Shown piece after piece: positions 1 to 64,000 of a stretch of 64,000 nt of DNA. Position 1 is the stretch's first letter, and the number at the start of each line of letters is the position of its first letter. A program made the position numbers and the translations under genes. This DNA comes from Thermodesulfobacteriota bacterium (GTDB taxonomy: Bacteria > Desulfobacterota > Desulfobacteria > Desulfobacterales > SURF-7), in NCBI GenBank assembly GCA_049320885.1, contig JBMORA010000035.1, positions 39,054-103,053 on the forward strand, given 5' to 3'. The notes below the pieces were generated by a model. That model was not told the DNA's origin. It searched no databases and was given only the letters and a program-made list of their open reading frames with translations.

Positions 1-798
1 GGGCGCGCCGTTCTGAAGGGAGCCTCCCTGAAGGGCGCCGGCCTTTCGGGGGCGAAACTTTCGGGGGCGTGCCTGCAGCAAGCCGATCTGGAGGGCGCCA
101 GGCTGGATTACTGCGATTTGTCCCGCGCCGATCTGCGCGACGCCATGTTGGAAGGCGCTGGATTCAAGCGTGCCAGCCTGCGGAAAGCCGATTTGTCCAA
201 AGCCCGCATGGATCACAGCGATCTGGTGGGCGCGGATCTGGAGGGAGCGAAAATCGACGGCGAGACCGTCGACCCCCGGAACTGGCGGCGTCTGCTCCTG
301 CCTCCCACCTATCGGACCATGGATTTCCGGCCCGCCGAGTCCAAGGACGAGCTTCCGGTCGACCCGGGCGTGCGCTTCTGCCTGACCAACGAGGAAACCC
401 TCACTCCCCATGACCTTTCCACCCGGATCGGACCTTATCTGGAAGCCCTTGCCGCGATTCAGGAAGTCATCGCCGTTCTGTCGGGCCTTCCGGCCGGACA
501 GGTCAAGGTTGCCTCCATTACCTGCCGGTCCTCCATTTGCATCGAGGTCCAGGGGATCGGCGAGGCGTTTCAGTATCTCAACGATCATATTGTTCCCTGG
601 CGGGAAAACCAGGAGGATTCCCGAAAAGAGCCGCGACAAACCGATCGGCGGATTCAGGAGGAATTGATCGCCGGCCTGCTGGACCGCACGGCGCCGCATT
701 TGACGGCCGAGGAACAGGCCGCGTACCTGGAAAGGCTGCTGCCCGCCCATCGGCTGCTGATCCACAGCCGGCTCGATGACGGCCTGATGCCGCTGTAG
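1..798 (+). CDS. Pentapeptide-repeat protein, 5' end outside the window
   Basis: Frame 1 is open from nt 1 (GRAVLKGASLKGAGLSGAKLSGACLQQADLEGARLDYCDLSRADLRDAMLEGAGFKRASLRKADLSKARMDHSDLVGADLEGAKI), with tandem A(D/N)LxG-type pentapeptides. The listed ORF 118..798 starts only at an internal TTG. The C-terminal ~160 aa are non-repetitive. Confidence 0.8.
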   Translation, partial: GRAVLKGASLKGAGLSGAKLSGACLQQADLEGARLDYCDLSRADLRDAMLEGAGFKRASLRKADLSKARMDHSDLVGADLEGAKIDGETVDPRNWRRLLLPPTYRTMDFRPAESKDELPVDPGVRFCLTNEETLTPHDLSTRIGPYLEALAAIQEVIAVLSGLPAGQVKVASITCRSSICIEVQGIGEAFQYLNDHIVPWRENQEDSRKEPRQTDRRIQEELIAGLLDRTAPHLTAEEQAAYLERLLPAHRLLIHSRLDDGLMPL

Positions 799-831
799 GC
801 GCTCTGTGGCCGCGACCGCAGGTCGAAGGCG

Positions 832-1614
832 CTATTTCCGCGGCCGGCCGTTGAGTTTCCCGTAGAGGGCTTCGAATTCCAGGGTCAGTTTGTGTTTCGG
901 CGCCAGGTGGATCATGGGCAGCGATTTCTCGTGGGATTCGCGGATTTTAACCGATGAGGACAGATAGGCCTCGATCACCGGAAGGCCTTCGTCGATCAGC
1001 TCCGTGACGATTTTTTGGGGCAGGTTGGCCCGGGGTTGGAACTGATTGACGATGATGCCTTCGATCACCAGGTCCGGGTTGTGGTCTTCCCGGATTTCGT
1101 CGACATTTTCCATCAGAGCGTACAAGGCGCGGCGGGAGAAATCGTCGCAGTCAAAGGGGATCAGGCAACGGTCTGCGGCGATCAGGGCTGAACGGGTATA
1201 GAAATTATAGGCCGGCGGCGTATCGATGAAAATGGAGTGATACTCATCCAGTTTTTTAAGGGAATCCCTAAGTTTATACATCTTGTAGCGGGATTCCAGC
1301 TTGGCCGTCAGGTCTTCCAGGGAGGGATGGGCCGGCAGGATGTCCAGGTTTGTAAAGGCGGTTTCGCGGATGCATTCCCGGGGATTTTTGGGACGGAAGG
1401 TGAAATACAGCAGATCGTTGAAAAAATCCGTGGCGGTGACCGTCAACTCCTCGGTTGCTTCTCCGAGCAGGTACTGGGAGGAGTTGCATTGGGGATCAAG
1501 ATCAATGAGCAGCGTCCGTTTGCCGTGCATGGCGCTGATGGCGGCCAGATTGCAGGCAATGGTGGACTTGCCGACACCGCCTTTCTGGTTGAAGATCACG
1601 CGACAGGTTTGCAT
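832..1614 (-). CDS. ParA/MinD-family P-loop ATPase (no ParB seen nearby)
   Basis: 260 aa. Deviant Walker A NQKGGVGKST, then LLIDLDPQCNSS, which is typical of ParA/Soj-like ATPases. Confidence 0.9.
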   Translation of the reverse strand: MQTCRVIFNQKGGVGKSTIACNLAAISAMHGKRTLLIDLDPQCNSSQYLLGEATEELTVTATDFFNDLLYFTFRPKNPRECIRETAFTNLDILPAHPSLEDLTAKLESRYKMYKLRDSLKKLDEYHSIFIDTPPAYNFYTRSALIAADRCLIPFDCDDFSRRALYALMENVDEIREDHNPDLVIEGIIVNQFQPRANLPQKIVTELIDEGLPVIEAYLSSSVKIRESHEKSLPMIHLAPKHKLTLEFEALYGKLNGRPRK

Positions 1615-1737
1615 GGAACCCCCCTTTGAAACAGTATCTTTTCGGCTGTGTACCGTGTTTTTCCTGGGACCTGGTATGGCTGGGATGATACGATTGTCCG
1701 GACTATGTCCGAAAACCCGACCGGTGTCAAGAGTCGT

Positions 1738-3780
1738 TCATTTTTTATCCAGGGGCCAGTAGTGCCCGATTCCTTCCATATGGAGGGGGGAATCGCCGTT
1801 TTCCAGGCGATCCAGATGAAATACCGCCGGTCCGAATTCCGGTTTCTCCTTCAGCAGTCTCCGGCACCTTTCTCCGGCGGTTTTTACATCCAGGCGATCC
1901 AAAAGATCCAGTATCCGGGCCAATTCCCCGTAGGCTTCCTCCTCGTCCGGGCCGGCGGGAGTAAAAAACGAAACGGGGATTTTCTTGCCCTTCACGCTGA
2001 CCCGTCCCACCAGGCATAGCTCCGATTCCCGGTTTTGCCGGGTTTTTTTCAGGCAGGCGTCGGAGACCAGCAGGCGGGTGCCGAAAAACTTGTTGATGCC
2101 CTCGGTCCGGGAAGCCGTGTTGACCGTGTCGCCGATGGCAGTGTAATCGATGTACAGGTCCGAGCCGATGTTGCCCACCACGGCCTCGCCGCTGTGCAGA
2201 CCGATGCGCATGGTCAGGGACGGGAGGCCGGTTTGACAACGCTCCCGGTTCGCCTCTTCCACGCGCGTGAGCATCGCCAGGGCCGCCCGGATCGCCATGT
2301 CCGCCTGGTTCTCCTGGGGCTCCGGCGCGCCCCAGAACGCCATGACGCCGTCGCCGAGGAACTTGTCCAGGGTGCCCTCGTGGGCGAAAATGACTTCGGT
2401 CATGTCCTTCAGATGACGCTGGAGCAGGGTGATGACCGTATCCGTGGGCAGTTCCTCGGACAGGGTCGTGAAGCCGGCCAGATCAGCGAAGAGGACCGTG
2501 ATTTCGGAACGATCGCCGGCCATGGCCATGCGGAACGGTTCCGCGAGCATATGGCGGGCCACCCGCTCCGGCAGATACCGGAACAACTGGGTGCGGATGA
2601 GCAGCCGACCGTCGCGTTCCCGGATATAGGCGGTGACCGTGGCGTACAGGAAATGGAGGACGGCGAAAAACAGGAAAGGACCGAGGAGCAGCACGATGTC
2701 GTTGCGAAACAGCAGAAAGGCGGCGCCTTCGAGGGCCGAAAGGAGGACGGTCATGGAGGCCAGGGCTCCCGCGGGATGGGTGAACCGTCCGGAAACCACC
2801 AGGCAGGTGAGAATCCAGATGAGAAACAGGGGCGGGACGGCCGCGGCCGGTAGCAGGCGGATGACCCGGTTCCGGGACAGGGAGGCGAATACGTTGGCGT
2901 GGATTTCCACGCCGGCGGTGAAGCCGGGGCGGTAGGGGGTCAGGAACAGGTCGCTCTGCTGGCCGGGGGTCAGGGGCGCATAGAGGGCCCGGCCGATGAA
3001 GACCGTTTTGCCGCGCAGGTCTTCCCGGTAGCCTTCGGCCAGGTTGTCGTCGCAGAGTTCAAAAAAGGAAAGGGTGCGGAAACACCCCGGTCCGCCGAAA
3101 TACCGGATCATCCCCGGCGGCGGAGCGATGGCGCCGGGGCTTGTCAGGTTCAGCAGCCTTTCCGGCGCCGCCGGCAGACGTTTTGGAACCTCGCCGGCCG
3201 GTGGTCGCCTGATCCGCCAGCCGCCGCAGAAATAATCCAGGCTTTGACAAAAGCCCTTGGGGATGCCGGCGCCCCCGAACATATCCCGGACCACTCCATC
3301 CATGTCCACCGGCACAATGGCGTTGCCGGGTATGGCGCCCTGCCGGACGAACCGTTCCAGGGGCGGACTGGATACGCCCCTGTCCAACTCCGCCGCCAGG
3401 ACCGTGGGGACGAGATTCAAGGCCTGTTCGAAGCGCCGGTCGTCGGCCTCGCCGAAGCCCGAGGGCAGATCGAAGAGGATATCGAAAAAAACGGCCGTGG
3501 CGCCGAATTCCGCCAGTTTTTCCAGGACCGTCGCGTGGAGGGACCGGGGATAGGGATACTTGAGGCCGCCCTGAAGATCAGCCAGGACATCCAGGGTGGC
3601 GTCGTCGATGGCCACGATCACGATGTCCCGGGGCTCTTCGGGACCGGCATCGAGTCTGGCGTGCAGGTCGTAAATATAGCGTTCGGTGACGCCCCAGAAG
3701 TCCGTGGCCGCCAGCAGCAAAGCCAGCAGGGCGATGACCGGAACCGCGGCCCGGCTCCTCAGCGTCGCCAAGAGGTTCAT
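1738..3780 (-). CDS. CHASE2-domain class III adenylate/guanylate cyclase
   Basis: Cyclase core ITVLFADLAGFTTLSE...FLGDGVMAFWGAP...RIGLHSGEAVVGNIGS...YTAIGDTVNTASRTEG. The N-terminal half is periplasmic/CHASE2-like, followed by TM helices. Start moved to the internal ATG (MNLLATLRS, nt 3780) so it no longer overlaps the upstream gene, which ends at 3795. Confidence 0.9.
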   Translation of the reverse strand: MNLLATLRSRAAVPVIALLALLLAATDFWGVTERYIYDLHARLDAGPEEPRDIVIVAIDDATLDVLADLQGGLKYPYPRSLHATVLEKLAEFGATAVFFDILFDLPSGFGEADDRRFEQALNLVPTVLAAELDRGVSSPPLERFVRQGAIPGNAIVPVDMDGVVRDMFGGAGIPKGFCQSLDYFCGGWRIRRPPAGEVPKRLPAAPERLLNLTSPGAIAPPPGMIRYFGGPGCFRTLSFFELCDDNLAEGYREDLRGKTVFIGRALYAPLTPGQQSDLFLTPYRPGFTAGVEIHANVFASLSRNRVIRLLPAAAVPPLFLIWILTCLVVSGRFTHPAGALASMTVLLSALEGAAFLLFRNDIVLLLGPFLFFAVLHFLYATVTAYIRERDGRLLIRTQLFRYLPERVARHMLAEPFRMAMAGDRSEITVLFADLAGFTTLSEELPTDTVITLLQRHLKDMTEVIFAHEGTLDKFLGDGVMAFWGAPEPQENQADMAIRAALAMLTRVEEANRERCQTGLPSLTMRIGLHSGEAVVGNIGSDLYIDYTAIGDTVNTASRTEGINKFFGTRLLVSDACLKKTRQNRESELCLVGRVSVKGKKIPVSFFTPAGPDEEEAYGELARILDLLDRLDVKTAGERCRRLLKEKPEFGPAVFHLDRLENGDSPLHMEGIGHYWPLDKK

Positions 3781-3794
3781 TTTTCGGTCTGGAT

Positions 3795-6700
3795 TCAAAA
3801 AAAACATATGGCCATGATCCGGGTCGACCAGACGGTGTCGTGGCTGCATTCCGGCGGGCCGGTGAGGTCCTCCATGGTCCGGTCCTCGCAGCGGGTTTTC
3901 AGTTCCAGCTCCAGGTCGTTGTCCAGCAGGGACCAGCCGATGAGGGGCTCCACAAACCAGATCCGTTGTTTTTCCATGGCGGCTGGTTCCGCATCGGGGC
4001 GGCGCAGCAGATGGCCCGCAACCAGCTTGAGGGTTGCGCCGTTTCCAAAAAAATAGGCCAGCCCGGCATCAACAGCCTGTTCGTCGTATTCGTACGGCAT
4101 TTCGTGGCGGGCGTGGCGCCATCCCAGGTGCCCGGCCAGGCGTTCGGTGATCAAGGCCTCCAGGTAGGCGTGGAGCCGCTCGGTGGTGGCCAGCCGGTTA
4201 TCCCGGGCTTCCGTTCCGGCTGGGTCGAACCGGGAGGTTTCCGCGCGATCCACCCCGGCTTCGAGGCCGCAGAACAGCGGCAAGGCCGGCAGGGTGTAAT
4301 CCATTGCTACGGCAGCGGTTTTTTGGGTCAGGGAGAGCATTTCCTCGGGAGTATACGCATCGGAGATGTCGGTGGAAATCAGCGGGAAAGCCGCCAGCAT
4401 GACCGGTTGCAGGCGGGCGCCCCGGTCTCCTGCAAGGTCTTCGATGTAGGCGGCCCGCAGACGCCAGTTCTCCGCGAAATCCCAGCCGGCGCCGATGACG
4501 GGATTCACCTGGGCGGTGGAATACCTCCGGCCGTCTTCCAGGGAATACTGAAGCGCGTGGGTGAACAGTCCCCAGCCGGCGAAGAGGTCTTCCGCCACGG
4601 CGAGCTGATGGAAAAAATGGCCGGACAGCAGGCTGTTTTTAATCCCGGTGGTGGAAAAAGAGTCGGTGTCCGCGGGAACATAGGTGGTGGTGCTGCCGGT
4701 ATTCTCCCGGCCGTCCGCATACCGGCAGCCGGCCTGGAAATGATTCCGGCCGGCGGATTTCCAGAGGGCGGCCTGGAGGATGCGGCGGAGGGTCTTCTGA
4801 TCGCCGTCCATGCGGGTGGAGGCAAGGCTCTGGATGGTGGTGTCGGCTCCGAACCGGGAGTCGGCGCCTTCCTGGGAATAATTCACCAGAAACTGGGTCT
4901 CCTCACCCAGTTTCAGGCGGCTGCCGAATCCGGCGGCGCCCATGTCGCTTTCGGAACGTGAGGCGGTGACGCTTTGGGTGGACATGGGCGGCAGGTCGGG
5001 GAAGGCGGGAAAATAGAGGCTGGAAAAGGTGTCCGTGTCGCTGTCCGTATCCGCGCGGGTCAGGCGGAGTTCCGAATACAAATCCAGGTTCCAGGAGGGC
5101 CGCCATTTCAGGAAGGCCGAGGTGTAATCGGTGTCCAGGTCCTGATCCATGTGCATGTCCGTTCGGGTTTCATAGCCGGGGGCCGGCTGGATGCTTTGGG
5201 TCGAGAGCCGGGTTTCACCGGAATTTTTTGAAAAGACGGCGGCAACAGCCAGGGGCAGGGAGGGTTTGGCGGCCACGGAGCCGGTATAGGTCTGCTGGGT
5301 ATTGACCGTTATGTCGTCCCGCTGGGAGAAAAACTGTCCGGCCAGATGGATATCCGCGCCGGCGCGGTCGAACATCTCCTGGTAAGCGGACAGGCTGGAT
5401 TCGTCGAAAACGACCCCCGCCCGGGTGGGAGCGGTGAACAGTTTGGCGAGGGTCAGCTCGGATTCCGCCGCCGGATAATACAGGCGCGGATCATTCAGCA
5501 GGGCGAAATACAACCTTCGATGGGCGCCTTCGTCCATGGGGTTGGTTTCCAGGGCCCGGGCCGCCGTCAGGGTGGACGCGTGGGTCAGGCCCAGTTCGTG
5601 GTATATCCCGGCGGCGTTGCTCATCAGCACGGCATTGTCTTGGTCCAGGAGAAAGCGGGAGCGCAGGACCGCCCGGTTGTGGTTCAGGGCCTTGGCTTTT
5701 TCCAGATCCCGGAGGGCCTCGCCGGGCCGGTGCCGGGCATATTTCAGCATGGCGCCGTACAGATAGGGGGTCGGATCCCGGGGATCCAGGCGCTTGGCCC
5801 GATCCAAGCCCGATTCCGCCTGATCCCATTGCTTCAGTTCGTAAAAGGCCTTGGCCAGGTAGGACTGGCTGATGGAGGAGCGGGGGGCGAGGAGGGCGGC
5901 CTCGGCCATGGCCCGGGTGCCTTCTTCCGGCCGGTTGAGGTTGAACAGGGCGATGCCGGCGCCCAGGGCCGCGTCGGCTTCTTCCGGTTCCCGGGCCCGG
6001 GCGCGGCGGAAATGTTCGAGGGCTTCTTGCGGAAACCCTTCCCGCAGGGCGGTGAATCCCAGCAGGGTTTCTTTTTCCGCCTCATGGGGGCCGCCGGGAG
6101 GAATGCTTTCCAGCAGGTGGTGGCAGGCCGGGATATCATCGGTTTCCAGGGCGATGGTCGCAGCGGTGAGCCGGGCCGGAACAAAACCGGGAGCGGCGGC
6201 CACGGCTTTGCGGCTGAAGGCGCCGGCTCCGTCCATATCGAGTTCCGCCTTTTTGACCAGCGCCATGGTCATCAGCGCCAGGGCGGAATCCGGCTGGAGG
6301 GCGAGGGCCTTTTCCGCCAGGTTCCGGGCCTGGTCCATCCGGTTCTGGACGATGGCCGCCATCGCCGGCATGGCCAGGGGCAGGGCCCAATCCGGGGCCA
6401 GTCGGGCGGCGGCGGCGAAGAAACTTTCCGCTTCCCGGTCTTTTCCGGCCACCAGATGCAGGAATCCCGCGAGTGCATTCCAGGAGGCGGTCCGGCCGGA
6501 CTCCGGCCGGGAAGCCGCAAGGATATCAAAGGCGGATTTCAGATCCATCCCATGGCAGGCGGAAAGCGCCTGCTCCATGACCAGGGCAAAGGCCTCGCCG
6601 TCCCGGAATTTGTCCGCTTCGTCCCAGGGCGGACGGTAGCGCAGGGTCCAGTTGACGGCGTTCTCCGGCATGACCAGGGCGGTTTTGATCGGTGCCGTCC

Positions 6701-7244
6701 CCGGCCGGATCAGGGCGGCCTCTCCGGCTCCCAGAATCAGGCTGCCGTGATCGTTGTTCACGCGGACCCGGCCGTCCAGGATGCCGATGACGGTCCGGCC
6801 TTCCGGGTCCACTTCCATGAACCATTCCGTTCCCCGGATGGTAGCCGTGGCCGACGGGGAGGCGATCCCGAAGCGTCCGTCCCGGCTGCGGCCCCGCAGC
6901 CAGACCTTGCCTTTTTTCAACAACCCGTTCCGGCCGCCGGCGGACGGACCCTGGTAGATGAAATCCGTGTTTTCGTCGATTTTCAGGAGCATGTAATCGG
7001 GCAGCAGCAGGGATATGGCGCCGAAGGGGCCGGTGACGAGACTTGTACCCGGCGCGATGTTCCCGCCGATGACCGCATCGCTGCGCTGTTCTTGAAGGAA
7101 GCAGCCGGCCTCGGGCCGGAAGGCGACGATTTTGGCAGTGCCGGCGGCAAAAGCAAGGGAGTGTTGCACCAGGCAAAGAGTGAACAGGATCGTCCGGACC
7201 GTTCGGTCCGGAAAAAACTGGCGGAAGGCAGCAGGATTCAGCAT
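3795..7244 (-). CDS. Secreted FecR-domain / TPR-repeat protein with a ~500-aa C-terminal beta-barrel-like region
   Basis: 1149 aa. Signal-like N-terminus (TILFTLCLVQHSLAFAAG). FecR-like segment (GTSLVTGPFGAISLLLPDYMLLKIDENTDF...VWLRGRS...IRGTEWFMEV). Multiple TPR-like helices at ~250-560. The C-terminal part is rich in alternating D/T/S/Y strands and ends in ...AICFF (terminal Phe, as in outer-membrane barrels). Confidence 0.7.
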   Translation of the reverse strand: MLNPAAFRQFFPDRTVRTILFTLCLVQHSLAFAAGTAKIVAFRPEAGCFLQEQRSDAVIGGNIAPGTSLVTGPFGAISLLLPDYMLLKIDENTDFIYQGPSAGGRNGLLKKGKVWLRGRSRDGRFGIASPSATATIRGTEWFMEVDPEGRTVIGILDGRVRVNNDHGSLILGAGEAALIRPGTAPIKTALVMPENAVNWTLRYRPPWDEADKFRDGEAFALVMEQALSACHGMDLKSAFDILAASRPESGRTASWNALAGFLHLVAGKDREAESFFAAAARLAPDWALPLAMPAMAAIVQNRMDQARNLAEKALALQPDSALALMTMALVKKAELDMDGAGAFSRKAVAAAPGFVPARLTAATIALETDDIPACHHLLESIPPGGPHEAEKETLLGFTALREGFPQEALEHFRRARAREPEEADAALGAGIALFNLNRPEEGTRAMAEAALLAPRSSISQSYLAKAFYELKQWDQAESGLDRAKRLDPRDPTPYLYGAMLKYARHRPGEALRDLEKAKALNHNRAVLRSRFLLDQDNAVLMSNAAGIYHELGLTHASTLTAARALETNPMDEGAHRRLYFALLNDPRLYYPAAESELTLAKLFTAPTRAGVVFDESSLSAYQEMFDRAGADIHLAGQFFSQRDDITVNTQQTYTGSVAAKPSLPLAVAAVFSKNSGETRLSTQSIQPAPGYETRTDMHMDQDLDTDYTSAFLKWRPSWNLDLYSELRLTRADTDSDTDTFSSLYFPAFPDLPPMSTQSVTASRSESDMGAAGFGSRLKLGEETQFLVNYSQEGADSRFGADTTIQSLASTRMDGDQKTLRRILQAALWKSAGRNHFQAGCRYADGRENTGSTTTYVPADTDSFSTTGIKNSLLSGHFFHQLAVAEDLFAGWGLFTHALQYSLEDGRRYSTAQVNPVIGAGWDFAENWRLRAAYIEDLAGDRGARLQPVMLAAFPLISTDISDAYTPEEMLSLTQKTAAVAMDYTLPALPLFCGLEAGVDRAETSRFDPAGTEARDNRLATTERLHAYLEALITERLAGHLGWRHARHEMPYEYDEQAVDAGLAYFFGNGATLKLVAGHLLRRPDAEPAAMEKQRIWFVEPLIGWSLLDNDLELELKTRCEDRTMEDLTGPPECSHDTVWSTRIMAICFF

Positions 7245-7464
7245 GGCATTACCATAAAGAAGACGGCCGGCGATGGTAGTGGTTGAACGGGATCCGGCCG
7301 GGCAGGGGCCGGAAACGCTGGGCGATGTCCTCTTATTTACAATACAACCGCTTGGGACACAAGCGTGATTTTTGCCTGGCGGCGGGCCGGAGGCAGAACT
7401 GCTTCCGGGAAGATTTCGTGCCCTGCAGCGGAGCGGGTGGCTGAAAAATCAGGCGGCCGCTCTT

Positions 7465-8646
7465 TCAATCCTTGCTTGCTCCCTGTGCATACCGCCCGTA
7501 ACCTTCCTTTTCCAGATCCGCCTCCGGGATGAAGCGCAGGGCCGCCGAATTGATGCAGTAACGCAGACCCGTGGGTTCGGGGCCGTCGTCAAAGACATGG
7601 CCCAGATGGGAGTCCCCGTACCGGCTGCGCACCTCGGTGCGGGTCATGAAGAGGCTCCGGTCGGTCTTTTCGATGATATAGTGCGCATCCAGCGGCCGGA
7701 TGAAACTCGGCCAGCCGGTGCCGGAATCGAATTTGTCGGCGGAATGGAACAGGGGTTCGCCGCTGACGATATCCACATAGATGCCGGGAGCGTGGTTTTC
7801 CCAATATTCGTTCTGGAAGGGCGGCTCGGTGCCGTTTTTTCGGACCACCTGGTATTGCAGGGGCGTCAGGCGTCGGCGCAGGGTTTCGTCGTCCGGACGC
7901 TCATACGGCTTTTTTTCGGCAGCGCGGATGTCCCTGTTTTCCCCTTCCTTCAAGGGGGCGGCGGCATCCGGGGCGGCGGTTTCCGGTCGCGGCCCGGGTT
8001 TCGCTTCATCCTTTTCCTGCCAGACAGTTTCCAGAAACCGGTCGCGGCCGGAGTTGTAACGGTAAAAGCGGTAGCGGATGGGATTTTTCTTGTAGTAATC
8101 CTGGTGGTAGTCCTCGGCCGGATAAAACCGCCCCAGGGGCAGGATTTCCGTTGCGATGGGCCGGTCGAAACGTCCGGAGGCGGCCAGTTTCCGTTTGGAT
8201 TCCTCCGCCAGAAGGCGTTCCTTGTCATCGGCGTAAAAAATCACGCTGCGATACTGGGCCCCCCGGTCCACGAACTGCCCGCCGGCGTCGGTGGGATCCA
8301 CATGTTTCCAAAAAACATCGAGCAGGCCGGCATAGTCGATTTTTGCCGGATCGTAGATCACCTGGATGGCTTCCACATGGCCGGTTACTCCCGAGGATAC
8401 TTGTTCGTAAGTCGGATCCGCGACCTGTCCGCCGGTGTAACCGGAAATGACCGCCGTCACTCCCGGCGCTTTTTCAAAATCCGATTCCGTGCACCAGAAA
8501 CACCCGCCGGCGAAAACGGCGGTCCGGGTTTCCGTGGCGCCGAATGCCGGTGCATCCGAATCGGCGAAAAGACCGAACCGGAAACGGTAGCCCGCGAGGA
8601 GACCCGCGGCCATCAGAATACTCAGGATGAGGGTTGTGTTTTTCAT
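7465..8646 (-). CDS. msrAB: Fused peptide-methionine sulfoxide reductase MsrA-MsrB, exported
   Basis: MsrA motif [12 protein letters not shown]. MsrB motifs [28 protein letters not shown] and [35 protein letters not shown]. Start set at [17 protein letters not shown] (ATG at 8646, preceded by AAAGGGGGAAACC); the longer listed ORF to 8916 lacks support. Confidence 0.9.
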
Positions 8647-8804
8647 GGTTTCCCCCTTTCGGATGGATTCGGGCCGGCGGTCATTCCGTCGGCATGAATC
8701 CGGTCGGGGCATTTTCCCCGGATGGTCGTCCCTGCTTACCGGATTATCATAAGCATCGAAACGGCCTTTGGGAAGATCCGGGGACTCGGCCTCGTTCCGC
8801 CATG

Positions 8805-8860
8805 GAATCCGTGGATAATAAAATGAACCACGGATGTAATCAGATGGACACGGATGGATG
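8805..8860. repeat. Degenerate CACGGAT-type repeat with an 8-bp hairpin
   Basis: ATCCGTGG (8807-8814) pairs with CCACGGAT (8828-8835). It is followed by GTAATCAGATGGACACGGATGG, which resembles the TCCACAGAT-TACACAGAT-GGACACAGAT arms found in the island. Confidence 0.4.
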
Positions 8861-9011
8861 ACACCATGATTACGGAGACCAATGCGGGGAAACGATTGAA
8901 GGTCGAACGGGGGCAAGGCCCTGTCTGGACTCCCATCCGGAAGTCAAGAAAAGCGTGAACCGTTACGCTCCAGTTTTTCACCTTTTCCCAGGGCTGATCC
9001 CGGCAACTGGT

Positions 9012-11408
9012 TCATGCCGGGTCCTCCGGGGCGGCGTTCCGGATTTCCCGGGCTTTTAAACGGCCCTGGATGTATTTTCCCAGGACCCAGACGGCCTGAT
9101 CCGCGGAGCGGAAGACGGGCAGGCCGCCGGACTGGAAGGCCTCGGCCAGGGGGTCGTACAGGGGGCCGCTGTCCACCACGATAATCAGGGGTTTGTCGGA
9201 TCGTGCGGCCAGATGGATGATGTTGCGGGCCGGATTGCCGCCGTCCATCCCGGACGCCGCGGGCCGGAGAGTGTGCAGAAGGGGGGTCAGTGGCACCAGG
9301 GCCGCGATGACGGCGTCCACCGTCGGATCCTGGAGCAGGATTTCGATGACCGCTTCGTAAACCGTTTCGTCGGCCATGGGGGTGAGATCCAGGGGATTGT
9401 TCAGGTCCACCAGGGTGTCGAGATGGGCGTCCCGCAGGGTTTGCAGGAGTCGCTGCCGGGTGTCCGGGGTGAGCCCGGCCATTTCCAGGCGATAATCCTC
9501 GCCCAGAATGTTGTCGGCAATGCCCACGGATTCGTATCCCGCATTGCTCACCGCCGCCAGCCGGTTGCCGGATATGGTTTTACCGCCCAGGGCGGAGGAA
9601 AGCCGGAAAAGTCCCTCGAAGCCGGTGAAGGTGGTGGCCACCATGGCGCCGGCCTGGCGGACGCAGGCTTCGCAGACCATGTAATCGCTGGCCAGGGACG
9701 CGGTGTGGCTTGACATGGCGGTTTTGCCTTCGGGCGTCCTGCCGGCCTTGTAGAAGATGACATCCTTGCCTTTCCGGACAGCCTCCCGGATGGCCCGCGC
9801 GAAATTCAGGCCGTCCAGATCCCGGAACCCTTCCATGTAAGAGGCCACGGTTTTAATGGAGTCGATGCGGTTGATGAACCGCAGCATGTCGCCGGCGGTC
9901 ATGTCGATCTGATTGCCGATGGAAACGGCGTAGGCCGGGTCCAGAAAATTCAGCTTGCTCATGCGGGTGATCATGTAGGCGCCGCTTTGACTGATAAAGG
10001 CGCTGGTGCGCGGATGGTCGCCGCGGTGCTTGGGCAGCTTGTCGTCGGGAATGAAAAACGTGTCGAATTTTCCTGGCTGGGAGAGAATGCCGAGGCTGTT
10101 GCCCCCCACAAAAAGGGGGCCGCCGCCGGGCTTGTTGCGGGCGGCGCGGATGTCCGTCTCGATTTCCAGGCTGCGTCCCGCGCTGCCTTTTTTTTCGCCC
10201 AGTCCACCGGGAATCAGCAAAACGGTTTCGGCCGCGTCCGTGTCGATGATGCGGCGTACCAGGTCCGGCACAGTATCGGCTTCCACCGCCAGAATCAGCA
10301 GGTCCGCCTTGGGGGCCAATTCCACAAGGGATGGAACCGTGGCAATGCCCTCAATCGGTTCGGCGGAGGGGTGGATGATCCGGAGGCCGGCCGGATCAAA
10401 GCCGTTTGCCAGAATATTCCGGAGGATGATGCGTCCCACATTCATGGATTTGCGGGAAACGCCGATCAGGGCGATCCGTTCGGGGTGCAGCAGGTTATGG
10501 ATTTTGACAATCGGCCTTTCAACCGGCAACGGCTGGGGCTTGGAAAAGCGGCAACGGCCGTCCAGGGGCAGCATCAGGTAATCGGCGAAGGCGAAGGGGT
10601 TGATTTCCAGATCCTCGATGACGAATCCGGCCGCGGGATTCAGGGGTGAAAAATGATTTCCCAGGGCGATGAAGGCGGAAAAACATTCTTGCAACTGTTC
10701 GTCGGTCACCAGCCGGCGGTGTCCGCGGGTCAGCCCGGCCAGTTTCTTGTAGGAAATGGTGCGCTTGAAAAGGGGAAAAAACGCCTCGCCGCCAGTCATG
10801 ACCGTGGAGGCCGTCGCGGCGGCCTGCCCTTTTTTCAGGCTTTCGGCGTAGAGCTCCGTGTCGGTGCCGCCCAGGCCGGCGGTGATGGTCATGCCGAATT
10901 CCCGGGTTCTTCTGAGGCTGACGATCAACTCGTTGCCGAATTCGTGGGAGACATCCGGAATATACTGGCAGATGAGCACGCCCTGGATATCCCGGGCGAT
11001 GGCCGCGATCAAGTCTTCGCCCCGCAGATCCCGATAGATTTCCGGCGTTAGGGCGGGGTTGGTTTCCAGCATCCGGGCGAAGGCGGCCGGAACCTCATAT
11101 AGCATGGCCCGGGTGGCCGAGAGGATTTTTTCCGGATCCTTCCGGGTGATGCGCACGCCGCCCACATCGCTTTTATGAGTGATGAACGGCGATACGATCT
11201 TGACGACGATATCCCCGCCCGGCAGGGAGTTCAGAATGTCCGGATTCAGACGCGCATCCCTGGCCAACAGCGAAAAACGGGGCAGGGTTTCGGCGCCGGA
11301 CAGACGGATCAGTTCATAGACTTCATGCTCATACAGAAAACTGCGGTTTTCCGTTTGCGCTTGGGAGAACAACCCGGCGATGGATTTCAAGTCGACATGG
11401 ATGTCCAC
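9012..11408 (-). CDS. ADP-forming acetyl/acyl-CoA synthetase family protein (ATP-grasp, CoA-binding and ligase domains fused)
   Basis: ATP-grasp-like N-terminus (VVKIVSPFITHKSDVGGVRI). CoA-binding segment (PERIALIGVSRKSMNVGRIILRNILANGFD). Succinyl-CoA-ligase-like C-terminal half. Start proposed at GTG 11408 behind AGGAG; the listed ATG at 11516 has no SD. Confidence 0.8.
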   Translation of the reverse strand: MDIHVDLKSIAGLFSQAQTENRSFLYEHEVYELIRLSGAETLPRFSLLARDARLNPDILNSLPGGDIVVKIVSPFITHKSDVGGVRITRKDPEKILSATRAMLYEVPAAFARMLETNPALTPEIYRDLRGEDLIAAIARDIQGVLICQYIPDVSHEFGNELIVSLRRTREFGMTITAGLGGTDTELYAESLKKGQAAATASTVMTGGEAFFPLFKRTISYKKLAGLTRGHRRLVTDEQLQECFSAFIALGNHFSPLNPAAGFVIEDLEINPFAFADYLMLPLDGRCRFSKPQPLPVERPIVKIHNLLHPERIALIGVSRKSMNVGRIILRNILANGFDPAGLRIIHPSAEPIEGIATVPSLVELAPKADLLILAVEADTVPDLVRRIIDTDAAETVLLIPGGLGEKKGSAGRSLEIETDIRAARNKPGGGPLFVGGNSLGILSQPGKFDTFFIPDDKLPKHRGDHPRTSAFISQSGAYMITRMSKLNFLDPAYAVSIGNQIDMTAGDMLRFINRIDSIKTVASYMEGFRDLDGLNFARAIREAVRKGKDVIFYKAGRTPEGKTAMSSHTASLASDYMVCEACVRQAGAMVATTFTGFEGLFRLSSALGGKTISGNRLAAVSNAGYESVGIADNILGEDYRLEMAGLTPDTRQRLLQTLRDAHLDTLVDLNNPLDLTPMADETVYEAVIEILLQDPTVDAVIAALVPLTPLLHTLRPAASGMDGGNPARNIIHLAARSDKPLIIVVDSGPLYDPLAEAFQSGGLPVFRSADQAVWVLGKYIQGRLKAREIRNAAPEDPA

Positions 11409-11557
11409 ATGTAACTCCTGAATGAGGGGTTGTGGATGAATAGCCGTTTCAGTGTAGCAGGAGCGGTCTGGAATTTCAACGAAACATCGCAGCCAGTTGA
11501 CTAAACAGACTCGCATGTCGTACCATCGATTCTTTCAGAAAAGAAGAGGATCAACAG

Positions 11558-13015
11558 ATGCCCAAAGTCTTTTTGCATATTTTTGACACGATCCTCGGTT
11601 CCGTCCGTGAACCGTTGGTGGTGCTTGATTCGGATTTGAAAGTTGTCAGAGCCAACGATGCTTTTTATCAGACCTTCCACGTGAAACCTGAAAAGACGGA
11701 GGGGAAGATCATATACGATCTCGGCAACCGACAATGGGACATACCCAAACTCAGGGAACTGCTCGAGAATATCCTGCCTCAGAATACGAAATTCAATGAT
11801 TTTGAAGTGGAACATACCTTTGAAACCATCGGCCGAAAGATAATGCATCTGAATGCCAGACGGATTTACGGAAAGCTGAAGAAACCGCAGATGATCCTCC
11901 TGGCCATCGAGGATGTAACCGAACGCGAATATTATAAAAGGCATCTTGAGGAATTGGTTGAAGAACGAACGACTGAACTCAGGAGGTCAAGAGAAGCGGC
12001 GGAAACGGCGCTTGCAGAAATAAAGGATTTGAAAGAAAAGCTTGAAGCCGAAAGAACATATCTTCAGGAAGAAATCAAGCTGGAATACAACCATGAAAAC
12101 ATTATCGGTCAAAGCAACGAAATCAATTATGTGTTTTATAAGGTAGAGCAAATTGCGCGTACGGATACGAACGTGTTGGTTCTGGGCGAAACCGGAACCG
12201 GCAAAGAGCTGGTCGCACGGGCAATTCATGGCTTGAGCTCACGAAAAAATCGCGCTTTGGTCAAGATGAATTGCGCCACACTCCCATCAAATCTGATTGA
12301 AAGTGAGCTGTTTGGGCACGAGAAAGGCGCGTTCACCGGCGCCCAGGCAAGGCGGTTGGGGCGATTTGAGATTGCCCACGGTGCCACCTTGTTTCTCGAT
12401 GAAATCGGCGAACTGCCGTTGGAATTGCAACCGAAGTTGCTCCAGGTAATTCAATGCGGTGAGTTCGAACGGTTGGGAAGCTCGGAAACGATCAAGGTAG
12501 ATGTGCGAATCATCGCAGCCACAAATCGCCATCTGGAGGAAGAAGTCTGCATGGGGCGATTCCGGGAGGATCTCTGGTACCGGCTGAATGTGTTTCCAAT
12601 TACGATGCCACCGCTCCGAAATCGGGTGGACGACATCCCCCTTCTGGTGAGGTTTTATGTTGATAAGATTTCAAAACGACTCGGCAAATCCATCCAGTTG
12701 ATTCCAGCGGGCGTGATGGGGGCGTTGCAGAATTATCATTGGCCCGGCAACGTTCGCGAACTGGAAAATGTTCTGGAGCGGGCGGTGATCAGTTCCTCGG
12801 GGACCAAACTGCGGCTGGTGGATGATCTTGAATTGCCCAACAGGAAATCGGCGTTGGCAGAACGGACCCTGCGGGAGGTCGAACGGGAATATATTATCCG
12901 TGTACTTGACCAGACCCAATGGAAAATAAGCGGGAAAAAAAGCGCCGCCGAGATCCTCGGTCTTGACCGCAGCACCCTGCGCGCCCGGATGCGCAAGCTC
13001 GGTATTCAAAAATGA
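11558..13015 (+). CDS. Sigma54-dependent transcriptional activator (PAS, AAA+, Fis-type HTH)
   Basis: PAS-like N-terminus. Walker [16 protein letters not shown]. Sigma54-contact loop [16 protein letters not shown]-terminal [25 protein letters not shown]. Confidence 0.9.
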
Positions 13016-13133
13016 AACCCGGCCGGAAAGCGCATTGCCCGCTCGTAAACCAGCAATGATATCCCGGCCCGGTTCGATGGTTCTTTTCACCGTAAACCGA
13101 ATCTGACCCACCGAAACCCAATCTCCGAAACAA

Positions 13134-13164
13134 GGTCATATATGACCATTGGTTACATATGACC
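13134..13164. promoter_or_regulatory. Tandem 14-bp palindromes, candidate activator-binding site (UAS) copy 1
   Basis: GGTCATATATGACC (13134-13147, perfect palindrome), ATT, GGTTACATATGACC (13151-13164). Nearly identical to 17074-17104. Lies ~100 bp upstream of a -24/-12-like motif. Confidence 0.55.
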
Positions 13165-13265
13165 CGGTCGATCAAGTTGTTTCTACCGGCCCCGCTGAAA
13201 ACGAGAAAATGAATTGTTTATAGATATCAAAACGATGTTTTATCAAAACGATTATATTTAACATT

Positions 13266-13280
13266 CGGCATGAAGTTTGA
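13266..13280 (+). promoter_or_regulatory. Sigma54-like promoter with a non-canonical -12 element, upstream of the KH gene
   Basis: CGGCATGAAGTTTGA has the spacing of TGGCAC-N5-TTGC but carries TTGA in place of TTGC. The same variant occurs at 16963-16977 on the other strand. It lies 100 nt before the ATG at 13380. Confidence 0.4.
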
Positions 13281-13379
13281 TTACCTAAATGAATGACTGC
13301 ATGCTGGTTATTGCAGGACTCGTTTTGTCGGCTCCACATGACTTATACTTTCGATCCGTGGGAGAAAAAGAGGTGCGCC

Positions 13380-13610
13380 ATGAAACAACTGATAGAAATC
13401 ATTGCCCGAGAGCTGGTTGATGAACCGAATGTCGTATCTATTACAGAAGTTGGGGGGATGTACACATCCATTCTAGAGCTGCGGGTCGCAAAATCGGATA
13501 TCGGCAAGATAATCGGCAAAAATGGTCGGACCGTCAGTGCGCTGCGGACCATCATCAGCGCTGTTTCTGCAAAAGGAAAAAAGCGCACGGTCCTTGAAAT
13601 CCTTGAATAG
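13380..13610 (+). CDS. KH-domain RNA-binding protein (YlqC/UPF0109-like)
   Basis: 76 aa, MKQLIEIIARELVDEPNVVSITEVGG...ILELRVAKSDIGKIIGKNGRTVSALRTIISAV, with the GxxG loop (GKNG). SD GAGAAAAAGAGG upstream. The longer listed ORF from 13293 is not needed. Confidence 0.8.
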   Translation: MKQLIEIIARELVDEPNVVSITEVGGMYTSILELRVAKSDIGKIIGKNGRTVSALRTIISAVSAKGKKRTVLEILE

Positions 13611-13644
13611 CGCAAACATCCTGAAATACCGGGAGGTGGGAGCA

Positions 13645-13980
13645 ATGATCATCGTCAGAATTACAATGAGCGTACTTTCGGAAAAACAGAAAGAGCTGGT
13701 GCAGACCCTGCTCTCCATGATGGCGCCGTTGAAAGAAGAAGCCGGATGCCGGAGCTACGCCCTCTTTTGTGACATCGAGGATAAAAATCTGTTGACGCTT
13801 CTCGAAGAGTGGCGAACAAGAAAAGAGCTGGATCATCACTTGCGATCTGAAATGTTCGGCGTTCTGCTGGGAACGAAGAGTCTTTTAAACGAACCGCATG
13901 GAATTCATATCTACACCATTCAACAATCCGAAGGGGCGGAGGCCGTCCTGGCCGCGAGGGGCAAAAATATCGCCCCGTGA
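13645..13980 (+). CDS. ABM (antibiotic-biosynthesis-monooxygenase)-like small protein
   Basis: 111 aa, MIIVRITMSV...KQKELVQTLLSMMAPLKEEAGCRSYALFCDIEDKNLLTLLEEWRTRKELDHHLRS, the ferredoxin-like ABM/Dabb pattern. SD GGGAGGTGGG upstream. Confidence 0.6.
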   Translation: MIIVRITMSVLSEKQKELVQTLLSMMAPLKEEAGCRSYALFCDIEDKNLLTLLEEWRTRKELDHHLRSEMFGVLLGTKSLLNEPHGIHIYTIQQSEGAEAVLAARGKNIAP

Positions 13981-14230
13981 TCCCATGGGCATTGAAAGGC
14001 AGGGGTCTGAATTCAATCTCCACAAAACAACGAACCGCTGCCGGTACATCAATGAATAACGAGCAGATGGAAGATAAACGCAAAACAAAAAGCAGGCTGA
14101 TCAGTGAGCGGAACCCTGCAATATGCGGCGTGCATTTGGATTTGGCCTTGGCGAGCCATCACGAACGGAATTTGTGCATTCATATTCATTCAGGAAGAAT
14201 TTTCGCTCTGCTCCATTTTCATTTTTCCTC

Positions 14231-14605
14231 TCATCCTTTAGAGTCCGAATACAGAAAACCGGCAGTCGCTTTTTCAAGAGTCTGAAAAGTTAATGGTTTC
14301 GACAATACCAGATCGACATTTTCGTGTTTTGTTTTTCGCGATTCAAGGTCTTCAATCACACTGCCGGTTATCATGATCACCGGCGTATCCGGAGACTTTT
14401 GCTTTATACGTTTGGCTAGGATATACCCGTCCATCACCGGCATATACAAGTCCGTGGTTACAAGGTCGAATGGTGTTTGAGCAAACAGCCGCAACGCTTC
14501 CGACCCATTGAAGGCCGTCCTCACTTCATGCCCCATGTTACGGAGCATTTCAGACAGGACATCGCGCGATATTTGTTGATCATCCGTGACTAAAATGGTT
14601 GCCAT
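14231..14605 (-). CDS. Single-domain response regulator (REC)
   Basis: MATILVTDDQQISRDVLSEMLRNMGHEVRTAFNGSEALRL...FDLVTTDLYMPVMDGYILAKRIK...PVIMITGS. Start set at the internal ATG 14605. Confidence 0.85.
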   Translation of the reverse strand: MATILVTDDQQISRDVLSEMLRNMGHEVRTAFNGSEALRLFAQTPFDLVTTDLYMPVMDGYILAKRIKQKSPDTPVIMITGSVIEDLESRKTKHENVDLVLSKPLTFQTLEKATAGFLYSDSKG

Positions 14606-14667
14606 TCGGGTCCCCTTTGTTTGTAACAGTAAGTAAACCGTGCGTCCGGCAGCGACATTCATTTGGC

Positions 14668-15027
14668 TCATCGGCACTCTAAAACCGGTAATTTTTCAAA
14701 CAGGTCGATGCCGTCAAAGAGCAGCTCAATCGAACCGTCGCCCTTGGAATCATATAAATCCATGACGGATTCGGCGATTCTGATTGCATGGGGCGCGATG
14801 GGAAACAAGTTGCGGGTCCGCAGGGTCGCGACCAATGTCGCCATCCCCTCCCGAATGGAAGACAAAATAGCCGAACCTTCATACGTTTCTTCGCAGAGAA
14901 AAGAAAACGTTTCTTTGCACGCCATCGAAGAGCCTGTTTTCCTCAGCGCCCGTTGGATGATTGCATATTCTTTGATATTGAGCTTATTATTTAAACTTTC
15001 CCGGGAGATAAGAAATTTTTGTCGCAT
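14668..15027 (-). CDS. Hypothetical protein, co-oriented with groEL and REC
   Basis: 119 aa from MRQKFLISRESLNNKLNIKEYAIIQRALRKTG... The start at 15027 has GGAG 8 nt upstream. I recognise no family. Confidence 0.45.
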   Translation of the reverse strand: MRQKFLISRESLNNKLNIKEYAIIQRALRKTGSSMACKETFSFLCEETYEGSAILSSIREGMATLVATLRTRNLFPIAPHAIRIAESVMDLYDSKGDGSIELLFDGIDLFEKLPVLECR

Positions 15028-15067
15028 GCATTTTCTCCGTTTCATCCGGTTTCAATTGCAAATACGC

Positions 15068-15220
15068 TCATGGATTTTCGCCATCATCATGAGAAGGATT
15101 TGGTTCATCTTCCGGTTTTATGGTTTTACTATCCCGCTTGTTTTGTCGCTTTTGTTCTTTTTTTTCTTTTCTGGCCAGTTCTTTCTGGCGTTTTTTAAAT
15201 TGAAAATTGGTTTTCGCCAA
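15068..15220 (-). CDS. Candidate small basic protein (50 aa, TTG start), absent from the ORF track
   Basis: Hand translation of the minus strand gives (M)AKTNFQFKKRQKELARKEKKEQKRQNKRDSKTIKPEDEPNPSHDDGENP*. It is preceded by GGAGGAGGGGCAGCA and fills the groEL-to-hypothetical gap exactly. Confidence 0.35.
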   Translation of the reverse strand: MAKTNFQFKKRQKELARKEKKEQKRQNKRDSKTIKPEDEPNPSHDDGENP

Positions 15221-15271
15221 TGCTGCCCCTCCTCCGTTGGTTTTGTTGCCTGTAAAAATGGGCTGAACATT

Positions 15272-16945
<1,674 letters not shown>

Positions 16946-16962
16946 TCAGGCATTCTTTATAG

Positions 16963-16977
16963 TCAAGGTTTATGCCA
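16963..16977 (-). promoter_or_regulatory. Sigma54-like promoter with a non-canonical -12 element, upstream of groEL
   Basis: The minus strand reads TGGCATAAACCTTGA. GG and the TTGA are at the canonical -24/-12 spacing. It lies ~108 nt before the groEL ATG (16855). Confidence 0.4.
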
Positions 16978-17073
16978 ATATGGGTACAACCGGCTTAATT
17001 AAAAAATTGTTATGATATCAATATGTTTATTATTTGAAAGACGGTTGCCGGGAGAAGACGGGACACAAAGCAA

Positions 17074-17104
17074 GGTCATATATGACCATTGGTCATATAT
17101 GACC
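17074..17104. promoter_or_regulatory. Tandem 14-bp palindromes, candidate activator-binding site (UAS) copy 2
   Basis: GGTCATATATGACC (17074-17087), ATT, GGTCATATATGACC (17091-17104). It lies ~97 bp upstream (minus-strand sense) of the promoter-like motif at 16963-16977. Confidence 0.55.
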
Positions 17105-17205
17105 TTGCATCGCCGACAATTCTGATATTGGCGGCACTCAGCTTGAAATGATCACGAAACTCCTGAAAATATGTTGGCTCGGTTTTCCCGCCTTCACTGA
17201 GCGGG

Positions 17206-17415
17206 GTGGAACTCCAGCCGGAAATCGAGCAGCGGTATTTGAACGAGATCAAACTGTCCACCTGTCCTCAAATCATGCCAATCCGGGACGGTTATACGGC
17301 GCTGATAAATAAGGGTATGATTGAGATGACCATTCCCGACAACCCGAGGAGCCGGTTGCAGAAATACCGGCTTACCGAAAAAGGCAAGGCGCTCCTATCC
17401 GTCAAGGGAAGGTGA
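17206..17415 (+). pseudogene. C-terminal remnant of a Schlafen/AlbA_2-type ATP-binding regulator
   Basis: ...ALINKGMIEMTIPDNPRSRLQKYRLTEKGKALL is the tail I associate with AlbA_2/HATPase_c_4 regulators. There is no upstream coding continuation (a stop lies just before it). Confidence 0.4.
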
Positions 17416-17432
17416 CGAGGCAAACGAAACCC

Positions 17433-17494
17433 GTTTTTTTATCTGTGTCCATCCGAGCAATCTGTGGATAAACCGCTTTTCCCGCCGGCGGCAG
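17433..17494 (-). repeat. CACAGAT-type arm, inverted orientation
   Basis: The reverse complement reads CTGCCGCCGGCGGGAAAAGCGGTTTATCCACAGATTGCTCGGATGGACACAGATAAAAAAAC. This matches the left arms at 37931, 40027 and 41168. Confidence 0.7.
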
Positions 17495-17948
17495 AGAGAT
17501 TGATCCAAAAGATTTTTTGAAGATGGTTTCCGTCCTGTGTCCGCAGCTGACACACCATTGTGATACAGATAAACACAATCGGATTTTTCAATCCCCGATG
17601 AAAAAAGTATAGCATAAACAAATCAATGTATTATGGCGCTTTTTCATGGAAAAGACAATACAATTGAAATGTTAGGGTGATTGGTTCGAAAATGATGAAT
17701 AAATAAATACTTATCGGTATTGACAAGCCGCTGGCTTTCAGGTTTAGATAAAAATCTTCTTAATATTGTTAAAGTCGGGCGTTCATTTCCATTGATTTTC
17801 AGAGGTTGGCCATCGGCGTGGCCTATCTGGTGAAGCTGGCCCTGGACGCTACGCCTCCGGATCAGATGACCCCCGAACTCCTGGACTTCAGCCACGGCAT
17901 CTCCCTCGAGTTCGACAAAGCGATCCACTTCGAGATGCTTGAAAAAGA

Positions 17949-17987
17949 CTATCCACAGATGATGCAGATTAACACAGATGAAAACCG
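17949..17987 (+). repeat. CACAGAT-type arm, forward orientation
   Basis: ACTATCCACAGATGATGCAGATTAACACAGATGAAAACCG, just upstream of the DUF1016 gene. Confidence 0.7.
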
Positions 17988-18050
17988 TAACAATAAGCTG
18001 CGCGAATCTTCGAAACCCGCAGATTCAAACCATTTTGTGGAGGTCAGTAA

Positions 18051-19085
18051 GTGAGCGGACTGAAAAAAAGCAATCCAGGCCCGGACTACACCCACCTCCT
18101 TGCAGAGGTGAAAGAGCGTGTTCGTTCGGCGCAATATGCCGCGTTGAAATCGGTCAATACCGAGTTGGTCGGGCTGTATTGGGACATCGGGCGGATGATC
18201 GTGGAACGCCAGACAGACGCCGAACATGGCACGGCCATAGCTGAACAGTTGGCCAAGGATCTGAGGACAGAATTTCCCGGAATCAGCGGTTTTTCCCGGC
18301 GCAATGTCTTTTATATGCGGGAATTTTACCTGCTTTACCGCGACGATAAGCGAGTGCAACCACTGGTTGCACAAATCGGATGGACTCATAACCTGATGAT
18401 TTTTCAGCGCTGTAAAGATCCTTTGGAGCGGGAATTTTATATCCGCATGACCCAAAAATTCGGCTGGTCCAAGAATGTTCTTATCCACCAGATCGACAAC
18501 CAGAGCTATGAAAAATCCCTGCTCGGCCAGACCAATTTCGATCAGGCGCTGACACCGGAACTGCGCGGTCAGGCCAAATTGGCGGTGAAGGATGAATATA
18601 CCTTTGATTTTTTAGAATTGGGCGAGGAGCACAGCGAACGGGAGTTGGAACGGGCGCTGCTCGCCCGGATCGAAGACTTCCTAAGGGCCATGGGTGGTAT
18701 GTTCGCCTTCATGGGCAGTCAATATCGGTTGGAGATCGATGGCGAGGAATTTTTTATCGATCTGCTGCTGTTTCACCGGCGGTTGCGCTGTCTGGTGGCC
18801 ATTGAGTTGAAAATAGGGAAGTTCAGGCCGGAGTTTGTCGGCAAGATGCAGTTTTATTTGACCGCACTTGACCGACAGGTGAGGCATGAAGACGAAAATC
18901 TTTCTATCGGAATCATTCTTTGCAAAGAAAAGAGCCGTACGATTGTCGAGTATGCCTTGCACGATGCACGCAAGCCCATTGGGGTGGCAACCTATAGAAT
19001 CACCAAGACCTTGCCAAAGGAATTGAGAGGACAGTTGCCACTGCCGGAAGAGATTGCAGCCCTGCTGGAAGGGATTGAAGAATGA
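18051..19085 (+). CDS. DUF1016 (YhcG-like) PD-(D/E)XK nuclease-family protein, copy 1
   Basis: 344 aa. SAQYAALKSVNTELVGLYWDIGRMIVERQ...GWSKNVLIHQIDNQSYE...YTFDFLELGEEHSERELERALL...FAFMGSQYRLEIDGEEFFIDLLLFHRRLRCLVAIELKIGKF. Confidence 0.9.
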   Translation: MSGLKKSNPGPDYTHLLAEVKERVRSAQYAALKSVNTELVGLYWDIGRMIVERQTDAEHGTAIAEQLAKDLRTEFPGISGFSRRNVFYMREFYLLYRDDKRVQPLVAQIGWTHNLMIFQRCKDPLEREFYIRMTQKFGWSKNVLIHQIDNQSYEKSLLGQTNFDQALTPELRGQAKLAVKDEYTFDFLELGEEHSERELERALLARIEDFLRAMGGMFAFMGSQYRLEIDGEEFFIDLLLFHRRLRCLVAIELKIGKFRPEFVGKMQFYLTALDRQVRHEDENLSIGIILCKEKSRTIVEYALHDARKPIGVATYRITKTLPKELRGQLPLPEEIAALLEGIEE

Positions 19086-19408
19086 GTGCATACCCCTCAT
19101 TTGATCCGGGCACAGTTGAGGCCATTGCCAAGATGATAGGCGAAGGCTGGATCGCCGAAGAAGCCGTGGCCCTGGCCCTCTACTGTTTTCTCAAACACCC
19201 CGACATCTACGCCGACACCGTCATCCGCGCTGCCAACACCAACACCAACGGCGACTCGGATTCCATTGCCTGCATCGCCGGGGGGATCAGTGGTGCGTAT
19301 CTGGGGGTTGCGGCGATTTCCGGTGAATGGGTCAGACGGGTTGAAAAGATGGAATACCTGGACACTTTGGCGATTCGACTGGTTGAAAAAAAAGAGTTCA
19401 AGGTTTGA
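19082..19408 (+). pseudogene. C-terminal fragment of an ADP-ribosylglycohydrolase-family protein
   Basis: 108 aa with ...EEAVALALYCFLKHPD...DTVIRAANTNTNGDSDSIACIAGGISGAYLG... This matches only the last third of ARH/DraG-like enzymes. Its ATG overlaps the DUF1016 stop (ATGA). Confidence 0.6.
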
Positions 19409-19435
19409 AAGTTCAAGGTTCAGGGTTGAAAAACA
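19396..19435 (+). repeat. GTTCAAGGTT-type tandem arm
   Basis: GTTCAAGGTT TGAAA GTTCAAGGTT CAGGGTT GAAAAAC. Confidence 0.7.
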
Positions 19436-19511
19436 ATCAGGTGGTTAAAAATCCGGTTTTATTTTGTAAAAATATATAGTATGGTATGTATAAATATATA
19501 ATAAATACCTT

Positions 19512-20966
19512 TTGAGGTCTTTTTTGAAGGATTTTTTGGATCGCAGCGAGATCATCAATGTACTCACCGGGTTCAATCCCTGGTGGAGTGAGCGTCGCCT
19601 GGCAGTGCCCCCGTTTCGGCGTCTGGCCTTTGACGCCTGCCGGCGCTATCTGGAGGATACCAGCTTGCGCCGGGCCGTGCTCCTGTCCGGGCCGCGGCGG
19701 GTGGGCAAAACCACCGTGCTTCAGCAGATGGCCCAGGCATTGGCCCAAAAAGGAGACACCCCCAGAAGCATCCTCTATCTGAGCCTGGATCATCCCCTGT
19801 TGAAATTGCTGTCCCTCCGGGAGATCCTGGCGCTCTTTCACGAGAGCACCCATCCCGACGGCCAGCCGGCCACCCTGTTGCTCGATGAAGTCCAGTACGC
19901 CCCGCAATGGGAAACCGAGATCAAGCTGCTCATCGATCACAAGCCCCAGTATCGCATCCTGGCTACCGGCTCCGCTTCGGTGGTCCACCAGGACCGCCTG
20001 GCGGAAAGCGGCGTGGGGCGCTGGATCACCGTTCCCATTCCCACCCTTTCCTTCTTTGAATTTGTCAGCATGCGCAACCAGCTGCCCGAGGGCCTTGCTC
20101 CGGATCTGCGGGTCAGCGCCATCTTCTCCTTTTCGTCCGGCGACCTGGCCGCCCTGGCAGCCCGAATGCGGCCCCTGCAGCCGCTTTTTCAACGCTATCT
20201 TCTGGTGGGAGGTTTCCCGGAAACCGCCAACCAGGAAAACATCGACCTGTGCCAGCGGCTGTTGCGGGAAGATGTGGTGGAACGGGTGCTGAAGCGGGAC
20301 ATGACGGCCCTCTTCGGGGTCCGAAATATCAACGATCTCGAAAAGCTCTTCATCTATCTGTGCCTGCATTCCGGCGGTATCCTGGCCCACCAGGCCTGCG
20401 CCCGGGATTTGGGCACCACCACCACCACGGTGGCCAACCACCTGACCCTGCTGGAACAGGCCAATCTCATCTATCGCCTGCCGCCTTCCGGGCTGAGTGG
20501 CAAACGCATGCTCAAGGCCCGCAACAAATACTATCTGGTGGATGCGGCCCTGCGCAATGCCGTGCTCCTCAAAGGGGAAGAGATCTTCACCAGCCCCGAG
20601 GAGATGGGTACCATCGTTGCGACCACCGTGCTGCGCCACCTGTTTGTCTACTATTACCGGGACACGCCGGAGATCGTCTACTGGCGGGATGCCATAACCC
20701 AGAAGGAGGTGGACATCATCGTGCGCAGCCCGGCATATGTGTTGCCGTTTGAAGTCAAATACAGCGCCAAACCGCAATTGGATGCAAAGAGCGGGCTGGG
20801 CATCTACTGCGCATCGGAAAACCCGAAGCAGGGGTATCTGGTGACCCAGCGGGATGCGGATTTTGCGGTTACCCGGTTGAAGGGTGTGGATACGACCTTT
20901 TTGAAGATTCCGGCGTATATTCTCTGTTATTTGTTGGGGCAGTCGGAGCGGTTGTTGTGGGGCTAA
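19512..20966 (+). CDS. AAA+ ATPase of the AAA_14/DUF4143 type
   Basis: 484 aa. Walker A LLSGPRRVGKTTVLQQM, Walker B-like TLLLDEVQY. The C-terminal part is typical of DUF4143 proteins (EVDIIV...PFEVKYS). The start codon is uncertain (TTG at 19512). Confidence 0.8.
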   Translation: MRSFLKDFLDRSEIINVLTGFNPWWSERRLAVPPFRRLAFDACRRYLEDTSLRRAVLLSGPRRVGKTTVLQQMAQALAQKGDTPRSILYLSLDHPLLKLLSLREILALFHESTHPDGQPATLLLDEVQYAPQWETEIKLLIDHKPQYRILATGSASVVHQDRLAESGVGRWITVPIPTLSFFEFVSMRNQLPEGLAPDLRVSAIFSFSSGDLAALAARMRPLQPLFQRYLLVGGFPETANQENIDLCQRLLREDVVERVLKRDMTALFGVRNINDLEKLFIYLCLHSGGILAHQACARDLGTTTTTVANHLTLLEQANLIYRLPPSGLSGKRMLKARNKYYLVDAALRNAVLLKGEEIFTSPEEMGTIVATTVLRHLFVYYYRDTPEIVYWRDAITQKEVDIIVRSPAYVLPFEVKYSAKPQLDAKSGLGIYCASENPKQGYLVTQRDADFAVTRLKGVDTTFLKIPAYILCYLLGQSERLLWG

Positions 20967-21017
20967 ATAGAATCAATCCAATCCCGCCCGAACCTGGCGG
21001 ATTCCATTGGCTGTATT

Positions 21018-21165
21018 GCTGGTTCAAGGTTGAAAAGTTCAAGGTTCAAGGTTGCCAGGTTCAATGTATAAGGTTGGTTGTTACGGGGCTTTCAAACTTT
21101 GAACCTTGAACATTTGAACTTTGAACAGTCTTTACCTTTGAACCAGTTAACTTTGAACTTACTAT
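21018..21165. repeat. ~150-nt imperfect hairpin built from GTTCAAGGTT / AACCTTGAAC units
   Basis: Left arm CTGGTTCAAGGTTGAAAAGTTCAAGGTTCAAGGTTGCCAGGTTCAA. Right arm TTCAAACTTTGAACCTTGAACATTTGAACTTTGAACAGTCTTTACCTTTGAACCAGTT. There is no ORF between the arms. It ends 17 nt before the HNH gene. Confidence 0.75.
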
Positions 21166-21181
21166 CGTTGCAGTTTAAAAC

Positions 21182-22135
21182 ATGATCGAAGCCTATATTG
21201 AAAAATTCAAAAAGCTGCGGACTGACAGGAATCGAAAAATCTGGACGGAGCGCACTTCTTACCGCGCGCCCCACAAACCTTTCCTGCTGCTCTCGATCAT
21301 GGATCTCATCAACCAGGGAGACATCACCGCCAATTTCATTGAACCGACCTTCGACCTGGTGGAGATGTTCAATACCTACTGGTCGGCCGTCATGCCGCCC
21401 GCAGCCTCCACCAGTATGGCCTATCCGTTTTATCATATGCGCAGCGAAGGCTTCTGGAAGCTCGTACCGGACATCGACACCCCGGTTTATTCCGTCAGTA
21501 AATTGCGTGAGCACTACCAGGGTGCCATCATCGACGAGACCCTGTTCCTACTCTTACAGCAGTCCGCCAGCCAGCACCAGCTGCGCACAGCCCTGATCAC
21601 CACCTATTTCGCCCCGGACCTGCAGCCATTAGTCTTCGAACAGGGCGTAGTAAGCTACCAGGCCCATGCCTATGGCCAGGAACTGCTGCGGATTGCCGAG
21701 TCGGCAGCCGGTTTTGAAAAGACTGTGCCGCCGGCCCTCCAGGAACCGAAAGTCCGCGACCAGGCCTTCCGCAAGGTGATCGTATCCCTGTACAACCACC
21801 GCTGTGCCCTCTGCGGCATCCGCATGCTCACCCCCGAAGGCCATACCGTGGTGGAAGCCGCCCACATCGTCCCTTGGCATAAAAGCCAGGATGATCGGCC
21901 CAGCAATGGGCTTTCTCTCTGCCGCCTCTGCCACTGGTCTTTTGACGAGGGCCTCATGAGCGTTGGTAAAGAGTACGAAGTCCTGGTTTCCAAACGCGTC
22001 ACTCTGGAAAACAATTTTCCAGGGCATATGTTGACTCTTTCGGACCGACGGATCTTCCGTCCCGATGATCAAAAATATTGGCCGGATCAGGAGAATTTAA
22101 ATTGGCATCGTCAGAAATTTTATGAAAGGTTGTAA
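21182..22135 (+). CDS. HNH endonuclease with a ~200-aa N-terminal domain of unknown function
   Basis: HNH core [53 protein letters not shown]. The N-terminus contains [20 protein letters not shown]. It sits directly upstream of hsdR. Confidence 0.8.
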
Positions 22136-22190
22136 AAATCCGGATCAGACGCTATCAATTCACGAGTGTCCAAGAGGGTTTGTGGCCCAT

Positions 22191-24575
22191 ATGGATAAAA
22201 AAAAGCTGAGTGAACGCGACATCTGCACCAAATTCATCACCCCGGCTCTGGAACGCGCGGGTTGGGATATCAGCACCCAGGTTCGGGAAGAATTTCCCCT
22301 TACCAACGGGCGTATCATCGTGCGTGGCAAGCTGTATACCCGCGCCAAGCACAAGCGCGCCGATTATGTCCTGTTTTACAAGCCGAATATTCCCATTGCC
22401 ATTATCGAAGCCAAGGACAACAACCACACGGTTGGCGATGGCATGCAACAGGCCCTGGGCTATGCTGACATGCTGCAAGTGCCGTTTGTATTCAGCTCCA
22501 ACGGCGATGGCTTTTTGTTTCACAACAGAATTGCCGCAGATGGCGTTATCGAGCGTGAGCTCTCACTTAACGAATTTCCCTCTGTGGAAACATTATGGCA
22601 ACTATGGGGGCAACATCGCGGGCTGAACGACCAGCAGAATGCGTTGGTCACGCAGGATTATTATAGCGACGTAAGCGGCAAGAACCCGCGCTATTACCAG
22701 TTATTGGCCATTAACAAAACCATTGAGGCAATCGCTCAGGGGAAAAATCGTATTCTTCTGGTGATGGCAACCGGCACCGGCAAAACCTTCACCGCCTTTC
22801 AAATCATCTGGCGTTTATGGAAGTCCAGGGCAAAAAAACGAATCCTGTTTCTTGCCGACCGCAACATTTTGATCGACCAGACCATGACCAATGATTTCAA
22901 ACCATTCGGTTCGGCCATGACCAAGATCCAGAAGCGGCAGACCAATAAGTCCTACGAGATTTACCTTTCCCTCTATCAGGCTGTTACCGGAAATGAGGAA
23001 GAGAAAAACATTTATAAGCAGTTCAGCCCCGATTTTTTCGATCTGATCATTATTGATGAATGCCATCGGGGCAGTGCGGCCGCCGATTCGGCCTGGCGTG
23101 AAATCCTCGAATATTTCACCTCCGCCACCCAGATCGGTCTTACCGCCACCCCCAAGGAGACCAAAGAAGTTTCCAATATCGATTACTTTGGCGACCCCAT
23201 CTATACTTACAGTCTTCGGCAGGGAATCGACGACGGTTTCCTTGCCCCTTATAAGGTCGTGCGCATCGATTTCGACCGGGATTTGACCGGCTGGCGACCC
23301 GACAAGGGCATGATCGACAAGTACGGCAACGAAATCGAGGACCGCATTTACAACCAAAAGGATTTCGACAAGACCCTGGTCCTTGAACAGCGCACCCAGT
23401 TGGTGGCCAAAAAGATCACCGAATTCCTCAGGCAGACCAACCGCTTCGACAAAGCCATCGTCTTTTGCGAAAACATCGACCATGCCGAGCGCATGCGCCA
23501 GGCCCTGGTCAATGAAAACGCCGACCTGGTGGCGCAAAACAGCAAATACGTCATGCGCATCACCGGCGACAACGAGGAAGGCAAAGCCGAGCTCGATAAC
23601 TTCATTTTTCCGGAGAGTAAATACCCGGTTATTGCCACCACTTCCAAGCTGATGACCACCGGCGTGGATGCTCAGACCTGCAAACTCATCGTGCTCGACC
23701 AGCGCATTCAGTCCATGACCGAATTCAAGCAGATCATCGGGCGCGGCACCCGCATCAATGAAGACTACGGCAAGTACTATTTCACCATCATTGACTTTAA
23801 AAAGGCCACCGAGTTGTTTGCCGACCCTGATTTCGACGGTGATCCGGTCCAGATCTACGAACCCAAGGGGGATGAATCACCGGTGCCGCCGGATATTCCC
23901 GGCGAGGCCGAAAGTGGCAGCGGCGTCACCTACCCGGAACCAGGAGGCGAGCAGGATTGGACCGGCGTCGCCGAACCCGGCCCAGAAGAGGAGGGCGACG
24001 GAACTCGCCGTTACGTCGTGGCCAATGTCGAGGTCAAGGTTGCCGCCGAGCGCGTCCAGTATTTCGACGCCAACGGTAAACTGATCACCGAATCCCTCAA
24101 GGACTACACCCGCAAGGCCCTGGCTAGGGAATACGCCTCCCTCGACGATTTCCTCCGCCGCTGGACCAGCACCGAAAAGAAGCAGGCCATCATCGACGAA
24201 CTCTCCGAACAGGGGGTGTTCTTCGATGCCCTTGCCGATGAGATCGGGCGGCAATCCGGCAAAGCATTCGATCCGTTCGATCTGGTCTGCCATGTCGCTT
24301 GGGATATGCCGCCTCTTACCCGCAAGGAACGGGCGGAACAGGTGAAGAAACGTAACTACTTCACCCAATACGGCGAGCAGGCCCGTCGCGTGCTGGAAGC
24401 GCTGCTCGACAAGTACGCCGATGAAGGCGTGGCCCCCATCGAAGAGACGCAGATTCTCACCATTGCCCCTTTTACCAAATTCGGCACCCCGCTGGAAATT
24501 ATCCGCGCCTTTGGGGGGCTGGATCAGTATCAGCAGGCTGTGCATGAGCTGGAGGATGCGCTTTATGCCGGATAA
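22191..24575 (+). CDS. hsdR: Type I restriction enzyme R subunit
   Basis: N-terminus [26 protein letters not shown]. Helicase motifs [14 protein letters not shown] and [11 protein letters not shown]. EcoEI-R-like C-terminal domain ([23 protein letters not shown]). Start moved to ATG 22191. Confidence 0.95.
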
Positions 24576-25029
24576 ACAAACCTCACACGAAGGCACGAAA
24601 ACACGAAGGGATAAAGAAGGGTTATCCAAGATCGTTGTGGATTGTGCATACCGGATGCATGTTGAGATCGGGCCGGGGTTGCTCGAGTCTGTTTATGAGG
24701 CGGTACTGGAGAAACTGCTATTGGAGAAAGGTCTCAGGGTAAATCGACAAAAGTCCATACCGATTGAGGTGATGGGTCTTTCCATCCATGAAGGATTCAG
24801 GGCTGATCTGATCGTGGAGGATCTTCTGCTGATTGAGCTTAAATCAGTAGAAAAACTCGCCCCGGTTCATTCCAAACAAGTCCTGACCTACCTTCGGCTT
24901 CTCAATCTGCCTCTCGGACTCCTCCTCAACTTCGGCGCAGCCACGTTCAAAGAAGGCTGCAAGCGCATCGTCAACGGCAAACAGGACTTCGTGTCTTCGT
25001 GCCTTCGTGTGAACCAAAAAGGATACTAA
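24565..25029 (+). CDS. GxxExxY-family (PD-(D/E)XK-like) small protein
   Basis: Core [52 protein letters not shown]...[21 protein letters not shown], with G-L-L-E-S-V-Y as the name motif. N-terminal HEGTKTRR and C-terminal FVSSCLRV are translations of the flanking inverted repeat, so the true start is uncertain. Confidence 0.75.
24582..25012. repeat. CACGAAG-type inverted repeat pair enclosing the GxxExxY gene
   Basis: Left arm 24582-24609 is CTCACACGAAGGCACGAAAACACGAAGG. Right arm 24987-25012 is CTTCGTGTCTTCGTGCCTTCGTGTGA. The reverse complement of the right arm matches the left arm at all but ~2 positions. Confidence 0.85.
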
Positions 25030-25031
25030 TC

Positions 25032-26498
25032 ATGTCACTGACCAACCTGATCAAAACCATTCAGGACATCATGCGCAAGGATGTCGGCGTCGATGGCGAC
25101 GCTCAGCGCATCAGCCAGATGGTCTGGCTGATTTTCCTGAAGATCTTCGACGACAAGGAGCAGGAGTGGCAGCTCACCGTGCCCGGCTACAAATCGCCGC
25201 TGCCCAGCCGTTTCCGCTGGTCCAGCTGGGCCAAGAACCCCGAGGGGATGACCGGCGAGGAATTGATCGACTTCGTCAACAATGACCTCTTCCCGGCGCT
25301 TAAAAAACTGGCCATCACAGCCGGCGTGTCGACCCATGGCAAGGTGGTCGGTTCGGTGTTCGAGGACGCCTACAACTATATGAAATCAGGTCATCTCCTG
25401 CGCCAGGTGATCAACACCATCGAAGCGGATGTGGACTTCAACAAATCCAGCGACCGGCACCTGTTCAACGACATCTACGAAAAGATTCTTTCTGACCTGC
25501 AATCGGCCGGTAACGCAGGTGAATACTACACCCCCCGCGCCGTCACCCGGTTCATGGTCGACATGCTCGATCCTCGACTCGGGCAAACCATTCTCGACCC
25601 GGCCTGCGGCACCGGCGGCTTTCTGACCTGCGCCATCGAGCACCTGAACAAGCAGGTCAAAACCGCCGAGGACCGCAAGCGCCTGCAGGGGTGTATCCAC
25701 GGCGTGGAGAAGAAACCCCTGCCGCACATGCTGGCCATGACCAACATGATGCTGCACGGCATCGATGTGCCCACCAACGTCCACCACGACAACACCCTGA
25801 GCCGACCGCTGAAGGATTACGGCCCCCGCGACCGGGTTGACCTGATCATCACCAACCCGCCCTTTGGCGGCATGGAAGAGGATGGAATCGAGAATAACTT
25901 CCCGCGCAAGTACCAGACCCGCGAGACCGCCGACCTCTTCATGGCGCTGATCATGCACCGCTTGAAGCACGATACCGGCAAGGCCGCCGTGGTTCTGCCC
26001 GACGGCTTTCTGTTCGGCGAGGGAACCAAAACCAATCTGAAGCGCGAATTGTTGGAGGAATTCAATCTGCACACCATCGTGCGCCTCCCCAAAGGCGTGT
26101 TCAGCCCCTATACCAGTATCGCCACCAACATCCTCTTTTTCGAAAAAGGCGATCCGACCAAGGAGGTCTGGTTCTTCGAGCACCCGTATCCTGAGGGCTA
26201 CAAATCCTACTCCCGCTCCAAGCCCCTGACCATCGCCGAGTTCGATCTCGAAAAAGCCTGGTGGGGCGGAGCCGGGCGCAAGGGCCGCAAGACCACCGAA
26301 CAGGCCTGGAAGGTTTCGGCCAAGGAACTGGCTGAACGCAACTACAACCTGGACTGCAAGAACCCGCACCAGGTGGAGGTCAACCACCGCGATCCGGAAG
26401 AGTTGATGGCCGAATACCGGCAGATCGTCCACCAGCTCGAAGCGGCGCAGGCAGCCTTGAAAGCCGAGTTGACGGCCTGCCTGGGGGGCAAGTCATGA
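25032..26498 (+). CDS. hsdM: Type I restriction-modification N6-adenine DNA methyltransferase subunit
   Basis: MSLTNLIKTIQDIMRKDVGVDGDAQRISQMVWLIFLKIFDD. SAM motif ILDPACGTGGFL. Catalytic motif LIITNPPFGG. Confidence 0.95.
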   Translation: MSLTNLIKTIQDIMRKDVGVDGDAQRISQMVWLIFLKIFDDKEQEWQLTVPGYKSPLPSRFRWSSWAKNPEGMTGEELIDFVNNDLFPALKKLAITAGVSTHGKVVGSVFEDAYNYMKSGHLLRQVINTIEADVDFNKSSDRHLFNDIYEKILSDLQSAGNAGEYYTPRAVTRFMVDMLDPRLGQTILDPACGTGGFLTCAIEHLNKQVKTAEDRKRLQGCIHGVEKKPLPHMLAMTNMMLHGIDVPTNVHHDNTLSRPLKDYGPRDRVDLIITNPPFGGMEEDGIENNFPRKYQTRETADLFMALIMHRLKHDTGKAAVVLPDGFLFGEGTKTNLKRELLEEFNLHTIVRLPKGVFSPYTSIATNILFFEKGDPTKEVWFFEHPYPEGYKSYSRSKPLTIAEFDLEKAWWGGAGRKGRKTTEQAWKVSAKELAERNYNLDCKNPHQVEVNHRDPEELMAEYRQIVHQLEAAQAALKAELTACLGGKS

Positions 26499-27655
26499 GC
26501 GACGTGCAGTTGACAACTCCGGAATACCGCGACTGGCTGAAGGAGATCAAGCAGCGATTGCGGCAGGCGCAGGTGAAGGCGGCGGTGCAGGTGAATACCG
26601 CCTTGCTGACCTTCTACTGGGAGCTGGGCGCGGACATTGTGGAGCGCCAGAAATCGGCTCTATGGGGCAGCGGATTTCTGAAACAGTTGAGCGCCGACCT
26701 GATGGCGGAGTTTCCGGACATGAAGGGGTTTTCGCGGCGGAACCTTGAACAGATTCGCCGCTGGTATCTGTTTTATGCCGAAGGGATTACAAATTGCGCA
26801 ACAAGCTGTGGCACAATTGGGCAGCAAGCTGTTGTCCAATTACCGGAAAAGAGGGGAGAATCAATTGCGAAGCAGCCTGCTGCGCAATTGGCCGACAGTT
26901 CAGTTCCGTCACACCTCGTGGCCAAATTGGTTCAGATTCCCTGGTGGCATAATGTGGTGATTATCTCCAAATGCAAGGATGTGACCGAAGCGATTTACTA
27001 TGTAAACAAGACCATCGATCATAACTGGAGCCGGAATGTCCTGACCCACCAGATTGAGAGCGGTTTGTATGTGCGCGAGGGAAAGGCGGTCACCAATTTT
27101 GCACAGACCTTACCGGCTCCACAGTCGGATTTGGCGCAACAGTTGATGAAAGATCCCTACAATTTTGATTTTTTAACGCTGACCAAAGACTACAACGAAC
27201 GGGAGCTTGAAAAGGCGCTGACTGACCATATCACCAAATTTCTTTTAGAGCTGGGTGCCGGTTTCGCCTATGTGGGACGCCAAAAAGAGTTGCAGGTGGG
27301 TGAGCGGGATTTCTTCCTCGATTTGCTATTTTACCACACCAAACTTCATTGCTATGTCGTCATTGAGCTCAAGACCGGCGAGTTTGAACCGGAGTATGCC
27401 GGTAAACTTAATTTTTATCTGAAGGCGGTGGATGAGCAGCTGCGCGGGGATCGGGATGAGCCGACCATTGGCATTCTGCTCTGCAAAACCCGAGATCGCG
27501 TCGTGGTGGAGTATGCGCTGAGTGACATTAGCAAACCCATGGGCGTTTCGGAATACCAGCTTACCCGCGCCCTGCCGGATAACCTGAAATCGAGCCTGCC
27601 CTCCATTGAGGAACTGGAAGCGGAGTTCGGCAACCCGGAGGGAGATGATGAATAA
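26495..27655 (+). CDS. DUF1016 (YhcG-like) PD-(D/E)XK nuclease-family protein, copy 2, between hsdM and hsdS
   Basis: 386 aa. QAQVKAAVQVNTALLTFYWELGADIVERQ...NWSRNVLTHQIESGLY...YNFDFLTLTKDYNERELEKAL...FAYVGRQKELQVGERDFFLDLLFYHTKLHCYVVIELKTGEF. Its start overlaps the hsdM stop (ATGA). Confidence 0.9.
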   Translation: MSDVQLTTPEYRDWLKEIKQRLRQAQVKAAVQVNTALLTFYWELGADIVERQKSALWGSGFLKQLSADLMAEFPDMKGFSRRNLEQIRRWYLFYAEGITNCATSCGTIGQQAVVQLPEKRGESIAKQPAAQLADSSVPSHLVAKLVQIPWWHNVVIISKCKDVTEAIYYVNKTIDHNWSRNVLTHQIESGLYVREGKAVTNFAQTLPAPQSDLAQQLMKDPYNFDFLTLTKDYNERELEKALTDHITKFLLELGAGFAYVGRQKELQVGERDFFLDLLFYHTKLHCYVVIELKTGEFEPEYAGKLNFYLKAVDEQLRGDRDEPTIGILLCKTRDRVVVEYALSDISKPMGVSEYQLTRALPDNLKSSLPSIEELEAEFGNPEGDDE

Positions 27656-27664
27656 CGGGATGGT

Positions 27665-27843
27665 CTCACACGAAGGCACGAAGACACGAAGTTTTGAAAA
27701 CAGTCGTTATACCCGCGAAGGCGGGTACCCAGATTCGTGGCAACGATTTATCCAACGGCTTGCTGCACTATTTCCAATTATTCAGACCGGGAGGGGGGTA
27801 TGACCAGTTCGTCCTCCTTCGTGCCTTCGTGTCTTCGTGTGAG
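27665..27843. repeat. CACGAAG-type inverted repeat pair without cargo
   Basis: Left arm 27665-27691 is CTCACACGAAGGCACGAAGACACGAAG. Right arm 27817-27843 is CTTCGTGCCTTCGTGTCTTCGTGTGAG. The 125-nt interior holds the hairpin ACCCGC-GAAG-GCGGGT (27711-27726) and GGGAGGGGGGTATG, which is the hsdS SD and start. Confidence 0.85.
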
Positions 27844-29842
27844 CGATCTGCTGGAACAGCATTTCGACACCGCCTTTGCCGCGCCTGCCGGTATCGCCAA
27901 ACTGCGCGAGTTGATCTTGACCCTCGCCATGCAGGGCAAGCTGGTGGAACAGGACCCGAACGACCCACCCGCCAGCGAGTTGCTGAAGGAGATCGAAGCC
28001 GAAAAACAGCAGCTTGTGAAAGCGGGCAAGATTAAAAAGCCCAAGCCGCTGCCGCCCATTAAGCCGGAGGAAGTGCCCTACGAACTGCCGGAGGGATGGG
28101 AGTGGGCGAGGCTCGGTGAAATAACTGAATACAACGGTCGAAAAAATATCTCGGGCGATGAGATAGCCCCCGATACATGGTTGCTTGATCTCGAAGACAT
28201 TGAAAAGGGAACTTCTCGTATTCTGTTCCGAGCAAAGTTTTCAGAGCGCCAATCAAAATCTACGAAATCAACCTTTCAGAAAGGTGATGTGCTTTATGGC
28301 AAACTTCGTCCCTATCTCGACAAGGTTGTGGTAGCAGATGCTGATGGAGTTTGCACGACTGAGATTGTGCCCATCGTTCCGTTTAACGGAATACATTCTG
28401 AATTTCTCAGGTGGTTACTAAAGCGCCCTGCATTTATAACCCATGTTAACTCTCTCATGTATGGCGTCAAAATGCCCAGGCTTGGCACAGATGATGCTTT
28501 AACGAGTATTCACCCGCTTCCCCCCCTCCCCGAACAACACCGCATCGTCGCCCGCATCAACCAGTTGATGACCCGTTGTGATGAGTTGGAAAAGCTGCAC
28601 AAACAGCGGGAGGAGAAGCGGCTGGCCGTCCACGCCGCCGCCATCAAGCAACTGCTCGACCCGCCGGACCTGTCTGCCGGCCAGGCAGGCGGCTCGGCCT
28701 GGGACTTTATCCAACAGCACTTCGACGACCTCTACACCGTCAAGGAAAACGTCGCCGAACTGCGCAAGGCCATCCTCCAACTCGCCGTAATGGGCCGCCT
28801 CGTTCCCCCTGCCTGCCGGCAGGCAGGCAAGACCCCAACGACCCTCCCACCACCAGAACCTGGATCATGGTGGGTGTACGTTATTGAGTGCGAAAATGGA
28901 TCATTCTATAAAGGTTTTACAGAAGATCTTCCGCGTCGCTGGCGGCAACATCTATCAGGTACTGCGAGCGAATGGACAAAAAAGCATCCACCCAAACAGG
29001 TTTACTACTGGGAAAAATGTTTTTCAAAAGAAGCAGCCATTAAGCGGGAAGACTATTTGAAATCAGGCTTTGGTCGAGAATGGTTCAAGCGCGAGGTGGT
29101 TGATAATCAAAAAGCATGGCAGACCGCCAGCGAACTGCTCAAAGAGATCGAAGCCGAAAAACAGCGACTGATGAAGGCAGGTAAAATCAAGAAGCCCAAG
29201 CCCGTACCGCCCATCAAGCCGGAGGAAGTGCCCTACCAACTGCCGCAGGGCTGGGAGTGGGTGCGATTTGGAAAAGTTGCGAGCAACCGACTAGGAAAAA
29301 TGCTCGATAAATCTAAGAATCGAGGTAACCCAAAACCATATTTGAGAAATACCAATGTTCAATGGCATCAGTTTGTTCTTGATGATGTCAAAGAGATGAA
29401 ATTCGAAGATGAAGAGCTTGATGAATTTCGTGTACTTCCCGGTGACCTTCTAATATGCGAAGGTGGTGAACCCGGTCGCTGTGCAATATGGCGCGATTCA
29501 GAGGTAGAAATCTATTTCCAGAAAGCCATACATAGAGCGAGGCCGTTTTCGTGCGTTACTTCTGAGTATCTGCAAGTTTGCCTTACAAACGATGGGGGTA
29601 ACGGTCAGTTGGAAAAGTATTTCACTGGGGCAACAATCAAGCATTTCCCTGGTGACAAGCTTAATGGGTATGTCATTCCTCTACCACCTCTTCCCGAACA
29701 ACACCGCATCGTCGCCCGCATCGATCAGTTGATGGCCCTGTGCGACACACTCGACCAGCAGATCGACGCTGCCACCGGCAAAAAGACCGAACTGCTGGAC
29801 GCCGTGATGGCCCGCCTGTCGGCAGACACGGCCCAGGTATAA
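27800..29842 (+). CDS. hsdS: Type I R-M specificity subunit with a GIY-YIG nuclease domain embedded in the central conserved region
   Basis: Two TRDs, each preceded by ASELLKEIEAEKQ.L.KAGKIKKPKP.PPIKPEEVPY.LP.GWEW and followed by LPPLPEQHRIVARI.QLM. Between them sits WWVYVIECENGSFYKGFTEDLPRRWRQHLSG...QVYYWEKCFSKEAAIKREDYLKSGFGREW (GIY-YIG/UPF0213-like). Start set at ATG 27800, behind GGGAGGGGGG. Confidence 0.85.
   Translation: MTSSSSFVPSCLRVSDLLEQHFDTAFAAPAGIAKLRELILTLAMQGKLVEQDPNDPPASELLKEIEAEKQQLVKAGKIKKPKPLPPIKPEEVPYELPEGWEWARLGEITEYNGRKNISGDEIAPDTWLLDLEDIEKGTSRILFRAKFSERQSKSTKSTFQKGDVLYGKLRPYLDKVVVADADGVCTTEIVPIVPFNGIHSEFLRWLLKRPAFITHVNSLMYGVKMPRLGTDDALTSIHPLPPLPEQHRIVARINQLMTRCDELEKLHKQREEKRLAVHAAAIKQLLDPPDLSAGQAGGSAWDFIQQHFDDLYTVKENVAELRKAILQLAVMGRLVPPACRQAGKTPTTLPPPEPGSWWVYVIECENGSFYKGFTEDLPRRWRQHLSGTASEWTKKHPPKQVYYWEKCFSKEAAIKREDYLKSGFGREWFKREVVDNQKAWQTASELLKEIEAEKQRLMKAGKIKKPKPVPPIKPEEVPYQLPQGWEWVRFGKVASNRLGKMLDKSKNRGNPKPYLRNTNVQWHQFVLDDVKEMKFEDEELDEFRVLPGDLLICEGGEPGRCAIWRDSEVEIYFQKAIHRARPFSCVTSEYLQVCLTNDGGNGQLEKYFTGATIKHFPGDKLNGYVIPLPPLPEQHRIVARIDQLMALCDTLDQQIDAATGKKTELLDAVMARLSADTAQV
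28808..28827. repeat. Perfect 20-nt palindrome CCTGCCTGCCGGCAGGCAGG inside hsdS
   Basis: Read directly from the sequence. It lies between CTCGTTCCC (LVP) and CAAGACCCCAACGACCCTCCC, which would encode QDPNDPP only in the +2 frame. Confidence 0.9.
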
Positions 29843-29851
29843 GGAGATGCC

Positions 29852-29981
29852 ATGCGCCTGACATCACTTTATATCGGCCAGTACAAGAACCTTCGGGATT
29901 TTTCTCTGAGGTTCGACCTGCCGGCCGGGCAGGCGGGCGGCAGCAACTTTATCGATGTCTTTGTCGGCAATACCGTCGGCC
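29852..29981 (+). pseudogene. 5' stub of an R-M-linked ATPase-like gene, joined to a NERD-gene fragment and cut by the IS
   Basis: Strong SD (AAGGAG) and MRLTSLYIGQYKNLRDFSLRFD...SNFIDVFVG resemble the N-terminus of AAA_15/21-type ATPases up to where Walker A should begin. From ~29965, TCGGCAATACCGTCGGCC matches the NERD copies (32596.., 38281..). Confidence 0.4.
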
Positions 29982-30212
29982 TGATGTGGTTTAATGAGAG
30001 CGGACACTGAGTCAAGCGTGGTTTTTTAATCGGCTTAGAAACATAGACAAAACAGAAGGTTTTTGTTATCTGGCACGGCAACTAGCCGGAAAGGTTATTT
30101 GCGAGAATGGGCTATAGGTGCTCGTCGGAGCAAATAAACTTTCCGGCGGGTCCCAGGATTCGGCTTGGATAGCGGATATGTTTCGGGAGCTATTACGCAG
30201 ACGAGGTGTTCA

Positions 30213-30515
30213 ATGGGTGAAAAGAAGCAGCGAAAAGATTACACGGATGAATTTAAACTGGATGCCGTCAAGCTAGTTATCGAACAAGGGTACTCCACCC
30301 CTGAGGTTGGCCGGCGGCTGGGGATCAATCATACCAACGTCTCAAGATGGGTTCGGGAATATCATGCAAAGATAGGTGTCCCTTCCAAAAGTTCAGGTGC
30401 TGTCCAGGAACTGGAGGAGGAGGTAAAACGCCTCAGAAAAGAAAACAAACGCCTTTTGATGGAGCGAGAAATCTTAAAAAAGGCGGCGGCCTTCTTTGCG
30501 AACGAATCGAACTGA
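30213..30515 (+). CDS. IS3 transposase OrfA (HTH)
   Basis: MGEKKQRKDYTDEFKLDAVKLVIEQGYSTPEVGRRLGINHTNVSRWVREY...LMEREILKKAAAFFA. The slippery heptamer AAAAAAG lies at 30476-30482. Confidence 0.85.
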   Translation: MGEKKQRKDYTDEFKLDAVKLVIEQGYSTPEVGRRLGINHTNVSRWVREYHAKIGVPSKSSGAVQELEEEVKRLRKENKRLLMEREILKKAAAFFANESN

Positions 30516-31383
30516 GGTTCGATTTTATCCGGCAGCAAATGAAGGCCTATCCCGTAACCGTCTTATGTTCGGTGATGCGGGTTAGCCGGGGTGGGTTCTA
30601 TGGCTATCTGAAACGATTCAATGCTGGGAAGAATCGTCCAGAAGAGACCGAATTGGGGAAGCGAATCAAAGAAATATTCAACGATCACAAAAACTGCTAC
30701 GGATCCCGACGGATCGCAAGGCAATTAAGGGATGAAGGCCAGCCGGTGGGCCGATATAAAGTGCGACGGATCATGCGCCAGTTGTGGGGCTGAAGGCAAA
30801 AACTCCCAAGCGGTTCAAGCTGACGACCGACAGCCGACATTCGTTCCCGGTGGCGCCCAATACCCTGAATCGGAAATTCACGGTTGATGCTCCGAACAAG
30901 GTCTGGACGGCGGATATCACCTATGTATGGACCTTTGAAGGTTGGTTATACCTGGCGGTTGTCATGGACCTGTATTCCCGCCGGATTGTCGGGTGGGCCA
31001 TGAGTGAAAGAATGCAGAAGCAGCTTGTGCTGGATGCCCTGGCCATGGCGTATTGGCAGCGGAAGCCCTCAAAGGGTCTTTTGCATCATTCGGATCGCGG
31101 AAGTCAGTATGCCTGCCATGAATACAGGAAGCGGCTTAAAGGCTATGGCATGGAGGCCAGCATGAGCAGAAAGGGAAACTGCTGGGATAATTCACCAATG
31201 GAACGCTTTTTCCGCTCCTTGAAATCAGAACGGTTGACCGCTTGCCGTTTTGTGTCACGGAATGAAGCAAAAATGGAAATACTGGACTATATTACATTCT
31301 ATAACAGCATTCGGCTTCATTCGACATTGGGGTACGTATCTCCGATGGCTTATGAGAAAAAACAGTACTTAAAGGTGGCTTGA
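30476..31383 (+). pseudogene. IS3 transposase OrfB (DDE), entered by -1 frameshift and then broken by an extra frameshift
   Basis: The -1 frame continues from the A6G site. DDE region WTADITYVWT...HSDRGSQYA...NSPMERFFRSLKSE. The frame breaks at ~30784 (CAGTTGTGGGGCTGA where CAGTTGGGGCTGAAG is expected), which looks like a 2-nt TG insertion. Confidence 0.75.
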
Positions 31384-31413
31384 TTTTGTGTCCGTTTTTC
31401 CTTGACCATTACA

Positions 31414-31594
31414 GCCTGGTTGTTTTTGGAGTGAAGGACTCGGGGCTTGAGCAGATCGTCGCGGCTGATCCGCATCAGTTCCGGCTCAATATGGGGGGCG
31501 TGACCGAGAACCGGAAAAATTCATACCAGCAGGCCCGGGAATATTTCTACCAGTTGATGAACCGCATCCACAATCACAAACCGAATCAGAGTCA
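31414..31594 (+). pseudogene. NERD-domain gene fragment (third copy), continuing from 29965-29981 across the IS
   Basis: LVVFGVKDSGLEQIVAADPHQFRLNMGGVTENRKNSYQQAREYFYQLMNRI aligns with residues ~57-107 of the NERD proteins at 32443 and 38124. Homology ends at ~31570. Confidence 0.7.
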
Positions 31595-32063
31595 GACTTA
31601 CCCGCAATGCTCGGGTCCGTGGAATTATGGAGGCCGTGACGAATGCATGATACGACCAAGCCATTGATGGTTAGCGAGGATAGTGTTTCATATGGGGGGG
31701 AAAAGCCATGATGACCCTTCGGCTTTTCTCCGGGAAATTTGAATCCGTGCCGGCCGCCACATCCTGGTACTTGGCAGACCTTGGCGAGGCGCGTGGCAAA
31801 CAGGAATTGTTTACCCGTCAATCGCCGCAGCGTCTCAAGGCTTTGCGGGAGCACGCCCTCATTGAAAGCGCCGTATCATCCAACCGGATCGAGGGCGTGG
31901 AGGTCGAGCAATCCCGAATCGCCACCATCGTCTTCGGCCAGCCGCTTCTGCGGGACCGTGATGAGGAGGAAGTCCGGGGATACCGGCAGGCCCTGACCTG
32001 GATTCATGAGCAAGGGGCGAAAATCCCGATATCGGAAGAGACCGTTTTACAGCTCCATCATAT
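31595..32063 (+). repeat. 469-bp direct repeat, copy 1 (fic upstream region and Fic N-terminal domain)
   Basis: Colinear with 34809-35277 at equal length. I count about five substitutions and no net indel. Confidence 0.85.
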
Positions 32064-32295
32064 GACACGCGGGGAAATCTGGGATGCCGGAAAATACAAA
32101 AATAAAGACGGCGACATTATCGAAAAGTTTCCGGATGGCAGGTCGCGGGTCCGCTTCAAAACCGTTCCGGCGAAAGACACGCCGAGTTTCATGAAGGATC
32201 TGGTCGAGTTGTACGACGATGCCATCGAGGATCGCAAAGTCCCGCCGCTTGTCCTTTTAGCCGCCCTCAACCTCGATTGGGGCGGCAAGTGTTGA
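31708..32295 (+). pseudogene. Fic-family protein truncated before the catalytic HPFxxGNGR motif
   Basis: Fic_N-like region with the inhibitory-helix motif SSNRIEG ((S/T)xxxE(G/N)). It ends ...LLAALNLDWGGKC*, where Fic proteins continue into the HPF motif. Confidence 0.7.
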
Positions 32296-32442
32296 AGATG
32301 CAATCCGAAAAAGGGAAGTCGTGATCCCTGTGGCGAAATAATGCATCAGAATGGATGGCAGACGGGCCGGGATAACAGGTCAACTTTATAGAAAATGGAA
32401 CTAAAACAGGGACTGATTTGTATGTGCTATTGAGGTGCGCGT

Positions 32443-32931
32443 ATGGCCCAAATGATTCCGCCTGATGTTGAGACCTTCACAACCGATGGCGAAAGGCAGT
32501 TCTACCGATTTTTGGAAGCGGTCGCCAAGCCGGATTCGAATTTTATCGCCTGGTATACGCCGAACATTGACGGGAAGGAGCCGGATTTCGTTCTTTTCGG
32601 CAATACTGTCGGCCTGGTTGTTTTTGAAGTGAAGGACTGGGGGCTTGAGCAGATCGTCGCGGCTGATAAGCATCAGTTCCGGCTCATTATGGGGGGCGTG
32701 ACCGAGAACCGAAAAAATCCTTACCGGCAGGCCCGGGAATATTTTTACCAGCTGATGAACCGCATCGAGCAGGACGGGCGGCTGGTATCGCAGGAGCCGG
32801 GACATCATGGCAAGCTCCGGATACCGATCACCTGCGGCGTCATCTTTCCCAACATCAATAAATACGAGTATTCCCAAAAAGGCTTGGACATAAAAATTGC
32901 CCATTATTCACTATTCGAATCAGGAGAATAG
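32443..32931 (+). pseudogene. NERD-domain gene truncated after ~150 codons (second copy)
   Basis: MAQMIPPDVETFTTDGERQFYRFLEAVAKPDSNFIAWYTPNIDGKEPDFVLFGNTVGLVVFEVKDWGLEQIV... is nearly identical to the first ~150 aa of 38124..39995. It diverges after YSQKGLD (~32893) and stops. Confidence 0.75.
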
Positions 32932-34419
32932 ATGATGGATCGCTTTGATCTTCTCAGTTTTGATGAAGGGAAAACCCTGGAATTCAAGCGGGACCTCTCG
33001 TCACCCAAAGCATTCTTGAAGACACTGGTGGCTTTTGCTAACACGGCGGGCGGTAAAATCATCATCGGCGTGGAGGACAAGACGCGCCGGCCTGTTGGTG
33101 TGCAGCATCCCCTGGATGAAGAGGAAAAATTGTGTAATCTGATCGCCGATTCCATTAGTCCACGCCTGGTGCCCAATGTGGAAATGGTAACGGTGGACAA
33201 CAAGACCCTCCTGATCGCCGAAGTCTTCTTAAGCAATTCACGGCCCCATTGGCTCAAAGCGGAAGGACCGGAAAACGGCGTCTATGTCCGACTCGGTTCC
33301 ACCAACCGCCAGGCGGACCGGGAACTCATCGCGGAGTTGCGTCGGTCGGTGGAAGGGGTTGCTTTTGATGAAATGCCGTTGCCGGAAATGTCCGTTGACG
33401 ATCTGGATTTGGCCGCCGCCCGGAAAGTATTCCAGGGGCGCCGCAAACTGGATAAGCAAGAATTGCTGACACTGAAATTGCTGCGTAAAGACCAGGGGAA
33501 ACTAGTCCCGACCAAGGGCGCTGTGCTTTTATTCGGAAAAGAGCGCGTTTTCCATTTCCCGGATTCCTGGGTGTAGTGCGGCCGCTTTATCGGCCGGGAC
33601 AAAACTGATATCTTCGATCATATTGATTTGGACGAGCCCTTGCCGCAACTGGTGGAGAGCATCCTGTTGTTTCTGAAAAAGCATGCCATGCGCGGTGCCG
33701 ATTTCTCCGAAATTCGGCGGAAGGATGTCTGGAGTATCCCCCTCGGGATTCTGCGGGAGGCGGTGATCAATGCCCTGGTGCATGCTGACTATTCCCAGCG
33801 CGGCGCTCCGATCCGCATCGCCTTTTACGATGACCGCATTGAAATCGAAAACCCGGGGATCCTGATGCCGGGCATGACCATCGAGGATATGAAGCAGGGG
33901 GTCTCCAAGATCCGCAATCCGGTGATCGCCAGGGTTTTCCGAGAACTGAAACTCATTGAACAATGGGGCAGCGGCGTGCGCAATATCCTCCGGGTCGCCC
34001 AGGAACAAAACCTGCCGGAGCCCATTTACGAAGAAATCGGCATGCGGCTTCGTTTGAGCGTGTTCCTTGCAGAACCGCAGGTTCTTTCCAAAATTCAGGC
34101 CGGGTCCAGGTCCATAACTGTCCAAAAGAGTCTTGAGGAAACCAAGGGGGGGGTGCCAAATCAAGAGCAGTGGGCTAAACGGTGGGGTGAAAAGTGGGGT
34201 AAAAAGTGGGGTGAAACCATGATGGCCAAGCGGCTTACGATTGCTCGCGCCATGCAGCGCAATCCGCGCATTTCAACCTCGGAGCTGGCCGCACACTTGG
34301 ATATGGGAACTACTGGTGTGGAGAAGCATTTAAAAATATTGCGTGAAAATGGATGTATCCGACGGATCGGTCCAGCCAAGGGCGGTCGCTGGGAAGTGTT
34401 GGAAGACGGGGATGAATAA
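32932..34419 (+). pseudogene. Schlafen/AlbA_2, HATPase_c_4 and wHTH regulator interrupted by one in-frame TAG
   Basis: ORFs 32932..33576 (LEFKRDLSSPKAFLKTLVAFANTAGGKIIIGV = AlbA_2) and 33628..34419 (LREAVINALVHADYSQRGAPIRIAFYDDRIEIENPG...IEQWGSGV; C-terminal wHTH) are in the same frame. The only stop between them is TAG at 33574-33576 (FPDSWV*CGRFIGRDK). Confidence 0.8.
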
Positions 34420-34539
34420 AGAGACTACCGAGCTAAAGCGGTTTATCCACAGATTACGCGATTTCTTGCGATTTCTTGTCGGACCAAGTAGAACCATTGA
34501 CTATCAATTGGTTAGGATAAAAATCAGACCATTTTGGGG

Positions 34540-34580
34540 TCTTAGAACGATGTTTTTGGGGTCGAAAAGGGCGGTTTAAG
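34540..34580 (+). repeat. CTTAGAAC...GTTTAAG hairpin motif, copy 1
   Basis: TCTTAGAACGATGTTTTTGGGGTCGAAAAGGGCGGTTTAAG. Confidence 0.6.
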
Positions 34581-34808
34581 GAACGCGAGGGCTGAAACTG
34601 TGTTTGGCGAAAATGTAACGATCAGCTAAAACGCCTGAAATAGGACGGGGATGCCTTGCTGTTCGACTTGAAATATAGCGTTGGACCGCTGAAAAATACG
34701 GAATCAGGTTCCATGGATTATCAGGCGCTCAAAAAACTGATACAGGAAGTCAAAACCGACCGGCTGGAAATTGCCAGTCCCGGCGGTCTTCGGTTCAGGT
34801 CTACCGAA

Positions 34809-35277
34809 GACTTACCCGCAATGCTCGGGTCCGTGGAATTATGGAGGCCGTGACGAATGCACGATACGAACAAGCCATTGATGGTTAGCGAGGATAGTGT
34901 TTCATATGGGGGGGGAAAGCCATGATGACCCTTCGGCTTTTCTCCGGGAAATTTGAATCCGTGCCGGCCGCCACATCCTGGTACTTGGCAGACCTTGGCG
35001 AGGCGCGTGGCAAACAGGAATTGTTTACCCGTCAATCGCCGAAGCGTCTCAAGGCTTTGCGGGAGCACGCCCTCATTGAAAGCGCCGTATCATCCAACCG
35101 GATCGAGGGCGTGGAGGTCGAGCAATCCCGAATCGCCACCATCGTCTTCGGCCAGCCGCTTCTGCGGGACCGTGATGAGGAGGAAGTCCGGGGATACCGG
35201 CAGGCCCTGACCTGGATTCATGAGCAAGGGGCGAAAATCCCGATATCGGAAGAGACCGTTTTACAGCTCCATCATAT
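34809..35277 (+). repeat. 469-bp direct repeat, copy 2
   Basis: See 31595-32063. Here the left neighbour is a fragment resembling an HATPase_c_4 region (DRLEIASPGGL) rather than the NERD fragment. Confidence 0.85.
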
Positions 35278-35562
35278 ATTCTTTCCATCATCAAGATGGC
35301 CTATCGGGAATTCGAGCAAGGCCTCGGCCAACTCCAGAGCCCCAAGGGTGAGAAAACGAGTCTCGTTCTTCATGCTATCGACAGTGCTCTCGGTTCTTTC
35401 AGCGTGACGGAAATTCAGAACAAGTGCCCGAACGTCAGCGTGGATATGGTCCGCCGGGTGCTGAAGAACCTGCGGGCAAAAAATCAGGTTGAGTGCCTTG
35501 GCCGCGGCCAGAATGCCCGTTGGCAAAAAGCCGCCAAGTGGCAATTGGGTAATGTCGATTGA
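34922..35562 (+). pseudogene. Fic-family gene with the catalytic core deleted (N-terminal domain joined out of frame to the C-terminal wHTH part)
   Basis: The N-terminal 118 aa are identical in register to 31708. After ...LQLHH (35277) the sequence jumps to the Fic C-terminal region, read in another frame as MAYREFEQGLGQLQSPKGEKTSLVLHAIDSALGSFSVTEIQNKCPNVSVDMVRRVLKNLRAKNQVECLGRGQNARWQK (35296..35562). Confidence 0.7.
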
Positions 35563-35664
35563 ATTGGGTAATGAACTGGGTAATGTGATTTCTTGTCTGA
35601 TTTCTTGTCGAGGCAACAGTAAGAATTTATAGGAAATGAATGATAAATCAGAGCCGTTTTTTAT

Positions 35665-35704
35665 GCTTAGAAACACCATTTTGGGGGTGAAAAGAGCTGT
35701 TTAA
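35665..35704 (+). repeat. CTTAGAAC...GTTTAAG hairpin motif, copy 2
   Basis: GCTTAGAAACACCATTTTGGGGGTGAAAAGAGCTGTTTAAG. Confidence 0.6.
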
Positions 35705-35737
35705 GGAGGGAAGGGGGGGGGCAAAGCGGAAAGATTG

Positions 35738-35884
35738 GTTCACGCGAAGACGCGAAGAGCGCGAAGGGAAAAGCGGTTTAACCACGGATTACACGGATTG
35801 CACGGATGAAAAACCAAAAGATGGTTTTTTGCCTCCGGCAGGAAAAAACTTGCTTCTCTTCGCGCTCATCGCGGCTTCGCGTGA
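35738..35884. repeat. Nested inverted-repeat element: CGCGAAG-type arms enclosing a CACGGAT-type left arm
   Basis: Outer arms are TTCACGCGAAGACGCGAAGAGCGCGAAGG and CTTCTCTTCGCGCTCATCGCGGCTTCGCGTGAG. The interior is GCGGTTTAACCACGGATTACACGGATTGCACGGATGAAAAACC...TTTTTGCCTCCGGCAGGAAAAAAC. Confidence 0.8.
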
Positions 35885-36067
35885 GATAGATCTATTTTTT
35901 CAGTGAAGCATTCACTGGATGCTCCTGTCGCCGGAATTGAAACACACAGTTTAAAAAGTGAGAAATTGCCGTTAAAATTTATGCAAAATCAAATAAAAAT
36001 AAACAAATGGTTTGCGAAAAGCGAAAAAAGCATATATAAATAATGCAAAAACATAATTGTATAAACC

Positions 36068-36850
36068 ATGCCATCCCGAACCGAAAAAAAACTGGAACAA
36101 AGCCTGCCCGAAGGGCAAGTGGTGAACCGCGCCTGGCTCAAGGCGCGTGGATTCAACCGGCCCAGGGTGGATTATGCCTTGCGGGCCGGCAAACTGGAAG
36201 CCATAGCCCACGGGGTATACCGAAGGCCAGGACCGCCACTCAAGTGGGAGCATGTGGTCTATTCGCTGAACGAGATGGGCTGCCCGGTGCATGTGGGTGG
36301 CCGCAGTGCTTTGGAATTGCAGGGGATGGCCCATTACCTGCCGCTGGGTGGCACGCAGCGCATCGACCTTTACGGCACCGCCAAGGTGCCCGGCTGGGCA
36401 TGCGATTTGTCGGCCCCGTACACATTCGTGGTCCATTCCCGGCGTTTTTTCAAGAAGCTCCCGGAGGCGGCGCTGTACAACCGGCCGTTCGGTTCCTGGG
36501 ACTGGCCCATTCCGTACAGCACTCCGGAGCTGGCCCTGCTGGAGCTTTTAGCCGGTGTCCGGGAGGCGACGGATTTTTCCATGGCCGATAAATTTTTTGA
36601 AAGTGCTGCCAATTTGCGGCCGGAATTGCTCGATGACTTGCTGGGTTCCTGCACCCAGGTGAAAGCCAAACGCCTTTTCCTGTGGTTCAGCGATCGTCAC
36701 GGCCATGCCTGGCGTCAACGGCTCGAAACCAGAGATATTGAACTGGGCCGGGGCAAGCGCATGCTGGTCAAGAGTGGGGCGTATGACGCAGTCTATCAGA
36801 TAACCGTTCCCAAGGACATGGCCGGTGGAAGTGAACAGTCCCTATATTGA
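36068..36850 (+). CDS. abiEi: Type IV toxin-antitoxin AbiEi-family antitoxin/transcriptional regulator
   Basis: 260 aa. N-terminal wHTH-like VVNRAWLKARGFNRPRVDYALRAGKLEAIAHGVYRR and C-terminal STPELALLELL pattern. It overlaps the AbiEii gene. Confidence 0.8.
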   Translation: MPSRTEKKLEQSLPEGQVVNRAWLKARGFNRPRVDYALRAGKLEAIAHGVYRRPGPPLKWEHVVYSLNEMGCPVHVGGRSALELQGMAHYLPLGGTQRIDLYGTAKVPGWACDLSAPYTFVVHSRRFFKKLPEAALYNRPFGSWDWPIPYSTPELALLELLAGVREATDFSMADKFFESAANLRPELLDDLLGSCTQVKAKRLFLWFSDRHGHAWRQRLETRDIELGRGKRMLVKSGAYDAVYQITVPKDMAGGSEQSLY

Positions 36851-37742
36851 ACAGGTCCGTCTGTTGATCAAGCTGATGCCCAGTGTGGCCAGGCAACCCT
36901 GTTTTGCCTTAAAAGGCGGGACGGCCATCAATCTGTTTCTGAGAGACACGCCACGGCTATCGGTGGATATCGACCTGGCTTATCTACCAATAGCGGATCG
37001 CGAGAGCAGCCTGGCGGGAATCGATGCGGCACTCGGAGCAATAGCGGAAGATATAGAAAGATATATACCGCGTACCCAGGTCAAGTCGTCTACCCTGAAA
37101 GGCACAGGCATGCGCTTCAAGCTATTGGTCATGCAAGCGGAAGCAAGTGTCAAGATAGAAGTGACGCCAGTGTTGCGGGGCACTGTCTATCCGGTTGAAA
37201 GCCGCCGGCTAGCGGAAAGAACGGAAAAGGCTTTTGGTTTTGCCGAAATGCAACTGCTCAGTTTTGAGGATATCTACGCCGGGAAAATCTGTGCGGCTCT
37301 GGACAGGCAACATCCGCGGGATCTGTATGATGTGCATTGGCTGTTGCAGAATGAGGGAATTGGTGAGCGATTGAAGAACGCCTTCCTGGTGTACTTGATG
37401 GGCCATAATCGGCCTATGGCAGAGCTGTTGGCGCCCCAGCCACAAGATATTACATCACTTTACCGGGCTGAATTTACGGGATTGGCTTACGAACCGCTGG
37501 AACTTGAAAGATTGCAGGAGACCCTGCCGAATTTGGTTGCCCTCCTTCATAGGGTTTTGAGCGATGATGACAAGCAGTTCCTGCTGGCGCTCAAACAGGG
37601 AACGCAGGATTGGCAAAAATTCCCATTGCCGGAAGTGGAACGGCTGCCGGCCATCCAATGGAAGATCCAGAATTTAGCGCGCATGAACCCCAGCAAACGT
37701 CGTCAGGCAATAACGAAGCTGGGAAATATCTTGTTCGGGTAG
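36825..37742 (+). CDS. abiEii: AbiEii/AbiGii-family nucleotidyltransferase toxin
   Basis: YIEQVRLLIKLMPSVARQPCFALKGGTAINLFLRDTPRLSVDIDLAYLP...QHPRDLYDV. The start is uncertain (GTG at 36825). Confidence 0.85.
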   Translation: MEVNSPYIEQVRLLIKLMPSVARQPCFALKGGTAINLFLRDTPRLSVDIDLAYLPIADRESSLAGIDAALGAIAEDIERYIPRTQVKSSTLKGTGMRFKLLVMQAEASVKIEVTPVLRGTVYPVESRRLAERTEKAFGFAEMQLLSFEDIYAGKICAALDRQHPRDLYDVHWLLQNEGIGERLKNAFLVYLMGHNRPMAELLAPQPQDITSLYRAEFTGLAYEPLELERLQETLPNLVALLHRVLSDDDKQFLLALKQGTQDWQKFPLPEVERLPAIQWKIQNLARMNPSKRRQAITKLGNILFG

Positions 37743-37848
37743 TATCATTGCGTCATTGTGTTCGGTTGGTCGGTTGTCGGTTGGGGACGGACGAATGTAA
37801 CACCATAACTTCATAGAAAATGAATGGGAAAATATATCCGTTTTCAGT

Positions 37849-37889
37849 GCTTAGAACCACCATTGCGGGGTTGAAAAGGGTGGTTTAAG
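37849..37889 (+). repeat. CTTAGAAC...GTTTAAG hairpin motif, copy 3
   Basis: In GCTTAGAACCACCATTGCGGGGTTGAAAAGGGTGGTTTAAG, the stem CTTA(G)AACCACC / GGTGGTTTAAG is perfect apart from one bulged G. Confidence 0.65.
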
Positions 37890-37930
37890 AAAGAGTGGAT
37901 CAATATAGTTTTGCCTCCGGCGGGAAAAGC

Positions 37931-38066
37931 GGGTTATCCACAGATGACACAGATTGACACAGATTAAAAACAAAAAAGAAGGGTTCTTTTGCCTCCGGCA
38001 GGGAAAAGGATATCATTTTTTTCAGTTATCTGTGTAAATCGGTGTAATCGGTGGATATAAAAAAAC
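37931..38066 (+). repeat. CACAGAT-type intergenic element, copy A (left arm, centre, right arm)
   Basis: Left arm GGGTTATCCACAGATGACACAGATTGACACAGATTAAAAAC. Centre with TTTTGCCTCCGGCAGGGAAAAG. Right arm TCAGTTATCTGTGTAAATCGGTGTAATCGGTGGATATAAAAAAAC. Confidence 0.85.
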
Positions 38067-38123
38067 ATGCCTCCTAAAATGTAAAGAAGCAAATGAAGGT
38101 ACTGCAACGAATAAGGCGCGCAT

Positions 38124-39995
38124 ATGGCACAAATGATCCCACCCGATGTTGAAACCTTCACGACCGAAGGCGAAAAGCAGTTCTACCGGTTCCTGGAAAA
38201 TGTCGGCAAGCCGGATTCGAATTTTATCGCCTGGTATACGCCGAACATCGATGGGAAGGAGCCGGATTTCGTGCTTTTCGGCAGTACCGTCGGCCTGCTT
38301 GTTTTTGAAGTGAAGGACTGGGGGCTTGAGCAGATCGTCGCGGCTGATAAGCATCAGTTCCGGCTCATTATGGGGGGCGTGACCGAGAACCGGAAAAATC
38401 CTTACCGGCAGGCCCGGGAATATTTCTACCAGCTGATGAACCGCATCGAGCAGGACGGGCGGCTTGTCTCGCAGGAGCCGGGACATCACGGCAAACCCCG
38501 CATACCGATCACCTGCGGCGTCATCTTTCCCAACATCAATAAATACGAGTATTCCCAAAAAGGCCTGGACAACATCATCGGCGCGACCAAGATCCTCTTC
38601 TGGGACGATCTGCACACCGCCTCGGATATTTGCACGGATCCGTCCGGCAAATGTTTCCAGGATGCCCTGGAAAACATGTTCGAGCATCGATTCCGTTTTT
38701 CCGTCACGGTCAAGGAACTGGATCACCTGAAACAGCTGATTTTTCCCCTGGTGAAAATCGAATTGCCGGAACGGAAGGGGCAGGACACGTTTCAGCACCA
38801 TCTGAACCGGCTCAAATCGATTGATCACCATCAAGAAGCCCTGGCCCGCAGGTTCGACGGCGGCCACCGGATCATCAGCGGACCTTCGGGCAGCGGGAAA
38901 ACCCTCATTCTGGTCCATAAGGCCGCGTTCCTGAAACAATACAATCCCGCGATACATCGCCTATTGTTCGTCTGCTACAACATCACGCTTGTGAATTATA
39001 TCCGGCGGCTGCTGGCGGCCAAGGGCGTGCCCCTGGGGAAAAACGGCGTTGATGTTTGTCACATCTTCGAGCTTTGTTCCCTAATCGTCGGTGAATCCGT
39101 TCCGTATGAAAACGAGGATGCCGATTATTACGATCTGGTTGTCCAGGAAGCGCTGGCCAGGGTGGCGACTTGCGGAATCCGCTATGACGCCATCCTGGTG
39201 GACGAAGGCCAGGACATGTCCGGCGATATGTACCGGGTCATTACGGCTCTTCTCAATCCGCAGACCAATCACCTGACCATCGTGCATGATGAAAACCAGA
39301 ACATCTATCGAAAAAGCCATACGTGGAAAGATGTCGGTGTCCATGCCCGCGGGCGTGTTCACCGGATTTCCTATATTTACCGGAACACCATGGAAATAAC
39401 GAATTTCGCCGCGCGGTTTTTGGACGCCTCGCCGGTGGACGGCCAGGGGGGCAACCGCGGGCAACTGGAATTGTTTCCGGATTTTTTTGATTTTCATGGA
39501 CCCGAGCCCGAGCTGATCCCATGCGGCGGGCTGGAACCGCTGCTGAATGTTATCGCCGGCAAGATCGACACATTGAGCCGTCACAACGGCCTGCCGTTCT
39601 CGGAGATCGCCGTGCTGTATTCCATGAAAACTCCCGGACGCCTCAATGGTGTCAACCTGCCCCTGGCGATCCGGGAACGCCTCGAAGGCGCCGGCATCTT
39701 GTGCACCTGGACGACCGAGAATTACCAGGCCAAACGATCCTATGATATCACGACCGACAGCGTCAGCATCAGCACCATTCACAGCGCCAAGGGATTGGAT
39801 TATGCCTGTGTCTTTCTTGTCGGGCTGGATTTTATCGAAACAGAGCGATGGTCCGAGGAGCAGATCCAAAAACTGACCTATGTGGGCATCACCCGGGCGC
39901 GCTACCAATTATTCATTCCCTTTATCGATGAATGCGAATTGATCCGGAACCTTTTGAAAGCGAAAAAAGATGGAGGTCAATCAAGATATTCTTAA
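38124..39995 (+). CDS. NERD-domain nuclease fused to a UvrD/SF1-like helicase
   Basis: 623 aa. NERD N-terminus (EPDFVLFGSTVGLLVFEVKDW). Walker A IISGPSGSGKTLILV. Walker B AILVDEGQDM. UvrD_C-like SISTIHSAKGLDYACVFLVG...YVGITRARYQLFIPF. Confidence 0.85.
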   Translation: MAQMIPPDVETFTTEGEKQFYRFLENVGKPDSNFIAWYTPNIDGKEPDFVLFGSTVGLLVFEVKDWGLEQIVAADKHQFRLIMGGVTENRKNPYRQAREYFYQLMNRIEQDGRLVSQEPGHHGKPRIPITCGVIFPNINKYEYSQKGLDNIIGATKILFWDDLHTASDICTDPSGKCFQDALENMFEHRFRFSVTVKELDHLKQLIFPLVKIELPERKGQDTFQHHLNRLKSIDHHQEALARRFDGGHRIISGPSGSGKTLILVHKAAFLKQYNPAIHRLLFVCYNITLVNYIRRLLAAKGVPLGKNGVDVCHIFELCSLIVGESVPYENEDADYYDLVVQEALARVATCGIRYDAILVDEGQDMSGDMYRVITALLNPQTNHLTIVHDENQNIYRKSHTWKDVGVHARGRVHRISYIYRNTMEITNFAARFLDASPVDGQGGNRGQLELFPDFFDFHGPEPELIPCGGLEPLLNVIAGKIDTLSRHNGLPFSEIAVLYSMKTPGRLNGVNLPLAIRERLEGAGILCTWTTENYQAKRSYDITTDSVSISTIHSAKGLDYACVFLVGLDFIETERWSEEQIQKLTYVGITRARYQLFIPFIDECELIRNLLKAKKDGGQSRYS

Positions 39996-40026
39996 GAAAC
40001 GGAGTGCGGTTACCGGTGGCCAGGAC

Positions 40027-40161
40027 GGTTTATCCACAGATTACACAGATGGACACAGATGAAAAACGAAAAAAGTTGCATTATTCTGCCTCCGGCAGGA
40101 AAAGAATATCATTTTTTTCAGTTATCTGTGTAAATCGGCGTAATCGGCGGATAGAAAAAAG
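40027..40161 (+). repeat. CACAGAT-type intergenic element, copy B
   Basis: Left arm GGTTTATCCACAGATTACACAGATGGACACAGATGAAAAAC. Centre ...TTCTGCCTCCGGCAGGAAAAG... Right arm TCAGTTATCTGTGTAAATCGGCGTAATCGGCGGATAGAAAAAAG. Confidence 0.85.
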
Positions 40162-40307
40162 TATGCCTTATAAAATTATCTGTGACCGTATCTGACACAC
40201 CAATCTGATATTGAATGACGGTATTCGGCATTGGGGCGGTACTGGGCTGAACCGAGATACCAGGCCGATTTTCCCACCCATGATGATCGAAACCGAAAGG
40301 GAGGTAA

Positions 40308-41246
40308 ATGTCAGATTATATTTTCAAGCATGTCACGGACAAAATCCTTGCGCAACTTGAAAAAGGGAACGTCGTTTGGAAAAAACCATGGACCAGCAAC
40401 GGGCTGCCGAGGAACCTCATTTCCAAACGCCCTTACAGCGGTATCAACTGGCTGCTGTTGGCAATGGCGGGGTTTGCATCACCTTTTTGGGCCACAAAAG
40501 AAGCGGTAGGTAAATTGGGAGGGAGGGTTCGTCCTGGTGAGTTGCCTGAGTTTGTCTTTTTCTGGAAGATTCAAAATTTGGAACGCCCCGAGGGGGAGGA
40601 AGGAGACCAGAGCCACCAGTCGCGTATTAGCATTTTTTACAAGGCTTACCAACTCTATAACGTGGAGCAGTGCGAAGGCATCGAGAAAAGGGTTCCCCCC
40701 TTTGTGCACCATGATTTCGACCCGATCGACAAATGCGAAAAGATTGTGAAAGATATGCCAGCCTGCCCGAAAATCTCCTATGGGGTTCCGGATCCTTACT
40801 ACACCTCATTGATGGACGAGGTGAAAATGCCCTCTCGGAAACTTTTCAGTGATACGGGGGAATTTTACTCGGCACTCTTTCACGAAATCGTGCACAGCAC
40901 CGGCCACGAGCGCCGCCTCGGCCGCCACGGGCGGATGCGCGAGAAGTTTGACAGCCATGAGCATAGGTACTCCCACGAGGAACTGGTGGCTGAGATCGGT
41001 TCCGGATTTTTGTGCGCCCATGCGGGAATCGAAAACCACGTGTTAGAGAATTCCGGCGCCTATATCCAACATTGGATAAAACGTTTTGAAAATAGGCAGC
41101 GGATGTTTTTTTTCGCTGCGGCGCAGGCGCAAAGTGCGGTGAATTACATTCTTGGTCTGGGGAAAACAGGTTATCCACAGATTACACAGATGGACACAGA
41201 TGAAAAACAAGAAGGCCAGCATATTTTGCCCCCGGCAGGGAAATAA
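40308..41246 (+). CDS. ardC: ArdC-like antirestriction protein (N-terminal ssDNA-binding DUF1738 domain plus zincin metalloprotease)
   Basis: ILAQLEKGNVVWKKPW...RPYSGINWLLL...FWATKEAVGKLGGRVRPGE...YKAYQLYNVEQCEG. Metalloprotease motif LFHEIVHSTGH. The last ~25 codons (GYPQITQMDTDEKQEGQHILPPAGK) translate the repeat element, so the native C-terminus has been replaced. Confidence 0.8.
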   Translation: MSDYIFKHVTDKILAQLEKGNVVWKKPWTSNGLPRNLISKRPYSGINWLLLAMAGFASPFWATKEAVGKLGGRVRPGELPEFVFFWKIQNLERPEGEEGDQSHQSRISIFYKAYQLYNVEQCEGIEKRVPPFVHHDFDPIDKCEKIVKDMPACPKISYGVPDPYYTSLMDEVKMPSRKLFSDTGEFYSALFHEIVHSTGHERRLGRHGRMREKFDSHEHRYSHEELVAEIGSGFLCAHAGIENHVLENSGAYIQHWIKRFENRQRMFFFAAAQAQSAVNYILGLGKTGYPQITQMDTDEKQEGQHILPPAGK

Positions 41247-41305
41247 TTGTTTTATTTTTTTAATTATCTGCGTGAATCGGCGTAATCGGCGGATAGAAAA
41301 AAAGC
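41168..41305 (+). repeat. CACAGAT-type intergenic element, copy C
   Basis: Left arm AGGTTATCCACAGATTACACAGATGGACACAGATGAAAAAC. Centre ...TTTTGCCCCCGGCAGGGAAAT... Right arm TTAATTATCTGCGTGAATCGGCGTAATCGGCGGATAGAAAAAAAGC. Confidence 0.85.
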
Positions 41306-42952
41306 ATGCGTCATAGAATCATCTGTGATCGTATCGGATCAACAACGGAAGGCGGACATGGCAGAGCTGAAAAAATGCATGGAACAGCAGCAAGAGGAAT
41401 CCTGCACCATCCAATGCGCCATCAATCTTTCCATGCTGTTCGATTCATCGGTGCAACGAAAACGCTTCAACCAGAAAAAGAACTATCCGAAGAACGACGG
41501 GCAGTGAAAGAATTCATCACCCGTGATCCCCTGTTGAGCCGCTTCGTGTCCAAGGTATTTCTCTTCGAAGATATTCCTGCCGCAGACCGCAAACCGGATG
41601 ATATCTATCTGCATGAGGTCGAGCAGTGCGATATTTACCTTGCGATCCTGGGCAAACAATACGGGTGGAAAGGCGTGGATGGTAAATCCCCGACGGAACT
41701 GGAATTTGAACAAGCCACCCGAACCCATCGGGAGCGCCTCGTCTTTGTGAAAGGAGACGATGACAAATCCCGCGAACCGGAAATGGCAAAACTGGTGAAC
41801 AAAGCGGGCCGACAGGTCACGCGGCGGCGTTTTTCCGATACACCCGGCCTGATCCGTGAGGTCTATGCCAGCTTGATAGAATGCCTGGAGGGCAGGGGGG
41901 ATTTCCGATCAACACCCTTTGACGACAGCGTTTGTGACGGGGCGACCCTCCAGGATATCGACACTGCGGAAGTCGACGCTTTTGTCGAAACCGCCGAAGC
42001 CGCCGGCCGGTTGAGCCTCAAAGGCGCGCGCACACCCAAAGCGGTCCTGCAGCATTTCAATCTCCTTCGGGACGGCCGGCCCACCAACGCCGCCATGCTG
42101 CTTTTCGGGAAGCGGCCAGAGGTGTTTTTCAACAACGCCCAAGTGCATTGTTTTCATTTCCTTGGAACGGAAAAACGCAAGCCCATTGCCTCCCAGCAGC
42201 CATATTCCGGCAGATTGCGGGAAGTCATCGACCAGGCCGTGGAGTTCGTTCTCGGCAAGATCGACCGCAGCGTGGGAACCCGCGCCATGGGAGTGCAAGC
42301 GCCGGTCAAGTTCGAGATTCCCCGCCCGGTCATCACCGAAGCCATTGTCAACGCAGTCGCCCATCGGAACTACCGTCATAATGGCTTCGTCCAGGTAATC
42401 GTGTTTGCCGACCGCATCGAGGTGTGGAACCCGGGAGAACTCCCGCCAGGATTGACCCCCGCGCTGTTGCGGGAGCCCCATGGCCCCATACCGCGCAACC
42501 CCTTGATCGCCGAGCCGTTGTTCCGGGTGAAATACGTAGAGAAAGCCGGCACCGGCACAACGGATATGATCGCCGATTGCCGGGAAGCGGGACTTCCGGA
42601 GCCGGACTTCGGACAGCGCGGCCCCCATTTTGTGGTTACCATCTGGCGGGACTGGCTGACGGAGGATGTCATTGGTTCATTAGGACTCAACGATCGCCAA
42701 CAAAGGGTTTTAATTCACCTCAAGGTCCGTGGACGGATCGGAAACACTGAATACCAGACATTGGTTGGTGTATCCAAACGTACGGCGCATCGAGACCTTA
42801 TTGAACTTGTGGAGAAGGGAATTGTAGAAAAGGTTGGTACTACAGGCAAGGGAACCGTATATATCTTGCGAAAAGGGGCCCAAAAGGGGCCAGAGGGGCC
42901 AACTGAATCCAAAGATGTCAAAGGGGCCACAAAGGGGTCAAAGGGGTCATAA
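41306..42952 (+). CDS. DUF4062 (TIR-like) fused to a Schlafen/AlbA_2, HATPase_c_4 and wHTH protein; the 5' end may be frameshifted
   Basis: DUF4062-like KELSEERRAVKEFI...VEQCDIYLAILGKQYGW...SPTELEFEQA...RLVFVK. AlbA_2-like middle part. HATPase_c_4-like ITEAIVNAVAHRNYRHNGFVQVIVFADRIEVWNPGELP...VEKAGTGT. C-terminal wHTH NTEYQTLVGVSKRTAHRDLIELVEKGIVEKVG. The listed ATG 41306 lies inside the repeat element. An SD-preceded ATG at 41358 is in the +1 frame. Confidence 0.75.
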   Translation: MRHRIICDRIGSTTEGGHGRAEKMHGTAARGILHHPMRHQSFHAVRFIGATKTLQPEKELSEERRAVKEFITRDPLLSRFVSKVFLFEDIPAADRKPDDIYLHEVEQCDIYLAILGKQYGWKGVDGKSPTELEFEQATRTHRERLVFVKGDDDKSREPEMAKLVNKAGRQVTRRRFSDTPGLIREVYASLIECLEGRGDFRSTPFDDSVCDGATLQDIDTAEVDAFVETAEAAGRLSLKGARTPKAVLQHFNLLRDGRPTNAAMLLFGKRPEVFFNNAQVHCFHFLGTEKRKPIASQQPYSGRLREVIDQAVEFVLGKIDRSVGTRAMGVQAPVKFEIPRPVITEAIVNAVAHRNYRHNGFVQVIVFADRIEVWNPGELPPGLTPALLREPHGPIPRNPLIAEPLFRVKYVEKAGTGTTDMIADCREAGLPEPDFGQRGPHFVVTIWRDWLTEDVIGSLGLNDRQQRVLIHLKVRGRIGNTEYQTLVGVSKRTAHRDLIELVEKGIVEKVGTTGKGTVYILRKGAQKGPEGPTESKDVKGATKGSKGS

Positions 42953-43508
42953 GTAGGGCAGACCATGGCTTTCATCTCTCATTGAGGCGATTATCGACCC
43001 CAGCTTCTCCGGCCGCCACGAGGATTAGATTCACGATTTTAGAAATAAATATGGACGTTGACAATCGATTCTTTTTTTGTGTCGTACCCAAAGGTGGAGT
43101 GAGACCAATGCTAGCAAGCGTCCTTGACCCATCCTTCGATCACTGGAAAGATATTTGACAACGATATAGAATTATTATAATTTGGTGCATACTATTTCGA
43201 TGCGCGTTTTGTTTTGGTTGGTGATCAAAGCGTTCTATTTCGTCTGTTTTTTATAATTCATCGGTGTTCCGAATAAAAATCAACGAATAGATCTGATTTC
43301 AGATTATTCCGTCCGCCTCTCTTTCTCCAGATACCTATTCGAATTAGAACGTTATGCCTGGAGCCGCTTGGGGGGGTGTTCATCGGATTGATGTCAAGTC
43401 TCTTGAGAGAGAAAAAATGATTCGTTCTGATTTGAAAGAATTTTGACACGAAACGAACTGGCCGCAACCATCCGGATTGTTCTCGACCGACAAGCGCGAG
43501 GTTAATTC

Positions 43509-44975
43509 ATGGCGAACGTACTGATCATCGATGACGACCCCACCATCCAGGCCCTCCTGAGCGCCCATGTGGAAGACAGCGAGAATACACCGTTTGTTGC
43601 AGGTTCCTTGCATGAGGCGCTGCGGATTGCCGCTGCCCATGAATTTGATCTCGTCTTTCTGGATGTGCGCCTTCCCGATGGGAATGGGCTGGAAGCATTG
43701 CCCCGGTTTCGTCAGCTTTCCGGGCAACCCGAAGTCATCATCATAACGGCTGTGGGCGACGCCGCGGGCGCGGAACTGGCCATCCGCTCCGGAGCCTGGA
43801 ATTACATTCAGAAGCCGGCGACGCGGCATGAGATCAGCCTGCAGATCACCCGCGCCCTGCAATATCGGGAAAAACATCCCAGAGAGCAGGCCGTCGCCTT
43901 GAAGCGGGAAAGCATCGTCGGCAGCAGTCCGCAGCTGACAGCGGCATTGGATCTTGTGGCCCAGTCGGCAAGAAGTGAAGCCAATGTCCTGATCACGGGA
44001 GAAACCGGCACGGGCAAGGAGCTTTTTGCCCAGACCATCCATCGCAACAGCTTGCGGGCAGACAAGCCTTTTGTCATCGTCGACTGCACGGCACTGCCCG
44101 AAACCTTGATTGAAAGCCTCCTGTTCGGCCATACCAAAGGCGCCTTTACCAATGCCGACCGGGACAAGTCCGGTTTGATCGAGCGCGCTGACAAGGGAAC
44201 ACTTTTTTTGGATGAGATCGGCGAATTGCCGTTGACGACCCAAAAGGCTTTCTTGCGGGTGTTGCAGGAGCGGACCTTCATGCCGGTGGGTGGCAGTCGG
44301 GAGATGAAAAGTGATTTTCGATTGATTGCGGCGACCAACCGGGATCTGTCCAACATGGTTACAGCGAACACGTTTCGAAAAGATCTGTTGTTTCGGATCA
44401 AAACATTTCACGTCGAATTGCCGCCGCTGCGGGAGCGGAGGAACGATATCAAGGAAATCGCGCAGCATTTCGTGACCGCCATTTGTGAACGCCATCGCTT
44501 ACAGGTGAAAGGATTTACATCCGATTTCATGGGCGTACTGGAGTCATACAATTGGCCTGGAAATGTGCGGGAACTGTATCATACCCTGGAAAAGGCCATC
44601 CTGACCGACCCGGGCAACCCGACGCTTTTCCCGGCCCACCTGCCCCAGGAAGTGCGGATTCACCATGCCCAAAAAGAGATGCAAATGAAGCGTGGTGACC
44701 TGCAGACCGGAGATCGGGCCGGGGAGCATGCGCCGTCCCCCGATTCGCGTTCAGGCGCGGTACCGGCCGAAAAAGAACCGCTGTTTGGCGAAGTGATACC
44801 GCCCTTGCGGGAATATCGGCAGGAGGTCATCCAGGATGCGGAACGGCGATATATGGCGCATCTTTTGCGAAGAGTCGGCCAGGATATTAAAACGGCCATC
44901 GAGGTCGCCGGTGTCGGCCAAGCCCGTTTTTACGCCCTGTTGAAAAAGTACCGCCTTTCCCGCAAAAACAACTGA
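43509..44975 (+). CDS. NtrC-family sigma54-dependent response regulator (REC, AAA+, HTH)
   Basis: MANVLIIDDDPTIQ...[45 protein letters not shown]-terminal HTH. The 371-aa minus-strand ORF 43380..44495 is its antisense shadow. Confidence 0.9.
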   Translation: MANVLIIDDDPTIQALLSAHVEDSENTPFVAGSLHEALRIAAAHEFDLVFLDVRLPDGNGLEALPRFRQLSGQPEVIIITAVGDAAGAELAIRSGAWNYIQKPATRHEISLQITRALQYREKHPREQAVALKRESIVGSSPQLTAALDLVAQSARSEANVLITGETGTGKELFAQTIHRNSLRADKPFVIVDCTALPETLIESLLFGHTKGAFTNADRDKSGLIERADKGTLFLDEIGELPLTTQKAFLRVLQERTFMPVGGSREMKSDFRLIAATNRDLSNMVTANTFRKDLLFRIKTFHVELPPLRERRNDIKEIAQHFVTAICERHRLQVKGFTSDFMGVLESYNWPGNVRELYHTLEKAILTDPGNPTLFPAHLPQEVRIHHAQKEMQMKRGDLQTGDRAGEHAPSPDSRSGAVPAEKEPLFGEVIPPLREYRQEVIQDAERRYMAHLLRRVGQDIKTAIEVAGVGQARFYALLKKYRLSRKNN

Positions 44976-45032
44976 ATCGACATTTCCATTGAATCGGTTC
45001 AATGGAAACATACGCGATAAAGGAATACAAGC

Positions 45033-48000
45033 ATGCGTAGATTTTTTCAGTTCGCCCTGCCGGCGCTCATGAGCGTTGTGTTGTTCGGTGCCACGGTATT
45101 CATTTTCATTCTGCCAAGAATGGAAGAGGCCATCATGGCCAAAAAGCGAGAAACCGTCCGGGAACTGGTCCGGACGGTGGTGGACCTTCTGAAAACCTAT
45201 CAGGCGAATGTGGAAAGCGGAGGTATTGACCTTGGCGAGGCCCAGCAACGAGCATTGGCCCGCATCCAGTGCCTCCGGTACGGACCGGAGATGAAAGATT
45301 ATTTTTGGATCAATGATTTGACCCCGCGGATGCTGGTGCATCCCTACCGGTCAGACCTGAACAGGCAGGATCTGCGGAATGTAACGGATCCAAATGGGAA
45401 AAAACTGTTTGTCGCAATGGTCCAACAAGCCACCGCGCAGGGCGGTGGGTTTGTCGAATACCTGTGGCAACACCATGACAACCCCAACAAAATCGTCCCC
45501 AAAGTTTCCTATGTGGCGTTATTCAAACCCTGGGGATGGATCATTGGCTCCGGACTCTATTATGACGATGTCCGTCAAGAAATCGCCAAAATTACAAGGA
45601 ATCTCGTCCTGGTAGGCATTGGCGTTCTGATGTTGGGCTCGCTTCTCAGTGCCTATCTTGCCTTCCGCGGCATGAGCGTCATGAAGGAGAATCAACGGAT
45701 GATGGCCTCGCTGCGTCACAGTGAGGCAAAATTCCGGGGCATCAGTTCCAGTGCCCACGATGGGATCATCATGATCGATTCCAACGGATTGGTGAATTTC
45801 TGGAATCCGGCGGCGGAAAAAATATTCGGTTATCGTGAAGACGAAATTATGGGGCGTGATTTGCATAAGCTGCTGGCGTCAGGGAACCAATACCAGAAAT
45901 ATGCCAGTGTGATCAAAAGGTTTCGCGCCGACGGAACCGGCGATGCCATCGGCAAAACCATCGAGCTGTTGGCCCTGCACAAAGAGGGTAAGGAAATCCC
46001 CATAGAACTGAGTGTGTCTGCGCTTTCTTTCGAGAATAAATGGCATGCGGTGGGGGTGGTCCGGGATATCTCCGAAAAGAAAAAAGCTGCGGCCAGTCTG
46101 CAGGAAAGTGAGACCAAATATCGTTCCCTTTTCGAGTCGACCCATGACATCATCTTTTTAATCAAAGGGGATCGGATCGTCGACTGCAATGCCCGGGCAA
46201 TGGAATTCTTCCAAATCGAAAAGGAAAAGATCCTCGGCAGGACACCGATGGAATTGTCGCCGCCGTATCAGGCAGATGGGGAGCTGACAGCTGCGGTGGG
46301 CCGGCGTTATTTCGACCTGGTAATGCAGGGAGAGCCCCAGCATTTCGAATGGACCCATCGGCGCAATGATGGGGAACTCGTTGACACGGACGTGGTATTG
46401 AAAAAAATTACCATGCTGGGTGAAGACTTGCTGTTAGGCGTCAGCCGGGATATTACGGATCGCAAAAAAATGGCGCTGGAGCGCGAAAGGACGGCATCCC
46501 TCTTGGTGGCGGCCATTGAACAGGCCCAGGCGGGCGTTATCATTGTCGACGCATCTGATGGCAGGTTGCTGCACGTAAACAAGGCGGCGCTGCAAATGCT
46601 GGGAGAGACACCAGAGCTGCTGAATCCGGATCGCAAGCGGCTGGCCCGTGCCTCCTGGCGGATCCTGGATACGAATGGTCATATGGTGGATATTGAAAAC
46701 CAGCCCCTGCGGCTGGCGTATTCCAAGGGCGTGGTGACCGCCAACCAGACCTATCTCATCGAGCGATCGGATAAAACGAGGATTTGGATCGAAGTCAACG
46801 CTTCGCCGGTACGCGACAAGAGCGGCCATATCATCTATGGTGTCGTTTTTTTCACCGACATCAGCGAGCGCATCCAGACGGAGGTGGCGCTTCGCCGTCT
46901 CAACCAATTTCAGGAAAGCATCATCGAGAACGCCAACGTCTGGATGACGGTGCATGACCCGGGCGGGAATGCCATCCTCTGGAACAAGGCTGCCGAAACG
47001 ATCAGCGGTTATGAGCGCACCAGTGTGATCGGCGGCAGTGACATCTGGACGCGGCTGTATCCCGCTGAAACGGAGCGAAACCGCGTACTGAAAATCATAA
47101 CGGAAGTCATTCGATCGGGGTGCGCCGTCAGCGGAGATGAAACCGACATCCGTTGTCATGATGGCAGAATAAAAACGATTTCATGGCATATCAGACGGTT
47201 GGGAGATGAAGGCAGCAGCCAGCCGGAAGCCTTGTGTCTGGGATATGATGTCACCGAAACCAAGCACCTTCAGAACCAGCTCGTCCAGACCCAGAAATTG
47301 GAGGCGGTGGGGACATTGGCAGCGGGCATTGCCCACGACTTTAACAATATCCTCTGGGGAATCCTCGGGTTCAGCGAATTGGCGTTGGGACAAATCAAGA
47401 CGAATCCGGAAAAAGCCCTCAACAGCGTCCGGCAGGTCCTTGAAGCCGGCAACCGCGCCAAATACATGGTGCAGCAGATCCTTCAGTTCAGCCGTCAGTC
47501 GGAAATCGCCATTGGGCCGCTTGACGTGACAAGTATCCTGAAAGAGGTTACCAAACTGTTGAAAGCCACGGTCCCGGCCAATTATGAAATCCGGTTGGCG
47601 TTGTCCAACAATGTGGGCTGGGTGCACGCGGATCCCACCCAGCTCCACCAGGTGATCATGAACCTTGCCACCAACGCCTATCATGCCATGCAGCCCTTTG
47701 ACAAAGGGGTGTTGTCTTTCTCGCTGGATATGCTGGAAACGGATTTCCCCATCAATTGTCAGGACCAGAACCTGCCGGCAGGGAAGTATGTTCGTCTTCA
47801 GATTGCAGACACCGGGACAGGCATCGACCCGGAAAACTTCGATAAAATATTCGACCCGTATTTCACGACGAAAAAACAAAGTGAAGGCACAGGTCTGGGG
47901 CTGGCCGTGTCCTATGGCATCATCAAAGCCCACCATGGCGGCATCCAGGTGGACAGCCGCAAAGGGGAAGGCACCTGCTTTTCGATTTACCTGCCCGCCC

Positions 48001-48428
48001 GGCGCGATGCGGCCGTGGAAGTCATTCTGCATAAAGAAGAAAGCAGGGGCGGTACCGAGCATATCTTATGTGTCGATGATGAAAAGCCGCTGACCAAGAT
48101 GACCGAAGACATGCTCAAGAGAATGGGATATACCGTAACCGCTTTTTGCAGCAGTCCGGAAGCCCTGGATTATTTCACAAGTCATGCCGAGGAGTTCGAC
48201 CTGGTGATCACCGACCAGGCCATGCCGAAAATGACCGGCCTGGCACTGGCGGCGAAAATCAAGGCCATCCATCCCCGGACCCCCATCATTCTGTGCACCG
48301 GTTTCAGTGAGCACATCACGGCGGAAAACCTGGAACGCAGCGGAATTTCCATGATTTTGAAAAAACCAGTAACCGGAAACGATCTGTCGTTGTCGATCCG
48401 CAAGATATTGGACGAAAACAAAATATAA
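45033..48428 (+). CDS. Hybrid sensor histidine kinase (Cache-like periplasmic domain, multiple PAS, HisKA, HATPase, REC)
   Basis: 1131 aa. Cache-like YFWINDLTPRMLVHPY...GGGFVEYLW...GWIIGSGLY. Several PAS segments. H-box AAGIAHDFNNIL. ATPase box DTGTGI...GTGLGLAV. C-terminal REC HILCVDDE...DLVITDQAMPKMTG. Confidence 0.9.
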   Translation: MRRFFQFALPALMSVVLFGATVFIFILPRMEEAIMAKKRETVRELVRTVVDLLKTYQANVESGGIDLGEAQQRALARIQCLRYGPEMKDYFWINDLTPRMLVHPYRSDLNRQDLRNVTDPNGKKLFVAMVQQATAQGGGFVEYLWQHHDNPNKIVPKVSYVALFKPWGWIIGSGLYYDDVRQEIAKITRNLVLVGIGVLMLGSLLSAYLAFRGMSVMKENQRMMASLRHSEAKFRGISSSAHDGIIMIDSNGLVNFWNPAAEKIFGYREDEIMGRDLHKLLASGNQYQKYASVIKRFRADGTGDAIGKTIELLALHKEGKEIPIELSVSALSFENKWHAVGVVRDISEKKKAAASLQESETKYRSLFESTHDIIFLIKGDRIVDCNARAMEFFQIEKEKILGRTPMELSPPYQADGELTAAVGRRYFDLVMQGEPQHFEWTHRRNDGELVDTDVVLKKITMLGEDLLLGVSRDITDRKKMALERERTASLLVAAIEQAQAGVIIVDASDGRLLHVNKAALQMLGETPELLNPDRKRLARASWRILDTNGHMVDIENQPLRLAYSKGVVTANQTYLIERSDKTRIWIEVNASPVRDKSGHIIYGVVFFTDISERIQTEVALRRLNQFQESIIENANVWMTVHDPGGNAILWNKAAETISGYERTSVIGGSDIWTRLYPAETERNRVLKIITEVIRSGCAVSGDETDIRCHDGRIKTISWHIRRLGDEGSSQPEALCLGYDVTETKHLQNQLVQTQKLEAVGTLAAGIAHDFNNILWGILGFSELALGQIKTNPEKALNSVRQVLEAGNRAKYMVQQILQFSRQSEIAIGPLDVTSILKEVTKLLKATVPANYEIRLALSNNVGWVHADPTQLHQVIMNLATNAYHAMQPFDKGVLSFSLDMLETDFPINCQDQNLPAGKYVRLQIADTGTGIDPENFDKIFDPYFTTKKQSEGTGLGLAVSYGIIKAHHGGIQVDSRKGEGTCFSIYLPARRDAAVEVILHKEESRGGTEHILCVDDEKPLTKMTEDMLKRMGYTVTAFCSSPEALDYFTSHAEEFDLVITDQAMPKMTGLALAAKIKAIHPRTPIILCTGFSEHITAENLERSGISMILKKPVTGNDLSLSIRKILDENKI

Positions 48429-48540
48429 TCAATAAATGGCCAATATCCCCGAAGCTGGTCATACGCCTCGCCAAGGGGTTGCTTGCCTGCCAGGATAACC
48501 GAACACGATCCGCTTTCGTTTGGGGCGGAGTCGCTGCGCC

Positions 48541-48565
48541 TTCCATTTTTCCACTCAAAATGGAA
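48541..48565. promoter_or_regulatory. 9-bp perfect inverted repeat, candidate enhancer site for the MCP promoter
   Basis: TTCCATTTT - TCCACTC - AAAATGGAA, ~120-140 bp upstream of the -24 element at 48683. An AT-rich stretch lies between them. Confidence 0.3.
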
Positions 48566-48682
48566 ATTCTATTTTTTGTGGGGAAATGCCAATGACGCTT
48601 CGTTGCACAGAACACCTCACGAAAATATCCATCCATTAAAAAATAAAAGTAAAATCAATATATTATAAAATTTTCCTCCTGT

Positions 48683-48697
48683 TGGCACTCCTCTTGC
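48683..48697 (+). promoter_or_regulatory. Canonical sigma54 (-24/-12) promoter for the MCP-cheW pair
   Basis: TGGCACTCCTCTTGC is an exact match to TGGCAC-N5-TTGC. It lies ~123 nt before the MCP ATG (48820, SD AAGGAG). Confidence 0.7.
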
Positions 48698-48819
48698 GAA
48701 GGCCTGATAGTGTCCGACAAACACCGGCGGTGAAAGCAGGTCAAGGCAGGAAAACAGAGCGTAACGGATTTAGATTAGAACAACAATAACGCAACCCCCA
48801 AATAAAGGAGTGCAGCAAC

Positions 48820-50964
48820 ATGAGAACATTTGGAATCGGTAAGAAAATGATGCTGGGCGGACTTTCCATTGTCATTATTCCGCTGGTTGTCGTGGGCTTC
48901 TATTCGATTTTAAAGGCTTCCAACGGATTACAGACGCTGGCGGAGGAACGGGCTGCCATGACCGCCGCAACCCTCGCCAAAATGACGGAACTGGCCTTGA
49001 ACGAGGAGACCAAGCTGATCAGGGAAATCGCTTTGGATTCTCATGTCGTGCAAGCGGCGGCATTCAAAGACAGCCAAGATGCCATAGCGGCTGCCAATGA
49101 ATTGCTTTCGAAGAAGCTGGCGGTATTGGGGGATACTTATGAAGAGATTTTTGCAATCGATGAAAAGGGCATCGTTTTCAGTGACAGCGCAGACGGGAAA
49201 ATGGCTGGCATGAGTCTGGGCGACCGGGCGTATTTCCAGACAGCTTTACAAGGAGCGGCGGTCGTCAGCGATGCCTTGAAATCCAAAGTGACGGGGGCGC
49301 CGATTGTGGTCGTCGCAGCCCCCATACTGGATCCAGCCGGAAAGATCTGCGGGGTTGCCGGAACTTCCCTCAAGATCGATTTTCTCATCGAAAAAATCGT
49401 TTCCACCAGGATCGGTGAAACCGGCTACCCCTTTATGGTGAATAAGGACGGACTCACCATCGCCCATCCCAAAAAAGAATATATCCTGGATTTGAATCTG
49501 CGGGATGACACCCAGAGCCAGATGGAAACCATCATGCGCCGGATGCTGCAGGGAGAAAAAGGCGTGGAGCATTATGTTTTCAACAATACTCCGAAAATCG
49601 CCGGTTTCGCCCCAGTGGCCATCACCAACTGGAGTCTTGCCGTGACCCAGGATGAAGCGGAATTCATGCAAGCGGTTCATACGATTCGAAACGGCATCCT
49701 CCTCGTGGGCTTCATCTCGTTGACTCTGGCGACTGTTCTGGTGCTCAGTTTTTCCCGGAGTATATCCCAACCCCTTGTCAAAGCGGCTTCCGTGGCCAAT
49801 GCCATTGCCGTGGGGGATTTGTCGAAACGCGTGAATTACACCTCGCGGGATGAGGTCGGTTCGTTGTCGCAATCACTGGACAAGATGGCGGTCAGTTTGG
49901 AGCAAAAGGCGAAATTGGCCCAGACAATTGCCGCCGGCGATTTGACTTCCGATGTACCCATCGCTTCGGAAACCGATATCCTCGGGAAAGCCCTCCAGAA
50001 AATGGTGCTGAACCTGAACGATGTGTTGGGGGATGTCAACAGTGCTTCCATGCAAGTTTCCGCAGGAACTAGTCAGGTATCGGAATCCAGTCAATCGCTT
50101 TCCCAGGGCGCCACCGAGCAGGCGTCCTCGCTGGAAGAAATCACCAGCTCGGTGACAGAACTGGCCAGCCAGACCAAATCCAATGCCGAGAACGCCTCAC
50201 AGGCCAACCAACTGGCAGTTACCGCCCGGAATACCGCGGATAAAGGCAATACCCACATGCAGGGCATGGTGGCAGCCATGACCGACATCGCCGGATCCAG
50301 CAAGGAAATCGCCAAAATCATCAAAGCGATCGATGACATTGCCTTTCAAACCAATCTGCTGGCGCTGAATGCGGCGGTTGAGGCAGCGCGGGCTGGAAAA
50401 CACGGCAAGGGATTTGCGGTGGTCGCCCAGGAAGTGCGCAATCTGGCCTGGCGAAGCGCCAAGGCCGCTCAGGAAACCACCGAGCTCATTGAGGGTGCCG
50501 TTAAAAAGGTCGAAAATGGAACAGAGATTGTCAATCAAACCGCAGCGGCCCTGAACGAAATCGTTTCGGGCGCCACAAAGGTCGCCGATCTGGTGGCCGA
50601 AATCGCCTCGGCCAGCAATGAGCAGGCCCAAGGCATCAGCCAGATCAATCAGGCCCTTTCGCAAGTCGACCAGGTAACCCAGTCGAACACGGCCAATGCG
50701 GAAGAAACCGCGGCAGCGGCCGAGGAACTGTCCGGTCAGGCTGTCCAGTTGCAACAGCTGGTGTCGCGATTCAAGCTGAACAGCGCAAAATCCTTGGCAT
50801 ATAGCGAACGGGCAGCCCTGCCGGAATCCAATCAGACCCAAACCCGCCGAAAAAAAACAGGTGCCATCGCTTGGGGGGAAAACAATGATATGGGCCGCAA
50901 CGACAAGGTGGTTGATCCGGCGATGGTCATTGCATTGGATGAAAGCGAATTCGGCCGGTATTAA
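48820..50964 (+). CDS. Methyl-accepting chemotaxis protein (double-Cache sensor, HAMP, MCP signalling domain)
   Basis: 714 aa. TM, then a Cache-like periplasmic domain (GYPFMVNKDGLTIAHP). HAMP segment. Signalling hairpin EIAKIIKAIDDIAFQTNLLALNAAVEAARAGKHGKGFAVVAQEVRNLA. Confidence 0.9.
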   Translation: MRTFGIGKKMMLGGLSIVIIPLVVVGFYSILKASNGLQTLAEERAAMTAATLAKMTELALNEETKLIREIALDSHVVQAAAFKDSQDAIAAANELLSKKLAVLGDTYEEIFAIDEKGIVFSDSADGKMAGMSLGDRAYFQTALQGAAVVSDALKSKVTGAPIVVVAAPILDPAGKICGVAGTSLKIDFLIEKIVSTRIGETGYPFMVNKDGLTIAHPKKEYILDLNLRDDTQSQMETIMRRMLQGEKGVEHYVFNNTPKIAGFAPVAITNWSLAVTQDEAEFMQAVHTIRNGILLVGFISLTLATVLVLSFSRSISQPLVKAASVANAIAVGDLSKRVNYTSRDEVGSLSQSLDKMAVSLEQKAKLAQTIAAGDLTSDVPIASETDILGKALQKMVLNLNDVLGDVNSASMQVSAGTSQVSESSQSLSQGATEQASSLEEITSSVTELASQTKSNAENASQANQLAVTARNTADKGNTHMQGMVAAMTDIAGSSKEIAKIIKAIDDIAFQTNLLALNAAVEAARAGKHGKGFAVVAQEVRNLAWRSAKAAQETTELIEGAVKKVENGTEIVNQTAAALNEIVSGATKVADLVAEIASASNEQAQGISQINQALSQVDQVTQSNTANAEETAAAAEELSGQAVQLQQLVSRFKLNSAKSLAYSERAALPESNQTQTRRKKTGAIAWGENNDMGRNDKVVDPAMVIALDESEFGRY

Positions 50965-50979
50965 TCGAGAAGGAGATCG

Positions 50980-51462
50980 ATGATGAAAAACGCACGACTT
51001 GATGCAATTGATATTGAAATCGACGAAGAAGCAGACGACACCAATGAGAACCGGTTTTTAACTTTCAGACTGGAAGATGAGGAATACGGCCTTGAGATCA
51101 ATTATGTAAAAGAAGTGGTGGGGCTTCAAAAAATCACCGCCATACCGGATGTACCAGAGTATATCAAAGGGGTCCTCAATCTCAGGGGCCAGGTAATTCC
51201 GATTATGGACGCCCGAGCCCGTTTCAACCTGAGCGAAAAGGCCTATAACGATAGAACCTGCGTCGTGGTGATCGATGTGGACATGACCCCCCTGGGCCTG
51301 ATCGTCGATGAAGTCAAAGATGTATTGGAAATACCCGCGGAAAAAATATCGGCGCCGCCGAGAATGCAGCAGACGGAAGCAAACCATTTTATCCGTGGCT
51401 TGGGCAGACACGATGATGCGGTAAAAATTCTTTTGGATGCGAGGACACTGTTTGACCTATGA
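50980..51462 (+). CDS. cheW: Chemotaxis coupling protein CheW
   Basis: FLTFRLEDEEYGLEINYVKEVVGLQKITAIPDVPEYIKGVLNLRGQVIPIMDARARF...LGLIVDEVKDVLEI. Confidence 0.9.
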   Translation: MMKNARLDAIDIEIDEEADDTNENRFLTFRLEDEEYGLEINYVKEVVGLQKITAIPDVPEYIKGVLNLRGQVIPIMDARARFNLSEKAYNDRTCVVVIDVDMTPLGLIVDEVKDVLEIPAEKISAPPRMQQTEANHFIRGLGRHDDAVKILLDARTLFDL

Positions 51463-51605
51463 CTTCACGAGGCTGCCAGCTGATGAACAAGTCATTGCAA
51501 TTGCCAGTCACTGATTTACCAATAGCTTGACGCGCAATTAAAAACCATTGATTTCATGAATGCGGAAACGTGATTGGGCATAGGTCATCGATAGGAAATT
51601 TGGCT

Positions 51606-52082
51606 ATGAAAATAATAGCTTTTAGTGAGACAGCCGACGCGCCTTTTTTCGGGATTTTAAAAACGTTTGAGCGTGCTGATAAATGCCAGGTGTTACGTTT
51701 TTGTACGGCAAAGGATTTTAAGGAGGCGGTTCGAACAAACATTGCTCCCAAACCAGTTATCCTTTTTTCGGCTGTAGAAAGGTCACAGTTTCGCCATCTT
51801 CAGGATATCAGAGATTATTTATTCGACTCCATCCTATTGCTGATCGTACCAAATGAAGAGCATTACCAAAGTTTTCAAAAAGAGAGTGCCATTTATCCAC
51901 GGTATGTATTTTACAAAGAAGATGAACAGCAACTGTTACCGTCGGTGCTGACCAAATTGGGAGAAAAGATAGCAATTTCACAGATAGAACAATCATCTTG
52001 CATACCTGAAAAAAAGAGGTGGTCATTTGACACCAAGAAAAATTCCGATGACTCAGAAATTATACGAGATACTCAAGCGTAG
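51606..52082 (+). CDS. Hypothetical protein, low-GC; its 3' part overlaps an integrase remnant in another frame
   Basis: MKIIAFSETADAPFFGILKTFERADKCQVLRFCTAKDFKEAV... No family recognised. SD AGGAAA upstream. Confidence 0.35.
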   Translation: MKIIAFSETADAPFFGILKTFERADKCQVLRFCTAKDFKEAVRTNIAPKPVILFSAVERSQFRHLQDIRDYLFDSILLLIVPNEEHYQSFQKESAIYPRYVFYKEDEQQLLPSVLTKLGEKIAISQIEQSSCIPEKKRWSFDTKKNSDDSEIIRDTQA

Positions 52083-52194
52083 GCAGGAAAACAGCGAAAG
52101 CGATAAGCCTTGGGTATTCTGGCATCGGTTCTACAGCCAGAAAAAAAGTCTCACACGGAGTCTCACACAGCAAAATAAAATAGAAAGGGGATAA
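52027..52194 (+). pseudogene. Short remnant of a tyrosine-recombinase (phage-integrase-like) gene next to the tRNA
   Basis: Hand translation gives LTPRKIPMTQKLYEILKRRQENSESDKPWVFWHRFYSQKK... This resembles the IPMT..L.E.L......WVF segment of integrases. It is followed by tandem GTCTCACAC units and lies 40 nt from the tRNA 3' end. Weak evidence. Confidence 0.3.
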
Positions 52195-52235
52195 CTTCCT
52201 GTATCAGTTATCCCCCACTATTCATTAAGTATTTT

Positions 52236-52311
52236 TGGTGGAGCTGAGGGGGATCGAACCCCTGGCCTCATGACTGCCAGTCATGCGCTCTCCCAGCTGA
52301 GCTACAGCCCC
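52236..52311 (-). tRNA. tRNA-Ala (anticodon GGC), CCA encoded
   Basis: The reverse complement GGGGCTGTAGCTCAGCTGGGAGAGCGCATGACTGGCAGTCATGAGGCCAGGGGTTCGATCCCCCTCAGCTCCACCA folds as a 76-nt cloverleaf. The anticodon loop is CT-GGC-AG. The G3:U70 alanine identity pair is present. T-loop GGTTCGATCC. Confidence 0.95.
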
Positions 52312-52398
52312 AGAAAACCCCAAAAAAAGACAAAAGACGATTAGCAGAAAACCGCGGCCAGTGTCAACAATAAATTTTATCTGTTTTCAGAGAAATGA

Positions 52399-52427
52399 TT
52401 GACAAAAGCCGGGAGAAAAAATAATAG
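52399..52427 (+). promoter_or_regulatory. Possible sigma70 promoter for ppiD
   Basis: TTGACA (52399-52404), a 17-nt spacer, then TAATAG (52422-52427). Confidence 0.3.
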
Positions 52428-52498
52428 ATTAATTCCTTTGAACCATCTGCATGCGCCAGTGGGTTTGACCAAATTTTCATAGCAAGGGAGTTGCATTT

Positions 52499-54397
52499 AT
52501 GATGCTCAGAAACATGCGGAAAAACGCCTCCTCATGGGTGATTAAAATTCTGTTAAGCCTTATCGTTCTCGCCTTTATATTCACGGGCGTGGGCACCTAT
52601 CAAGCGGAGAAAGCCAACCGGCTCGGTCTTGTCAACGGTGAGACGCTTCTGGTTTCCGAATACCGCGACACCTACCAGAATCTGATCGAACAGCTGCGCC
52701 AGCGCTATGGTAACAACCTGAACAGCGAGATGCTCGAAATGCTGCAGGTGAAGAAACAGGCGCTCGATAGGCTCATCGGACAAAAACTGATCCTGCAGGA
52801 AGCCCAAAAACGTGGTTTGATCGTCGGGGATGAAGAACTGGCCGAAACCATCCGCGGCATGGGTATTTTCAACGAAGCGGGGGAATTCAGCCAGAAACGC
52901 TACGACCGGATGTTGAGTCGGGTGCAAATGTCGCCGGAAATTTTCGAAACCAAGCAACGGGAGGCGATGCTCGCCGATAAACTGCAGACCCTGATCACCG
53001 ACAATGTCAAGGTAACGGAAAAGGAAGCCCATGAATGGTTCAACTGGTTGAATGCCGAGGTGAACCTCGATGTCGTGAGTTTCCAGCCGGATCAATACAA
53101 GGATATCGTCCCCGCCGAGGAAGAAATCAACAATTATTACAAAACCAACAAGGAGAAATATAAAACCGATTCCATGGTCAAGGCCGGGTATATCCGGTTC
53201 GCCGCCAAAGATTATCTGGATAAGGTTTCCGTTTCCGAGGCGGAACTGAAGGATTACTATACCGAAAACCGGAAACGGTACGAAACTCCCAAAACCGTCG
53301 AGGCCCGCCATATCCTGCTGCGGCTTGATGCCAACGCGCCCGCGGCCCTGGTGGAGGAAAAACGGGCCAAAGCCCAGGAAATCGCCAATCAGGCCCGACA
53401 GCCCGGCCAGGATTTCGCCAAGCTGGCCAGGGAATTCACCGAGGAGCCGAATAAGGAAAACGGCGGCTTCCTGAAGGCGTTCCGGCGCGAGGAGATGGTG
53501 GCGCCTTTTTCCGATAAGGCATTTTCCATGCAGGTAGACGAGATCAGTGACCCGGTGAGAACCCAGTTCGGGTGGCATGTCATCAAGGTGGAAAAAATCA
53601 ATGAGAAATCGGAAAAAACCTTCGAGGCGGTCCAGGAGGAGATCCGAAAAACCGTGACGGATGAAAAAGCCAAAGCCCTGGCCTATGAGGAGGCTGAAGC
53701 GGTTTTTGAGATATCCATTGAAGGGGATGATCTGGAGCAAAGCGCCAAGGAACGGAGCCTGGCGTTGTCCACCACGGACTATTTCACGGCGGCCGGTCCC
53801 AAGGAAGGGGTTCCCGACCGGTTGAAATTCGCCCGGGCGGCGTTCGATCTGCCGGAAAAGGGCATCAGCGATGTATTGGAGTTGCAGGACGGTTATTATA
53901 TTCTTCAGGTCCAGGAAAAGGTTCCCTCCAAGACAGCGGAATATGCTGATGTCAAGGAAACAGTGACGGCGGATTTAAAGAAGGAGTTGCAGGACGCCAA
54001 GGCTTCCGCTGAAGCGGATCAATTCTTCCAGGCCTTGACGGCTGAGCCGGGATCCTTTGCGGCCGAGAGCGGAAAACGGGGCCTGGAGGTGATCAGCACC
54101 GGCTTTTTCAAGCGTGAGGGAACGATCCCGCGCATCGGCATGGAGGAAAGCCTGGCGGAGGCCGCTTTCAACCTGTCCGCGGAGGAACCGCGACCGAAAC
54201 AGGTCATCCGTGGTCAGATGGGGTATTACATCATTCAGTTGAAGGAACGCAGAATATCCGATACCATGAAATTCGACGCGGAGAAAAAAAAGCTGATGGC
54301 GCAACTGACGGTGCAGAAAAAAAATCAGCGCTTCAGCAAATGGCTGGCGCAACTGCGCGAAAAAAGTGACATCACCATTCAGGAAGGCTTATTGTAA
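52499..54397 (+). CDS. ppiD: Periplasmic chaperone / peptidyl-prolyl isomerase PpiD-like (SurA-N and parvulin domains, N-terminal TM anchor)
   Basis: 632 aa. MMLRNMRKNASSWVIKILLSLIVLAFIFTG. Parvulin core EARHILLRLD...FGWHVIKVE. Confidence 0.85.
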   Translation: MMLRNMRKNASSWVIKILLSLIVLAFIFTGVGTYQAEKANRLGLVNGETLLVSEYRDTYQNLIEQLRQRYGNNLNSEMLEMLQVKKQALDRLIGQKLILQEAQKRGLIVGDEELAETIRGMGIFNEAGEFSQKRYDRMLSRVQMSPEIFETKQREAMLADKLQTLITDNVKVTEKEAHEWFNWLNAEVNLDVVSFQPDQYKDIVPAEEEINNYYKTNKEKYKTDSMVKAGYIRFAAKDYLDKVSVSEAELKDYYTENRKRYETPKTVEARHILLRLDANAPAALVEEKRAKAQEIANQARQPGQDFAKLAREFTEEPNKENGGFLKAFRREEMVAPFSDKAFSMQVDEISDPVRTQFGWHVIKVEKINEKSEKTFEAVQEEIRKTVTDEKAKALAYEEAEAVFEISIEGDDLEQSAKERSLALSTTDYFTAAGPKEGVPDRLKFARAAFDLPEKGISDVLELQDGYYILQVQEKVPSKTAEYADVKETVTADLKKELQDAKASAEADQFFQALTAEPGSFAAESGKRGLEVISTGFFKREGTIPRIGMEESLAEAAFNLSAEEPRPKQVIRGQMGYYIIQLKERRISDTMKFDAEKKKLMAQLTVQKKNQRFSKWLAQLREKSDITIQEGLL

Positions 54398-54445
54398 TTG
54401 AAAACCGGGCCGGCCCAGGACAAGTCGGCCGGCCATGGGGGAACG

Positions 54446-54682
54446 ATGGGCAAAGACGGGTTCCATACGGGCGACTTTTTGCAGTATAAAAAATGTCCGG
54501 AATGTTATACGAAATTGCCGATGAATGCCCAGAAATGCCACTCCTGCAATCAGAAGGTGGGGGAAATCGACAAGTTCGGATTTGCCAAGAAGCCGTTTAA
54601 CTGGGTTGGATACGGCTCTGCTCTGGTGCTGTGGATCGCATTCGGGTATTTTTTCTGGTGGGCTTTTTTAAAGGACCAATAA
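54446..54682 (+). CDS. Small zinc-ribbon membrane protein
   Basis: MGKDGFHTGDFLQYKKCPECYTKLPMNAQKCHSCNQKVGE..., then a TM helix (VGYGSALVLWIAFGYFFWWAFL). ATG 54446 behind GGGGGA. Confidence 0.6.
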   Translation: MGKDGFHTGDFLQYKKCPECYTKLPMNAQKCHSCNQKVGEIDKFGFAKKPFNWVGYGSALVLWIAFGYFFWWAFLKDQ

Positions 54683-54687
54683 GCCCG

Positions 54688-55356
54688 TCAGCCGGCGATC
54701 ATTGCCCGCATGATATCTCCCGCTTTTTCGGCGTGGTCGGCGACGGTGCCGACTATTTCGGCGAACCGGATCATGTAAAACAAATCCGTGGCTTCCAGAT
54801 TGAGGGTGAAGATTTTCTGTTTCAGGAGATTTTCGGCACGATCCGCCTCGTGTTCTTTCAGCCGGAGGTTACGGATCCGGTCGATGACGGTGCCGCGCTG
54901 TTTCGCCGTGGGTTTGCGGAAAAATCTCCGCGCTTCGTCCACCATTTCCACCAGTTCCTCGATGGGCTCGATGACGGCATCCACCAGCAGATTGGTTTCC
55001 TTGGTCAGAATCGCCGGGATGCCGGCCGTCGGGCGGTAGGAAAGCCAGGCCAGGGATTCTTCCACCGCGTTCAGGATATGGTCCTGCTCTCCCAGGTACA
55101 TGAAAATCTGAAATTTATCAAAGGGCATTAAAAACTGTCTGGACATGCGGGTGCGGACCCGTCGCTTGATGATGTCCGCTTCGTTCTCCAGATTGACAAC
55201 CTCCTTGCGATGCTCCTCGAAGGATTGACATTGCTGGTTCAGATGGCATTCGATGGCCTGCTGGAAGGCCCAGGTGCATTCTTTTACTTTTTCGGCATGC
55301 TCCTGGATGCCGTCCAAAGGGGATCGCATGAAAAGAGGTAAGAATGGTATCCGCAT
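54688..55356 (-). CDS. DUF47 / TIGR00153-family (PhoU-like) protein
   Basis: MRIPFLPLFMRSPLDGIQEHAEKVKECTWAFQQAIE...LENEADIIKRRVRTRM...FLMPFDKFQIFMYLGEQDHILNAVEE. Start set at ATG 55356. Confidence 0.75.
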   Translation of the reverse strand: MRIPFLPLFMRSPLDGIQEHAEKVKECTWAFQQAIECHLNQQCQSFEEHRKEVVNLENEADIIKRRVRTRMSRQFLMPFDKFQIFMYLGEQDHILNAVEESLAWLSYRPTAGIPAILTKETNLLVDAVIEPIEELVEMVDEARRFFRKPTAKQRGTVIDRIRNLRLKEHEADRAENLLKQKIFTLNLEATDLFYMIRFAEIVGTVADHAEKAGDIMRAMIAG

Positions 55357-55463
55357 TTCCGGCTCCTGTTTTACATGAATCAAATGAATCAATCGTCAAT
55401 GGCTGTCGGTCTTCCATGTGGCGAACAGTGAATACGAGTCAGGATGAAGAGGGGGAATTGCCG

Positions 55464-55871
55464 TCAGGAATCGTCTGTCTGCTGATTGCGTTTGTTCCAG
55501 CGCTCGATTTTGTCGAACCCGTCCAGGGCGGCCCGAAACAGGATTTTCAGATCCACCGGTTTGGTGAAATAATCGTCGAAACCAGCCGCCCGGCAATCGG
55601 AAAATTCGTAGCGCGAGGCGTATCCGGTAACGGCGTATATGATCGCCATGGGGTTTTGTTTGCGAATCCTGCGGCATAACTCCAGCCCGTCCATTTTGGG
55701 CAATTTCAGATCCAGGAACATGACCGGATATTTCTCCCGATCCAGAATCGCCAGCGCCTCTTCGGCGCTTTGGGCGCGACGCACCGTATAGCCAGCCCGA
55801 TTGAAACCATTTTTGAACAGATCGATGATCATGTCATCGTCATCGACGATCAATATGTTTCTGCTCACCAT
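55464..55871 (-). CDS. Single-domain response regulator (REC)
   Basis: NILIVDDDDMIIDLFKNGFNRAGYTVRRAQSAEEALAIL...VMFLDLKLPKMDGLELCRRIR...AVTGY...DYFTKP. Confidence 0.9.
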   Translation of the reverse strand: MVSRNILIVDDDDMIIDLFKNGFNRAGYTVRRAQSAEEALAILDREKYPVMFLDLKLPKMDGLELCRRIRKQNPMAIIYAVTGYASRYEFSDCRAAGFDDYFTKPVDLKILFRAALDGFDKIERWNKRNQQTDDS

Positions 55872-56132
55872 GGAGTATCCCCTGCTTCATTCCGAATGCT
55901 CAACGACCTCTCCCTGATAAGGCCAGGCTTCAGATCAGGCCGCAATACGAAAGAAAACGCTCTTCCACCGTCGCCGACGTTCCGGTCGCACACCAGCTCG
56001 GAAAGGGGCTGATGAATTTCAACCAGTTTCCATGGTCTCGTTATATAACCAATCATTTTGCGAATTTCAAATCAATTCCGCTAGGATTCATCCATCTTGC
56101 GGAAGAGTTCCGCTGCTTGTCGCATCGCGATC

Positions 56133-57650
56133 CTAGAGACGCCTGACCGGCCCCACGGCGGTAACATACAGTAACGCCGAATTCTGCCGTAAACCCAGCA
56201 GGGTGCGCGCCTCGCCGTCATAGAAGGCGCCGATTCCGCAGCATCCCAATCCGAGGGCCGTGGCGCTCAGGTGGATGATCTGTCCCAGCCGTCCCGCCGT
56301 CATCATGGCGTGCCGGTATCCCCTGGGGCCGCGGGAATGATGGAGGAAATCCAGATCAGCCATGAACAGAAACAAAAGCGCCGAATTGGACAACCATTCC
56401 TGATCCAGACAGACCGCGGCCATTTCCCGGATCCGTTGGCCTTCCCGGACCAGTCCGATTCTCCGCTGATCCGGGTCCAGCAAATACAGACCCGGGGGGA
56501 CATGTTCAACAGCGCCGGAAAAAAAACCGACCCGGATGGGGGGCTCGGGATTGTTATCCCCGATTTCCGACCGTCGCAATACATCCGCCGGCAGCTCCAA
56601 CAGGCTGTCAAAAGCGGTTTCCGGCAATTCCTGATTCACGAAATTTCGTCTGGAACGACGCGTAAATACGATTTCCGGATACGGTATTGCCGCGGTCCTC
56701 TCGCCATTCCGGGTGATTGCCCGATACCGGCGGGGTTCGATTCCGAGTTCATGCCGGGTTTCCGGTTTTCCCGCATCGGCCGGCACGGGCGGTATTCCGG
56801 CGCGGTGGAGCTGCTCGATTTCGGGATAATCGACCTCCCGCAGGCAAACCGGGGCTGCGGTCGGAATATCGTTTTCACCGTTCACCGGCGTCACAGGGGC
56901 GGCGGCGGGGGGCGACTTCCCGCCGTATACATGAAAACAGGCGAGACAAACCTCCCGGCGGCCGTCTATCCCCATGAATGACTCCAATTCCCGATCGTTG
57001 AAATCATAGCCGAAGGAGAAATCCAGGGCCAGGGACCTGGCGGCAAGGATCATATTTTCCAGCAGATGCCCGGCATCCAGCAGGACATAGCGATAGGCCC
57101 TGGAACGGTACTTCCAGGCGCTTCGATAGATGATCCCGGTGAGCAGAAAGGAGGCGGCGAGCCGTTCCGTGTCCCCGGGCGCTGCGGCGCGGTCCAGGAG
57201 GTTCGCGGGCCCTATTTGTCGCAATGGGATCAGGTTCCCGCCGGTGATATCATAATGGTAGAGACCCGATTCCAGGCCGGCTACCGACGAAGCGGCCAGA
57301 TAGATTTCCGCGGGATACAGGGCTCCGGCGGAAGGCACGCTCCGATAATAAAAATCCTGTCCGGGGCGGCCCACCCGGGCGGTGAGGCAGCAGGCCTGCC
57401 GAAGGAACGAACCCACAACGGCCAAGTTCACATTTTCCATGGAAGCCGCCATTGTCCGCCGGTTGGAAAGCGTCCAGAGATTTTGTTCCCCGGTGAGTTC
57501 CGCCGCGGGCAGCTTCAGCGGCCGGATACCGGGATAACGCTTGTACACGTCCGGTTGGTCGGACCAGTCCAGATAATGGCCCTGCATGGCGTTGCGATCG
57601 TATTCGGTGGACCGGTGATAGGTGGTCGCGGGTTGGATGCGGCTGGTCAT
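56133..57650 (-). CDS. SagB/ThcOx-type (double nitroreductase-fold) dehydrogenase
   Basis: TYHRSTEYDRNAMQGHYLDWSDQPDVYKRYPG...PSAGALYPAEIY...YRYVLLDAGHLLENM..., with a second nitroreductase-like half. Start set at MTSRIQP (ATG 57650). Confidence 0.75.
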   Translation of the reverse strand: MTSRIQPATTYHRSTEYDRNAMQGHYLDWSDQPDVYKRYPGIRPLKLPAAELTGEQNLWTLSNRRTMAASMENVNLAVVGSFLRQACCLTARVGRPGQDFYYRSVPSAGALYPAEIYLAASSVAGLESGLYHYDITGGNLIPLRQIGPANLLDRAAAPGDTERLAASFLLTGIIYRSAWKYRSRAYRYVLLDAGHLLENMILAARSLALDFSFGYDFNDRELESFMGIDGRREVCLACFHVYGGKSPPAAAPVTPVNGENDIPTAAPVCLREVDYPEIEQLHRAGIPPVPADAGKPETRHELGIEPRRYRAITRNGERTAAIPYPEIVFTRRSRRNFVNQELPETAFDSLLELPADVLRRSEIGDNNPEPPIRVGFFSGAVEHVPPGLYLLDPDQRRIGLVREGQRIREMAAVCLDQEWLSNSALLFLFMADLDFLHHSRGPRGYRHAMMTAGRLGQIIHLSATALGLGCCGIGAFYDGEARTLLGLRQNSALLYVTAVGPVRRL

Positions 57651-57839
57651 CGACGTCAACTCCCAAGGCGTGCAGGCGGATGCCCGATGATGAAAAAACT
57701 GGCTGAATTGTGAATAAGATAATGCTACAGAAGATAAGATGCAAGCCGAAGAAACCATCGGCTTCGGGACGGCCGGATCGCGCTGTTGAAAACCGGATGG
57801 TTTTTCCGGTAATCATGAAGGGATAAAAAAGAGGAGCGG

Positions 57840-58466
57840 ATGATGCACATGGGGATGATCGAGTTGCGGGTCGGGCTGCCGGAGTGGGTTGATGAATGGC
57901 TGAAAGGCGTCCCGAAGTCAGGCGGCGGTGTGGAAGACAACATGCGCCTGGTGGTGGAGCTGGCGCGGGAAAATGTCCGGCACGGGCTCGGCGGACCTTT
58001 CGCGGCGGCGGTTTTCGCCGAGGACGGACAACTCGTTTCCGTGGGGATCAACCGGGTGGTGGCTGAGCATTGTTCCATCCTGCACGCCGAGATCATTGCC
58101 CTGGCCCTGGCCCAGAAGCGTCTGGGACGCTACGACCTGAGCGATGGCGGTTTAAGGCGCTATGAGCTGTTTGCCTCCACGGAACCTTGCGCCATGTGCT
58201 TCGGGGCCGTTCCCTGGTCGGGGGTTTCTACGCTGGCATGCGGCGCCCGGGATGAGGATGCGCGCAGGATCGGGTTCGATGAGGGACCGAAGACGGAACA
58301 GTGGGCCGAGGCCCTCCGGCAACGCGGAATCAGGGTGATCCGGGATGTATTGCGGGATGAAGCCAGGCAGGTGCTGGAAGACTACCTCGCGGCGGGAGGG
58401 GTCGTTTATAATTCAGGACTGCCGACACTTCAGGAATCAGCAACCAGCAATCAGAATTCAGGATAA
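57840..58466 (+). CDS. CMP/dCMP-type zinc deaminase (guanine/nucleoside deaminase-like)
   Basis: GGPFAAAVF...HAEIIALALAQ...ELFASTEPCAMCFGAVPWSG (the H-A-E ... P-C-x-x-C zinc motif). Confidence 0.8.
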   Translation: MMHMGMIELRVGLPEWVDEWLKGVPKSGGGVEDNMRLVVELARENVRHGLGGPFAAAVFAEDGQLVSVGINRVVAEHCSILHAEIIALALAQKRLGRYDLSDGGLRRYELFASTEPCAMCFGAVPWSGVSTLACGARDEDARRIGFDEGPKTEQWAEALRQRGIRVIRDVLRDEARQVLEDYLAAGGVVYNSGLPTLQESATSNQNSG

Positions 58467-58472
58467 AAATTA

Positions 58473-59825
58473 TCAGGTTATTTCATTTTCCGGAAGCTGG
58501 TTTTCGATGCATTTCCGGATGGCGGCATATACATCCGGGTGGTTTGCCAGGTGGAAGTGATTCATCCCGCCGAAAACCATGTTCATGGCGAACGGGAACC
58601 GGCGGCCGACGAATGCTGTTCCGGCCGCGCTTTCCGGTCTCACCACCAGATCTCCCAGCAGCCGTCCCATGGGATGATCGGCGTCACGGGTGACCGTCGC
58701 GCCTAAAAAATAGTAAGCCACGCCGTCCACGAACGGGGCTTCGCAGCGCTGGTTTTCCAGCAACCGGTCCGGGTCCCTGTCCGCCCATTCCTCATCGATG
58801 GTATAGCCGAATCGCAAATCCTTGATTCCGGAACTTCGCGTATCCAGAAGCTCTCCGGGCACCTGGGTGCCAGCGGTATCGAATACCTGCAACAAATTAC
58901 TTACCACATTGGCCGCCTTTTCCAGCGGCGCTCCGAGATTGGGAGAGCCGAGAGAAAAAATACGGCTCAGCCGGCTCATCCAGGGTTCCTGCCCGGCGGC
59001 GCCATGGCAGGCCGCGCTGCGGGCCACAAGGCCGCCCATGCTGTGACCGATGAGAATGATTTCCGTAAGTTCCGCGGGATACGCTTCCAAAATCCGGGTC
59101 AGCAGCGATGAGAGCAGCCGGCCGTTTTCCGAAATGTGTCTTCCCGTGTTGTAGCGGACGTACAAAGGCGTTATGCCGAGATCGCGTTCCAGCAGGACGC
59201 CGAAATTGACGGCCGCGTCTCCGTAAAACCGCTGGGCCGACAGGCTCCAGGACCATTCGGTGCAGCCAAGCCCGTGAACAAACACACAGATTCTGGGGCC
59301 GGCTTCGGGAAGGGCTCGTCTCAGGGCTTTCGGTTCGACAGGCAGGATATTCCCCTGGTGCCGGAGCGTCATTCCCAGATCGAGGGCATTGTTCCGGTTG
59401 TGCAGGTAATCCCCATAAAAGGCGTTCAGGGCGCTTTCGCCATGGTCCGCCAGCCATGACCATGTGCCGGCCGCATCCGAGCGGACGGGCGTTCCCGGGT
59501 CAAGGGTCCGGCGCATTTGTCGGGCGACGGACTCGCTGGCCAATACCTGGAAAGCGGCGTTCAGCGCCTGCCGCACGCCGCGATTCACGGTCCGGATGGT
59601 GCCGTACACCCCTTCGGCGGTTTTGTCGTGGGCGGTCTGAAGGGCCGACCCCGGAGTGGATAAAGGCTCGACAGGGGCAAAGCGGCGCGTGGTCCTTTCA
59701 GAAACCGACAGGTGGGTGCGTTCGACCAGGTTCGTAACCTCCTCGACGACATCGAAGACCAGATCCTTCAATCCTTCCAGACGGGGCATGGCCTTTCCTG
59801 TTTCGCCTTTTCGATCCTGTTTCAT
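58473..59825 (-). CDS. Alpha/beta-hydrolase fold protein (lipase/esterase-like)
   Basis: ICVFVHGLGCTEWSW...IILIGHSMGGLVARSA (nucleophile elbow GHSMGG). Confidence 0.75.
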   Translation of the reverse strand: MKQDRKGETGKAMPRLEGLKDLVFDVVEEVTNLVERTHLSVSERTTRRFAPVEPLSTPGSALQTAHDKTAEGVYGTIRTVNRGVRQALNAAFQVLASESVARQMRRTLDPGTPVRSDAAGTWSWLADHGESALNAFYGDYLHNRNNALDLGMTLRHQGNILPVEPKALRRALPEAGPRICVFVHGLGCTEWSWSLSAQRFYGDAAVNFGVLLERDLGITPLYVRYNTGRHISENGRLLSSLLTRILEAYPAELTEIILIGHSMGGLVARSAACHGAAGQEPWMSRLSRIFSLGSPNLGAPLEKAANVVSNLLQVFDTAGTQVPGELLDTRSSGIKDLRFGYTIDEEWADRDPDRLLENQRCEAPFVDGVAYYFLGATVTRDADHPMGRLLGDLVVRPESAAGTAFVGRRFPFAMNMVFGGMNHFHLANHPDVYAAIRKCIENQLPENEIT

Positions 59826-60178
59826 TCGCTTTCCTCTCGCCGGATACCGGTCTGATCGAATGGAGTGCCTTGAAAACCATCATGCGCGCGGCCGCCAAAG
59901 GGGCCTTGCCTGAAAAACAATGGGAGTGTATGCCACGCCGTCCGGGATTGCAAGCACCATCTGTCGCGGCGAATGAAATCACGGCAAACCCGCCGGCCAG
60001 GGCCGGGCCGGGGACATGGGGGGTAGGGGCAATAACCGTGTTGACAGTCCGCAACCTTTGGATTATGCTCAATTTCCGGAGTCAGATGGGGCGTCGCGGC
60101 CGGCGGGGCGCCGCTCCTCCATCAATCGCGGATGATCGCAGGAAAATCACGCCTCTCGAATGGAAGGAAACAACTTTG

Positions 60179-60949
60179 ATGATATGGTTGCGAAAACTAG
60201 GGATCGTCGTTCTGTTGTTCGGGGTGCCGGCATTCTTCGCCTGCAGCAGTGATGACGCCGAAGTCACCGGTTGGACCACGGATCAACAGGGGGGGATCAC
60301 CGGGATCTGGGATTCGGAAGAGACCGTTTCCGGCAATTGCGCCGGAGAGCAATATCCATTCACAATTTATGATACCTATCAGGTGGAGCAGTCCGGAAGC
60401 AGTCTGACGGTGAGGATTCAATCCAAATCCGCCGAGGTTTCCGGCACCATCAATGGCAACTGGATCACCTGGAAAGGTTCCTTTCCCGCTGACGGGGGAA
60501 CCTTGTCGATTGATTTTTCCGGCACCCTGGTTTCCGAAAACCGGATTTCCGGAACAGCCACATGGGAATGGGCCGGAAACGGCACCAGCTGCAACGGGAC
60601 AACCCAGATCACGGCATCCCGGGAGGAACAGGCCGGCCAATGGGATGCGAGCGGCTGGTGGCAGGGCTCCTGGGCCAGCGGATTGTTCGGTATCAAGGGC
60701 GGTTTCACCGCGGCCATCACCCAGCAGGGGGCCACATTGACCGGAACCATCAACGTGCCCGATATCGGGATCGAAAATGAGCCCCTGAAAGGCACCGCCT
60801 CCGGGAGCAGCATCGTCTTCGGCGATGTCAACGACCGGATCATTTTCAGCGGCGAACTCAGCGGCACGACAACCGCCGCGGGGACGTACCGGTATCCCGG
60901 CATTCTGGACAGCGGCACCTGGAACGCCGTCCGGACCGGTTCCAACTGA
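60179..60949 (+). CDS. Lipoprotein of unknown function
   Basis: MIWLRKLGIVVLLFGVPAFFAC-SSDD (lipobox FFAC). SD GGAAGGAAA. Internal repeats of G/T/S-rich beta-like segments. The upstream 103 codons of the listed ORF lack support. Confidence 0.65.
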   Translation: MIWLRKLGIVVLLFGVPAFFACSSDDAEVTGWTTDQQGGITGIWDSEETVSGNCAGEQYPFTIYDTYQVEQSGSSLTVRIQSKSAEVSGTINGNWITWKGSFPADGGTLSIDFSGTLVSENRISGTATWEWAGNGTSCNGTTQITASREEQAGQWDASGWWQGSWASGLFGIKGGFTAAITQQGATLTGTINVPDIGIENEPLKGTASGSSIVFGDVNDRIIFSGELSGTTTAAGTYRYPGILDSGTWNAVRTGSN

Positions 60950-61010
60950 CAAGGGAACGTCATTCCTGGTTCGTAATGCCGGGTTCGTGATTGTTTTTTC
61001 TGAGGTGTGC

Positions 61011-61508
61011 GTGAGGGTTGGATGGAAACAGTTCCTGTTCCCGGAGGTCACAAAAGGCCTGGCCATACGCGCTTTTCTGACCGCCGCGCTGGCTTACCTC
61101 TTTTTCGCTTTTGTCTGCATCCCCATGCGGGTCAGCGGACGCAGCATGGAGCCGTTGTATCACGGCGGCCAGTTTCTCTTCTGCTGGGCACCGTCCTATT
61201 GGTTGTCGGAACCCCGGCGTTTTGACGTGGTTTTCGTGCAGATGACCGGCAGACAGGTGGTGCTTCTCAAACGCGTCGCCGCATTGGCCGGCGAAACCGT
61301 CGGTTTTCAAAACGGGGCGCTGATGGTGGATGGCCGGCGGGTGGAAGAAGCCCACGTGAAATTCAAGGGGAATTGGAATTTGCCCGGACGCAAGGTGAAA
61401 CCGGGCAATGTATATGTCATCGGGGACAACCGGGCCGTATCCATGGACGTGCATGTCTTCGGGCAGACCCCGACCAATCGAATTCTGGGAACACCATTGT
61501 CATGGTAA
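61011..61508 (+). CDS. lepB: Signal peptidase I
   Basis: IPMRVSGRSMEPLYHGG (catalytic S in SM), VLLKRVAALAGETV (catalytic K), VYVIGDNRAVSMDVHVFG. GTG start proposed at 61011; the exact start is uncertain. Confidence 0.8.
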   Translation: MRVGWKQFLFPEVTKGLAIRAFLTAALAYLFFAFVCIPMRVSGRSMEPLYHGGQFLFCWAPSYWLSEPRRFDVVFVQMTGRQVVLLKRVAALAGETVGFQNGALMVDGRRVEEAHVKFKGNWNLPGRKVKPGNVYVIGDNRAVSMDVHVFGQTPTNRILGTPLSW

Positions 61509-62002
61509 GCAAAAGAACCATTCGTTTTGTTTTGCTGCTCGCGGGCGTCGCCGCGGTGATCGTTTATCTGGTGGTCTTCAGCGCGGAGAATCAGGTGCGG
61601 CGCGTCATTACAAAAGCCTGCGGGCTGGTTGCAAGAAATGCCAATGACCAGCCCCTGGCCCTGGCGGCCAGAACCAACCAGCTCAAGGCGTATCTGGATG
61701 ATGAACTGCAAATCCATATTCCGTCCTATCGGTTCCAGGGCCTGTATGCCAGGCAGGATATCGCCGCCAGTCTGCTGGCCGCTTTTTCCCATGCCGAGGT
61801 GATTTCCGTAACGGTTTTCGATCTGACCGTGGAGGTGTTGCCGGATGGGGAGGCCACAGCCGGTTTCACCGCCGAGATTTCCCGAAAGCTCCGGGACCAG
61901 GTCATGGAGACGGACTACCTGCAGCTCTCCTGCCGATTGCGGAAGCCGTCGGATGACTGGGTGTTGTATCAGGTGGAGGTTGTCGAGGCGCTGGAGAAAT
62001 GA
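61502..62002 (+). CDS. Membrane-anchored hypothetical protein
   Basis: MVSKRTIRFVLLLAGVAAVIVYLVVF... Its ATG overlaps the lepB stop (ATGGTAA). Confidence 0.55.
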   Translation: MVSKRTIRFVLLLAGVAAVIVYLVVFSAENQVRRVITKACGLVARNANDQPLALAARTNQLKAYLDDELQIHIPSYRFQGLYARQDIAASLLAAFSHAEVISVTVFDLTVEVLPDGEATAGFTAEISRKLRDQVMETDYLQLSCRLRKPSDDWVLYQVEVVEALEK

Positions 62003-62023
62003 TCACCCGACAAGGAGGATGAC

Positions 62024-63406
62024 ATGGAAAAACAAGTAAATTCCGGAAGGCGCCGAATCCCCGGAAGAGGCATCGACCGGCGGGAATTCATCCGGCTTTC
62101 TTCCCTGGCGGCCATGGGCGCGGCGGCCATGCCCGGGATGTTCGGTTGCGCCGCCTATCAGCCGCCGCAGGATTGCCGGTCCCGGATCACCCGGACAGGC
62201 GCCGGCTTCCAGCGGAAACCGTTTGAACCGGCGGCCCTGGGTTCCGTGAAAGCCCGCAACCGGTTCATCCGCTCGGCCACAACCCTGGGCCTGGCCCTGC
62301 CGAACGGCCGGCCTTCTCCGGAACTGGCGGATGTCTATACGGAATTGTGTGAAGGCGGGGTCGGGGCCATTATCACGGACGCTGCCGCGATCCGGCAAAG
62401 CGGGAAACTGGGGACGCCGTATTGTCTGGTGTTCGAGGCGGATGACGCTGTCGCGGATTTCCGCATTCTCACCGAAAGGGCCCATGCCCACAATACCCCC
62501 ATCCTTCTGCAGATCGCCCACGGCGGACGCCAGACCCGGCGGGCGTACACAGGCACGGCGCCGGTGGCCCCCTCGCCCGTTGCGGACAGCTATTACAACG
62601 AAGAAACCCCCCGGGAACTCACCGACCTGGAGATCCGCCAGATCATCAGCGATTTTGTCGCCGCCATCGTCCGCGCCCGGAAGGCGGGTTTCGACGGCGT
62701 CCAGTTACATGGAGCCCACGGATACCTGCTGTCCGGATTCCTGTCCCCCGCCACCAATCGCCGCACGGATCAATGGGGTGGATCCACGGAAAACCGGTTT
62801 CGCATCGTCGCGGAAATTTTCCGCAGCGCCCGGAAGCAGGTCGGCGATTATCCCATCCTGATCAAGATGAACGCATATGATCATCAGGCCGACGGTCTGC
62901 GGGTGGAAGAGGCGGGCCGCATCGCGGTCCTGCTCCAGGAAGCGGGTTGCGACGCCGTCGAGGTGTCCTGCGGCATGGCGTGTGACGGCTTTTCCACCAT
63001 CCGCGTGGCGGAAATTCCCTCGGAAGCGGTGCTCGCCTTCAGCTTTCAATACAAGGACAAACCCTACCTGGTCAAGCAGCTCCTGCCCCTGGTCGCCCCC
63101 CTGATGGTCGACCGGCCGGAGCCGCTGCTCAATTACAATGTCTGTGCCACCGCCGATATCAAGCGGCAGGTCTCGATCCCGGTGATCACCGTGGGGGGGA
63201 TCCGGCAACTCCGCGACATCGAAGGAATCATCGGCGGGAATATGGCCGATTTTGTCGCCATGGGCCGTCCGTTCATCATCGAACCGGACATCGTCAACCG
63301 TTTCCGGGACGAGAGCGCGGCGGAATCTTCCTGCATCAACTGCGGGTATTGCCTCCTGGCCATCGAGCAGGGCGCCACCCGCTGTTTTCACGGCGAGATA
63401 TCCTGA
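62024..63406 (+). CDS. Old-Yellow-Enzyme / 2,4-dienoyl-CoA-reductase-like FMN oxidoreductase with a Tat signal and lipobox
   Basis: N-terminus RRRIPGRGIDRREFIRLSSLAAMGAAAMPGMFGCA. OYE core ...LLQIAHGGRQ...GFDGVQLHGAHGYLLSGFLSPATNRRTDQWGGS. C-terminal Cys cluster SCINCGYC...TRC. Confidence 0.8.
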   Translation: MEKQVNSGRRRIPGRGIDRREFIRLSSLAAMGAAAMPGMFGCAAYQPPQDCRSRITRTGAGFQRKPFEPAALGSVKARNRFIRSATTLGLALPNGRPSPELADVYTELCEGGVGAIITDAAAIRQSGKLGTPYCLVFEADDAVADFRILTERAHAHNTPILLQIAHGGRQTRRAYTGTAPVAPSPVADSYYNEETPRELTDLEIRQIISDFVAAIVRARKAGFDGVQLHGAHGYLLSGFLSPATNRRTDQWGGSTENRFRIVAEIFRSARKQVGDYPILIKMNAYDHQADGLRVEEAGRIAVLLQEAGCDAVEVSCGMACDGFSTIRVAEIPSEAVLAFSFQYKDKPYLVKQLLPLVAPLMVDRPEPLLNYNVCATADIKRQVSIPVITVGGIRQLRDIEGIIGGNMADFVAMGRPFIIEPDIVNRFRDESAAESSCINCGYCLLAIEQGATRCFHGEIS

Positions 63407-63415
63407 ACACCCGCC

Positions 63416-63913
63416 TCAGGCGGCGACGGCTTCGGCCTTGAGGATGACCACCGGTTCGAGGGGGACGTCATCGTGCATTCCGCGCCGCCCGGTGGCCACG
63501 GTTTTGATTTGATCCACCACTTCCCGGCCCTGGGTCACCTTGCCGAAGACCGCATAACCCCAGCCCTGGGGATTTTTGGCGCGGTGGTTGAGGAAATCGT
63601 TCCGGCTGACGTTGATGAAAAACTGGGCCGTGGCGCTGTGGGGATCCATGGTGCGCGCCATGGCGATGGTGTAAGCGTCGTTGGCCAGGCCGTTGTCCGC
63701 CTCGTTTTCCACCGGCTCCAGGGTCGATTTTTCCTTCATGGAAGCGGTCATGCCGCCGCCCTGGATCATGAATCCGTCGATGACCCGGTGAAAAATGGTG
63801 CCGTCGTAATGTCCGGAATTCACGTATTCCAGGAAATTGGCCACGGTTTTCGGCGCTTTGTCCGCATACAGTTCAATCCGGATTTCTCCCATGCTGGTTT
63901 CCAATTTTACCAC
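63416..63913 (-). CDS. ppiB: Cyclophilin-type peptidyl-prolyl cis-trans isomerase
   Basis: [54 protein letters not shown]...[19 protein letters not shown]...[10 protein letters not shown]. Confidence 0.9.
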
Positions 63914-64000
63914 GTTTTTTCTCCTCGATGCATTTTTGCTGTGAACCTGCCGGCTTCGGCGATCAGGCCCCGGCGTTGTGCAGGTTCATGTCGGTTTCCG

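What the first reader, a model, noticed from the sequence alone, without database searches (positions are those of the whole stretch)
24582..25012. GxxExxY gene sits between hsdR and hsdM as a cassette bounded by a triplicated-octamer inverted repeat
The left arm is three tandem NCACGAAG units (CTCACACGAAG-GCACGAAA-ACACGAAGG, 24582-24609) starting 7 nt after the hsdR stop. The right arm (24987-25012) is its near-perfect reverse complement and ends 20 nt before the hsdM ATG. The arms are translated into the odd termini of the annotated ORF (HEGTKTRR... and ...FVSSCLRV). From memory, GxxExxY and four-helix-bundle proteins are the classic cargo of 23S rRNA intervening sequences, which are also bounded by long stems. 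This needs checking. Here the same kind of stem-bounded cassette is inserted within a protein-coding operon. That suggests a mobile or RNA-processed module rather than an ordinary accessory gene.
Basis: partly seen in the sequence, partly recalled or inferred. Interest (0 to 1): 0.6.

Follow-up and report, generated by a model that had tools for sequence, protein, structure and literature searches.

The report
Heptamer-armed nuclease cassette inside restriction operon
A small nuclease gene sits between two restriction-enzyme genes as a self-contained insert, and its two mirror-image ends, each three copies of a 7-base word, are better conserved than the protein code, pointing to a widespread, barely described kind of insertable gene cassette built like the inserts known in ribosomal RNA genes.

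Summary
Arms 24583-24608 and 24987-25012 (TCA-[CACGAAG-N]x3 and its complement, 25/26 paired) bracket a GxxExxY/PF13366 PD-(D/E)XK nuclease gene between hsdR and hsdM.

It is a discrete, insertion-polymorphic cassette.
- Two orthologous operons (L003, L081) have a clean empty hsdR|hsdM junction; three others (L004, L005, L010) are occupied.
- About 60 of 80 homologous loci from many phyla have the same architecture.
- The heptamer co-varies between the arms (CACGAAG, CGCGAAG, CGCGGAG, CACAAAG, CACGATG).
- The arms are the best-conserved part of the element (0.97-0.99 column identity), although synonymous sites are near saturation.

The arms are not unique. A cargo-less pair lies before hsdS (27665-27843), where relatives carry a full cassette. 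The same arms bracket target-recognition domains in frame in related hsdS genes and an unrelated ORF in a viral contig. In metagenomes they mostly form short hairpins or unpaired arrays.

The Coxiella 23S rRNA IVS has the same design: a 28-bp stem with three tandem heptamers, cut by RNase III.

My best reading is a DNA-level mobile or recombining cassette with cognate terminal heptamer arrays, whose RNA stem makes insertion tolerable. RNA processing is untested, and I found no wobble asymmetry. The mechanism is inferred.

The parts
24565..25029 (+). GxxExxY / PDDEXK_3 nuclease ORF (154 aa). The ATG overlaps the last codons of hsdR. The ORF reads through both arms.
   Evidence: TIGR04256 2.5e-36 and PF13366 1.2e-35, domain at aa 20-136. 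E45, D81 and E91-x-K93 are invariant in A1. pN/pS is 0.08-0.14.
24565..24582 (+). Leader: start codon plus a few codons 5' of the left arm. In most other contexts it is ATG-AAR-RRC immediately before TCAC.
   Evidence: column identity 0.68 against 0.45 in the flanks.
24583..24608 (+). Left arm: TCA + CACGAAG-G-CACGAAA-A-CACGAAG, encoding SHEGTKTRR.
   Evidence: column identity 0.97.
24987..25012 (+). Right arm: CTTCGTG-T-CTTCGTG-C-CTTCGTG + TGA, encoding FVSSCLRV.
   Evidence: column identity 0.99.
25013..25031 (+). Trailer: ACCAA (conserved after the right arm in unrelated contexts), then an AAGGA Shine-Dalgarno-like stretch for hsdM.
   Evidence: positions +1..+6 identity 0.86. Alignment with the empty sites.
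22122..24575 (+). hsdR (EcoAI/type IB family), upstream host gene.
   Evidence: NF046051, 1228 bits.
25032..26498 (+). hsdM, downstream host gene.
   Evidence: PF02384 4e-73 and PF12161.
27665..27691 (+). Left arm of a second, cargo-less pair (CTCA-CACGAAG x3), directly after the DUF1016/YhcG gene.
   Evidence: The identical arm is present in L081. The same site holds a full GxxExxY cassette in L003 and L006.
27692..27816 (+). 125-nt loop of the second pair. It contains the RBS and ATG (27800) of hsdS. It is homologous to the 215-217-nt loops in L081 and L005.
27817..27843 (+). Right arm of the second pair, translated as codons 7-14 of HsdS (FVPSCLRV).
   Evidence: the same peptide occurs in P0122, P0132 and P0212.
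35740..35884 (.). Third hairpin with CGCGAAG x3 arms (35740-35770 / 35854-35884, 90% complementary). The 83-nt loop holds CACGGAT x3.

Best explanation
The segment from about 24565 to about 25018 is one copy of a widespread, self-contained gene cassette. It consists of a GxxExxY PD-(D/E)XK nuclease gene delimited by two terminal inverted arrays of a cognate heptamer (TCA-[CACGAAG-N]3 ... [N-CTTCGTG]3-TGA). It is inserted into the 25-nt hsdR-hsdM spacer of a type I restriction-modification operon.

Shown:
- It is a discrete unit present or absent at orthologous sites.
- It occurs in more than 150 different gene neighbourhoods across phyla, nearly always co-directional with its neighbours.
- Its protein is under strong purifying selection.
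- Its arms are under even stronger nucleotide-level constraint.
- The arms co-vary with the protein clade.

Inferred:
- The arms are the sites through which the cassette is recognised and moved or recombined at the DNA level.
- Most likely this is done by its own nuclease, making a nuclease-plus-cognate-repeat pair comparable in logic to transposon terminal repeats or RAYT/REPIN.
- The cargo-less hairpins and the arm-bracketed hsdS domains would be products of the same process.
- On the operon transcript the arms must form a duplex of about 26 bp that loops the cassette out. This leaves the hsdR stop and the hsdM start about 25 nt apart, as in the empty site.
- As in 23S rRNA intervening sequences, this duplex is probably an RNase III substrate. 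That would make the insertion tolerable to the host rather than being its primary purpose.
For: Discrete unit:
- Homology between copies in unrelated contexts begins about 9 nt before TCAC and ends about 6 nt after TGA.

Presence/absence:
- hsdR|hsdM is empty in L003 and L081 and occupied in the window, L004, L005 and L010.
- The X|hsdS junction holds a full cassette in L003 and L006, and only arms in the window, L081 and L005.

Arms as part of the element:
- 60 of 80 loci have bracketing arms at 19/27 or better.
- 21 of 27 arm positions change on both sides. There are 148 compensated cells against 56.7 +/- 9.8 in shuffles (0/500).

Constraint:
- pS is 0.44-0.86 and pN/pS 0.08-0.14, yet the arms differ at only 0-4%.
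- Column identity is 0.97/0.99 for the arms against 0.94 for codon position 2.
- The cassette's pS is similar to that of the flanking hsdR and hsdM, so it was co-inherited with the operon and the arms were kept in situ.

Cognate link:
- The heptamer variant tracks the protein clade.
- 14 of 17 cargo-less hairpins share the variant of the resident cassette (permuted mean 4.2, 0/5000).

Other points:
- The catalytic residues are intact.
- Neighbours are co-directional for 61 of 73 upstream and 46 of 68 downstream genes, drawn from 67 + 89 Pfam families enriched for R-M and defence genes.
- There is no sense-strand wobble signature.
- Precedent for the RNA consequence: the Coxiella IVS, with a 28-bp stem, three tandem heptamers and RNase III cleavage.
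Against: - No target-site duplication and no recognisable transposase or recombinase is associated with the cassette.
- The arms also bracket other cargo: hsdS target-recognition domains, an unrelated viral ORF, and loops of unrelated sequence. The nuclease may therefore be a passenger rather than the mover.
- In an unbiased motif sample only 3 of 160 arrays bracket a cassette-sized interior. A further 58 have no inverted partner at all.
- In-situ conservation of the arms over pS of about 0.5 is most simply explained by a function in place, for example on the transcript, rather than by mobility.
- The heptamer match between cassettes and nearby hairpins could reflect local duplication.
- No activity of any GxxExxY protein is documented. 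PF13366 is listed as 'function unknown', there is no PDB relative, and my structure model was poor.
Confidence: 0.45

Rival explanations
1. The primary function is at the RNA level, as in an IVS. On the hsd operon transcript the arms form a long duplex that RNase III cuts, or that occludes the cassette's translation start. This would excise or silence the nuclease mRNA, separate the hsdR and hsdM messages, and keep the operon functional. The arms would be maintained by host-level selection for that processing. Mobility would be incidental or ancient.
For: - The arms pair in the MFE fold (z = -4.97).
- The design matches the RNase III-processed Coxiella IVS.
- The cassette is nearly always co-directional and tightly packed in operons: its ATG overlaps the upstream stop, and a trailer carrying an SD precedes the downstream gene.
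- The arms are conserved in situ while the co-inherited ORF and the hsd genes saturate at synonymous sites.
- In distant subfamilies the purine-rich arm (GGAGG repeats) sits where the ORF's Shine-Dalgarno would be, and the other arm is its complement. This is a fold-back that would shut off translation.
- With the stem closed, the hsdR stop and the hsdM ATG are 6 + 19 = 25 nt apart, the same as in the empty sites.
Against: - There is no G.U over A.C excess on the sense strand (44 vs 47), and spacer positions pair at about the chance level.
- The arm sequence itself, not just the pairing, is invariant within a subfamily. RNase III has little sequence specificity.
- The same arms lie in frame inside hsdS and around the hsdS start codon in several lineages, where efficient cleavage would abolish HsdS.
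- Many arrays are unpaired.
- In this subfamily ribosomes translate through both arms.
Confidence: 0.3
2. The heptamer arrays are portable recombination sites that the host, or the defence island, uses to swap modules in restriction-modification operons: target-recognition domains and accessory nuclease genes. The GxxExxY gene would be either the nuclease that initiates exchange or simply one exchangeable module.
For: - Arms bracket each TRD in frame in L005 and L006 hsdS.
- They do so at fixed positions in 14 of 120 EcoAI-type HsdS homologues.
- The same arm pair at the X|hsdS junction holds a full cassette, a 215-nt loop or a 125-nt loop in different relatives.
- Extra partial right arms and tandem duplications lie next to cassettes.
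- In L010 a RhuM gene fragment lies between arms.
- R-M and defence neighbours are enriched.
Against: - Many cassettes sit among housekeeping genes.
- The same TRD1 occurs with arms (L005) and without arms (window). The arms came or went without any exchange of the domain.
- No recombinase is linked.
- Inverted orientation around a coding domain favours inversion or deletion, not productive exchange.
Confidence: 0.12
3. There is nothing specific here. The gene is an ordinary accessory gene that lies between two members of a generic family of genomic tandem repeats (STRR-like simple repeats generated by slippage), with no functional link between gene and repeats.
For: - Tandem CAC-purine heptamer arrays are common on their own, often unpaired and mixed.
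- Heptamer repeats are known to be over-represented in bacteria, with unknown role (PMC4692102).
Against: - The gene and the arms are inherited as one unit across phyla, with boundaries exactly at the arms.
- The arms co-vary and are more conserved than codon position 2.
- The whole unit is present or absent as a block at orthologous sites.
Confidence: 0.05

Closest known systems
23S rRNA intervening sequences (IVS), especially the Coxiella burnetii helix-45 IVS (PMC4990558)
   Same: - An element of about 430-450 nt bounded by terminal inverted repeats that form a stem of about 26-28 bp.
- The arm consists of three tandem heptamers (GACAGAT in Coxiella, CACGAAG here), and the unit number varies between copies.
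- It encloses one small ORF whose start lies at or next to the arm.
- ORF-less short versions exist.
- Distribution is sporadic and the origin is unknown.
   Different: - Here the host is a protein-coding operon (the hsdR|hsdM spacer), not an rRNA helix.
- The cargo is a PD-(D/E)XK nuclease, not the S23p four-helix-bundle protein.
- The ORF is under strong purifying selection, whereas S23p in Coxiella is decaying.
- RNase III excision is shown for IVSs and only inferred here.
REP/REPIN elements and their RAYT transposase (PMC3116915 and PMC3733652 appeared in the results but were not read; the comparison rests on established knowledge)
   Same: - A nuclease-type gene is flanked by inverted copies of the same short repeat that is also dispersed in the genome as singletons and as inverted doublets forming hairpins.
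- The repeat variant tracks the protein clade.
- Locations are intergenic and within operons.
   Different: - The protein is PD-(D/E)XK, not an HUH/Y1 transposase.
- The repeats are tandem heptamer arrays, not GTAG/CGTC-tagged palindromes.
- The gene is multi-context and spreads horizontally rather than being a single domesticated copy.
- The loops of the doublets are unrelated in sequence.
MITEs / small IS elements with terminal inverted repeats, and in-frame palindromic elements such as Rickettsia RPEs (established knowledge)
   Same: - Terminal inverted repeats.
- Full-length and cargo-less forms.
- Insertion polymorphism.
- Occasional in-frame residence in coding regions.
   Different: - There is no target-site duplication and no DDE, serine or tyrosine transposase.
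- The cargo-less forms share only the arms, not an interior.
- The arms are internally repetitive.
Free-standing homing endonuclease genes, including the PD-(D/E)XK type such as I-Ssp6803I (established knowledge)
   Same: - A small nuclease gene with presence/absence polymorphism at otherwise conserved sites.
- Strong purifying selection.
- Horizontal spread.
   Different: - It occupies many unrelated sites rather than one cognate site.
- It is not in an intron or intein.
- It is bounded by repeat arrays.
- No cleavage specificity is known.
Tandem heptamer repeat arrays: cyanobacterial STRR, and Xanthomonas GGGAATC arrays with 70-75 convergent pairs (PMC4692102)
   Same: - Short tandem 7-8-nt units in intergenic regions.
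- They are frequently found as convergent (inverted) pairs able to form stem-loops.
- Their function is unknown.
   Different: - Those studies did not link the arrays to an enclosed gene, to insertion polymorphism or to arm covariation.
- The unit sequences differ.

Membership tests
GxxExxY protein (TIGR04256) / PDDEXK_3 (PF13366) | HMM score above the curated cut-off over the full domain | tested here: met
   124.6 bits against a cut-off of 35. 122.8 bits against a cut-off of 22, with profile positions 3-117 of 117 matched.
GxxExxY protein (TIGR04256) / PDDEXK_3 (PF13366) | GxxExxY motif and PD-(D/E)XK catalytic residues (E ... D ... E-x-K) | tested here: met
   G38-L-L-E41-S-V-Y44, E45, D81 and E91-L-K93 are invariant in 22 sequences.
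23S rRNA intervening sequence (IVS) | Inserted in a 23S rRNA helix (helix 9, 25 or 45) | tested here: not met
   The element lies between hsdR and hsdM. Rfam finds no rRNA in the window.
23S rRNA intervening sequence (IVS) | Terminal inverted repeats forming a long stem that encloses the element | tested here: met
   26 nt, 25/26 paired. The arms pair in the MFE fold. Covariation in 21 of 27 pairs.
23S rRNA intervening sequence (IVS) | Tandem heptamers within the arm, as described for Coxiella | tested here: met
   Three CACGAAG units per arm, compared with three GACAGAT units.
23S rRNA intervening sequence (IVS) | Excision by RNase III cleavage in the stem | not testable with these tools
   Needs transcript end mapping or an in vitro assay. 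The indirect sequence test (G.U vs A.C) gave no support.
23S rRNA intervening sequence (IVS) | Cargo is the S23p four-helix-bundle protein, or none | tested here: not met
   The cargo is PF13366. I could not verify that GxxExxY occurs in rRNA IVSs; that claim rests on memory only.
TIR transposon / MITE | Terminal inverted repeats | tested here: met
TIR transposon / MITE | Target-site duplication flanking the element | tested here: not met
   No consistent direct repeat in 28 aligned junctions. The composite flanks of the window align in register with the empty sites, with no duplicated bases.
TIR transposon / MITE | Encoded or trans-acting transposase of a known class | tested here: not met
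   PF13366 is the only Pfam match of the cargo. The only transposase nearby is an unrelated IS3-type gene at 30347-31383.
TIR transposon / MITE | Non-autonomous copies share the interior sequence of a master element | tested here: not met
   The loops of 50 cargo-less hairpins are unrelated except at orthologous or locally duplicated sites.
REPIN / RAYT | RAYT (IS200/IS605-like Y1 HUH) protein | tested here: not met
   The cargo is PD-(D/E)XK.
REPIN / RAYT | Gene flanked by its cognate repeats, with the same repeats dispersed as singlets and inverted doublets | tested here: met
   (70 doublets, 58 singlets). 14 of 17 hairpins match the resident variant.
Integron gene cassette | A single attC at the 3' end and a linked IntI integrase | tested here: not met
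   The arms lie at both ends, and I found no integrase among the ORFs I scanned around the element; the rest of the window was not annotated.
Homing endonuclease gene | Presence/absence polymorphism at an otherwise conserved site | tested here: met
   L003 and L081 are empty; the window, L004, L005 and L010 are occupied.
Homing endonuclease gene | A single cognate target site that is cleaved when empty | tested here: inconclusive
   The cassette occupies many unrelated sites. Whether the arrays or hairpins themselves are the target cannot be tested here.

The most novel reading that the evidence does not exclude
Tandem-heptamer inverted arrays together with small proteins such as GxxExxY would constitute a previously unrecognised, cross-phylum cassette system. 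Under this reading the protein recognises its cognate heptamer arrays, and any DNA lying between two inverted arrays becomes a movable or exchangeable unit: the nuclease gene itself, restriction-specificity domains, or other small ORFs. The classical ORF-bearing 23S rRNA intervening sequences would then simply be members of this class that landed in rRNA genes, where RNase III removes them. The long-unexplained bacterial heptamer repeat arrays (STRR, Xanthomonas GGGAATC pairs) would be its footprints.
Probability: 0.25. Interest if true: 0.85.

Novelty: new variant of a known kind. Interest (0 to 1): 0.68.

Why it matters
If the reading is right, it links three loose ends.
- The origin and mobility of rRNA intervening sequences, unexplained since about 1990.
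- The function of the very large but uncharacterised GxxExxY/PF13366 family. More than 8000 close relatives were retrieved here, and I found no experimental literature.
- The meaning of tandem heptamer arrays that are over-represented in many bacterial genomes.

It also suggests a way in which defence islands and type I restriction operons acquire accessory nucleases and possibly remodel specificity subunits.

In practice the cassette is small (about 450 nt) and sharply bounded, and natural empty and occupied alleles are available. Binding, cleavage, RNase III processing and mobility are therefore directly testable.

For annotation, it explains recurrent 'odd' peptide tails ([16 protein letters not shown] and the like) in thousands of predicted proteins, including HsdS subunits.

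Tried and rejected
- **Rfam:** a gathering-threshold search of the whole window found only a tRNA. No known RNA family covers the arms.
- **PDB:** a sequence search found no relative.
- **Structure prediction:** AlphaFold2 on the 22-sequence alignment gave pLDDT 53, with the arm-encoded tails least ordered. I judged this too poor for a fold search and ran none.
- **Phages and plasmids:** the phage collection had no protein match, the plasmid collection had four weak matches, and a viral-contig protein scan found none. There is no evidence that phages or plasmids are the vehicle.
- **Target-site duplication:** none found.
- **MITE-like master interior in cargo-less hairpins:** none found.
- **Orientation of unpaired arrays relative to genes:** crude ORF calls gave no clear bias. 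I treat this as inconclusive and did not use it.
- **GIY-YIG insertion in hsdS:** I searched for its own inverted repeats and found none.
- **PADLOC:** GxxExxY is not part of a described defence system; there is only a weak 6e-4 hit to a DRT-associated PD-(D/E)XK.
- **Literature:** 'GxxExxY' appears in 3 papers and 'PDDEXK_3' in 1, none about the repeats. The arm sequences themselves appear in none.
- **WIN-L005 hsdR comparison:** the value is a frame artefact (pN 0.55) and should be ignored.
- **Rejected idea:** I first read the near-identical proteins across phyla as recent transfer. Synonymous sites are close to saturation, so the identity reflects constraint instead.
Full report
**1. The observation**

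The window holds an inverted repeat with arms at 24583-24608 (TCACACGAAGGCACGAAAACACGAAG) and 24987-25012 (CTTCGTGTCTTCGTGCCTTCGTGTGA). The arms are 26 nt long, 25/26 complementary and 378 nt apart. Each arm is TCA/TGA plus three tandem 8-nt units, a heptamer CACGAAG plus one spacer base.

The surrounding genes are:
- an EcoAI-family hsdR at 22122-24575 (NF046051, 1228 bits);
- an hsdM at 25032-26498 (N6_Mtase 4e-73).

The enclosed ORF, 24565-25029, is a GxxExxY/PF13366 PD-(D/E)XK protein. The HMM domain spans only residues 20-136. The arms are therefore translated as extra tails, SHEGTKTRR and FVSSCLRV.

The motif is far above chance: 9 hits against 1.45 expected, with 0 of 100 shuffles reaching 9. 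The arms pair in the MFE fold of the region (z = -4.97).

**2. The arms are not unique to this locus**

- A second pair with the same units lies at 27665-27691/27817-27843, with only 125 nt between the arms. It directly follows the DUF1016/YhcG gene.
- Its right arm is translated as codons 7-14 of HsdS. The true hsdS start is ATG 27800, giving MTSSSSFVPSCLRVSDLLEQHF.
- A third hairpin at 35740-35884 uses CGCGAAG units on both sides.
- Pairs built from other short units also occur. GTTCAAGG arms at 19389/21133 bracket an AAA_14/DUF4143 ATPase gene. ATCTGTG/CACAGAT arms lie at 17436/17984.
- The region is a defence island: HNH, a type I R-M system, two DUF1016 genes (PADLOC PDC-S02), an AAA_14/DUF4143 gene (PDC-S01) and an IS3 transposase.

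**3. The gene and its arms form one conserved unit across phyla**

- The protein has thousands of close relatives, 75-90% identical over the full length, in Thermodesulfobacteriota, Chrysiogenota, Verrucomicrobiota, Nitrosomonas, Chloroflexota and others. The window's own MAG protein is P0001.
- In an alignment, similarity begins at SHEGTKTRR and ends at [10 protein letters not shown]. Residues outside are unrelated.
- In 80 reference-genome loci, a script found bracketing arms of the form TCA-[CRCGRAG-N]2-4 ... [N-CTYCGYG]2-4-TGA in the great majority. Sixty pass a 19/27 threshold.
- The heptamer differs between subfamilies (CACGAAG, CGCGAAG, CGCGGAG, CACAAAG, CACGATG), and the other arm always follows.
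- The dedicated counter gives 21 of 27 positions changed on both sides. There are 148 compensated cells against 56.7 +/- 9.8 in shuffles (0/500). 89% of cells are paired, against 58% or less when partners are slid.

**4. It is an insertion-polymorphic cassette**

The same operon (hsdR/hsdM 85-92% identical) is found in L003, L004, L005, L010 and, through the closest HsdS homologue, in L081 (*Desulforhabdus* sp. TSK).

- hsdR and hsdM are 25-26 nt apart with no trace of arms in L003 and L081.
- The same junction is occupied in the window, L004, L005 and L010.
- The window's flanks (6 + 19 = 25 nt) align in register with the empty spacers, Shine-Dalgarno on Shine-Dalgarno. There is no target-site duplication.
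- The junction before hsdS carries a full GxxExxY cassette in L003 and L006. It carries only arms plus a 215-217-nt or 125-nt loop in L081, L005 and the window.
- L081 has RhuM rather than DUF1016 upstream, yet the shared sequence still starts at ATGAATAACGGGATGGTC|TCAC.
- L004 and L010 have extra partial right arms. L005 has four to five tandem copies of the cassette's 3' end plus right arm.

**5. Boundaries and context**

- Junctions aligned from 28 loci show a conserved ATG-AAR-RRC immediately 5' of TCAC. This ATG often overlaps the stop of a co-directional upstream gene (ATGA).
- A conserved ACCAA follows TGA. An SD and the start of the next gene come after it.
- Neighbours are co-directional for 61 of 73 upstream and 46 of 68 downstream genes.
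- Neighbours belong to 67 and 89 different Pfam families. R-M and defence genes are enriched, but Hsp70, AlaRS, SdhA-like proteins, peptidases and transporters also occur.
- In this subfamily the ATG lies outside the left arm and reads through it in frame (37 loci).
- In distant subfamilies a conserved internal ATG lies just inside the arm, so the purine-rich arm (GGAGG repeats) sits where an SD would. This explains the 'odd termini' as a subfamily peculiarity.

**6. Selection**

- Between copies, synonymous sites in the ORF are near saturation (pS 0.44-0.86) with pN/pS of 0.08-0.14. The protein is functional, and the cross-phylum identity reflects constraint, not recent transfer.
- Over the same comparisons the 52 arm nucleotides differ at 0-4%.
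- Column identity along 11 copies is:

| Region | Column identity |
|---|---|
| Flanks | 0.45 |
| Leader | 0.68 |
| Left arm | 0.97 |
| Codon position 1 | 0.83 |
| Codon position 2 | 0.94 |
| Codon position 3 | 0.60 |
| Right arm | 0.99 |
| Trailer, first six bases | 0.86 |
| Beyond the trailer | 0.44 |

- The cassette's pS against L004 and L005 (0.44-0.55) is like that of the flanking hsd genes (0.38-0.66). This is consistent with co-inheritance with the operon. The arms have therefore been kept intact in place.

**7. RNA helix or DNA/sequence element?**

- Across 110 arm pairs, heptamer positions are complementary 96.8% of the time. The spacers are complementary only 44% of the time, roughly chance for purine-left, pyrimidine-right composition.
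- G:T (44) and A:C (47) mismatches are equally common on the sense strand. This is not the signature of a sense-RNA helix under selection, although isolated mismatches in a 26-bp helix may be nearly neutral.
- The arm sequence is invariant within a subfamily rather than drifting by compensation.
- The same arms occur in frame inside hsdS genes. In L005 and L006 an F-type arm ([11 protein letters not shown]) precedes each target-recognition domain and an R-type arm follows it.
- 14 of 120 EcoAI-type HsdS homologues carry such peptides at fixed positions. Efficient RNase III cleavage there would be destructive.
- These points favour sequence-specific recognition, by a protein acting on DNA or RNA, over a mere helix.
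- In situ conservation, operon-internal placement, fold-back of an SD-like arm and restoration of the 25-nt stop-to-start distance all fit an RNA-level role.
- I therefore keep the RNA model as a strong rival.

**8. The arms are broader than the cassette**

The 160 arrays break down as follows:
  - 70 have an inverted partner within 300 nt, forming short hairpins;
  - 3 have a partner at cassette distance;
  - 1 has a partner further away;
  - 58 have no partner although contig sequence is available;
  - 28 lie too close to a contig end to tell.
- Unpaired arrays often lie in runs of different CAC-purine heptamers.
- Loop sequences of the cargo-less hairpins are unrelated between loci.
- In a viral contig (L212) the same arms tightly bracket an unrelated 130-aa ORF of unknown function.
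- Within a locus, 14 of 17 cargo-less hairpins use the heptamer variant of the resident GxxExxY cassette (permuted mean 4.2, 0/5000). This is compatible with a cognate protein-repeat relationship, or with local duplication.

**9. What is known**

- The Coxiella 23S IVS is described as a 428-nt selfish element. It has a 28-bp terminal stem and three tandem heptamers (GACAGAT) whose number varies between strains. RNase III cuts at the first repeat, and the element holds an S23p four-helix-bundle ORF (PMC4990558). The architecture is the same as here.
- Xanthomonas has 70-75 convergent pairs of GGGAATC heptamer arrays of unknown function (PMC4692102).
- PF13366 is listed as 'function unknown, multiple transfers' (PMC3424549).
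- 'GxxExxY' occurs in three papers of the library, none about repeats. The arm sequences occur in none.

**10. Verdict**

This is a discrete, stem-bounded, insertion-polymorphic cassette that resembles an ORF-bearing rRNA IVS but lies in an mRNA operon.
- My best-supported account (confidence about 0.45) is a nuclease gene with cognate terminal heptamer arrays that act at the DNA level as its recognition, mobility or recombination sites. The unavoidable RNA stem would make insertion in operons tolerable.
- The main rival (about 0.3) is that RNA processing or translational fold-back is the selected function.
- The chemistry of movement, the role of the nuclease and RNase III cleavage are all inferred, not shown.

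Noticed in passing
window 27800-29842 (GIY-YIG part about 28868-29071): The hsdS gene carries an in-frame GIY-YIG nuclease domain (PF01541, 3.4e-14). It is inserted in the central conserved linker, where the first half of the protein has EQDPNDPP. Most homologues are 555-590 aa and lack it. P0124 and P0183 also have it. No inverted repeat flanks it.
   Followed up: partly
L005:10240-12060, L006:6455-7400; proteins P0123, P0128-P0132, P0140, P0141, P0145, P0161, P0196: CACGAAG/CGCGAAG arm arrays lie in frame inside EcoAI-type hsdS genes and bracket each target-recognition domain. An F arm sits at about aa 62-80 and about aa 363-377, and an R arm at about aa 281-310 and after the stop. The window's TRD1 is orthologous to the arm-bracketed TRD1 of L005 but has no arms.
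   Followed up: partly
window 19389-19432 / 21090-21133, plus 21022-21053 / 21095-21126: Inverted arrays of GTTCAAGG-type units bracket a 484-aa AAA_14/DUF4143 ATPase gene (PADLOC PDC-S01). An extra left-type copy forms a short hairpin at the 3' end. This is the same architecture with a different unit and a different cargo.
   Followed up: partly
window 17436-17470 / 17950-17984: An inverted pair built from ATCTGTG/CACAGAT units (35 nt, 77% complementary) encloses 479 nt of AT-rich sequence with no obvious ORF. It lies next to a second DUF1016/YhcG gene (18051-19085). The unit resembles the GACAGAT heptamer of the Coxiella IVS.
   Followed up: no
window 35740-35884: A hairpin with CGCGAAG x3 arms has a loop containing a tandem array of a different unit (CACGGAT x3, 35782-35807).
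   Followed up: no
L005:6400-7100: The 3' 158 nt of the cassette, including the right arm and the trailer, are tandemly repeated four to five times between the GxxExxY gene and hsdM in Nitrosomonas nitrosa Nm90. This may be real expansion or an assembly artefact.
   Followed up: no
L010:5009-5353: A CACGAAG arm pair after DUF1016 encloses 299 nt that read as the N-terminal fragment of a RhuM-like protein. In L081 an intact RhuM gene lies just upstream of the equivalent arm pair.
   Followed up: no
L212:3042-3474 (IMG/VR contig): CACGAAG arms tightly bracket an unrelated 130-aa ORF. It has no Pfam match and a weak hit to phrog_38816 (unknown function). Its ATG lies 3 nt after the left arm, and its TGA stop is formed by the first unit of the right arm.
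   Followed up: partly
L082, L090, L095, L099 (metagenome contigs): Unpaired runs of different CAC-purine heptamers lie on one strand (CACAGAG, CACGAAG, CACGGAG, CACGGAT, CACGGGG), with up to nine consecutive CACGAAGG units. F-type arrays are Shine-Dalgarno-like (GAAGG, GGAGG) and R-type arrays are anti-SD-like (CCTTC, CCTCC).
   Followed up: no
L033:6447-6529, L043:1978-2060, L048:6444-6526: Short arm hairpins have 37-nt loops containing a strong SD and an ATG (for example AAGAAGGAGGATTGCAATG), so that a downstream reading frame starts in the loop and runs through the right arm. The arrangement at the window's hsdS start is the same.
   Followed up: no
window 30347-31383: An IS3-family transposase (HTH_21 + rve, two overlapping ORFs) lies directly downstream of hsdS. 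Its sequence is unrelated to the arms.
   Followed up: no
window 21182-22135: An HNH endonuclease gene resembling phosphorothioated-DNA-binding restriction enzymes (NF045808, 1.3e-41) overlaps the start of hsdR. The corresponding position in L081 holds a small HTH gene instead.
   Followed up: no

What the first reader, a model, noticed from the sequence alone, without database searches (positions are those of the whole stretch)
27665..27843. A cargo-less copy of the CACGAAG element supplies the SD, ATG and first 14 codons of hsdS
Between the DUF1016 stop (27655) and the hsdS body lies a second arm pair: 27665-27691 CTCACACGAAG-GCACGAAG-ACACGAAG and 27817-27843 CTTCGTGC-CTTCGTGT-CTTCGTGTGAG. 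Only 125 nt lie between them and they contain no ORF of their own. The interior contains the hairpin ACCCGC-GAAG-GCGGGT and then GGGAGGGGGGTATG. This is the best SD/start for hsdS (27800). The right arm is translated as SSFVPSCLRVS before the conserved HsdS N-terminus (DLLEQHFDTAFAAP). Translation initiation of the specificity subunit is therefore embedded in a potential 27-bp stem. The order of the middle and inner octamers is swapped between the two arms (G-then-A versus A-then-G), so the stem is imperfect in a patterned way.
Basis: seen in the sequence. Interest (0 to 1): 0.6.

Follow-up and report, generated by a model that had tools for sequence, protein, structure and literature searches.

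The report
Hairpin insertion that re-started hsdS
A 179-base hairpin-forming selfish DNA element sits inside the sixth codon of a restriction-enzyme specificity gene, and the gene now appears to be translated from a replacement start site inside the element; the element belongs to a widespread family, linked to a small nuclease gene, that I could not find described in the papers searched.

Summary
The arms at 27665-27691 and 27817-27843 are 25/27 complementary and lie 125 nt apart.

- Element boundaries. The element is exactly 27665-27843 (CTCA...TGAG).
- Insertion site. Removing it here and in three related operons restores MNNxxxxLLEQHFD. That matches element-free homologues. The element therefore lies after nt 17 of an ancestral hsdS, whose ATG (27648) overlaps the DUF1016 stop.
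- Leader ORF. The old start now opens a 51-codon ORF. It runs through the left arm and interior and ends in an ATGA overlap with ATG 27800. The interior is therefore not ORF-less.
- New start. "ATG + 5 codons + right arm" is kept in five operons. NCBI annotates the 680-aa HsdS from ATG 27800.
- Cargo. Sister operons (L133, L128) carry a GxxExxY nuclease gene in the element at the same junction.
- Interior. It holds an NTS/SRM-like hairpin and a relic resembling DUF1016_N.
- The octamer "swap". It is ordinary: spacer positions pair in only 28 of 72 cases.

The arm type occurs in many phyla. It brackets nearly all close GxxExxY homologues. Its closest analogue is the Ssn/NTS nuclease-repeat system.

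The parts
27637..27641 (+). GGAGG Shine-Dalgarno of the ancestral hsdS start. It now serves the leader ORF and lies inside the last codons of DUF1016.
   Evidence: Read from the sequence. Homologous to CCGGAGGGCGGCAATGAATAA in front of the element-free hsdS in L005.
27648..27803 (+). Leader ORF of 51 codons: [51 protein letters not shown]. Its ATG is the ancestral hsdS start and overlaps the DUF1016 stop (ATGAATAA). Its TGA overlaps the present hsdS ATG (ATGA).
   Evidence: The same arrangement is open in L132 (93 codons) and L130 (66 codons), with 0 stops against 1-4 stops in the other frames. Shuffles leave the frame open in 13%, 3% and 2% of trials.
27665..27843 (+). The inserted element as a whole (CTCA...TGAG, 179 nt).
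   Evidence: Removing CTCA...TGAR in the window, L132, L128 and L130 restores MNN(G/R)x(V/A)(D/N)LLEQHFDTAF. L130 gives MNKQNIEILEQ. These are colinear with element-free L005 (MNKHTARLLEQHFD) and with L133 hsdS (MNKETARLLERHFD).
27665..27691 (+). Left arm: CTCA + 3 x CACGAAG, spacers G and A. Read as SHEGTKTR in the leader ORF.
27705..27732 (+). Solo NTS/SRM-like hairpin: CGTTATACCCGCGAAGGCGGGTACCCAG.
   Evidence: 24/28 match to the consensus CGTCATTCCCGCGMAVGCGGGAATCYRG of the Ssn paper (PMC11893778). The T7-A22 pair is changed to A-T. Homologous hairpins occur in the L132, L131 and L130 leaders. It is the only match in the window.
27728..27785 (+). Sequence resembling a fragment of a DUF1016 N-terminal domain. 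The window copy carries an 84-nt internal deletion relative to L001 and L132.
   Evidence: BLASTP of the L001 leader peptide against L125/L126 DUF1016 residues 80-123 gives 18/44 identities, E = 4e-6 in a three-sequence search. The window copy itself is too short to score on its own (E = 0.06).
27789..27798 (+). Replacement Shine-Dalgarno GGGAGGGGGG. GGAGG ends 5 nt before the ATG.
   Evidence: Conserved in L132 and L001, weaker in L130, and GAGG in L128.
27800..29842 (+). hsdS as now expressed: 680 aa. The first 14 codons lie inside the element. The protein also contains an in-frame GIY-YIG domain.
   Evidence: Pfam Methylase_S and GIY-YIG. The exact 680-aa product is NCBI MFZ5571772.1.
27817..27843 (+). 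Right arm: 3 x CTTCGTG, spacers C and T, + TGAG. Translated as FVPSCLRV(S).
   Evidence: It is read in the same frame as the right arm of the cargo-bearing copy (FVSSCLRV).
27839..27841 (+). In-frame GTG at the end of the right arm. This is the alternative hsdS start and would give MSDLLEQHFD.
   Evidence: Read from the sequence. It has no SD and is fully paired in the predicted stem.
24582..25013 (+). Cargo-bearing sister copy (CTCA...TGAA, 432 nt) in the hsdR-hsdM spacer. Its GxxExxY ORF (24565-25029) starts at a host ATG overlapping the hsdR stop and ends 2 nt before the hsdM ATG.
   Evidence: PF13366 E = 1e-35 and TIGR04256 E = 2.5e-36. Translation. Related operons L127 and L128 have an uninterrupted 26-27-nt spacer at this place.

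Best explanation
The 179-nt unit at 27665-27843 is a cargo-less, decayed copy of a hairpin-ended insertion element. Its ends are inverted arrays of the heptamer CACGAAG at 8-nt spacing. Full-size relatives carry a GxxExxY (PD-(D/E)XK) nuclease gene.

Shown or strongly inferred:
- In an ancestor of this type I R-M operon family the element landed after nucleotide 17 of hsdS.
- The original hsdS ATG (27648) overlaps the stop codon of the upstream DUF1016 gene.
- The insertion cut the old SD/ATG off from the body of the gene.

Inferred from five related operons and from the annotation:
- HsdS is now made from a replacement SD (27789-27798) and ATG (27800). They lie inside the element, six codons before the right arm.
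- The right arm has no stop codon in the reading frame and is simply translated (FVPSCLRV).

Inferred mechanism, not tested:
- The old start still fires. It now drives a 51-codon leader ORF through the left arm, an NTS-like hairpin and a DUF1016-like relic.
- The leader ORF terminates in an ATGA overlap with the new start.
- Ribosomes coming from DUF1016 and the leader would melt the 27-bp stem and the local SD hairpin, then re-initiate on hsdS.
- HsdS synthesis would therefore stay translationally coupled to the upstream genes despite the insertion.
- Untranslated mRNA would fold into a long duplex that hides the start.

The arms also act as recombination breakpoints in this operon family.
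For: Anatomy.

Insertion site and boundaries:
- Excising CTCA...TGAR restores a colinear hsdS N-terminus in 4 of 4 operons.
- The restored start context CCGGAGGG-N5-ATGAATAA matches the real hsdS start of the element-free L005 and of L133.

Replacement start:
- ATG + 5 codons + right arm is kept in the window, L001, L132, L130 and L128, although the sequence around it differs.
- NCBI annotates the product from ATG 27800.

Leader ORF:
- It is open from ATGAATAA to ATGA in three leaders of 153, 279 and 198 nt, while the other frames hold stops.

Element identity:
- The same left junction (ATGAATAACGGGAGGxT|CTCA) precedes a GxxExxY-bearing copy in L133 and in L128.
- The sister copy in the window carries GxxExxY.

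Family:
- There are 44 left-right pairs, including the two in the window, with interiors of 8-498 nt.
- GxxExxY lies between arms in L115 and L119, plus a disrupted copy in L123. L108 has GxxExxY between longer, less regular arm arrays. L046 has only a left arm.
- Of the 120 closest GxxExxY homologues, 99 have the ...SHEGTKTRR... N-tail and 117 the ...FVSSCLRV... C-tail. They carry 64 different prefixes and 87 different suffixes.

Arms as breakpoints:
- In L129 the left arm is fused directly to the hsdS coiled-coil region, at the place where L001 carries an in-frame SHEGTKTRR.
Against: - No expression data exist. The start codon, the leader translation and the coupling are inferred from sequence only.
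- The five operons share ancestry, so conservation of the ATG and of leader openness is not five independent observations.
- The local SD hairpin is not more stable than shuffles (z = -1.5) and is absent in L130.
- The exact right boundary is uncertain by a few bases. Cargo-bearing copies end TGAACCAA, and part of GCGAT could be element-derived.
- L133 keeps an intact hsdS start after the element, with a roughly 30-nt diverged duplication of the junction. The history may therefore involve recombination rather than one simple insertion.
- No target-site duplication is seen, and how these elements move is unknown.
- The origin of the DUF1016-like sequence between the arms is unexplained.
- A crude test found no strand bias of G.U versus A.C mismatches relative to gene direction. 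There is thus no positive evidence that the RNA stem is selected.
Confidence: 0.62

Rival explanations
1. HsdS starts at the in-frame GTG 27839 at the end of the right arm, giving MSDLLEQHFD. This could happen on RNase III-processed or breathing mRNA. The ATG 27800 extension would then be an annotation artefact.
For: - The GTG product has an N-terminal length typical of homologues such as MDLLKKYFD.
- Every right arm offers GTG in all three frames because the unit is 8 nt long (read from the sequence).
- In L001 the gene caller starts the second half-hsdS at a GTG inside an arm.
Against: - There is no SD in front of it, and it is fully paired in the predicted stem.
- It does not explain why an ATG with an SD is kept exactly 6 codons before the arm in five operons, including L128 where the surrounding sequence differs.
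- It does not explain why the leader ORF ends in ATGA on that ATG in four of them.
Confidence: 0.1
2. The arm pair is kept because it works as an RNA-level switch. The 27-bp duplex would be an RNase III site or a translational attenuator that lowers HsdS relative to HsdM. This would resemble RNase III processing of inverted-repeat-flanked intervening sequences in 23S rRNA.
For: - The predicted stem is very stable (-83.8 kcal/mol, z = -4.55).
- Matched arm pairs are retained in the window, L130 and L128 with different heptamers: CACGAAG/CTTCGTG versus CGCGAAG/CTTCGCG.
- The Coxiella 23S IVS is a selfish element carrying a small ORF (PMC4990558 abstract). That it is flanked by inverted repeats and excised by RNase III is from my own knowledge.
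Against: - Spacer positions do not co-vary: 28 of 72 are Watson-Crick.
- Some pairs in other genomes have systematic mismatches in every unit (L023, L055, L065, L066).
- There is no bias of G.U versus A.C toward the sense strand.
- About a third of arms have no partner.
- The CACGAAG-to-CGCGAAG difference can be explained by differential loss of nested inner and outer arms, which are both seen in L131 and L132.
Confidence: 0.13
3. The arms matter mainly at the DNA level, as dispersed recombination sites that shuffle, delete or invert cassettes of the R-M operon. The unit in front of hsdS would be a scar of such events, not a single insertion.
For: - In L129 the left arm is fused directly to the inside of hsdS, consistent with a deletion between two direct left arms.
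- L130 has a RhuM gene preceded by a degenerate left arm and followed by a second copy of the junction plus a left arm.
- L128 has 5 left arms and 4 right arms.
- L001 has solo right arms between its two half-hsdS genes and a solo left arm inside the first.
- The interior holds DUF1016-like sequence rather than element cargo.
- In the window, arms 24582-24609 and 27816-27843 are 89% complementary across 3.2 kb (I8).
Against: - It does not by itself explain the exact colinear restoration of hsdS on excision in four operons.
- No recombinase is linked to the arms.
- 27-bp repeats are short for RecA-dependent exchange.
- This reading is compatible with the main explanation rather than exclusive of it.
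Confidence: 0.1
4. hsdS is no longer functional. The start region, the fusion of two half genes and the GIY-YIG insertion would be neutral decay, and the conserved features would reflect recent common ancestry only.
For: - hsdS carries three further repeat or cargo insertions.
- An IS3-family transposase lies just downstream.
- Related operons show deletions: L129, L131 and the L125 DUF1016.
Against: - The 680-codon ORF is intact.
- The 20-nt palindrome and the 277-nt GIY-YIG insertion sum to 297 nt and keep the frame.
- Downstream of the arm, differences between the window and L001 are mostly synonymous.
- The leader frame is kept across lineage-specific indels.
Confidence: 0.05

Closest known systems
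Ssn / NTS (SRM) system: small GIY-YIG site-specific ssDNA nucleases flanked by their cognate hairpin repeats (Chenal et al. 2025, PMC11893778)
   Same: - A roughly 100-150-aa single-domain nuclease gene is bracketed by inverted copies of a short repeat.
- That repeat also occurs many times without the gene, across many phyla.
- The authors describe the repeat-gene-repeat architecture as identical to that of insertion sequences.
- An NTS-like hairpin (24/28 match) actually sits inside the element studied here.
- Related operons L130 and L131 carry a 95-aa GIY-YIG gene between NTS-like arms, in the hsdR-hsdM spacer where the window has GxxExxY.
   Different: - The nuclease here is a PD-(D/E)XK fold (GxxExxY, PF13366/TIGR04256), not GIY-YIG.
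- Each arm is an array of 3-14 tandem heptamers at 8-nt spacing, not a single self-folding hairpin.
- No biochemical link between GxxExxY and the arms has been shown.
Rickettsia palindromic elements (RPE); Ogata et al. 2000, from my own knowledge
   Same: Short palindromic selfish repeats inserted in frame inside protein-coding genes and translated as extra peptide segments.
   Different: - RPEs are about 100-150-nt units with no known cargo-bearing form.
- Here the element is not read through in one frame. It split the ORF, and a new start inside it took over.
REP/BIME and REPIN elements with RAYT (Y1 HUH) transposases; Neisseria Correia and NIME mosaics (own knowledge, and the discussion in PMC11893778)
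   Same: Intergenic hairpin repeats that are co-transcribed within operons. They form mosaics of nested repeats and are associated in trans with one enzyme gene flanked by the same repeats.
   Different: - No RAYT or other transposase is linked here.
- The arms are tandem heptamer arrays.
- The elements are found inside ORFs and at start and stop codons, and they are translated.
Intervening sequences of 23S rRNA carrying a small ORF (S23p / four-helix-bundle protein), e.g. Coxiella (PMC4990558)
   Same: A selfish insertion of about 0.4 kb with a small ORF. That it is flanked by inverted repeats forming a long stem in the transcript is from my own knowledge.
   Different: - The IVS sits in rRNA and is cut out by RNase III.
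Bacterial MITEs (review PMC10969869)
   Same: A small non-autonomous unit with terminal inverted repeats, derived from or related to a larger gene-carrying element. It can donate regulatory or coding sequence to neighbouring genes.
   Different: - No target-site duplication is seen at the three insertion sites examined.
- The larger form encodes a nuclease of unknown role, not a recognised transposase.
- The interiors of short copies are unrelated between genomes.

Membership tests
GxxExxY-associated inverted tandem-heptamer element (family defined here) | Two inverted arrays of at least 3 CACGAAG (or CGCGAAG) units at 8-nt spacing | tested here: met
   27669-27691 and 27817-27839. The same architecture occurs in 44 pairs, including the two in the window.
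GxxExxY-associated inverted tandem-heptamer element (family defined here) | Terminal CTCA...TGA(A/G) just outside the arrays (one sub-class) | tested here: met
   The window copies are at 24582/25013 and 27665/27843. The same ends occur in L012, L035, L041 and L080. L021 (TGGG) and L115 (TTCA) depart by one base.
GxxExxY-associated inverted tandem-heptamer element (family defined here) | GxxExxY (PF13366/TIGR04256) gene between the arms | tested here: not met
   No Pfam or NCBIfam hit for the interior peptide. The gene is present at the same junction in L133 and L128 and in the window's sister copy. This copy is therefore a cargo-less derivative.
MITE | Terminal inverted repeats and small size | tested here: met
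   179 nt with arms 25/27 complementary.
MITE | Direct target-site duplication | tested here: not met
   The flanks GGT|...|CGA (window), GGC|...|CAA (L128) and AAC|...|CCA (24582-25013) show no direct repeat. L133 has a roughly 30-nt diverged duplication instead.
MITE | Related autonomous element encoding a transposase | tested here: inconclusive
   The larger form encodes GxxExxY. Pfam groups it in the PD-(D/E)XK nucleases with unknown function. No transposition activity is known.
Ssn/SRM system | Hairpin repeat matching CGTCATTCCCGCGMAVGCGGGAATCYRG | tested here: met
   27705-27732 matches 24/28 and has one compensatory pair change.
Ssn/SRM system | Adjacent ssnA-type GIY-YIG gene flanked by the repeat | tested here: not met
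   There is no GIY-YIG gene in the element. The only GIY-YIG domain lies inside hsdS at 28849-29125. It is 30% identical to the L130 GIY-YIG and is not flanked by this repeat. The window has a single copy of the motif.
Type I R-M specificity subunit (HsdS) | Methylase_S target-recognition domains in an hsdR-hsdM-hsdS operon | tested here: met
   PF01420 in 27800-29842. hsdR lies at 22122-24575 and hsdM at 25032-26498.
Phase-variable (shufflon-type) hsdS locus | Several hsdS copies in opposite orientation sharing inverted repeats, plus a site-specific recombinase | tested here: not met
   There is a single hsdS on the + strand. The ORFs scanned next to it are DUF1016 and an IS3-type transposase, and no recombinase was seen among the ORFs scanned at 21182-32295. 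The rest of the window was not scanned.
Any Rfam RNA family | Covariance-model match | tested here: not met
   Only a tRNA passes gathering thresholds in the window. Nothing meaningful is found at 24400-28000 at E <= 5.

The most novel reading that the evidence does not exclude
GxxExxY proteins would be a second, PD-(D/E)XK-fold family of repeat-specific nucleases, analogous to the GIY-YIG Ssn enzymes. Their cognate sites would be the inverted tandem-heptamer arms.

Nuclease plus arms would form a cross-phylum mobile unit built to be tolerated inside operons and ORFs:
- the arrays are open in all reading frames when the spacers are purines or C;
- the right arm offers GTG in all three frames;
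- the cargo is usually translated from a start codon just outside the left arm.

The elements would hijack host start signals, force genes such as hsdS to evolve replacement starts, and serve as breakpoints that remodel restriction-modification operons.
Probability: 0.3. Interest if true: 0.8.

Novelty: new variant of a known kind. Interest (0 to 1): 0.62.

Why it matters
GxxExxY (TIGR04256/PF13366) is a very large family. The single search here returned about 8000 proteins at E <= 1e-10, and the family has no known function.

This locus gives a concrete hypothesis that can be tested. The protein may recognise the heptamer arrays that bracket its gene, as Ssn recognises NTS.

The locus also documents how a gene survives a selfish insertion into its sixth codon. 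A new SD/ATG arose inside the element, and the old start was kept as a coupling leader.

Finally, it shows that such repeats are translated into annotated proteins on a large scale. Of the 120 closest homologues, 117 carry arm-encoded tails. That matters for genome annotation and for reading R-M operon evolution.

Tried and rejected
1. ATG 27660 as the original hsdS start. Rejected because that triplet is AGG in L128, L129 and L132. The conserved start is ATGAATAA at 27648.
2. Joining TCA|TGA to rebuild an ancestral ATG behind a GGGAGG SD. Rejected because CTCA...TGAA are conserved ends of the element in unrelated genomes, where no gene starts at the junction.
3. Interior as a remnant of GxxExxY or of a four-helix-bundle gene. 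No Pfam or NCBIfam hit even at E = 10. The interior resembles DUF1016_N instead.
4. Strand-specific selection on the RNA stem, tested as G.U on the sense strand. There was no consistent pattern, and the gene calls used were crude.
5. A conserved SD-sequestering hairpin. Not supported.
6. Two metagenome scans, one for the arm/hsdS junction and one for the interior, found nothing.
7. The exact hsdM product is not on record. The source genome was identified only through the GxxExxY and HsdS products: an NCBI MAG of Thermodesulfobacteriota, contig of 110,368 nt.
8. Literature searches for the arm sequence, GxxExxY, TIGR04256 and PF13366 found no description of these elements.
Full report
**Context**

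The window comes from an NCBI MAG of Thermodesulfobacteriota (exact products P0241 and P0361). Positions 22122-29842 hold a type I R-M operon on the + strand:
- hsdR, 22122-24575;
- a GxxExxY/PDDEXK_3 ORF, 24565-25029;
- hsdM, 25032-26498;
- a DUF1016/YhcG gene, 26495-27655;
- hsdS, 27800-29842.

**Observation**

The two arms are as described. The left arm is CTCA + 3 x CACGAAG at 27665-27691. The right arm is 3 x CTTCGTG + TGAG at 27817-27843. They are 25/27 complementary and 125 nt apart.

The window holds 12 CACGAAG heptamers against 7.8 expected. Eleven of them form four tandem arrays in two inverted pairs. As RNA, the unit folds at -83.8 kcal/mol with z = -4.55.

The SD (27789-27798) and the ATG (27800) lie in the loop, not in the stem. 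In the window they pair locally with 27809-27820. That local hairpin is no better than shuffles and is not conserved in relatives.

**The sister copy**

Positions 24582-25013 (CTCA...TGAA) carry a GxxExxY gene (PF13366 E = 1e-35, TIGR04256 E = 2.5e-36).
- Its ORF begins at a host ATG (24565) that overlaps the hsdR stop.
- It reads the left arm as SHEGTKTRR and the right arm as FVSSCLRV.
- It stops 2 nt before the hsdM ATG.
- Related operons L127 and L128 have an uninterrupted 26-27-nt hsdR-hsdM spacer. This is a filled/empty polymorphism.
- In L130 and L131 the same spacer holds a 95-aa GIY-YIG gene between NTS-like hairpin arms.

**Where the studied copy sits**

I found homologous leaders downstream of close DUF1016 homologues in L132, L130, L131, L128, L129 and L133. 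L001 carries one in front of a related hsdS (alignment). In L130 the leader follows a RhuM gene that lies after DUF1016.

All of them share the left junction ...GATGAATAAC(G/A)GG..|CTCA.

Cutting out CTCA...TGAR gives the following restored N-termini:

| Operon | Restored sequence |
|---|---|
| Window | ATG AAT AAC GGG ATG GT\|C GAT CTG CTG GAA = MNNGMVDLLEQHFDTAF |
| L132 | MNNREVNLLEQ |
| L128 | MNNGRANLLEQ |
| L130 | MNKQNIEILEQ |

Element-free L005 starts MNKHTARLLEQHFD, from the same CCGGAGGG-N5-ATGAATAA context overlapping the upstream stop. The L133 hsdS starts MNKETARLLERHFD.

The element therefore lies after nt 17 of an ancestral hsdS.

**How hsdS is expressed now**

In the window, L001, L132, L130 and L128, an ATG sits exactly six codons before the right arm and in frame with the gene body:
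- MTSSSS-FVPSCLRV-SDLLEQ (window);
- MTRSLS-FVPSRLRV (L001);
- MTGSPS-FVPSCLRV (L132);
- MTNSPS-FASSRLRV (L130);
- MDDSKN-FAPSRLRV (L128).

An SD precedes it in four of the five. NCBI annotates this 680-aa form.

The alternative start, GTG 27839, has no SD and is fully paired in the predicted stem.

**The leader ORF**

The old start is still there, with GGAGG at 27637-27641 and ATG at 27648. From it a frame runs through the left arm and the whole interior to TGA 27801-27803, which overlaps ATG 27800.

The same ATGAATAA-to-ATGA frame is open in L132 (93 codons) and L130 (66 codons), despite large lineage-specific indels. The other two frames hold 1-4 stops. Shuffled sequences keep the frame open in 13%, 3% and 2% of trials.

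Amino-acid changes between the window and L001 are mostly non-synonymous. The act of translation is therefore more likely to matter than the peptide.

I read this as a coupling chain: DUF1016, then leader, then hsdS. Ribosome passage would keep the stem open. This step is an inference.

**What is inside**

Positions 27705-27732 match the NTS/SRM consensus of the Ssn nucleases at 24 of 28 positions. The next part resembles a DUF1016_N segment:
- the L001 leader against L125 DUF1016 residues 80-123 gives 18/44 identities, E = 4e-6 in a three-sequence search;
- the two show clear DNA-level similarity over roughly 80 nt;
- the window copy has lost 84 nt of it.

L131 and L132 carry a second, inner left arm of CGCGAAG type. 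The unit is thus a nested mosaic. I cannot say how the DUF1016-like piece got there.

**Cargo at this site elsewhere**

- L133 has ATGAATAACGGGAGGAT|CTCA-(CACGAAG)3-GxxExxY-(CTTCGTG)3-TGAACCAA. Its cargo, P0244, is 88% identical to the window's cargo. An intact hsdS start then follows, after a roughly 30-nt diverged duplication of the junction.
- L128 has five CGCGAAG-type left arms, GxxExxY and four right arms. Its GxxExxY is in frame with the old hsdS start.

**The family**

The taxa include Verrucomicrobiota, Planctomycetota, Acidobacteriota, Gemmatimonadota, Proteobacteria, Bacteroidota, Chloroflexota and Streptomyces.
- There are 44 left-right pairs, including the two in the window. Most interiors are 8-127 nt and unrelated in sequence. 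A few are 183-498 nt.
- GxxExxY lies between arms in L115 and L119, plus a disrupted copy in L123. L108 has GxxExxY between longer, less regular arm arrays. L046 has only a left arm.
- Stems extend 2-8 bp beyond the arrays. The eighth base is purine-biased (G 197, A 162, C 53, T 45) and pairs Watson-Crick in only 28 of 72 cases.
- About a third of the arms have no partner.
- Elements lie between genes in all orientations.
- Of the 120 closest GxxExxY proteins (74-100% identity, from several phyla), 99 carry ...SHEGTKTRR... and 117 carry ...FVSSCLRV.... They have 64 different prefixes and 87 different suffixes, which implies many insertion contexts. One of them (P0318) lies inside an hsdS coiled coil.

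**Arms as breakpoints**

- In L129 the left arm is fused directly to ...PEEAPYELPHGWEW of hsdS. This is the place where L001 carries an in-frame SHEGTKTRR.
- L001 has solo right arms between its two half-hsdS genes.
- L130 has a RhuM cassette bounded by arm-bearing junctions.

**Comparison with known systems**

No Rfam family matches. The papers searched do not describe these arms or a function for GxxExxY.

The nearest known system is Ssn/NTS: a small nuclease gene flanked by its own repeat, which is also dispersed in many copies (PMC11893778). Other analogues are REP/RAYT, Correia/NIME elements, in-frame Rickettsia palindromic elements, 23S rRNA intervening sequences (PMC4990558) and MITEs (PMC10969869). 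The differences are listed in the structured fields.

**Verdict**

- The feature is real.
- The most informative result is that the element split the original hsdS start. A new start took over and the old one became a leader.
- The element belongs to a widespread, apparently undescribed nuclease-plus-repeat family.
- Expression, coupling, nuclease specificity and the mode of mobility remain untested.

Noticed in passing
window 28808-28827 and 28849-29125: hsdS carries an in-frame GIY-YIG domain (PF01541) as a 277-nt insertion in the QDPNDPP|ASE linker before the second target-recognition domain. A perfect 20-nt palindrome, CCTGCCTGCCGGCAGGCAGG, is inserted 21 nt upstream of it. Each insertion alone shifts the frame. 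Together they add 297 nt and keep the 680-codon ORF open. The domain is 30% identical to the Ssn-like GIY-YIG of L130.
   Followed up: partly
window 28669-28692: A second tetramer palindrome (CCTGTCTGCCGGCCAGGCAGGCGG) sits exactly where two half-size hsdS genes are fused into one ORF. In L001 the two halves are separate genes at this place, with two solo right arms (CTTTGCG and CTTCGTG types) between them.
   Followed up: partly
window 35740-35884, 37937-38056, 40035-40061, 41176-41291, 17436-17984, 21022-21126, 19389-19432, 8816-8856: The window holds many other inverted tandem-oligomer hairpin units, with other unit types: CGCGAAG, CACAGAT, CACGGAT and GTTCAAGG. Several share an interior motif TTTTGCCTCCGGCAGGAAAA. 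Some run into the ends of neighbouring ORFs, for example the C-terminus ...YPQITQMDTDEK of the ORF at 40308-41246.
   Followed up: no
L129 1290-1360: The left arm directly after the DUF1016 stop is fused to the inside of hsdS (...CACGAA|CCGGAAGAAGCGCCCTACGAACTGCCG). The element interior, the right arm and about 95 codons of hsdS are removed. This looks like a deletion between two direct left arms.
   Followed up: partly
L128 6171-7009: This is a cargo-bearing copy with multiplied arms: five CGCGAAG-type left arms and four right arms, each with a roughly 20-nt partly complementary spacer. The arrangement looks like an onion of nested hairpins around GxxExxY. The GxxExxY ORF is open all the way from the old hsdS ATG (211 codons).
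   Followed up: partly
L133 2990-3500: The element is flanked by a roughly 30-nt diverged direct duplication of the DUF1016-stop/hsdS-start junction (GAGGGCGAGGATGAATAACGGGAGGAT ... GAGGGGCGACCATGAATAAAGAAACCGC). As a result, both the cargo and hsdS have an ATGAATAA start.
   Followed up: no
L130 640-1010 and L131 500-1030: A 95-aa GIY-YIG gene flanked by inverted GTCATTCCCGCGCAGGCGGGAATCCAG hairpins (NTS/SRM type) occupies the hsdR-hsdM spacer. The window has the GxxExxY element in the same spacer. Two different nuclease-plus-repeat elements therefore use the same intergenic slot.
   Followed up: partly
P0318 (protein): A 212-aa annotated protein joins the first 58 residues of an HsdS (MSEILEQHFDTTF...EKERA) to SHEDTKTRREKE and a full GxxExxY domain. 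This indicates a cargo-bearing element inserted in frame in the hsdS coiled coil, at the position of the solo arm in L001.
   Followed up: no
window 13126-13164 and 17070-17112: GGTCATATATGACC palindromes are repeated about 3.9 kb apart (87% complementary over 39 nt). One site is a perfect 19+19 palindrome. They look like operator or recombination sites and seem unrelated to the heptamer arms.
   Followed up: no
L125 5834-6004: In an element-free relative, the 160-nt DUF1016-hsdS spacer is also spanned by a small ORF (56 codons). It overlaps both neighbours by 4-8 nt and contains other small palindromes. Bridging ORFs between these two genes may be a recurrent solution.
   Followed up: no

Follow-up and report, generated by a model that had tools for sequence, protein, structure and literature searches.

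We found that the hsdS gene in the window (the whole stretch of 64,000 nucleotides that was analyzed) carries an insert that is best read as one copy of a family of selfish, translation-dependent cassettes, each made of a nuclease and a hairpin. From the sequence comparisons described below, we put the probability of this reading at roughly 65%. The family is widespread and apparently undescribed. Its members have two parts: (i) an ORF of ~90 aa for a UPF0213/Slx1-like GIY-YIG nuclease, which is produced only when translation of the host gene reads through it, and (ii) a single conserved hairpin, CCTGCCTGC...GCAGGCAGG. The parts occur in two layouts. In class B, the hairpin is split into the two ends of a unit of exactly 282 nt. 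In class A, which includes the window copy, the whole 20-nt hairpin lies upstream of the ORF, with ~21 nt of former host motif between them and with decayed ORF ends. The best reading is also that the cassette is neither a domesticated HsdS domain nor an on/off switch. It is carried by the anatomy of the insert, its recurrence, selection on the protein, selection on the nucleotides of the hairpin, and clean presence or absence between close alleles. We infer mobility from evidence that is wholly comparative.

The host gene is a type I specificity subunit gene. Its reading frame was uninterrupted from the ATG at 27800 to 29842, and its product is identical to an NCBI protein (P0001) from a Thermodesulfobacteriota metagenome-assembled genome. 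Pfam identified two Methylase_S domains (two target-recognition domains, TRDs) and a GIY-YIG domain. Alignment with nine HsdS proteins showed the two TRDs with conserved helical regions between them, and an AlphaFold2 model (mean pLDDT 88.9) matched the HsdS structures 5ybb_D, 3okg, 2y7c and 1yf2. The gene sits in an hsdR / PDDEXK_3 / hsdM / YhcG / hsdS operon, with hsdR and hsdM both upstream on the same strand (Table 1). A direct repeat (D1; 27969-28106 and 29124-29261) is 85% identical.

Table 1. Features of the hsdS region and of its inserts (positions in the window).
Feature	Position	Strand	Remarks
Operon upstream of hsdS	22122..27655	+	ORFs, Pfam
hsdR	22122-24575	+	Pfam ResIII, EcoEI_R_C
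PDDEXK_3 gene	24421-25029	+	Pfam
hsdM	24999-26498	+	Pfam N6_Mtase, HsdM_N
YhcG/DUF1016 gene	26495-27655	+	Pfam
hsdS ORF, EcoAI/EcoEI-like type I specificity subunit with insertions	27800..29842	+	680 aa plus stop
Intact N-terminal copy of target motif, GKLVEQDPNDPPASELLKEIEAEK	27937..27999	+	Internal reference for the empty site
Uninserted (empty) hsdS target site			LVPQDPNDPPAS and CTCGTTCCCCAAGACCCCAACGACCCTCCCGCCAGC
End-only 21-nt palindrome, CCTGTCTGCCGGCCAGGCAGG	28669..28689	+	In frame, adds LSAGQAG; inside Asp codon (ccgccgGA|..|Cggctcg)
Perfect 20-nt palindrome, conserved hairpin, CCTGCCTGCC|GGCAGGCAGG	28808..28827	+	Translated PACRQAG
Former host motif, CAAGACCCCAACGACCCTCCC, 21-nt spacer between hairpin and nuclease	28828..28848	+	Gene frame KTPTTLP(P); old frame QDPNDPP
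GIY-YIG nuclease block, UPF0213/Slx1-like, without own start or stop	28849..29125	+	Alternative parse 28842-29118
Native HsdS frame back, ASELLKEIEAEKQRL...PQGWEW, into second TRD	29126..29260	+	Starts GCCAGCGAA (ASELL)
Probable third palindrome, degenerate, 21 nt, CCTGCCGGCCGGGCAGGCGGG	29917..29937	+	LPAGQAG; after GA (ttcGA|..|Cggcagc)
Class A consensus, part 1			CCTG(C/T)CTGCCG(G/A)CAGGCAGG after V-P codons, then ~21 nt from CAAGAC
Class A consensus, part 2			GIY core GSFYKGFT...YLKSGxGREWFKREVV, then (E/Q)P-like codons, AS..LL

The initial annotation had described the insert as a palindrome, a displaced host motif and a nuclease block, and this anatomy was confirmed. On the letters of the window, a perfect 20-nt palindrome (CCTGCCTGCCGGCAGGCAGG) directly follows CTCGTTCCC (28799-28807), the codons for LVP. 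It is predicted to fold as an 8-bp hairpin, and joining the two ends of the 282-nt sister cassette, left before right, gives its sequence. Its chance expectation in shuffles of the window, with 3 mismatches tolerated, was 0.01 matches. Translation in both frames showed that the relic QDPNDPP is kept but is out of frame. The 277-nt block that comes next encodes the GIY-YIG domain, and the native frame resumes immediately after it. Together the palindrome and the block add 20+277=297 nt, or 99 codons. Judged against the ancestral motif, they are two separate insertions that each break the frame and jointly restore it, as had been claimed. Seven codons are shifted: the 20 nt of the palindrome, one fewer than in an in-frame 21-nt solo palindrome, are offset by an extra base that opens the nuclease block. 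The start of the block (CCCTCCCACCACCAGAACCTGG) has one C more than the left end of the related cassette of 282 nt (CCTGCCTGCGCCGCGGCCAGG), with which it otherwise aligns. The boundary of the block is ambiguous, because a shift of 7 nt leftward is equally valid and places the insert at 28842-29118, after AACGA. Under that parse CAGACC would be the host's own 'EP' codons, and the last 7 nt of the spacer may be a degenerate left end of the cassette instead of host motif. The block has a GC content of 45%, compared to 58-64% in the flanking conserved regions of hsdS, and is the only copy of the nuclease within the 64 kb. The insertion site is a Pro/Asp-rich stretch after the central helix. Model confidence is low exactly there (residues 331-350 of the spacer, pLDDT 63-77), indicating a linker, and HsdS probably tolerates the insert because this linker is flexible.

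We found that the inserted nuclease is a conserved catalytic domain. Pfam family PF01541 matched the block at E=1e-15 (57.9 bits, gathering cut-off 22.6). The nearest solved structures found by search were 1ZG2 (E=4e-10) and 1YWL, and the Slx1 structures 6seh and 7cq3 matched the HsdS model, in which the nuclease domain folds confidently (pLDDT 86-96). The insert is 92-94 aa long and is the catalytic domain alone, with no NUMOD, HTH or zinc finger detected by Pfam. The catalytic Y, Y, R, H and E are unchanged throughout the class A and class B alignments. In the nuclease core dN/dS was 0.04-0.10 with dS saturated (above 2); for the window and its relative L001 the nuclease gave 0.056 with a dS of 2.25. 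These alignments indicate strong purifying selection on the nuclease as read in the fused frame and, with the conserved residues, predict nuclease activity. The domain is expressed only within HsdS.

The same arrangement recurs in distant bacteria. We recovered 24 distinct class A copies of palindrome, relic and nuclease block from at least 5 phyla, with hosts in Thermodesulfobacteriota, Leptospirales, Janthinobacterium, Verrucomicrobia, Bacteroidales and metagenomes. The site was always the HsdS motif LVP|QDPNDxP|AS (bars mark insertion points here and below), in its N-terminal, central or C-terminal copy, across different HsdS families. The question had been raised whether the palindrome and the block occur independently among homologues. 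In class A they do not: all 24 copies carry both, the palindrome is exactly 20 nt and directly follows the V-P codons in each (24/24), and 0/24 had no palindrome or one of another length. The relic recurs with them. The window copy fits the class A consensus (Table 1) at every point, and in the tree it falls together with L001 and L004. A target-site duplication of the 'EP' codons was considered; the left and right copies differ in most class A lineages. The class A layout is old, fixed and confined to the HsdS DNA motif encoding LVP-QDPNDxP-AS.

The hairpin is the most conserved stretch of the entire insert. The window and L001 share 93% of the nucleotides in palindrome plus relic (dS 0.18), compared to 76% in the nuclease block (dS 2.3). 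The palindrome is read in all three frames among hosts (PACRQAG, LPAGRQ and CLPAGR), and therefore it is not its peptide that is conserved. Read on the sense strand, the variants are mostly T.G or G.T, and a C.A mismatch in one copy (L014) is compensated to T-A in another (L052). These comparisons indicate that the hairpin is under selection at the nucleotide level.

Class B is a compact sister form of the cassette. Of the 15 distinct DNA copies recovered, 14 are exactly 282 nt, that is, 94 codons with no start, no stop and no target duplication. Their ends are the two halves of the 20-nt palindrome. Insertion is between the second and third bases of an Asp codon (GA|Y), mostly with G or A next, and gives junction residues D|LPAPRP...RQAG|E/G/Y. 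The terminal 15-18 nt are invariant and interior third positions are free, in hosts with a GC content from 34% to 66%. Between the ends 16 pairs are predicted, and one of them covaries (GC in eight copies, AU in four). Removal of the unit in silico restored the exact host sequence, for example VFDDGP in MsrB and PQDPNDEPAS in HsdS. The units held no target-site duplication and no DDE, HUH, Ser or Tyr transposase; the sole encoded protein is the GIY-YIG nuclease. Class B hosts include HsdS, HsdM, HsdR, MsrB, TrmD, ArgRS and others, and the form is present in at least 168 protein clusters.

To define the host range we used a profile search of all proteins, as a word-index search with the 93-aa module had given three matches only and missed long hosts. 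The unbiased HMM search (E<=1e-30) yielded 168 protein clusters. Among 54 clean-ended inserts, 49 were exactly 94 aa and 36 followed Asp. HsdS accounted for 59 of 101 hosts scanned; the rest included HsdM, HsdR and DUF1156 methylases, and also MsrB, TrmD, ArgRS, trigger factor, QueC and TatD. Plasmid and phage collections contained only generic UPF0213-like genes below 48% identity and no family member. The tree has two clades, one with the complete upstream hairpin and one with the split hairpin. An HsdR copy (L024) with the palindrome upstream of a repeat-less nuclease is nested inside class B, so the palindrome-upstream layout arose at least twice, in the HsdS proteins of class A and in this HsdR. 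The complete palindrome is also found 5' of N-terminal HsdS forms and of free-standing relatives (such as L073 and L083), the latter with 24-77 nt between palindrome and core.

We also found the palindrome without the nuclease. The end-only palindrome upstream of the insert has the same GA|Y context as the 282-nt cassettes. The degenerate one downstream lies in a short ORF (29852-30010) that is shortened ahead of an IS3-family element, and by its sequence is a probable member of the same family. All three palindromes are within 1.3 kb of the nuclease block, and there are none in the remaining 62 kb; a 12-nt palindrome at 47771, considered as a fourth copy, proved to be ordinary histidine-kinase coding sequence (NLPAGKY). 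GA precedes 13 of ~25 palindromes outside class A. In 35 stretches of viral contigs the exact palindrome is present as well, in nearly all of them away from any nuclease gene, and therefore the hairpin can exist without a nuclease in cis. Solo palindromes of 20-30 nt would be remnants, or a minimal form, of such elements.

Comparison with the nearest hsdS allele, from Desulforhabdus (L003; dS of the flanks 0.2-0.3 or 0.22-0.57 relative to the window), revealed an empty site. L003 has neither the 297 nt nor the 21-nt solo palindrome, where it reads CCGGATGGCTCG. The junctions are clean, and 29126..29260 is 91% identical to the uninserted allele. No co-conversion tract was visible beside the insert in this comparison. 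The insert is thus polymorphic, present or absent at a conserved site, and recurs at that site in distant hosts.

One of the two explanations offered in the initial annotation was that a nuclease domain had been domesticated into the coiled-coil spacer of HsdS. The GIY-YIG domain would then work in the type I enzyme, for example as a second nuclease placed on DNA by HsdS. Strong purifying selection in the fused frame, the intact operon, the old and fixed layout and the prevalence of HsdS, HsdM, HsdR and DUF1156 methylases among hosts are all consistent with this notion. However, the same cassette is found in MsrB, TrmD, ArgRS, trigger factor, QueC and other proteins, including housekeeping ones. 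The nuclease and hairpin are kept in remnants of HsdS, namely a 161-aa stub without TRDs (L005) and a decayed fragment (L004), and the nuclease is intact in L007, where a stop codon separates it from HsdS. The three positions occupied within HsdS are structurally different places, and the site in the window is a linker. The closest allele lacks the insert altogether, and an enzyme domain gives no obvious reason for selection on the nucleotides of the hairpin. We consider domestication unlikely. Nevertheless, the bias to type I restriction proteins (59% HsdS) could reflect a host-beneficial role there.

The other explanation offered was a switch, in which loss or gain of the 20 nt would toggle between the fused 680-aa HsdS and a half-HsdS with a separate nuclease. 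The arithmetic fits: minus the 20 nt, LVP-QDPNDPP leads to a stop, which we found after 12 codons (TTRTWIMVGVRY, then the stop) and not after the 17 given originally. A natural split state also exists, in L007 and L010. But this split is due to a C>T point mutation that makes a TAG inside the palindrome, which is not lost, and all 24 class A copies keep its 20 nt. In N-terminal copies (Prevotella and Janthinobacterium) the 'off' product would be shorter than 30 aa. A palindrome of 20 nt is far shorter than the lengths known to be unstable in bacteria. Phase-variable hsdS genes have extra copies and a recombinase, or a slippage repeat; tblastn across the 64 kb found no second hsdS segment, and the window holds no recombinase partner. 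A switch is therefore highly improbable.

We regard it as just as improbable that the hairpin causes a recoding or RNA event (frameshifting, ribosome bypass or RNA excision) that gives ribosomes access to the old frame, QDPNDxP, as well. In several lineages the relic can still be read as QDPNDPP or QDPNDEP in its former frame, a CCCCC run lies 5' of the hairpin in the window, and the tolerance of G.T suggests that the sense strand folds. However, in the window the old frame ends after those 12 codons and in L011 it meets a stop at once, and the C-run is not conserved (it is CCG CCT in Bacteroidales). Substitutions in the relic have no frame preference, the counts being small and mixed: in Bacteroidales 3 leave the amino acid unchanged in the old frame and 2 do so in the new, and between the window and L001 2/2 are synonymous in the new. 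Rfam found no RNA family, including no intron, over 27500-30200. Finally, although the window comes from a metagenome-assembled genome, an assembly error is refuted by the presence of the layout in the isolates Hoylesella timonensis S9-PR14, Prevotella corporis DSM 18810 and Prevotella sp. S7-1-8 and in dozens of independently assembled metagenomes, and chance resemblance by the expectation of 0.01.

Our results are most consistent with the selfish nuclease-plus-hairpin cassette. The nuclease would act on the hairpin, or on the structure formed by the paired ends, leading to copying or movement. To our knowledge, GIY-YIG enzymes are hydrolytic nucleases and not transposases, and we know of no mechanism for precise insertion without target duplication. 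Terminal inverted repeats are intact only in the 282-nt class B units; the window copy has the whole palindrome upstream and, of the ends, just a degenerate left one. Since it lacks intact terminal repeats and its palindrome follows a Pro codon and not GA, the class A unit may be immobile now, and class A may have spread only by recombination between hsdS alleles. It is only an idea, by analogy with the geometry of I-TevI, that the palindrome might mark where the DNA is cut, 21 nt upstream of the point of insertion; in free-standing relatives its spacing differs. We tentatively propose, as a possibility that we rate somewhat below even, that the units are a new class of mobile element within ORFs: a 282-nt 'translation-parasitic' element whose ends pair, which would enter and exit precisely at GA|Y without duplication. 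In-frame palindromes would be its footprints or non-autonomous forms, and the window copy a rearranged member. As tentative as this proposal, and part of it, is the idea that the driver is the structure-specific Slx1-like nuclease, and no known transposase, ribozyme or intein.

If this is true, bacterial proteins, even the essential TrmD and ArgRS, can harbour a selfish nuclease domain that splicing never removes. It would account for odd 'GIY-YIG fusion' annotations and, in many proteins, for short insertions rich in Pro/Ala/Gly/Arg/Gln (LPAGRQAG, PACRQAG). It would also provide a very small system (282 nt, a 94-aa protein and one hairpin) for studying how a hydrolytic GIY-YIG enzyme might achieve precise insertion and excision. 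For restriction-modification biology, the most conserved DNA stretch of hsdS would be a hotspot for hairpin-nuclease elements, and HsdS would accommodate a folded domain of 90 aa within the linker that follows its conserved helices.

A search of the full-text literature found no description of a hairpin-nuclease cassette, and its sole relevant item was an insertion in an HsdR. In MCA0838 of Methylococcus capsulatus, an Slx1-like GIY-YIG domain is inserted in HsdR; a close homologue lacks it, and the authors considered the insertion recent and probably of little importance to the enzyme's function [Dunin-Horkawicz et al. 2006, PMC1564403]. Like the window copy, it is a UPF0213/Slx1-type GIY-YIG domain in frame within a type I restriction subunit. 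It was described as a single case, and in the passages of that paper that we found there is nothing on a hairpin, terminal repeats, a fixed length, a target rule, other hosts or mobility.

Known GIY-YIG homing genes include I-TevI and I-BmoI, the free-standing Seg and Mob genes of T4, and in-frame ORFs of fungal mitochondria, for example in Allomyces atp6. The proposed cassette resembles them in being a selfish nuclease at a highly conserved host-gene motif, under purifying selection, with presence or absence between close alleles and reuse of the homologous site in distant hosts; it resembles the fungal mitochondrial ORFs in being fused in frame to host coding sequence. Unlike I-TevI, it has no linked DNA-binding domain, only the catalytic core of ~90 aa. 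It also has no intron or intein, so the insert is kept in mRNA and protein, and it is not free-standing with its own start, although some relatives are. Its length is fixed at 282 nt, its ends are inverted repeats and the hairpin is part of the unit. Homing genes have one long site, whereas the target here is a loose GA|Y.

Rickettsia palindromic elements, mitochondrial GC clusters and double-hairpin elements are short palindromic repeats found in frame. They lie in protein-coding genes and are translated as an extra peptide, as are the 20-30-nt solo palindromes here. They have no known enzyme of their own, whereas the palindrome of the cassette is physically linked to an ORF for a nuclease. 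REP/REPIN-RAYT and IS200/IS605 systems also have hairpin repeats flanking a small nuclease-type gene, and IS200/IS605 elements insert by a short motif without target duplication. However, their enzymes are HUH/Y1 transposases with covalent intermediates and not GIY-YIG hydrolases, and they are intergenic or have their own promoters and start codons, whereas the cassette is translated from within a host ORF. Inteins are likewise in-frame inserts in conserved, even essential, proteins, often with a homing nuclease. In contrast, the cassette has only 94 aa, almost all of it nuclease. Pfam found no Hint domain, and there is no Cys, Ser or Thr at the first or +1 residue, the window junctions being ..VP|PACRQAG.. 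and ..AWQT|ASELL. If the preferred reading is correct, the cassette would be, after introns and inteins, a third kind of hiding place for a nuclease gene within a host gene.

We found that the window's hsdS, the final gene of an EcoAI/EcoEI-type operon (hsdR / PDDEXK_3 / hsdM / YhcG(DUF1016) / hsdS, by Pfam), is interrupted by a palindrome and a GIY-YIG nuclease block. The initial annotation had described the palindrome, an out-of-frame relic of the host motif QDPNDPP, the nuclease block and the return of the native frame, and all four were confirmed on the window sequence. Its further statement that a stop would follow 17 codons on without the palindrome was wrong; the old frame ends after 12 codons. 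Window shuffles gave a chance expectation of 0.01 matches to the palindrome, even at three mismatches. The GC content of the nuclease block was 45%, versus 58-64% for the conserved hsdS regions on either side. NCBI holds an identical 680-aa protein from a Thermodesulfobacteriota MAG.

Features in and around the interrupted hsdS (window coordinates)
Feature	Position	Strand	Remarks
hsdS ORF	27800-29842	+	680 aa, ORF translation
Perfect 20-nt palindrome CCTGCCTGCCGGCAGGCAGG	28808-28827	+	directly 3' of CTCGTTCCC (LVP)
Relic CAAGACCCCAACGACCCTCCC	21 nt directly 3' of palindrome	+	QDPNDPP in old frame, KTPTTLP(P) in gene frame
GIY-YIG domain block	28849-29125	+	PF01541, 57.9 bits
Native frame back at ASELLKEIEAEK	29126	+	agrees with uninterrupted N-terminal motif copy, ~27937-27999
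21-nt solo palindrome	28669-28689		in frame; GA|C-GGC context; missing from closest allele (L003)
Degenerate palindrome	29917-29937		GA|C-GGC context; probable family member
HNH_2 endonuclease gene	21182-22135		directly 5' of hsdR, overlapping hsdR start
PDDEXK_3 gene	24421-25029		PD-(D/E)XK type
YhcG/DUF1016 gene	26495-27655		PD-(D/E)XK type
179-nt unit	27665-27843		27-nt inverted repeats (CTCACACGAAGGCACGAAGACACGAAG / complement); between YhcG gene and hsdS
52-aa ORF (MRLTSLYIGQYKNLRDF...)	within 29852-31383		3' of hsdS, immediately 5' of IS3-family element
18-nt inverted repeat	30085-30147
IS3-family ORFs	30165-31383		HTH_Tnp_1, HTH_21, rve
Fic-family gene	31708-32295		next in window

The two PD-(D/E)XK-type genes are extra members of the type I operon, and a DUF1016 gene also lies between hsdM and hsdS (2872-3999) in an unrelated cassette-bearing gut-metagenome operon (L005). 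The 179-nt unit supplies hsdS with its start codon and first 14 codons (MTSSSSFVPSCLRV) and looks like a MITE recruited as a gene start; it occurs, 84 nt longer, at the equivalent place in Desulforhabdus sp. TSK (L003). The 52-aa ORF looks truncated by the IS3-family element, and the Fic-family gene also comes next in the Desulforhabdus locus.

The same layout was present elsewhere. A search with the whole HsdS recovered two more HsdS proteins (P0004 and P0063; loci L001 and L002) with a GIY-YIG domain at the equivalent place, and with the nuclease module alone as query the closest relatives were all joined to HsdS conserved-region sequence. Scanning the module alignment against one genome per species and the JGI metagenomes gave a total of 24 distinct DNA copies of the window's layout (class A), from Leptospirales, Janthinobacterium, Verrucomicrobia, Prevotella, Hoylesella, Sodaliphilus and uncultured samples. 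They occupied the N-terminal, central or C-terminal LVP|QDPNDxP|AS motif across different HsdS families, and the palindrome was always exactly 20 nt (24/24), after V-P codons and before CAAGAC-like sequence. The nuclease was also found in a 161-aa HsdS stub without target-recognition domains in a gut hsdR-hsdM-DUF1016 operon (L005) and in a decayed C-terminal HsdS fragment (L004). A C>T change within the palindrome of a Verrucomicrobia HsdS (L007) creates a TAG stop that splits off the nuclease ORF. Tandem repeats of ~23 nt (GGGCATCAATCGCAGTGCGAAAG-like) lie immediately 3' of the L005 stub (4487-4576). Close HsdS homologues of 768-796 aa (P0007, P0044, P0066, P0074, P0081, P0086, P0091 and others), ~220 aa beyond normal, had no GIY-YIG match and may contain a third target-recognition domain or an inserted module of another kind.

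We found a sister form (class B) in which the palindrome is split between the two ends of a compact unit. At L002, the nuclease block begins with CCTGCCTGCGCCGCGGCC... and ends with ...GGCCGGACGCGGCAGGCAGG, and an internally deleted 69-nt copy with identical ends lies just 5' of it. This tandem (69-nt copy, LPAPRPGKW-LEGEIKAGRTRQAG, 3376-3444; full 282-nt unit, 3445-3726) occupies one HsdS site; P0289 has a similar tandem, and in P0244 a single HsdS contains two full nuclease modules. Fifteen distinct class B units were recovered, of which 14 were exactly 282 nt (94 codons); none had a start or stop codon. The terminal 15-18 nt were invariant, and interior third positions varied freely, in hosts of 34% to 66% GC. 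In RNAalifold the two ends paired (16 pairs, one covarying, GC x8 and AU x4). Insertion was between codon bases two and three, nearly always of Asp (GA|Y), with G or A usually the next base. Removal in silico exactly regained the host sequence, with no target duplication, as in MsrB (gtgtttgatga|..|tgggccc, VFDDGP) and HsdS (..aatga|..|tgaacctgccagt, PQDPNDEPAS). Judged by these ends, the window 20-mer CCTGCCTGCC|GGCAGGCAGG is the unit's left and right ends side by side.

A profile search of all 1.84 billion cluster representatives returned 168 proteins at the cut-off of E<=1e-30, almost all of them with the module internal to a protein of 200-1100 aa. HsdS accounted for 59 of the 101 hosts scanned with Pfam. 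Other hosts were HsdM, HsdR, DUF1156 and N6_N4 methylases; housekeeping hosts included MsrB, trigger factor, TatD, QueC, TrmD, arginyl-tRNA synthetase, Ogt, cobalamin adenosyltransferase and more. Clean LPAPRP...RQAG ends marked 54 inserts; of these, 49 were exactly 94 aa and 36 followed Asp. Unrelated lineages shared sites in HsdM (..GRYVGxEExxD|G(I)PFEEKM), MsrB (GHVF(D/E)D|GP), HsdR (WKTxD|G) and HsdS (QDPND|EPAS). The neighbour-joining tree divided into two clades, one of forms whose complete hairpin lies upstream and one of split-hairpin forms. The complete palindrome also lay 5' of free-standing relatives (L073, L076, L083, L085), which have a ribosome-binding site and ATG of their own, and of forms inserted N-terminally in another HsdS family, behind LCP-GA|. 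The latter bring an SDPDTLP segment along; the "relic" thus moves together with the unit. In the HsdS N-terminal forms L074, L079 and L081 the element has a duplicate of the host's first ~14 codons (M..LI..LCPD), and the nuclease would thus be translated from a decoy hsdS start, with the real hsdS restarting downstream; the second start copy of L081 bears its own palindrome at the identical GA| position.

The window copy would be an altered form of this unit. Its block opens with GA-CCCTCCCACCACCAGAACCTGG, which lines up with GA-CCTGCCTGCGCCGCGGCCAGG at the start of class B units apart from one extra C; no right terminal repeat is left and intact ends are absent. The extra C restates the frame arithmetic: the hairpin is one base short of an in-frame 21-nt solo, the nuclease block carries an additional base on its left side, and the seven codons in between are read in a shifted frame. 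An HsdR locus, L024, has the same layout, with 11 nt between the palindrome and a repeat-less nuclease downstream of it, but it nests within class B, beside a canonical unit at the identical site; this layout therefore arose at least twice.

The insert is present or absent between related alleles. The nearest hsdS allele (L003; flanks 87-94% identical, dS 0.22-0.57) has neither the 20-nt nor the 277-nt insertion, nor the 21-nt solo, its junctions are clean, and no conversion tract was visible beside the insert when it was compared with the window. The nearest insert-bearing allele, L001, has different target-recognition domains and a nuclease at dS 2.3 from the window's. Because the close allele is empty and the distant one filled, gain or loss must be far more recent than divergence from the L001 copy.

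Palindromes also stand without a nuclease. Apart from the class A palindrome, the solo and the degenerate copy, the window has none; its other 62 kb are free of them. Outside the class A site, 13 of ~25 palindromes at all loci were preceded by GA, versus 1 in 16 expected; the class A palindrome is preceded by a Pro codon, not GA. The exact palindrome occurred in 35 viral-contig stretches, mostly without a nearby nuclease gene. The viral or MGE contigs L146, L153 and L154 (IMGVR_UViG_3300037242_000417), L126, L132 and L155 carry 2-6 exact copies and no nearby GIY-YIG gene; in some of them a longer repeat is built around the palindrome (..CGTAG-pal-GGGCGGCAC.., GGTRAGAGG-pal-TKARAGGTK), and 28/38 copies lie within long open frames. 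Longer relatives of ~30 nt (e.g., CCTGTCTGCGTGCGGAGACGCACAGGCAGG), read as PACASHAGG, PVCRDTGR, PVCVRTRTGR and similar, occur in and around cassettes, even within a cassette's own end, at several per kilobase (P0128, P0130, P0135, P0141; L023 506-535, 713-742, 2417-2446, 2545-2574; L024 ~2944-2973).

In the fused frame, strong purifying selection acts on the nuclease core. For the window versus L001, dN was 0.126 and dS 2.25 (ratio 0.056); the ratio was 0.038 for L010 versus L046 and 0.105 for the window versus L009, and dS was saturated in the remaining pairs. The catalytic Tyr, Tyr, Arg, His and Glu did not vary in the alignments. The closest solved structures were the UPF0213 proteins BH0048 (1ZG2) and EF2693 (1YWL). 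An AlphaFold2 model of the whole 680-aa protein (mean pLDDT 88.9, pTM 0.80) resembled HsdS structures, its inserted part resembling 1ZG2 and Slx1. The nuclease domain had pLDDT 86-96, with the minimum (63-77) at residues 331-350, including the stretch encoded by palindrome and relic, which in the model reads as a linker.

The palindrome is conserved as nucleotides. Identity between the window and L001 was 93% (dS 0.18) over palindrome and relic, 76% over the nuclease block and 70-79% over the hsdS flanks. Hosts read the palindrome in all three frames (PACRQAG, LPAGRQ, CLPAGR), so it is the nucleotide sequence that is kept, not a peptide. On the sense strand, most variants gave T.G or G.T, and one C.A mismatch (L014) was restored to a T-A pair in L052. 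These variants, small in number, would fit a sense-strand hairpin, as RNA or single-stranded DNA.

Our comparisons showed that only read-through translation of the host gene can produce the nuclease, that the hairpin is under nucleotide-level constraint, and that the unit is precise, leaves no duplication and recurs at conserved sites, with solo palindromes clustered near it. Judging from sequence, we suggest that it is a selfish element (probability about 0.65, lower for details). A structure-specific, Slx1-like nuclease might work on the hairpin or the paired-end stem and could thereby favour copying, excision or gene conversion. HsdS would be the preferred host since the DNA that encodes LVPQDPNDEPAS shows high conservation and frequent exchange, and since the site would be a tolerant linker. 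Against a selfish element stand the purely comparative nature of the case for movement, the window copy, without intact ends, and the palindromes on viral contigs, mostly with no nuclease gene close by; also, GIY-YIG enzymes are not known to act as transposases.

Alternatively, the module might have been domesticated as a working HsdS domain, as the initial annotation proposed. The strong bias of hosts to restriction proteins fits this notion, but housekeeping hosts, the nuclease kept in HsdS stubs and its variable position within HsdS make it unlikely. The annotation's other proposal, a palindrome gained and lost as a switch, is highly improbable, since none of the 24 copies lacked the palindrome or departed from 20 nt. 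Recoding or RNA excision has just as slim a chance, because the old frame stops at once. Assembly error and a strain-specific accident are excluded by recurrence of the layout in 24 distinct copies.

The nearest earlier report of anything like this element is a single case from 2006, a GIY-YIG domain of Slx1-like type within Methylococcus capsulatus HsdR, which the authors judged recent and probably unimportant (PMC1564403). No account of the hairpin, of the 282-nt unit or of the GA|Y rule turned up in our full-text literature search. Like homing endonuclease genes, the element has a conserved target and presence/absence variation, but it is without a DNA-binding domain or intron. It shares in-frame palindromes with Rickettsia palindromic elements. 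Like REP/RAYT and IS200/IS605, it combines hairpins with a small nuclease gene and no duplication, but without an HUH or DDE enzyme. Like inteins, it lies in frame within essential genes, but it has no Hint motifs and is no intein. It fails a defining feature of each of these systems and is therefore filed with selfish nuclease genes; that it deserves the name of a new class of mobile element is a possibility toward which we lean slightly less than even.
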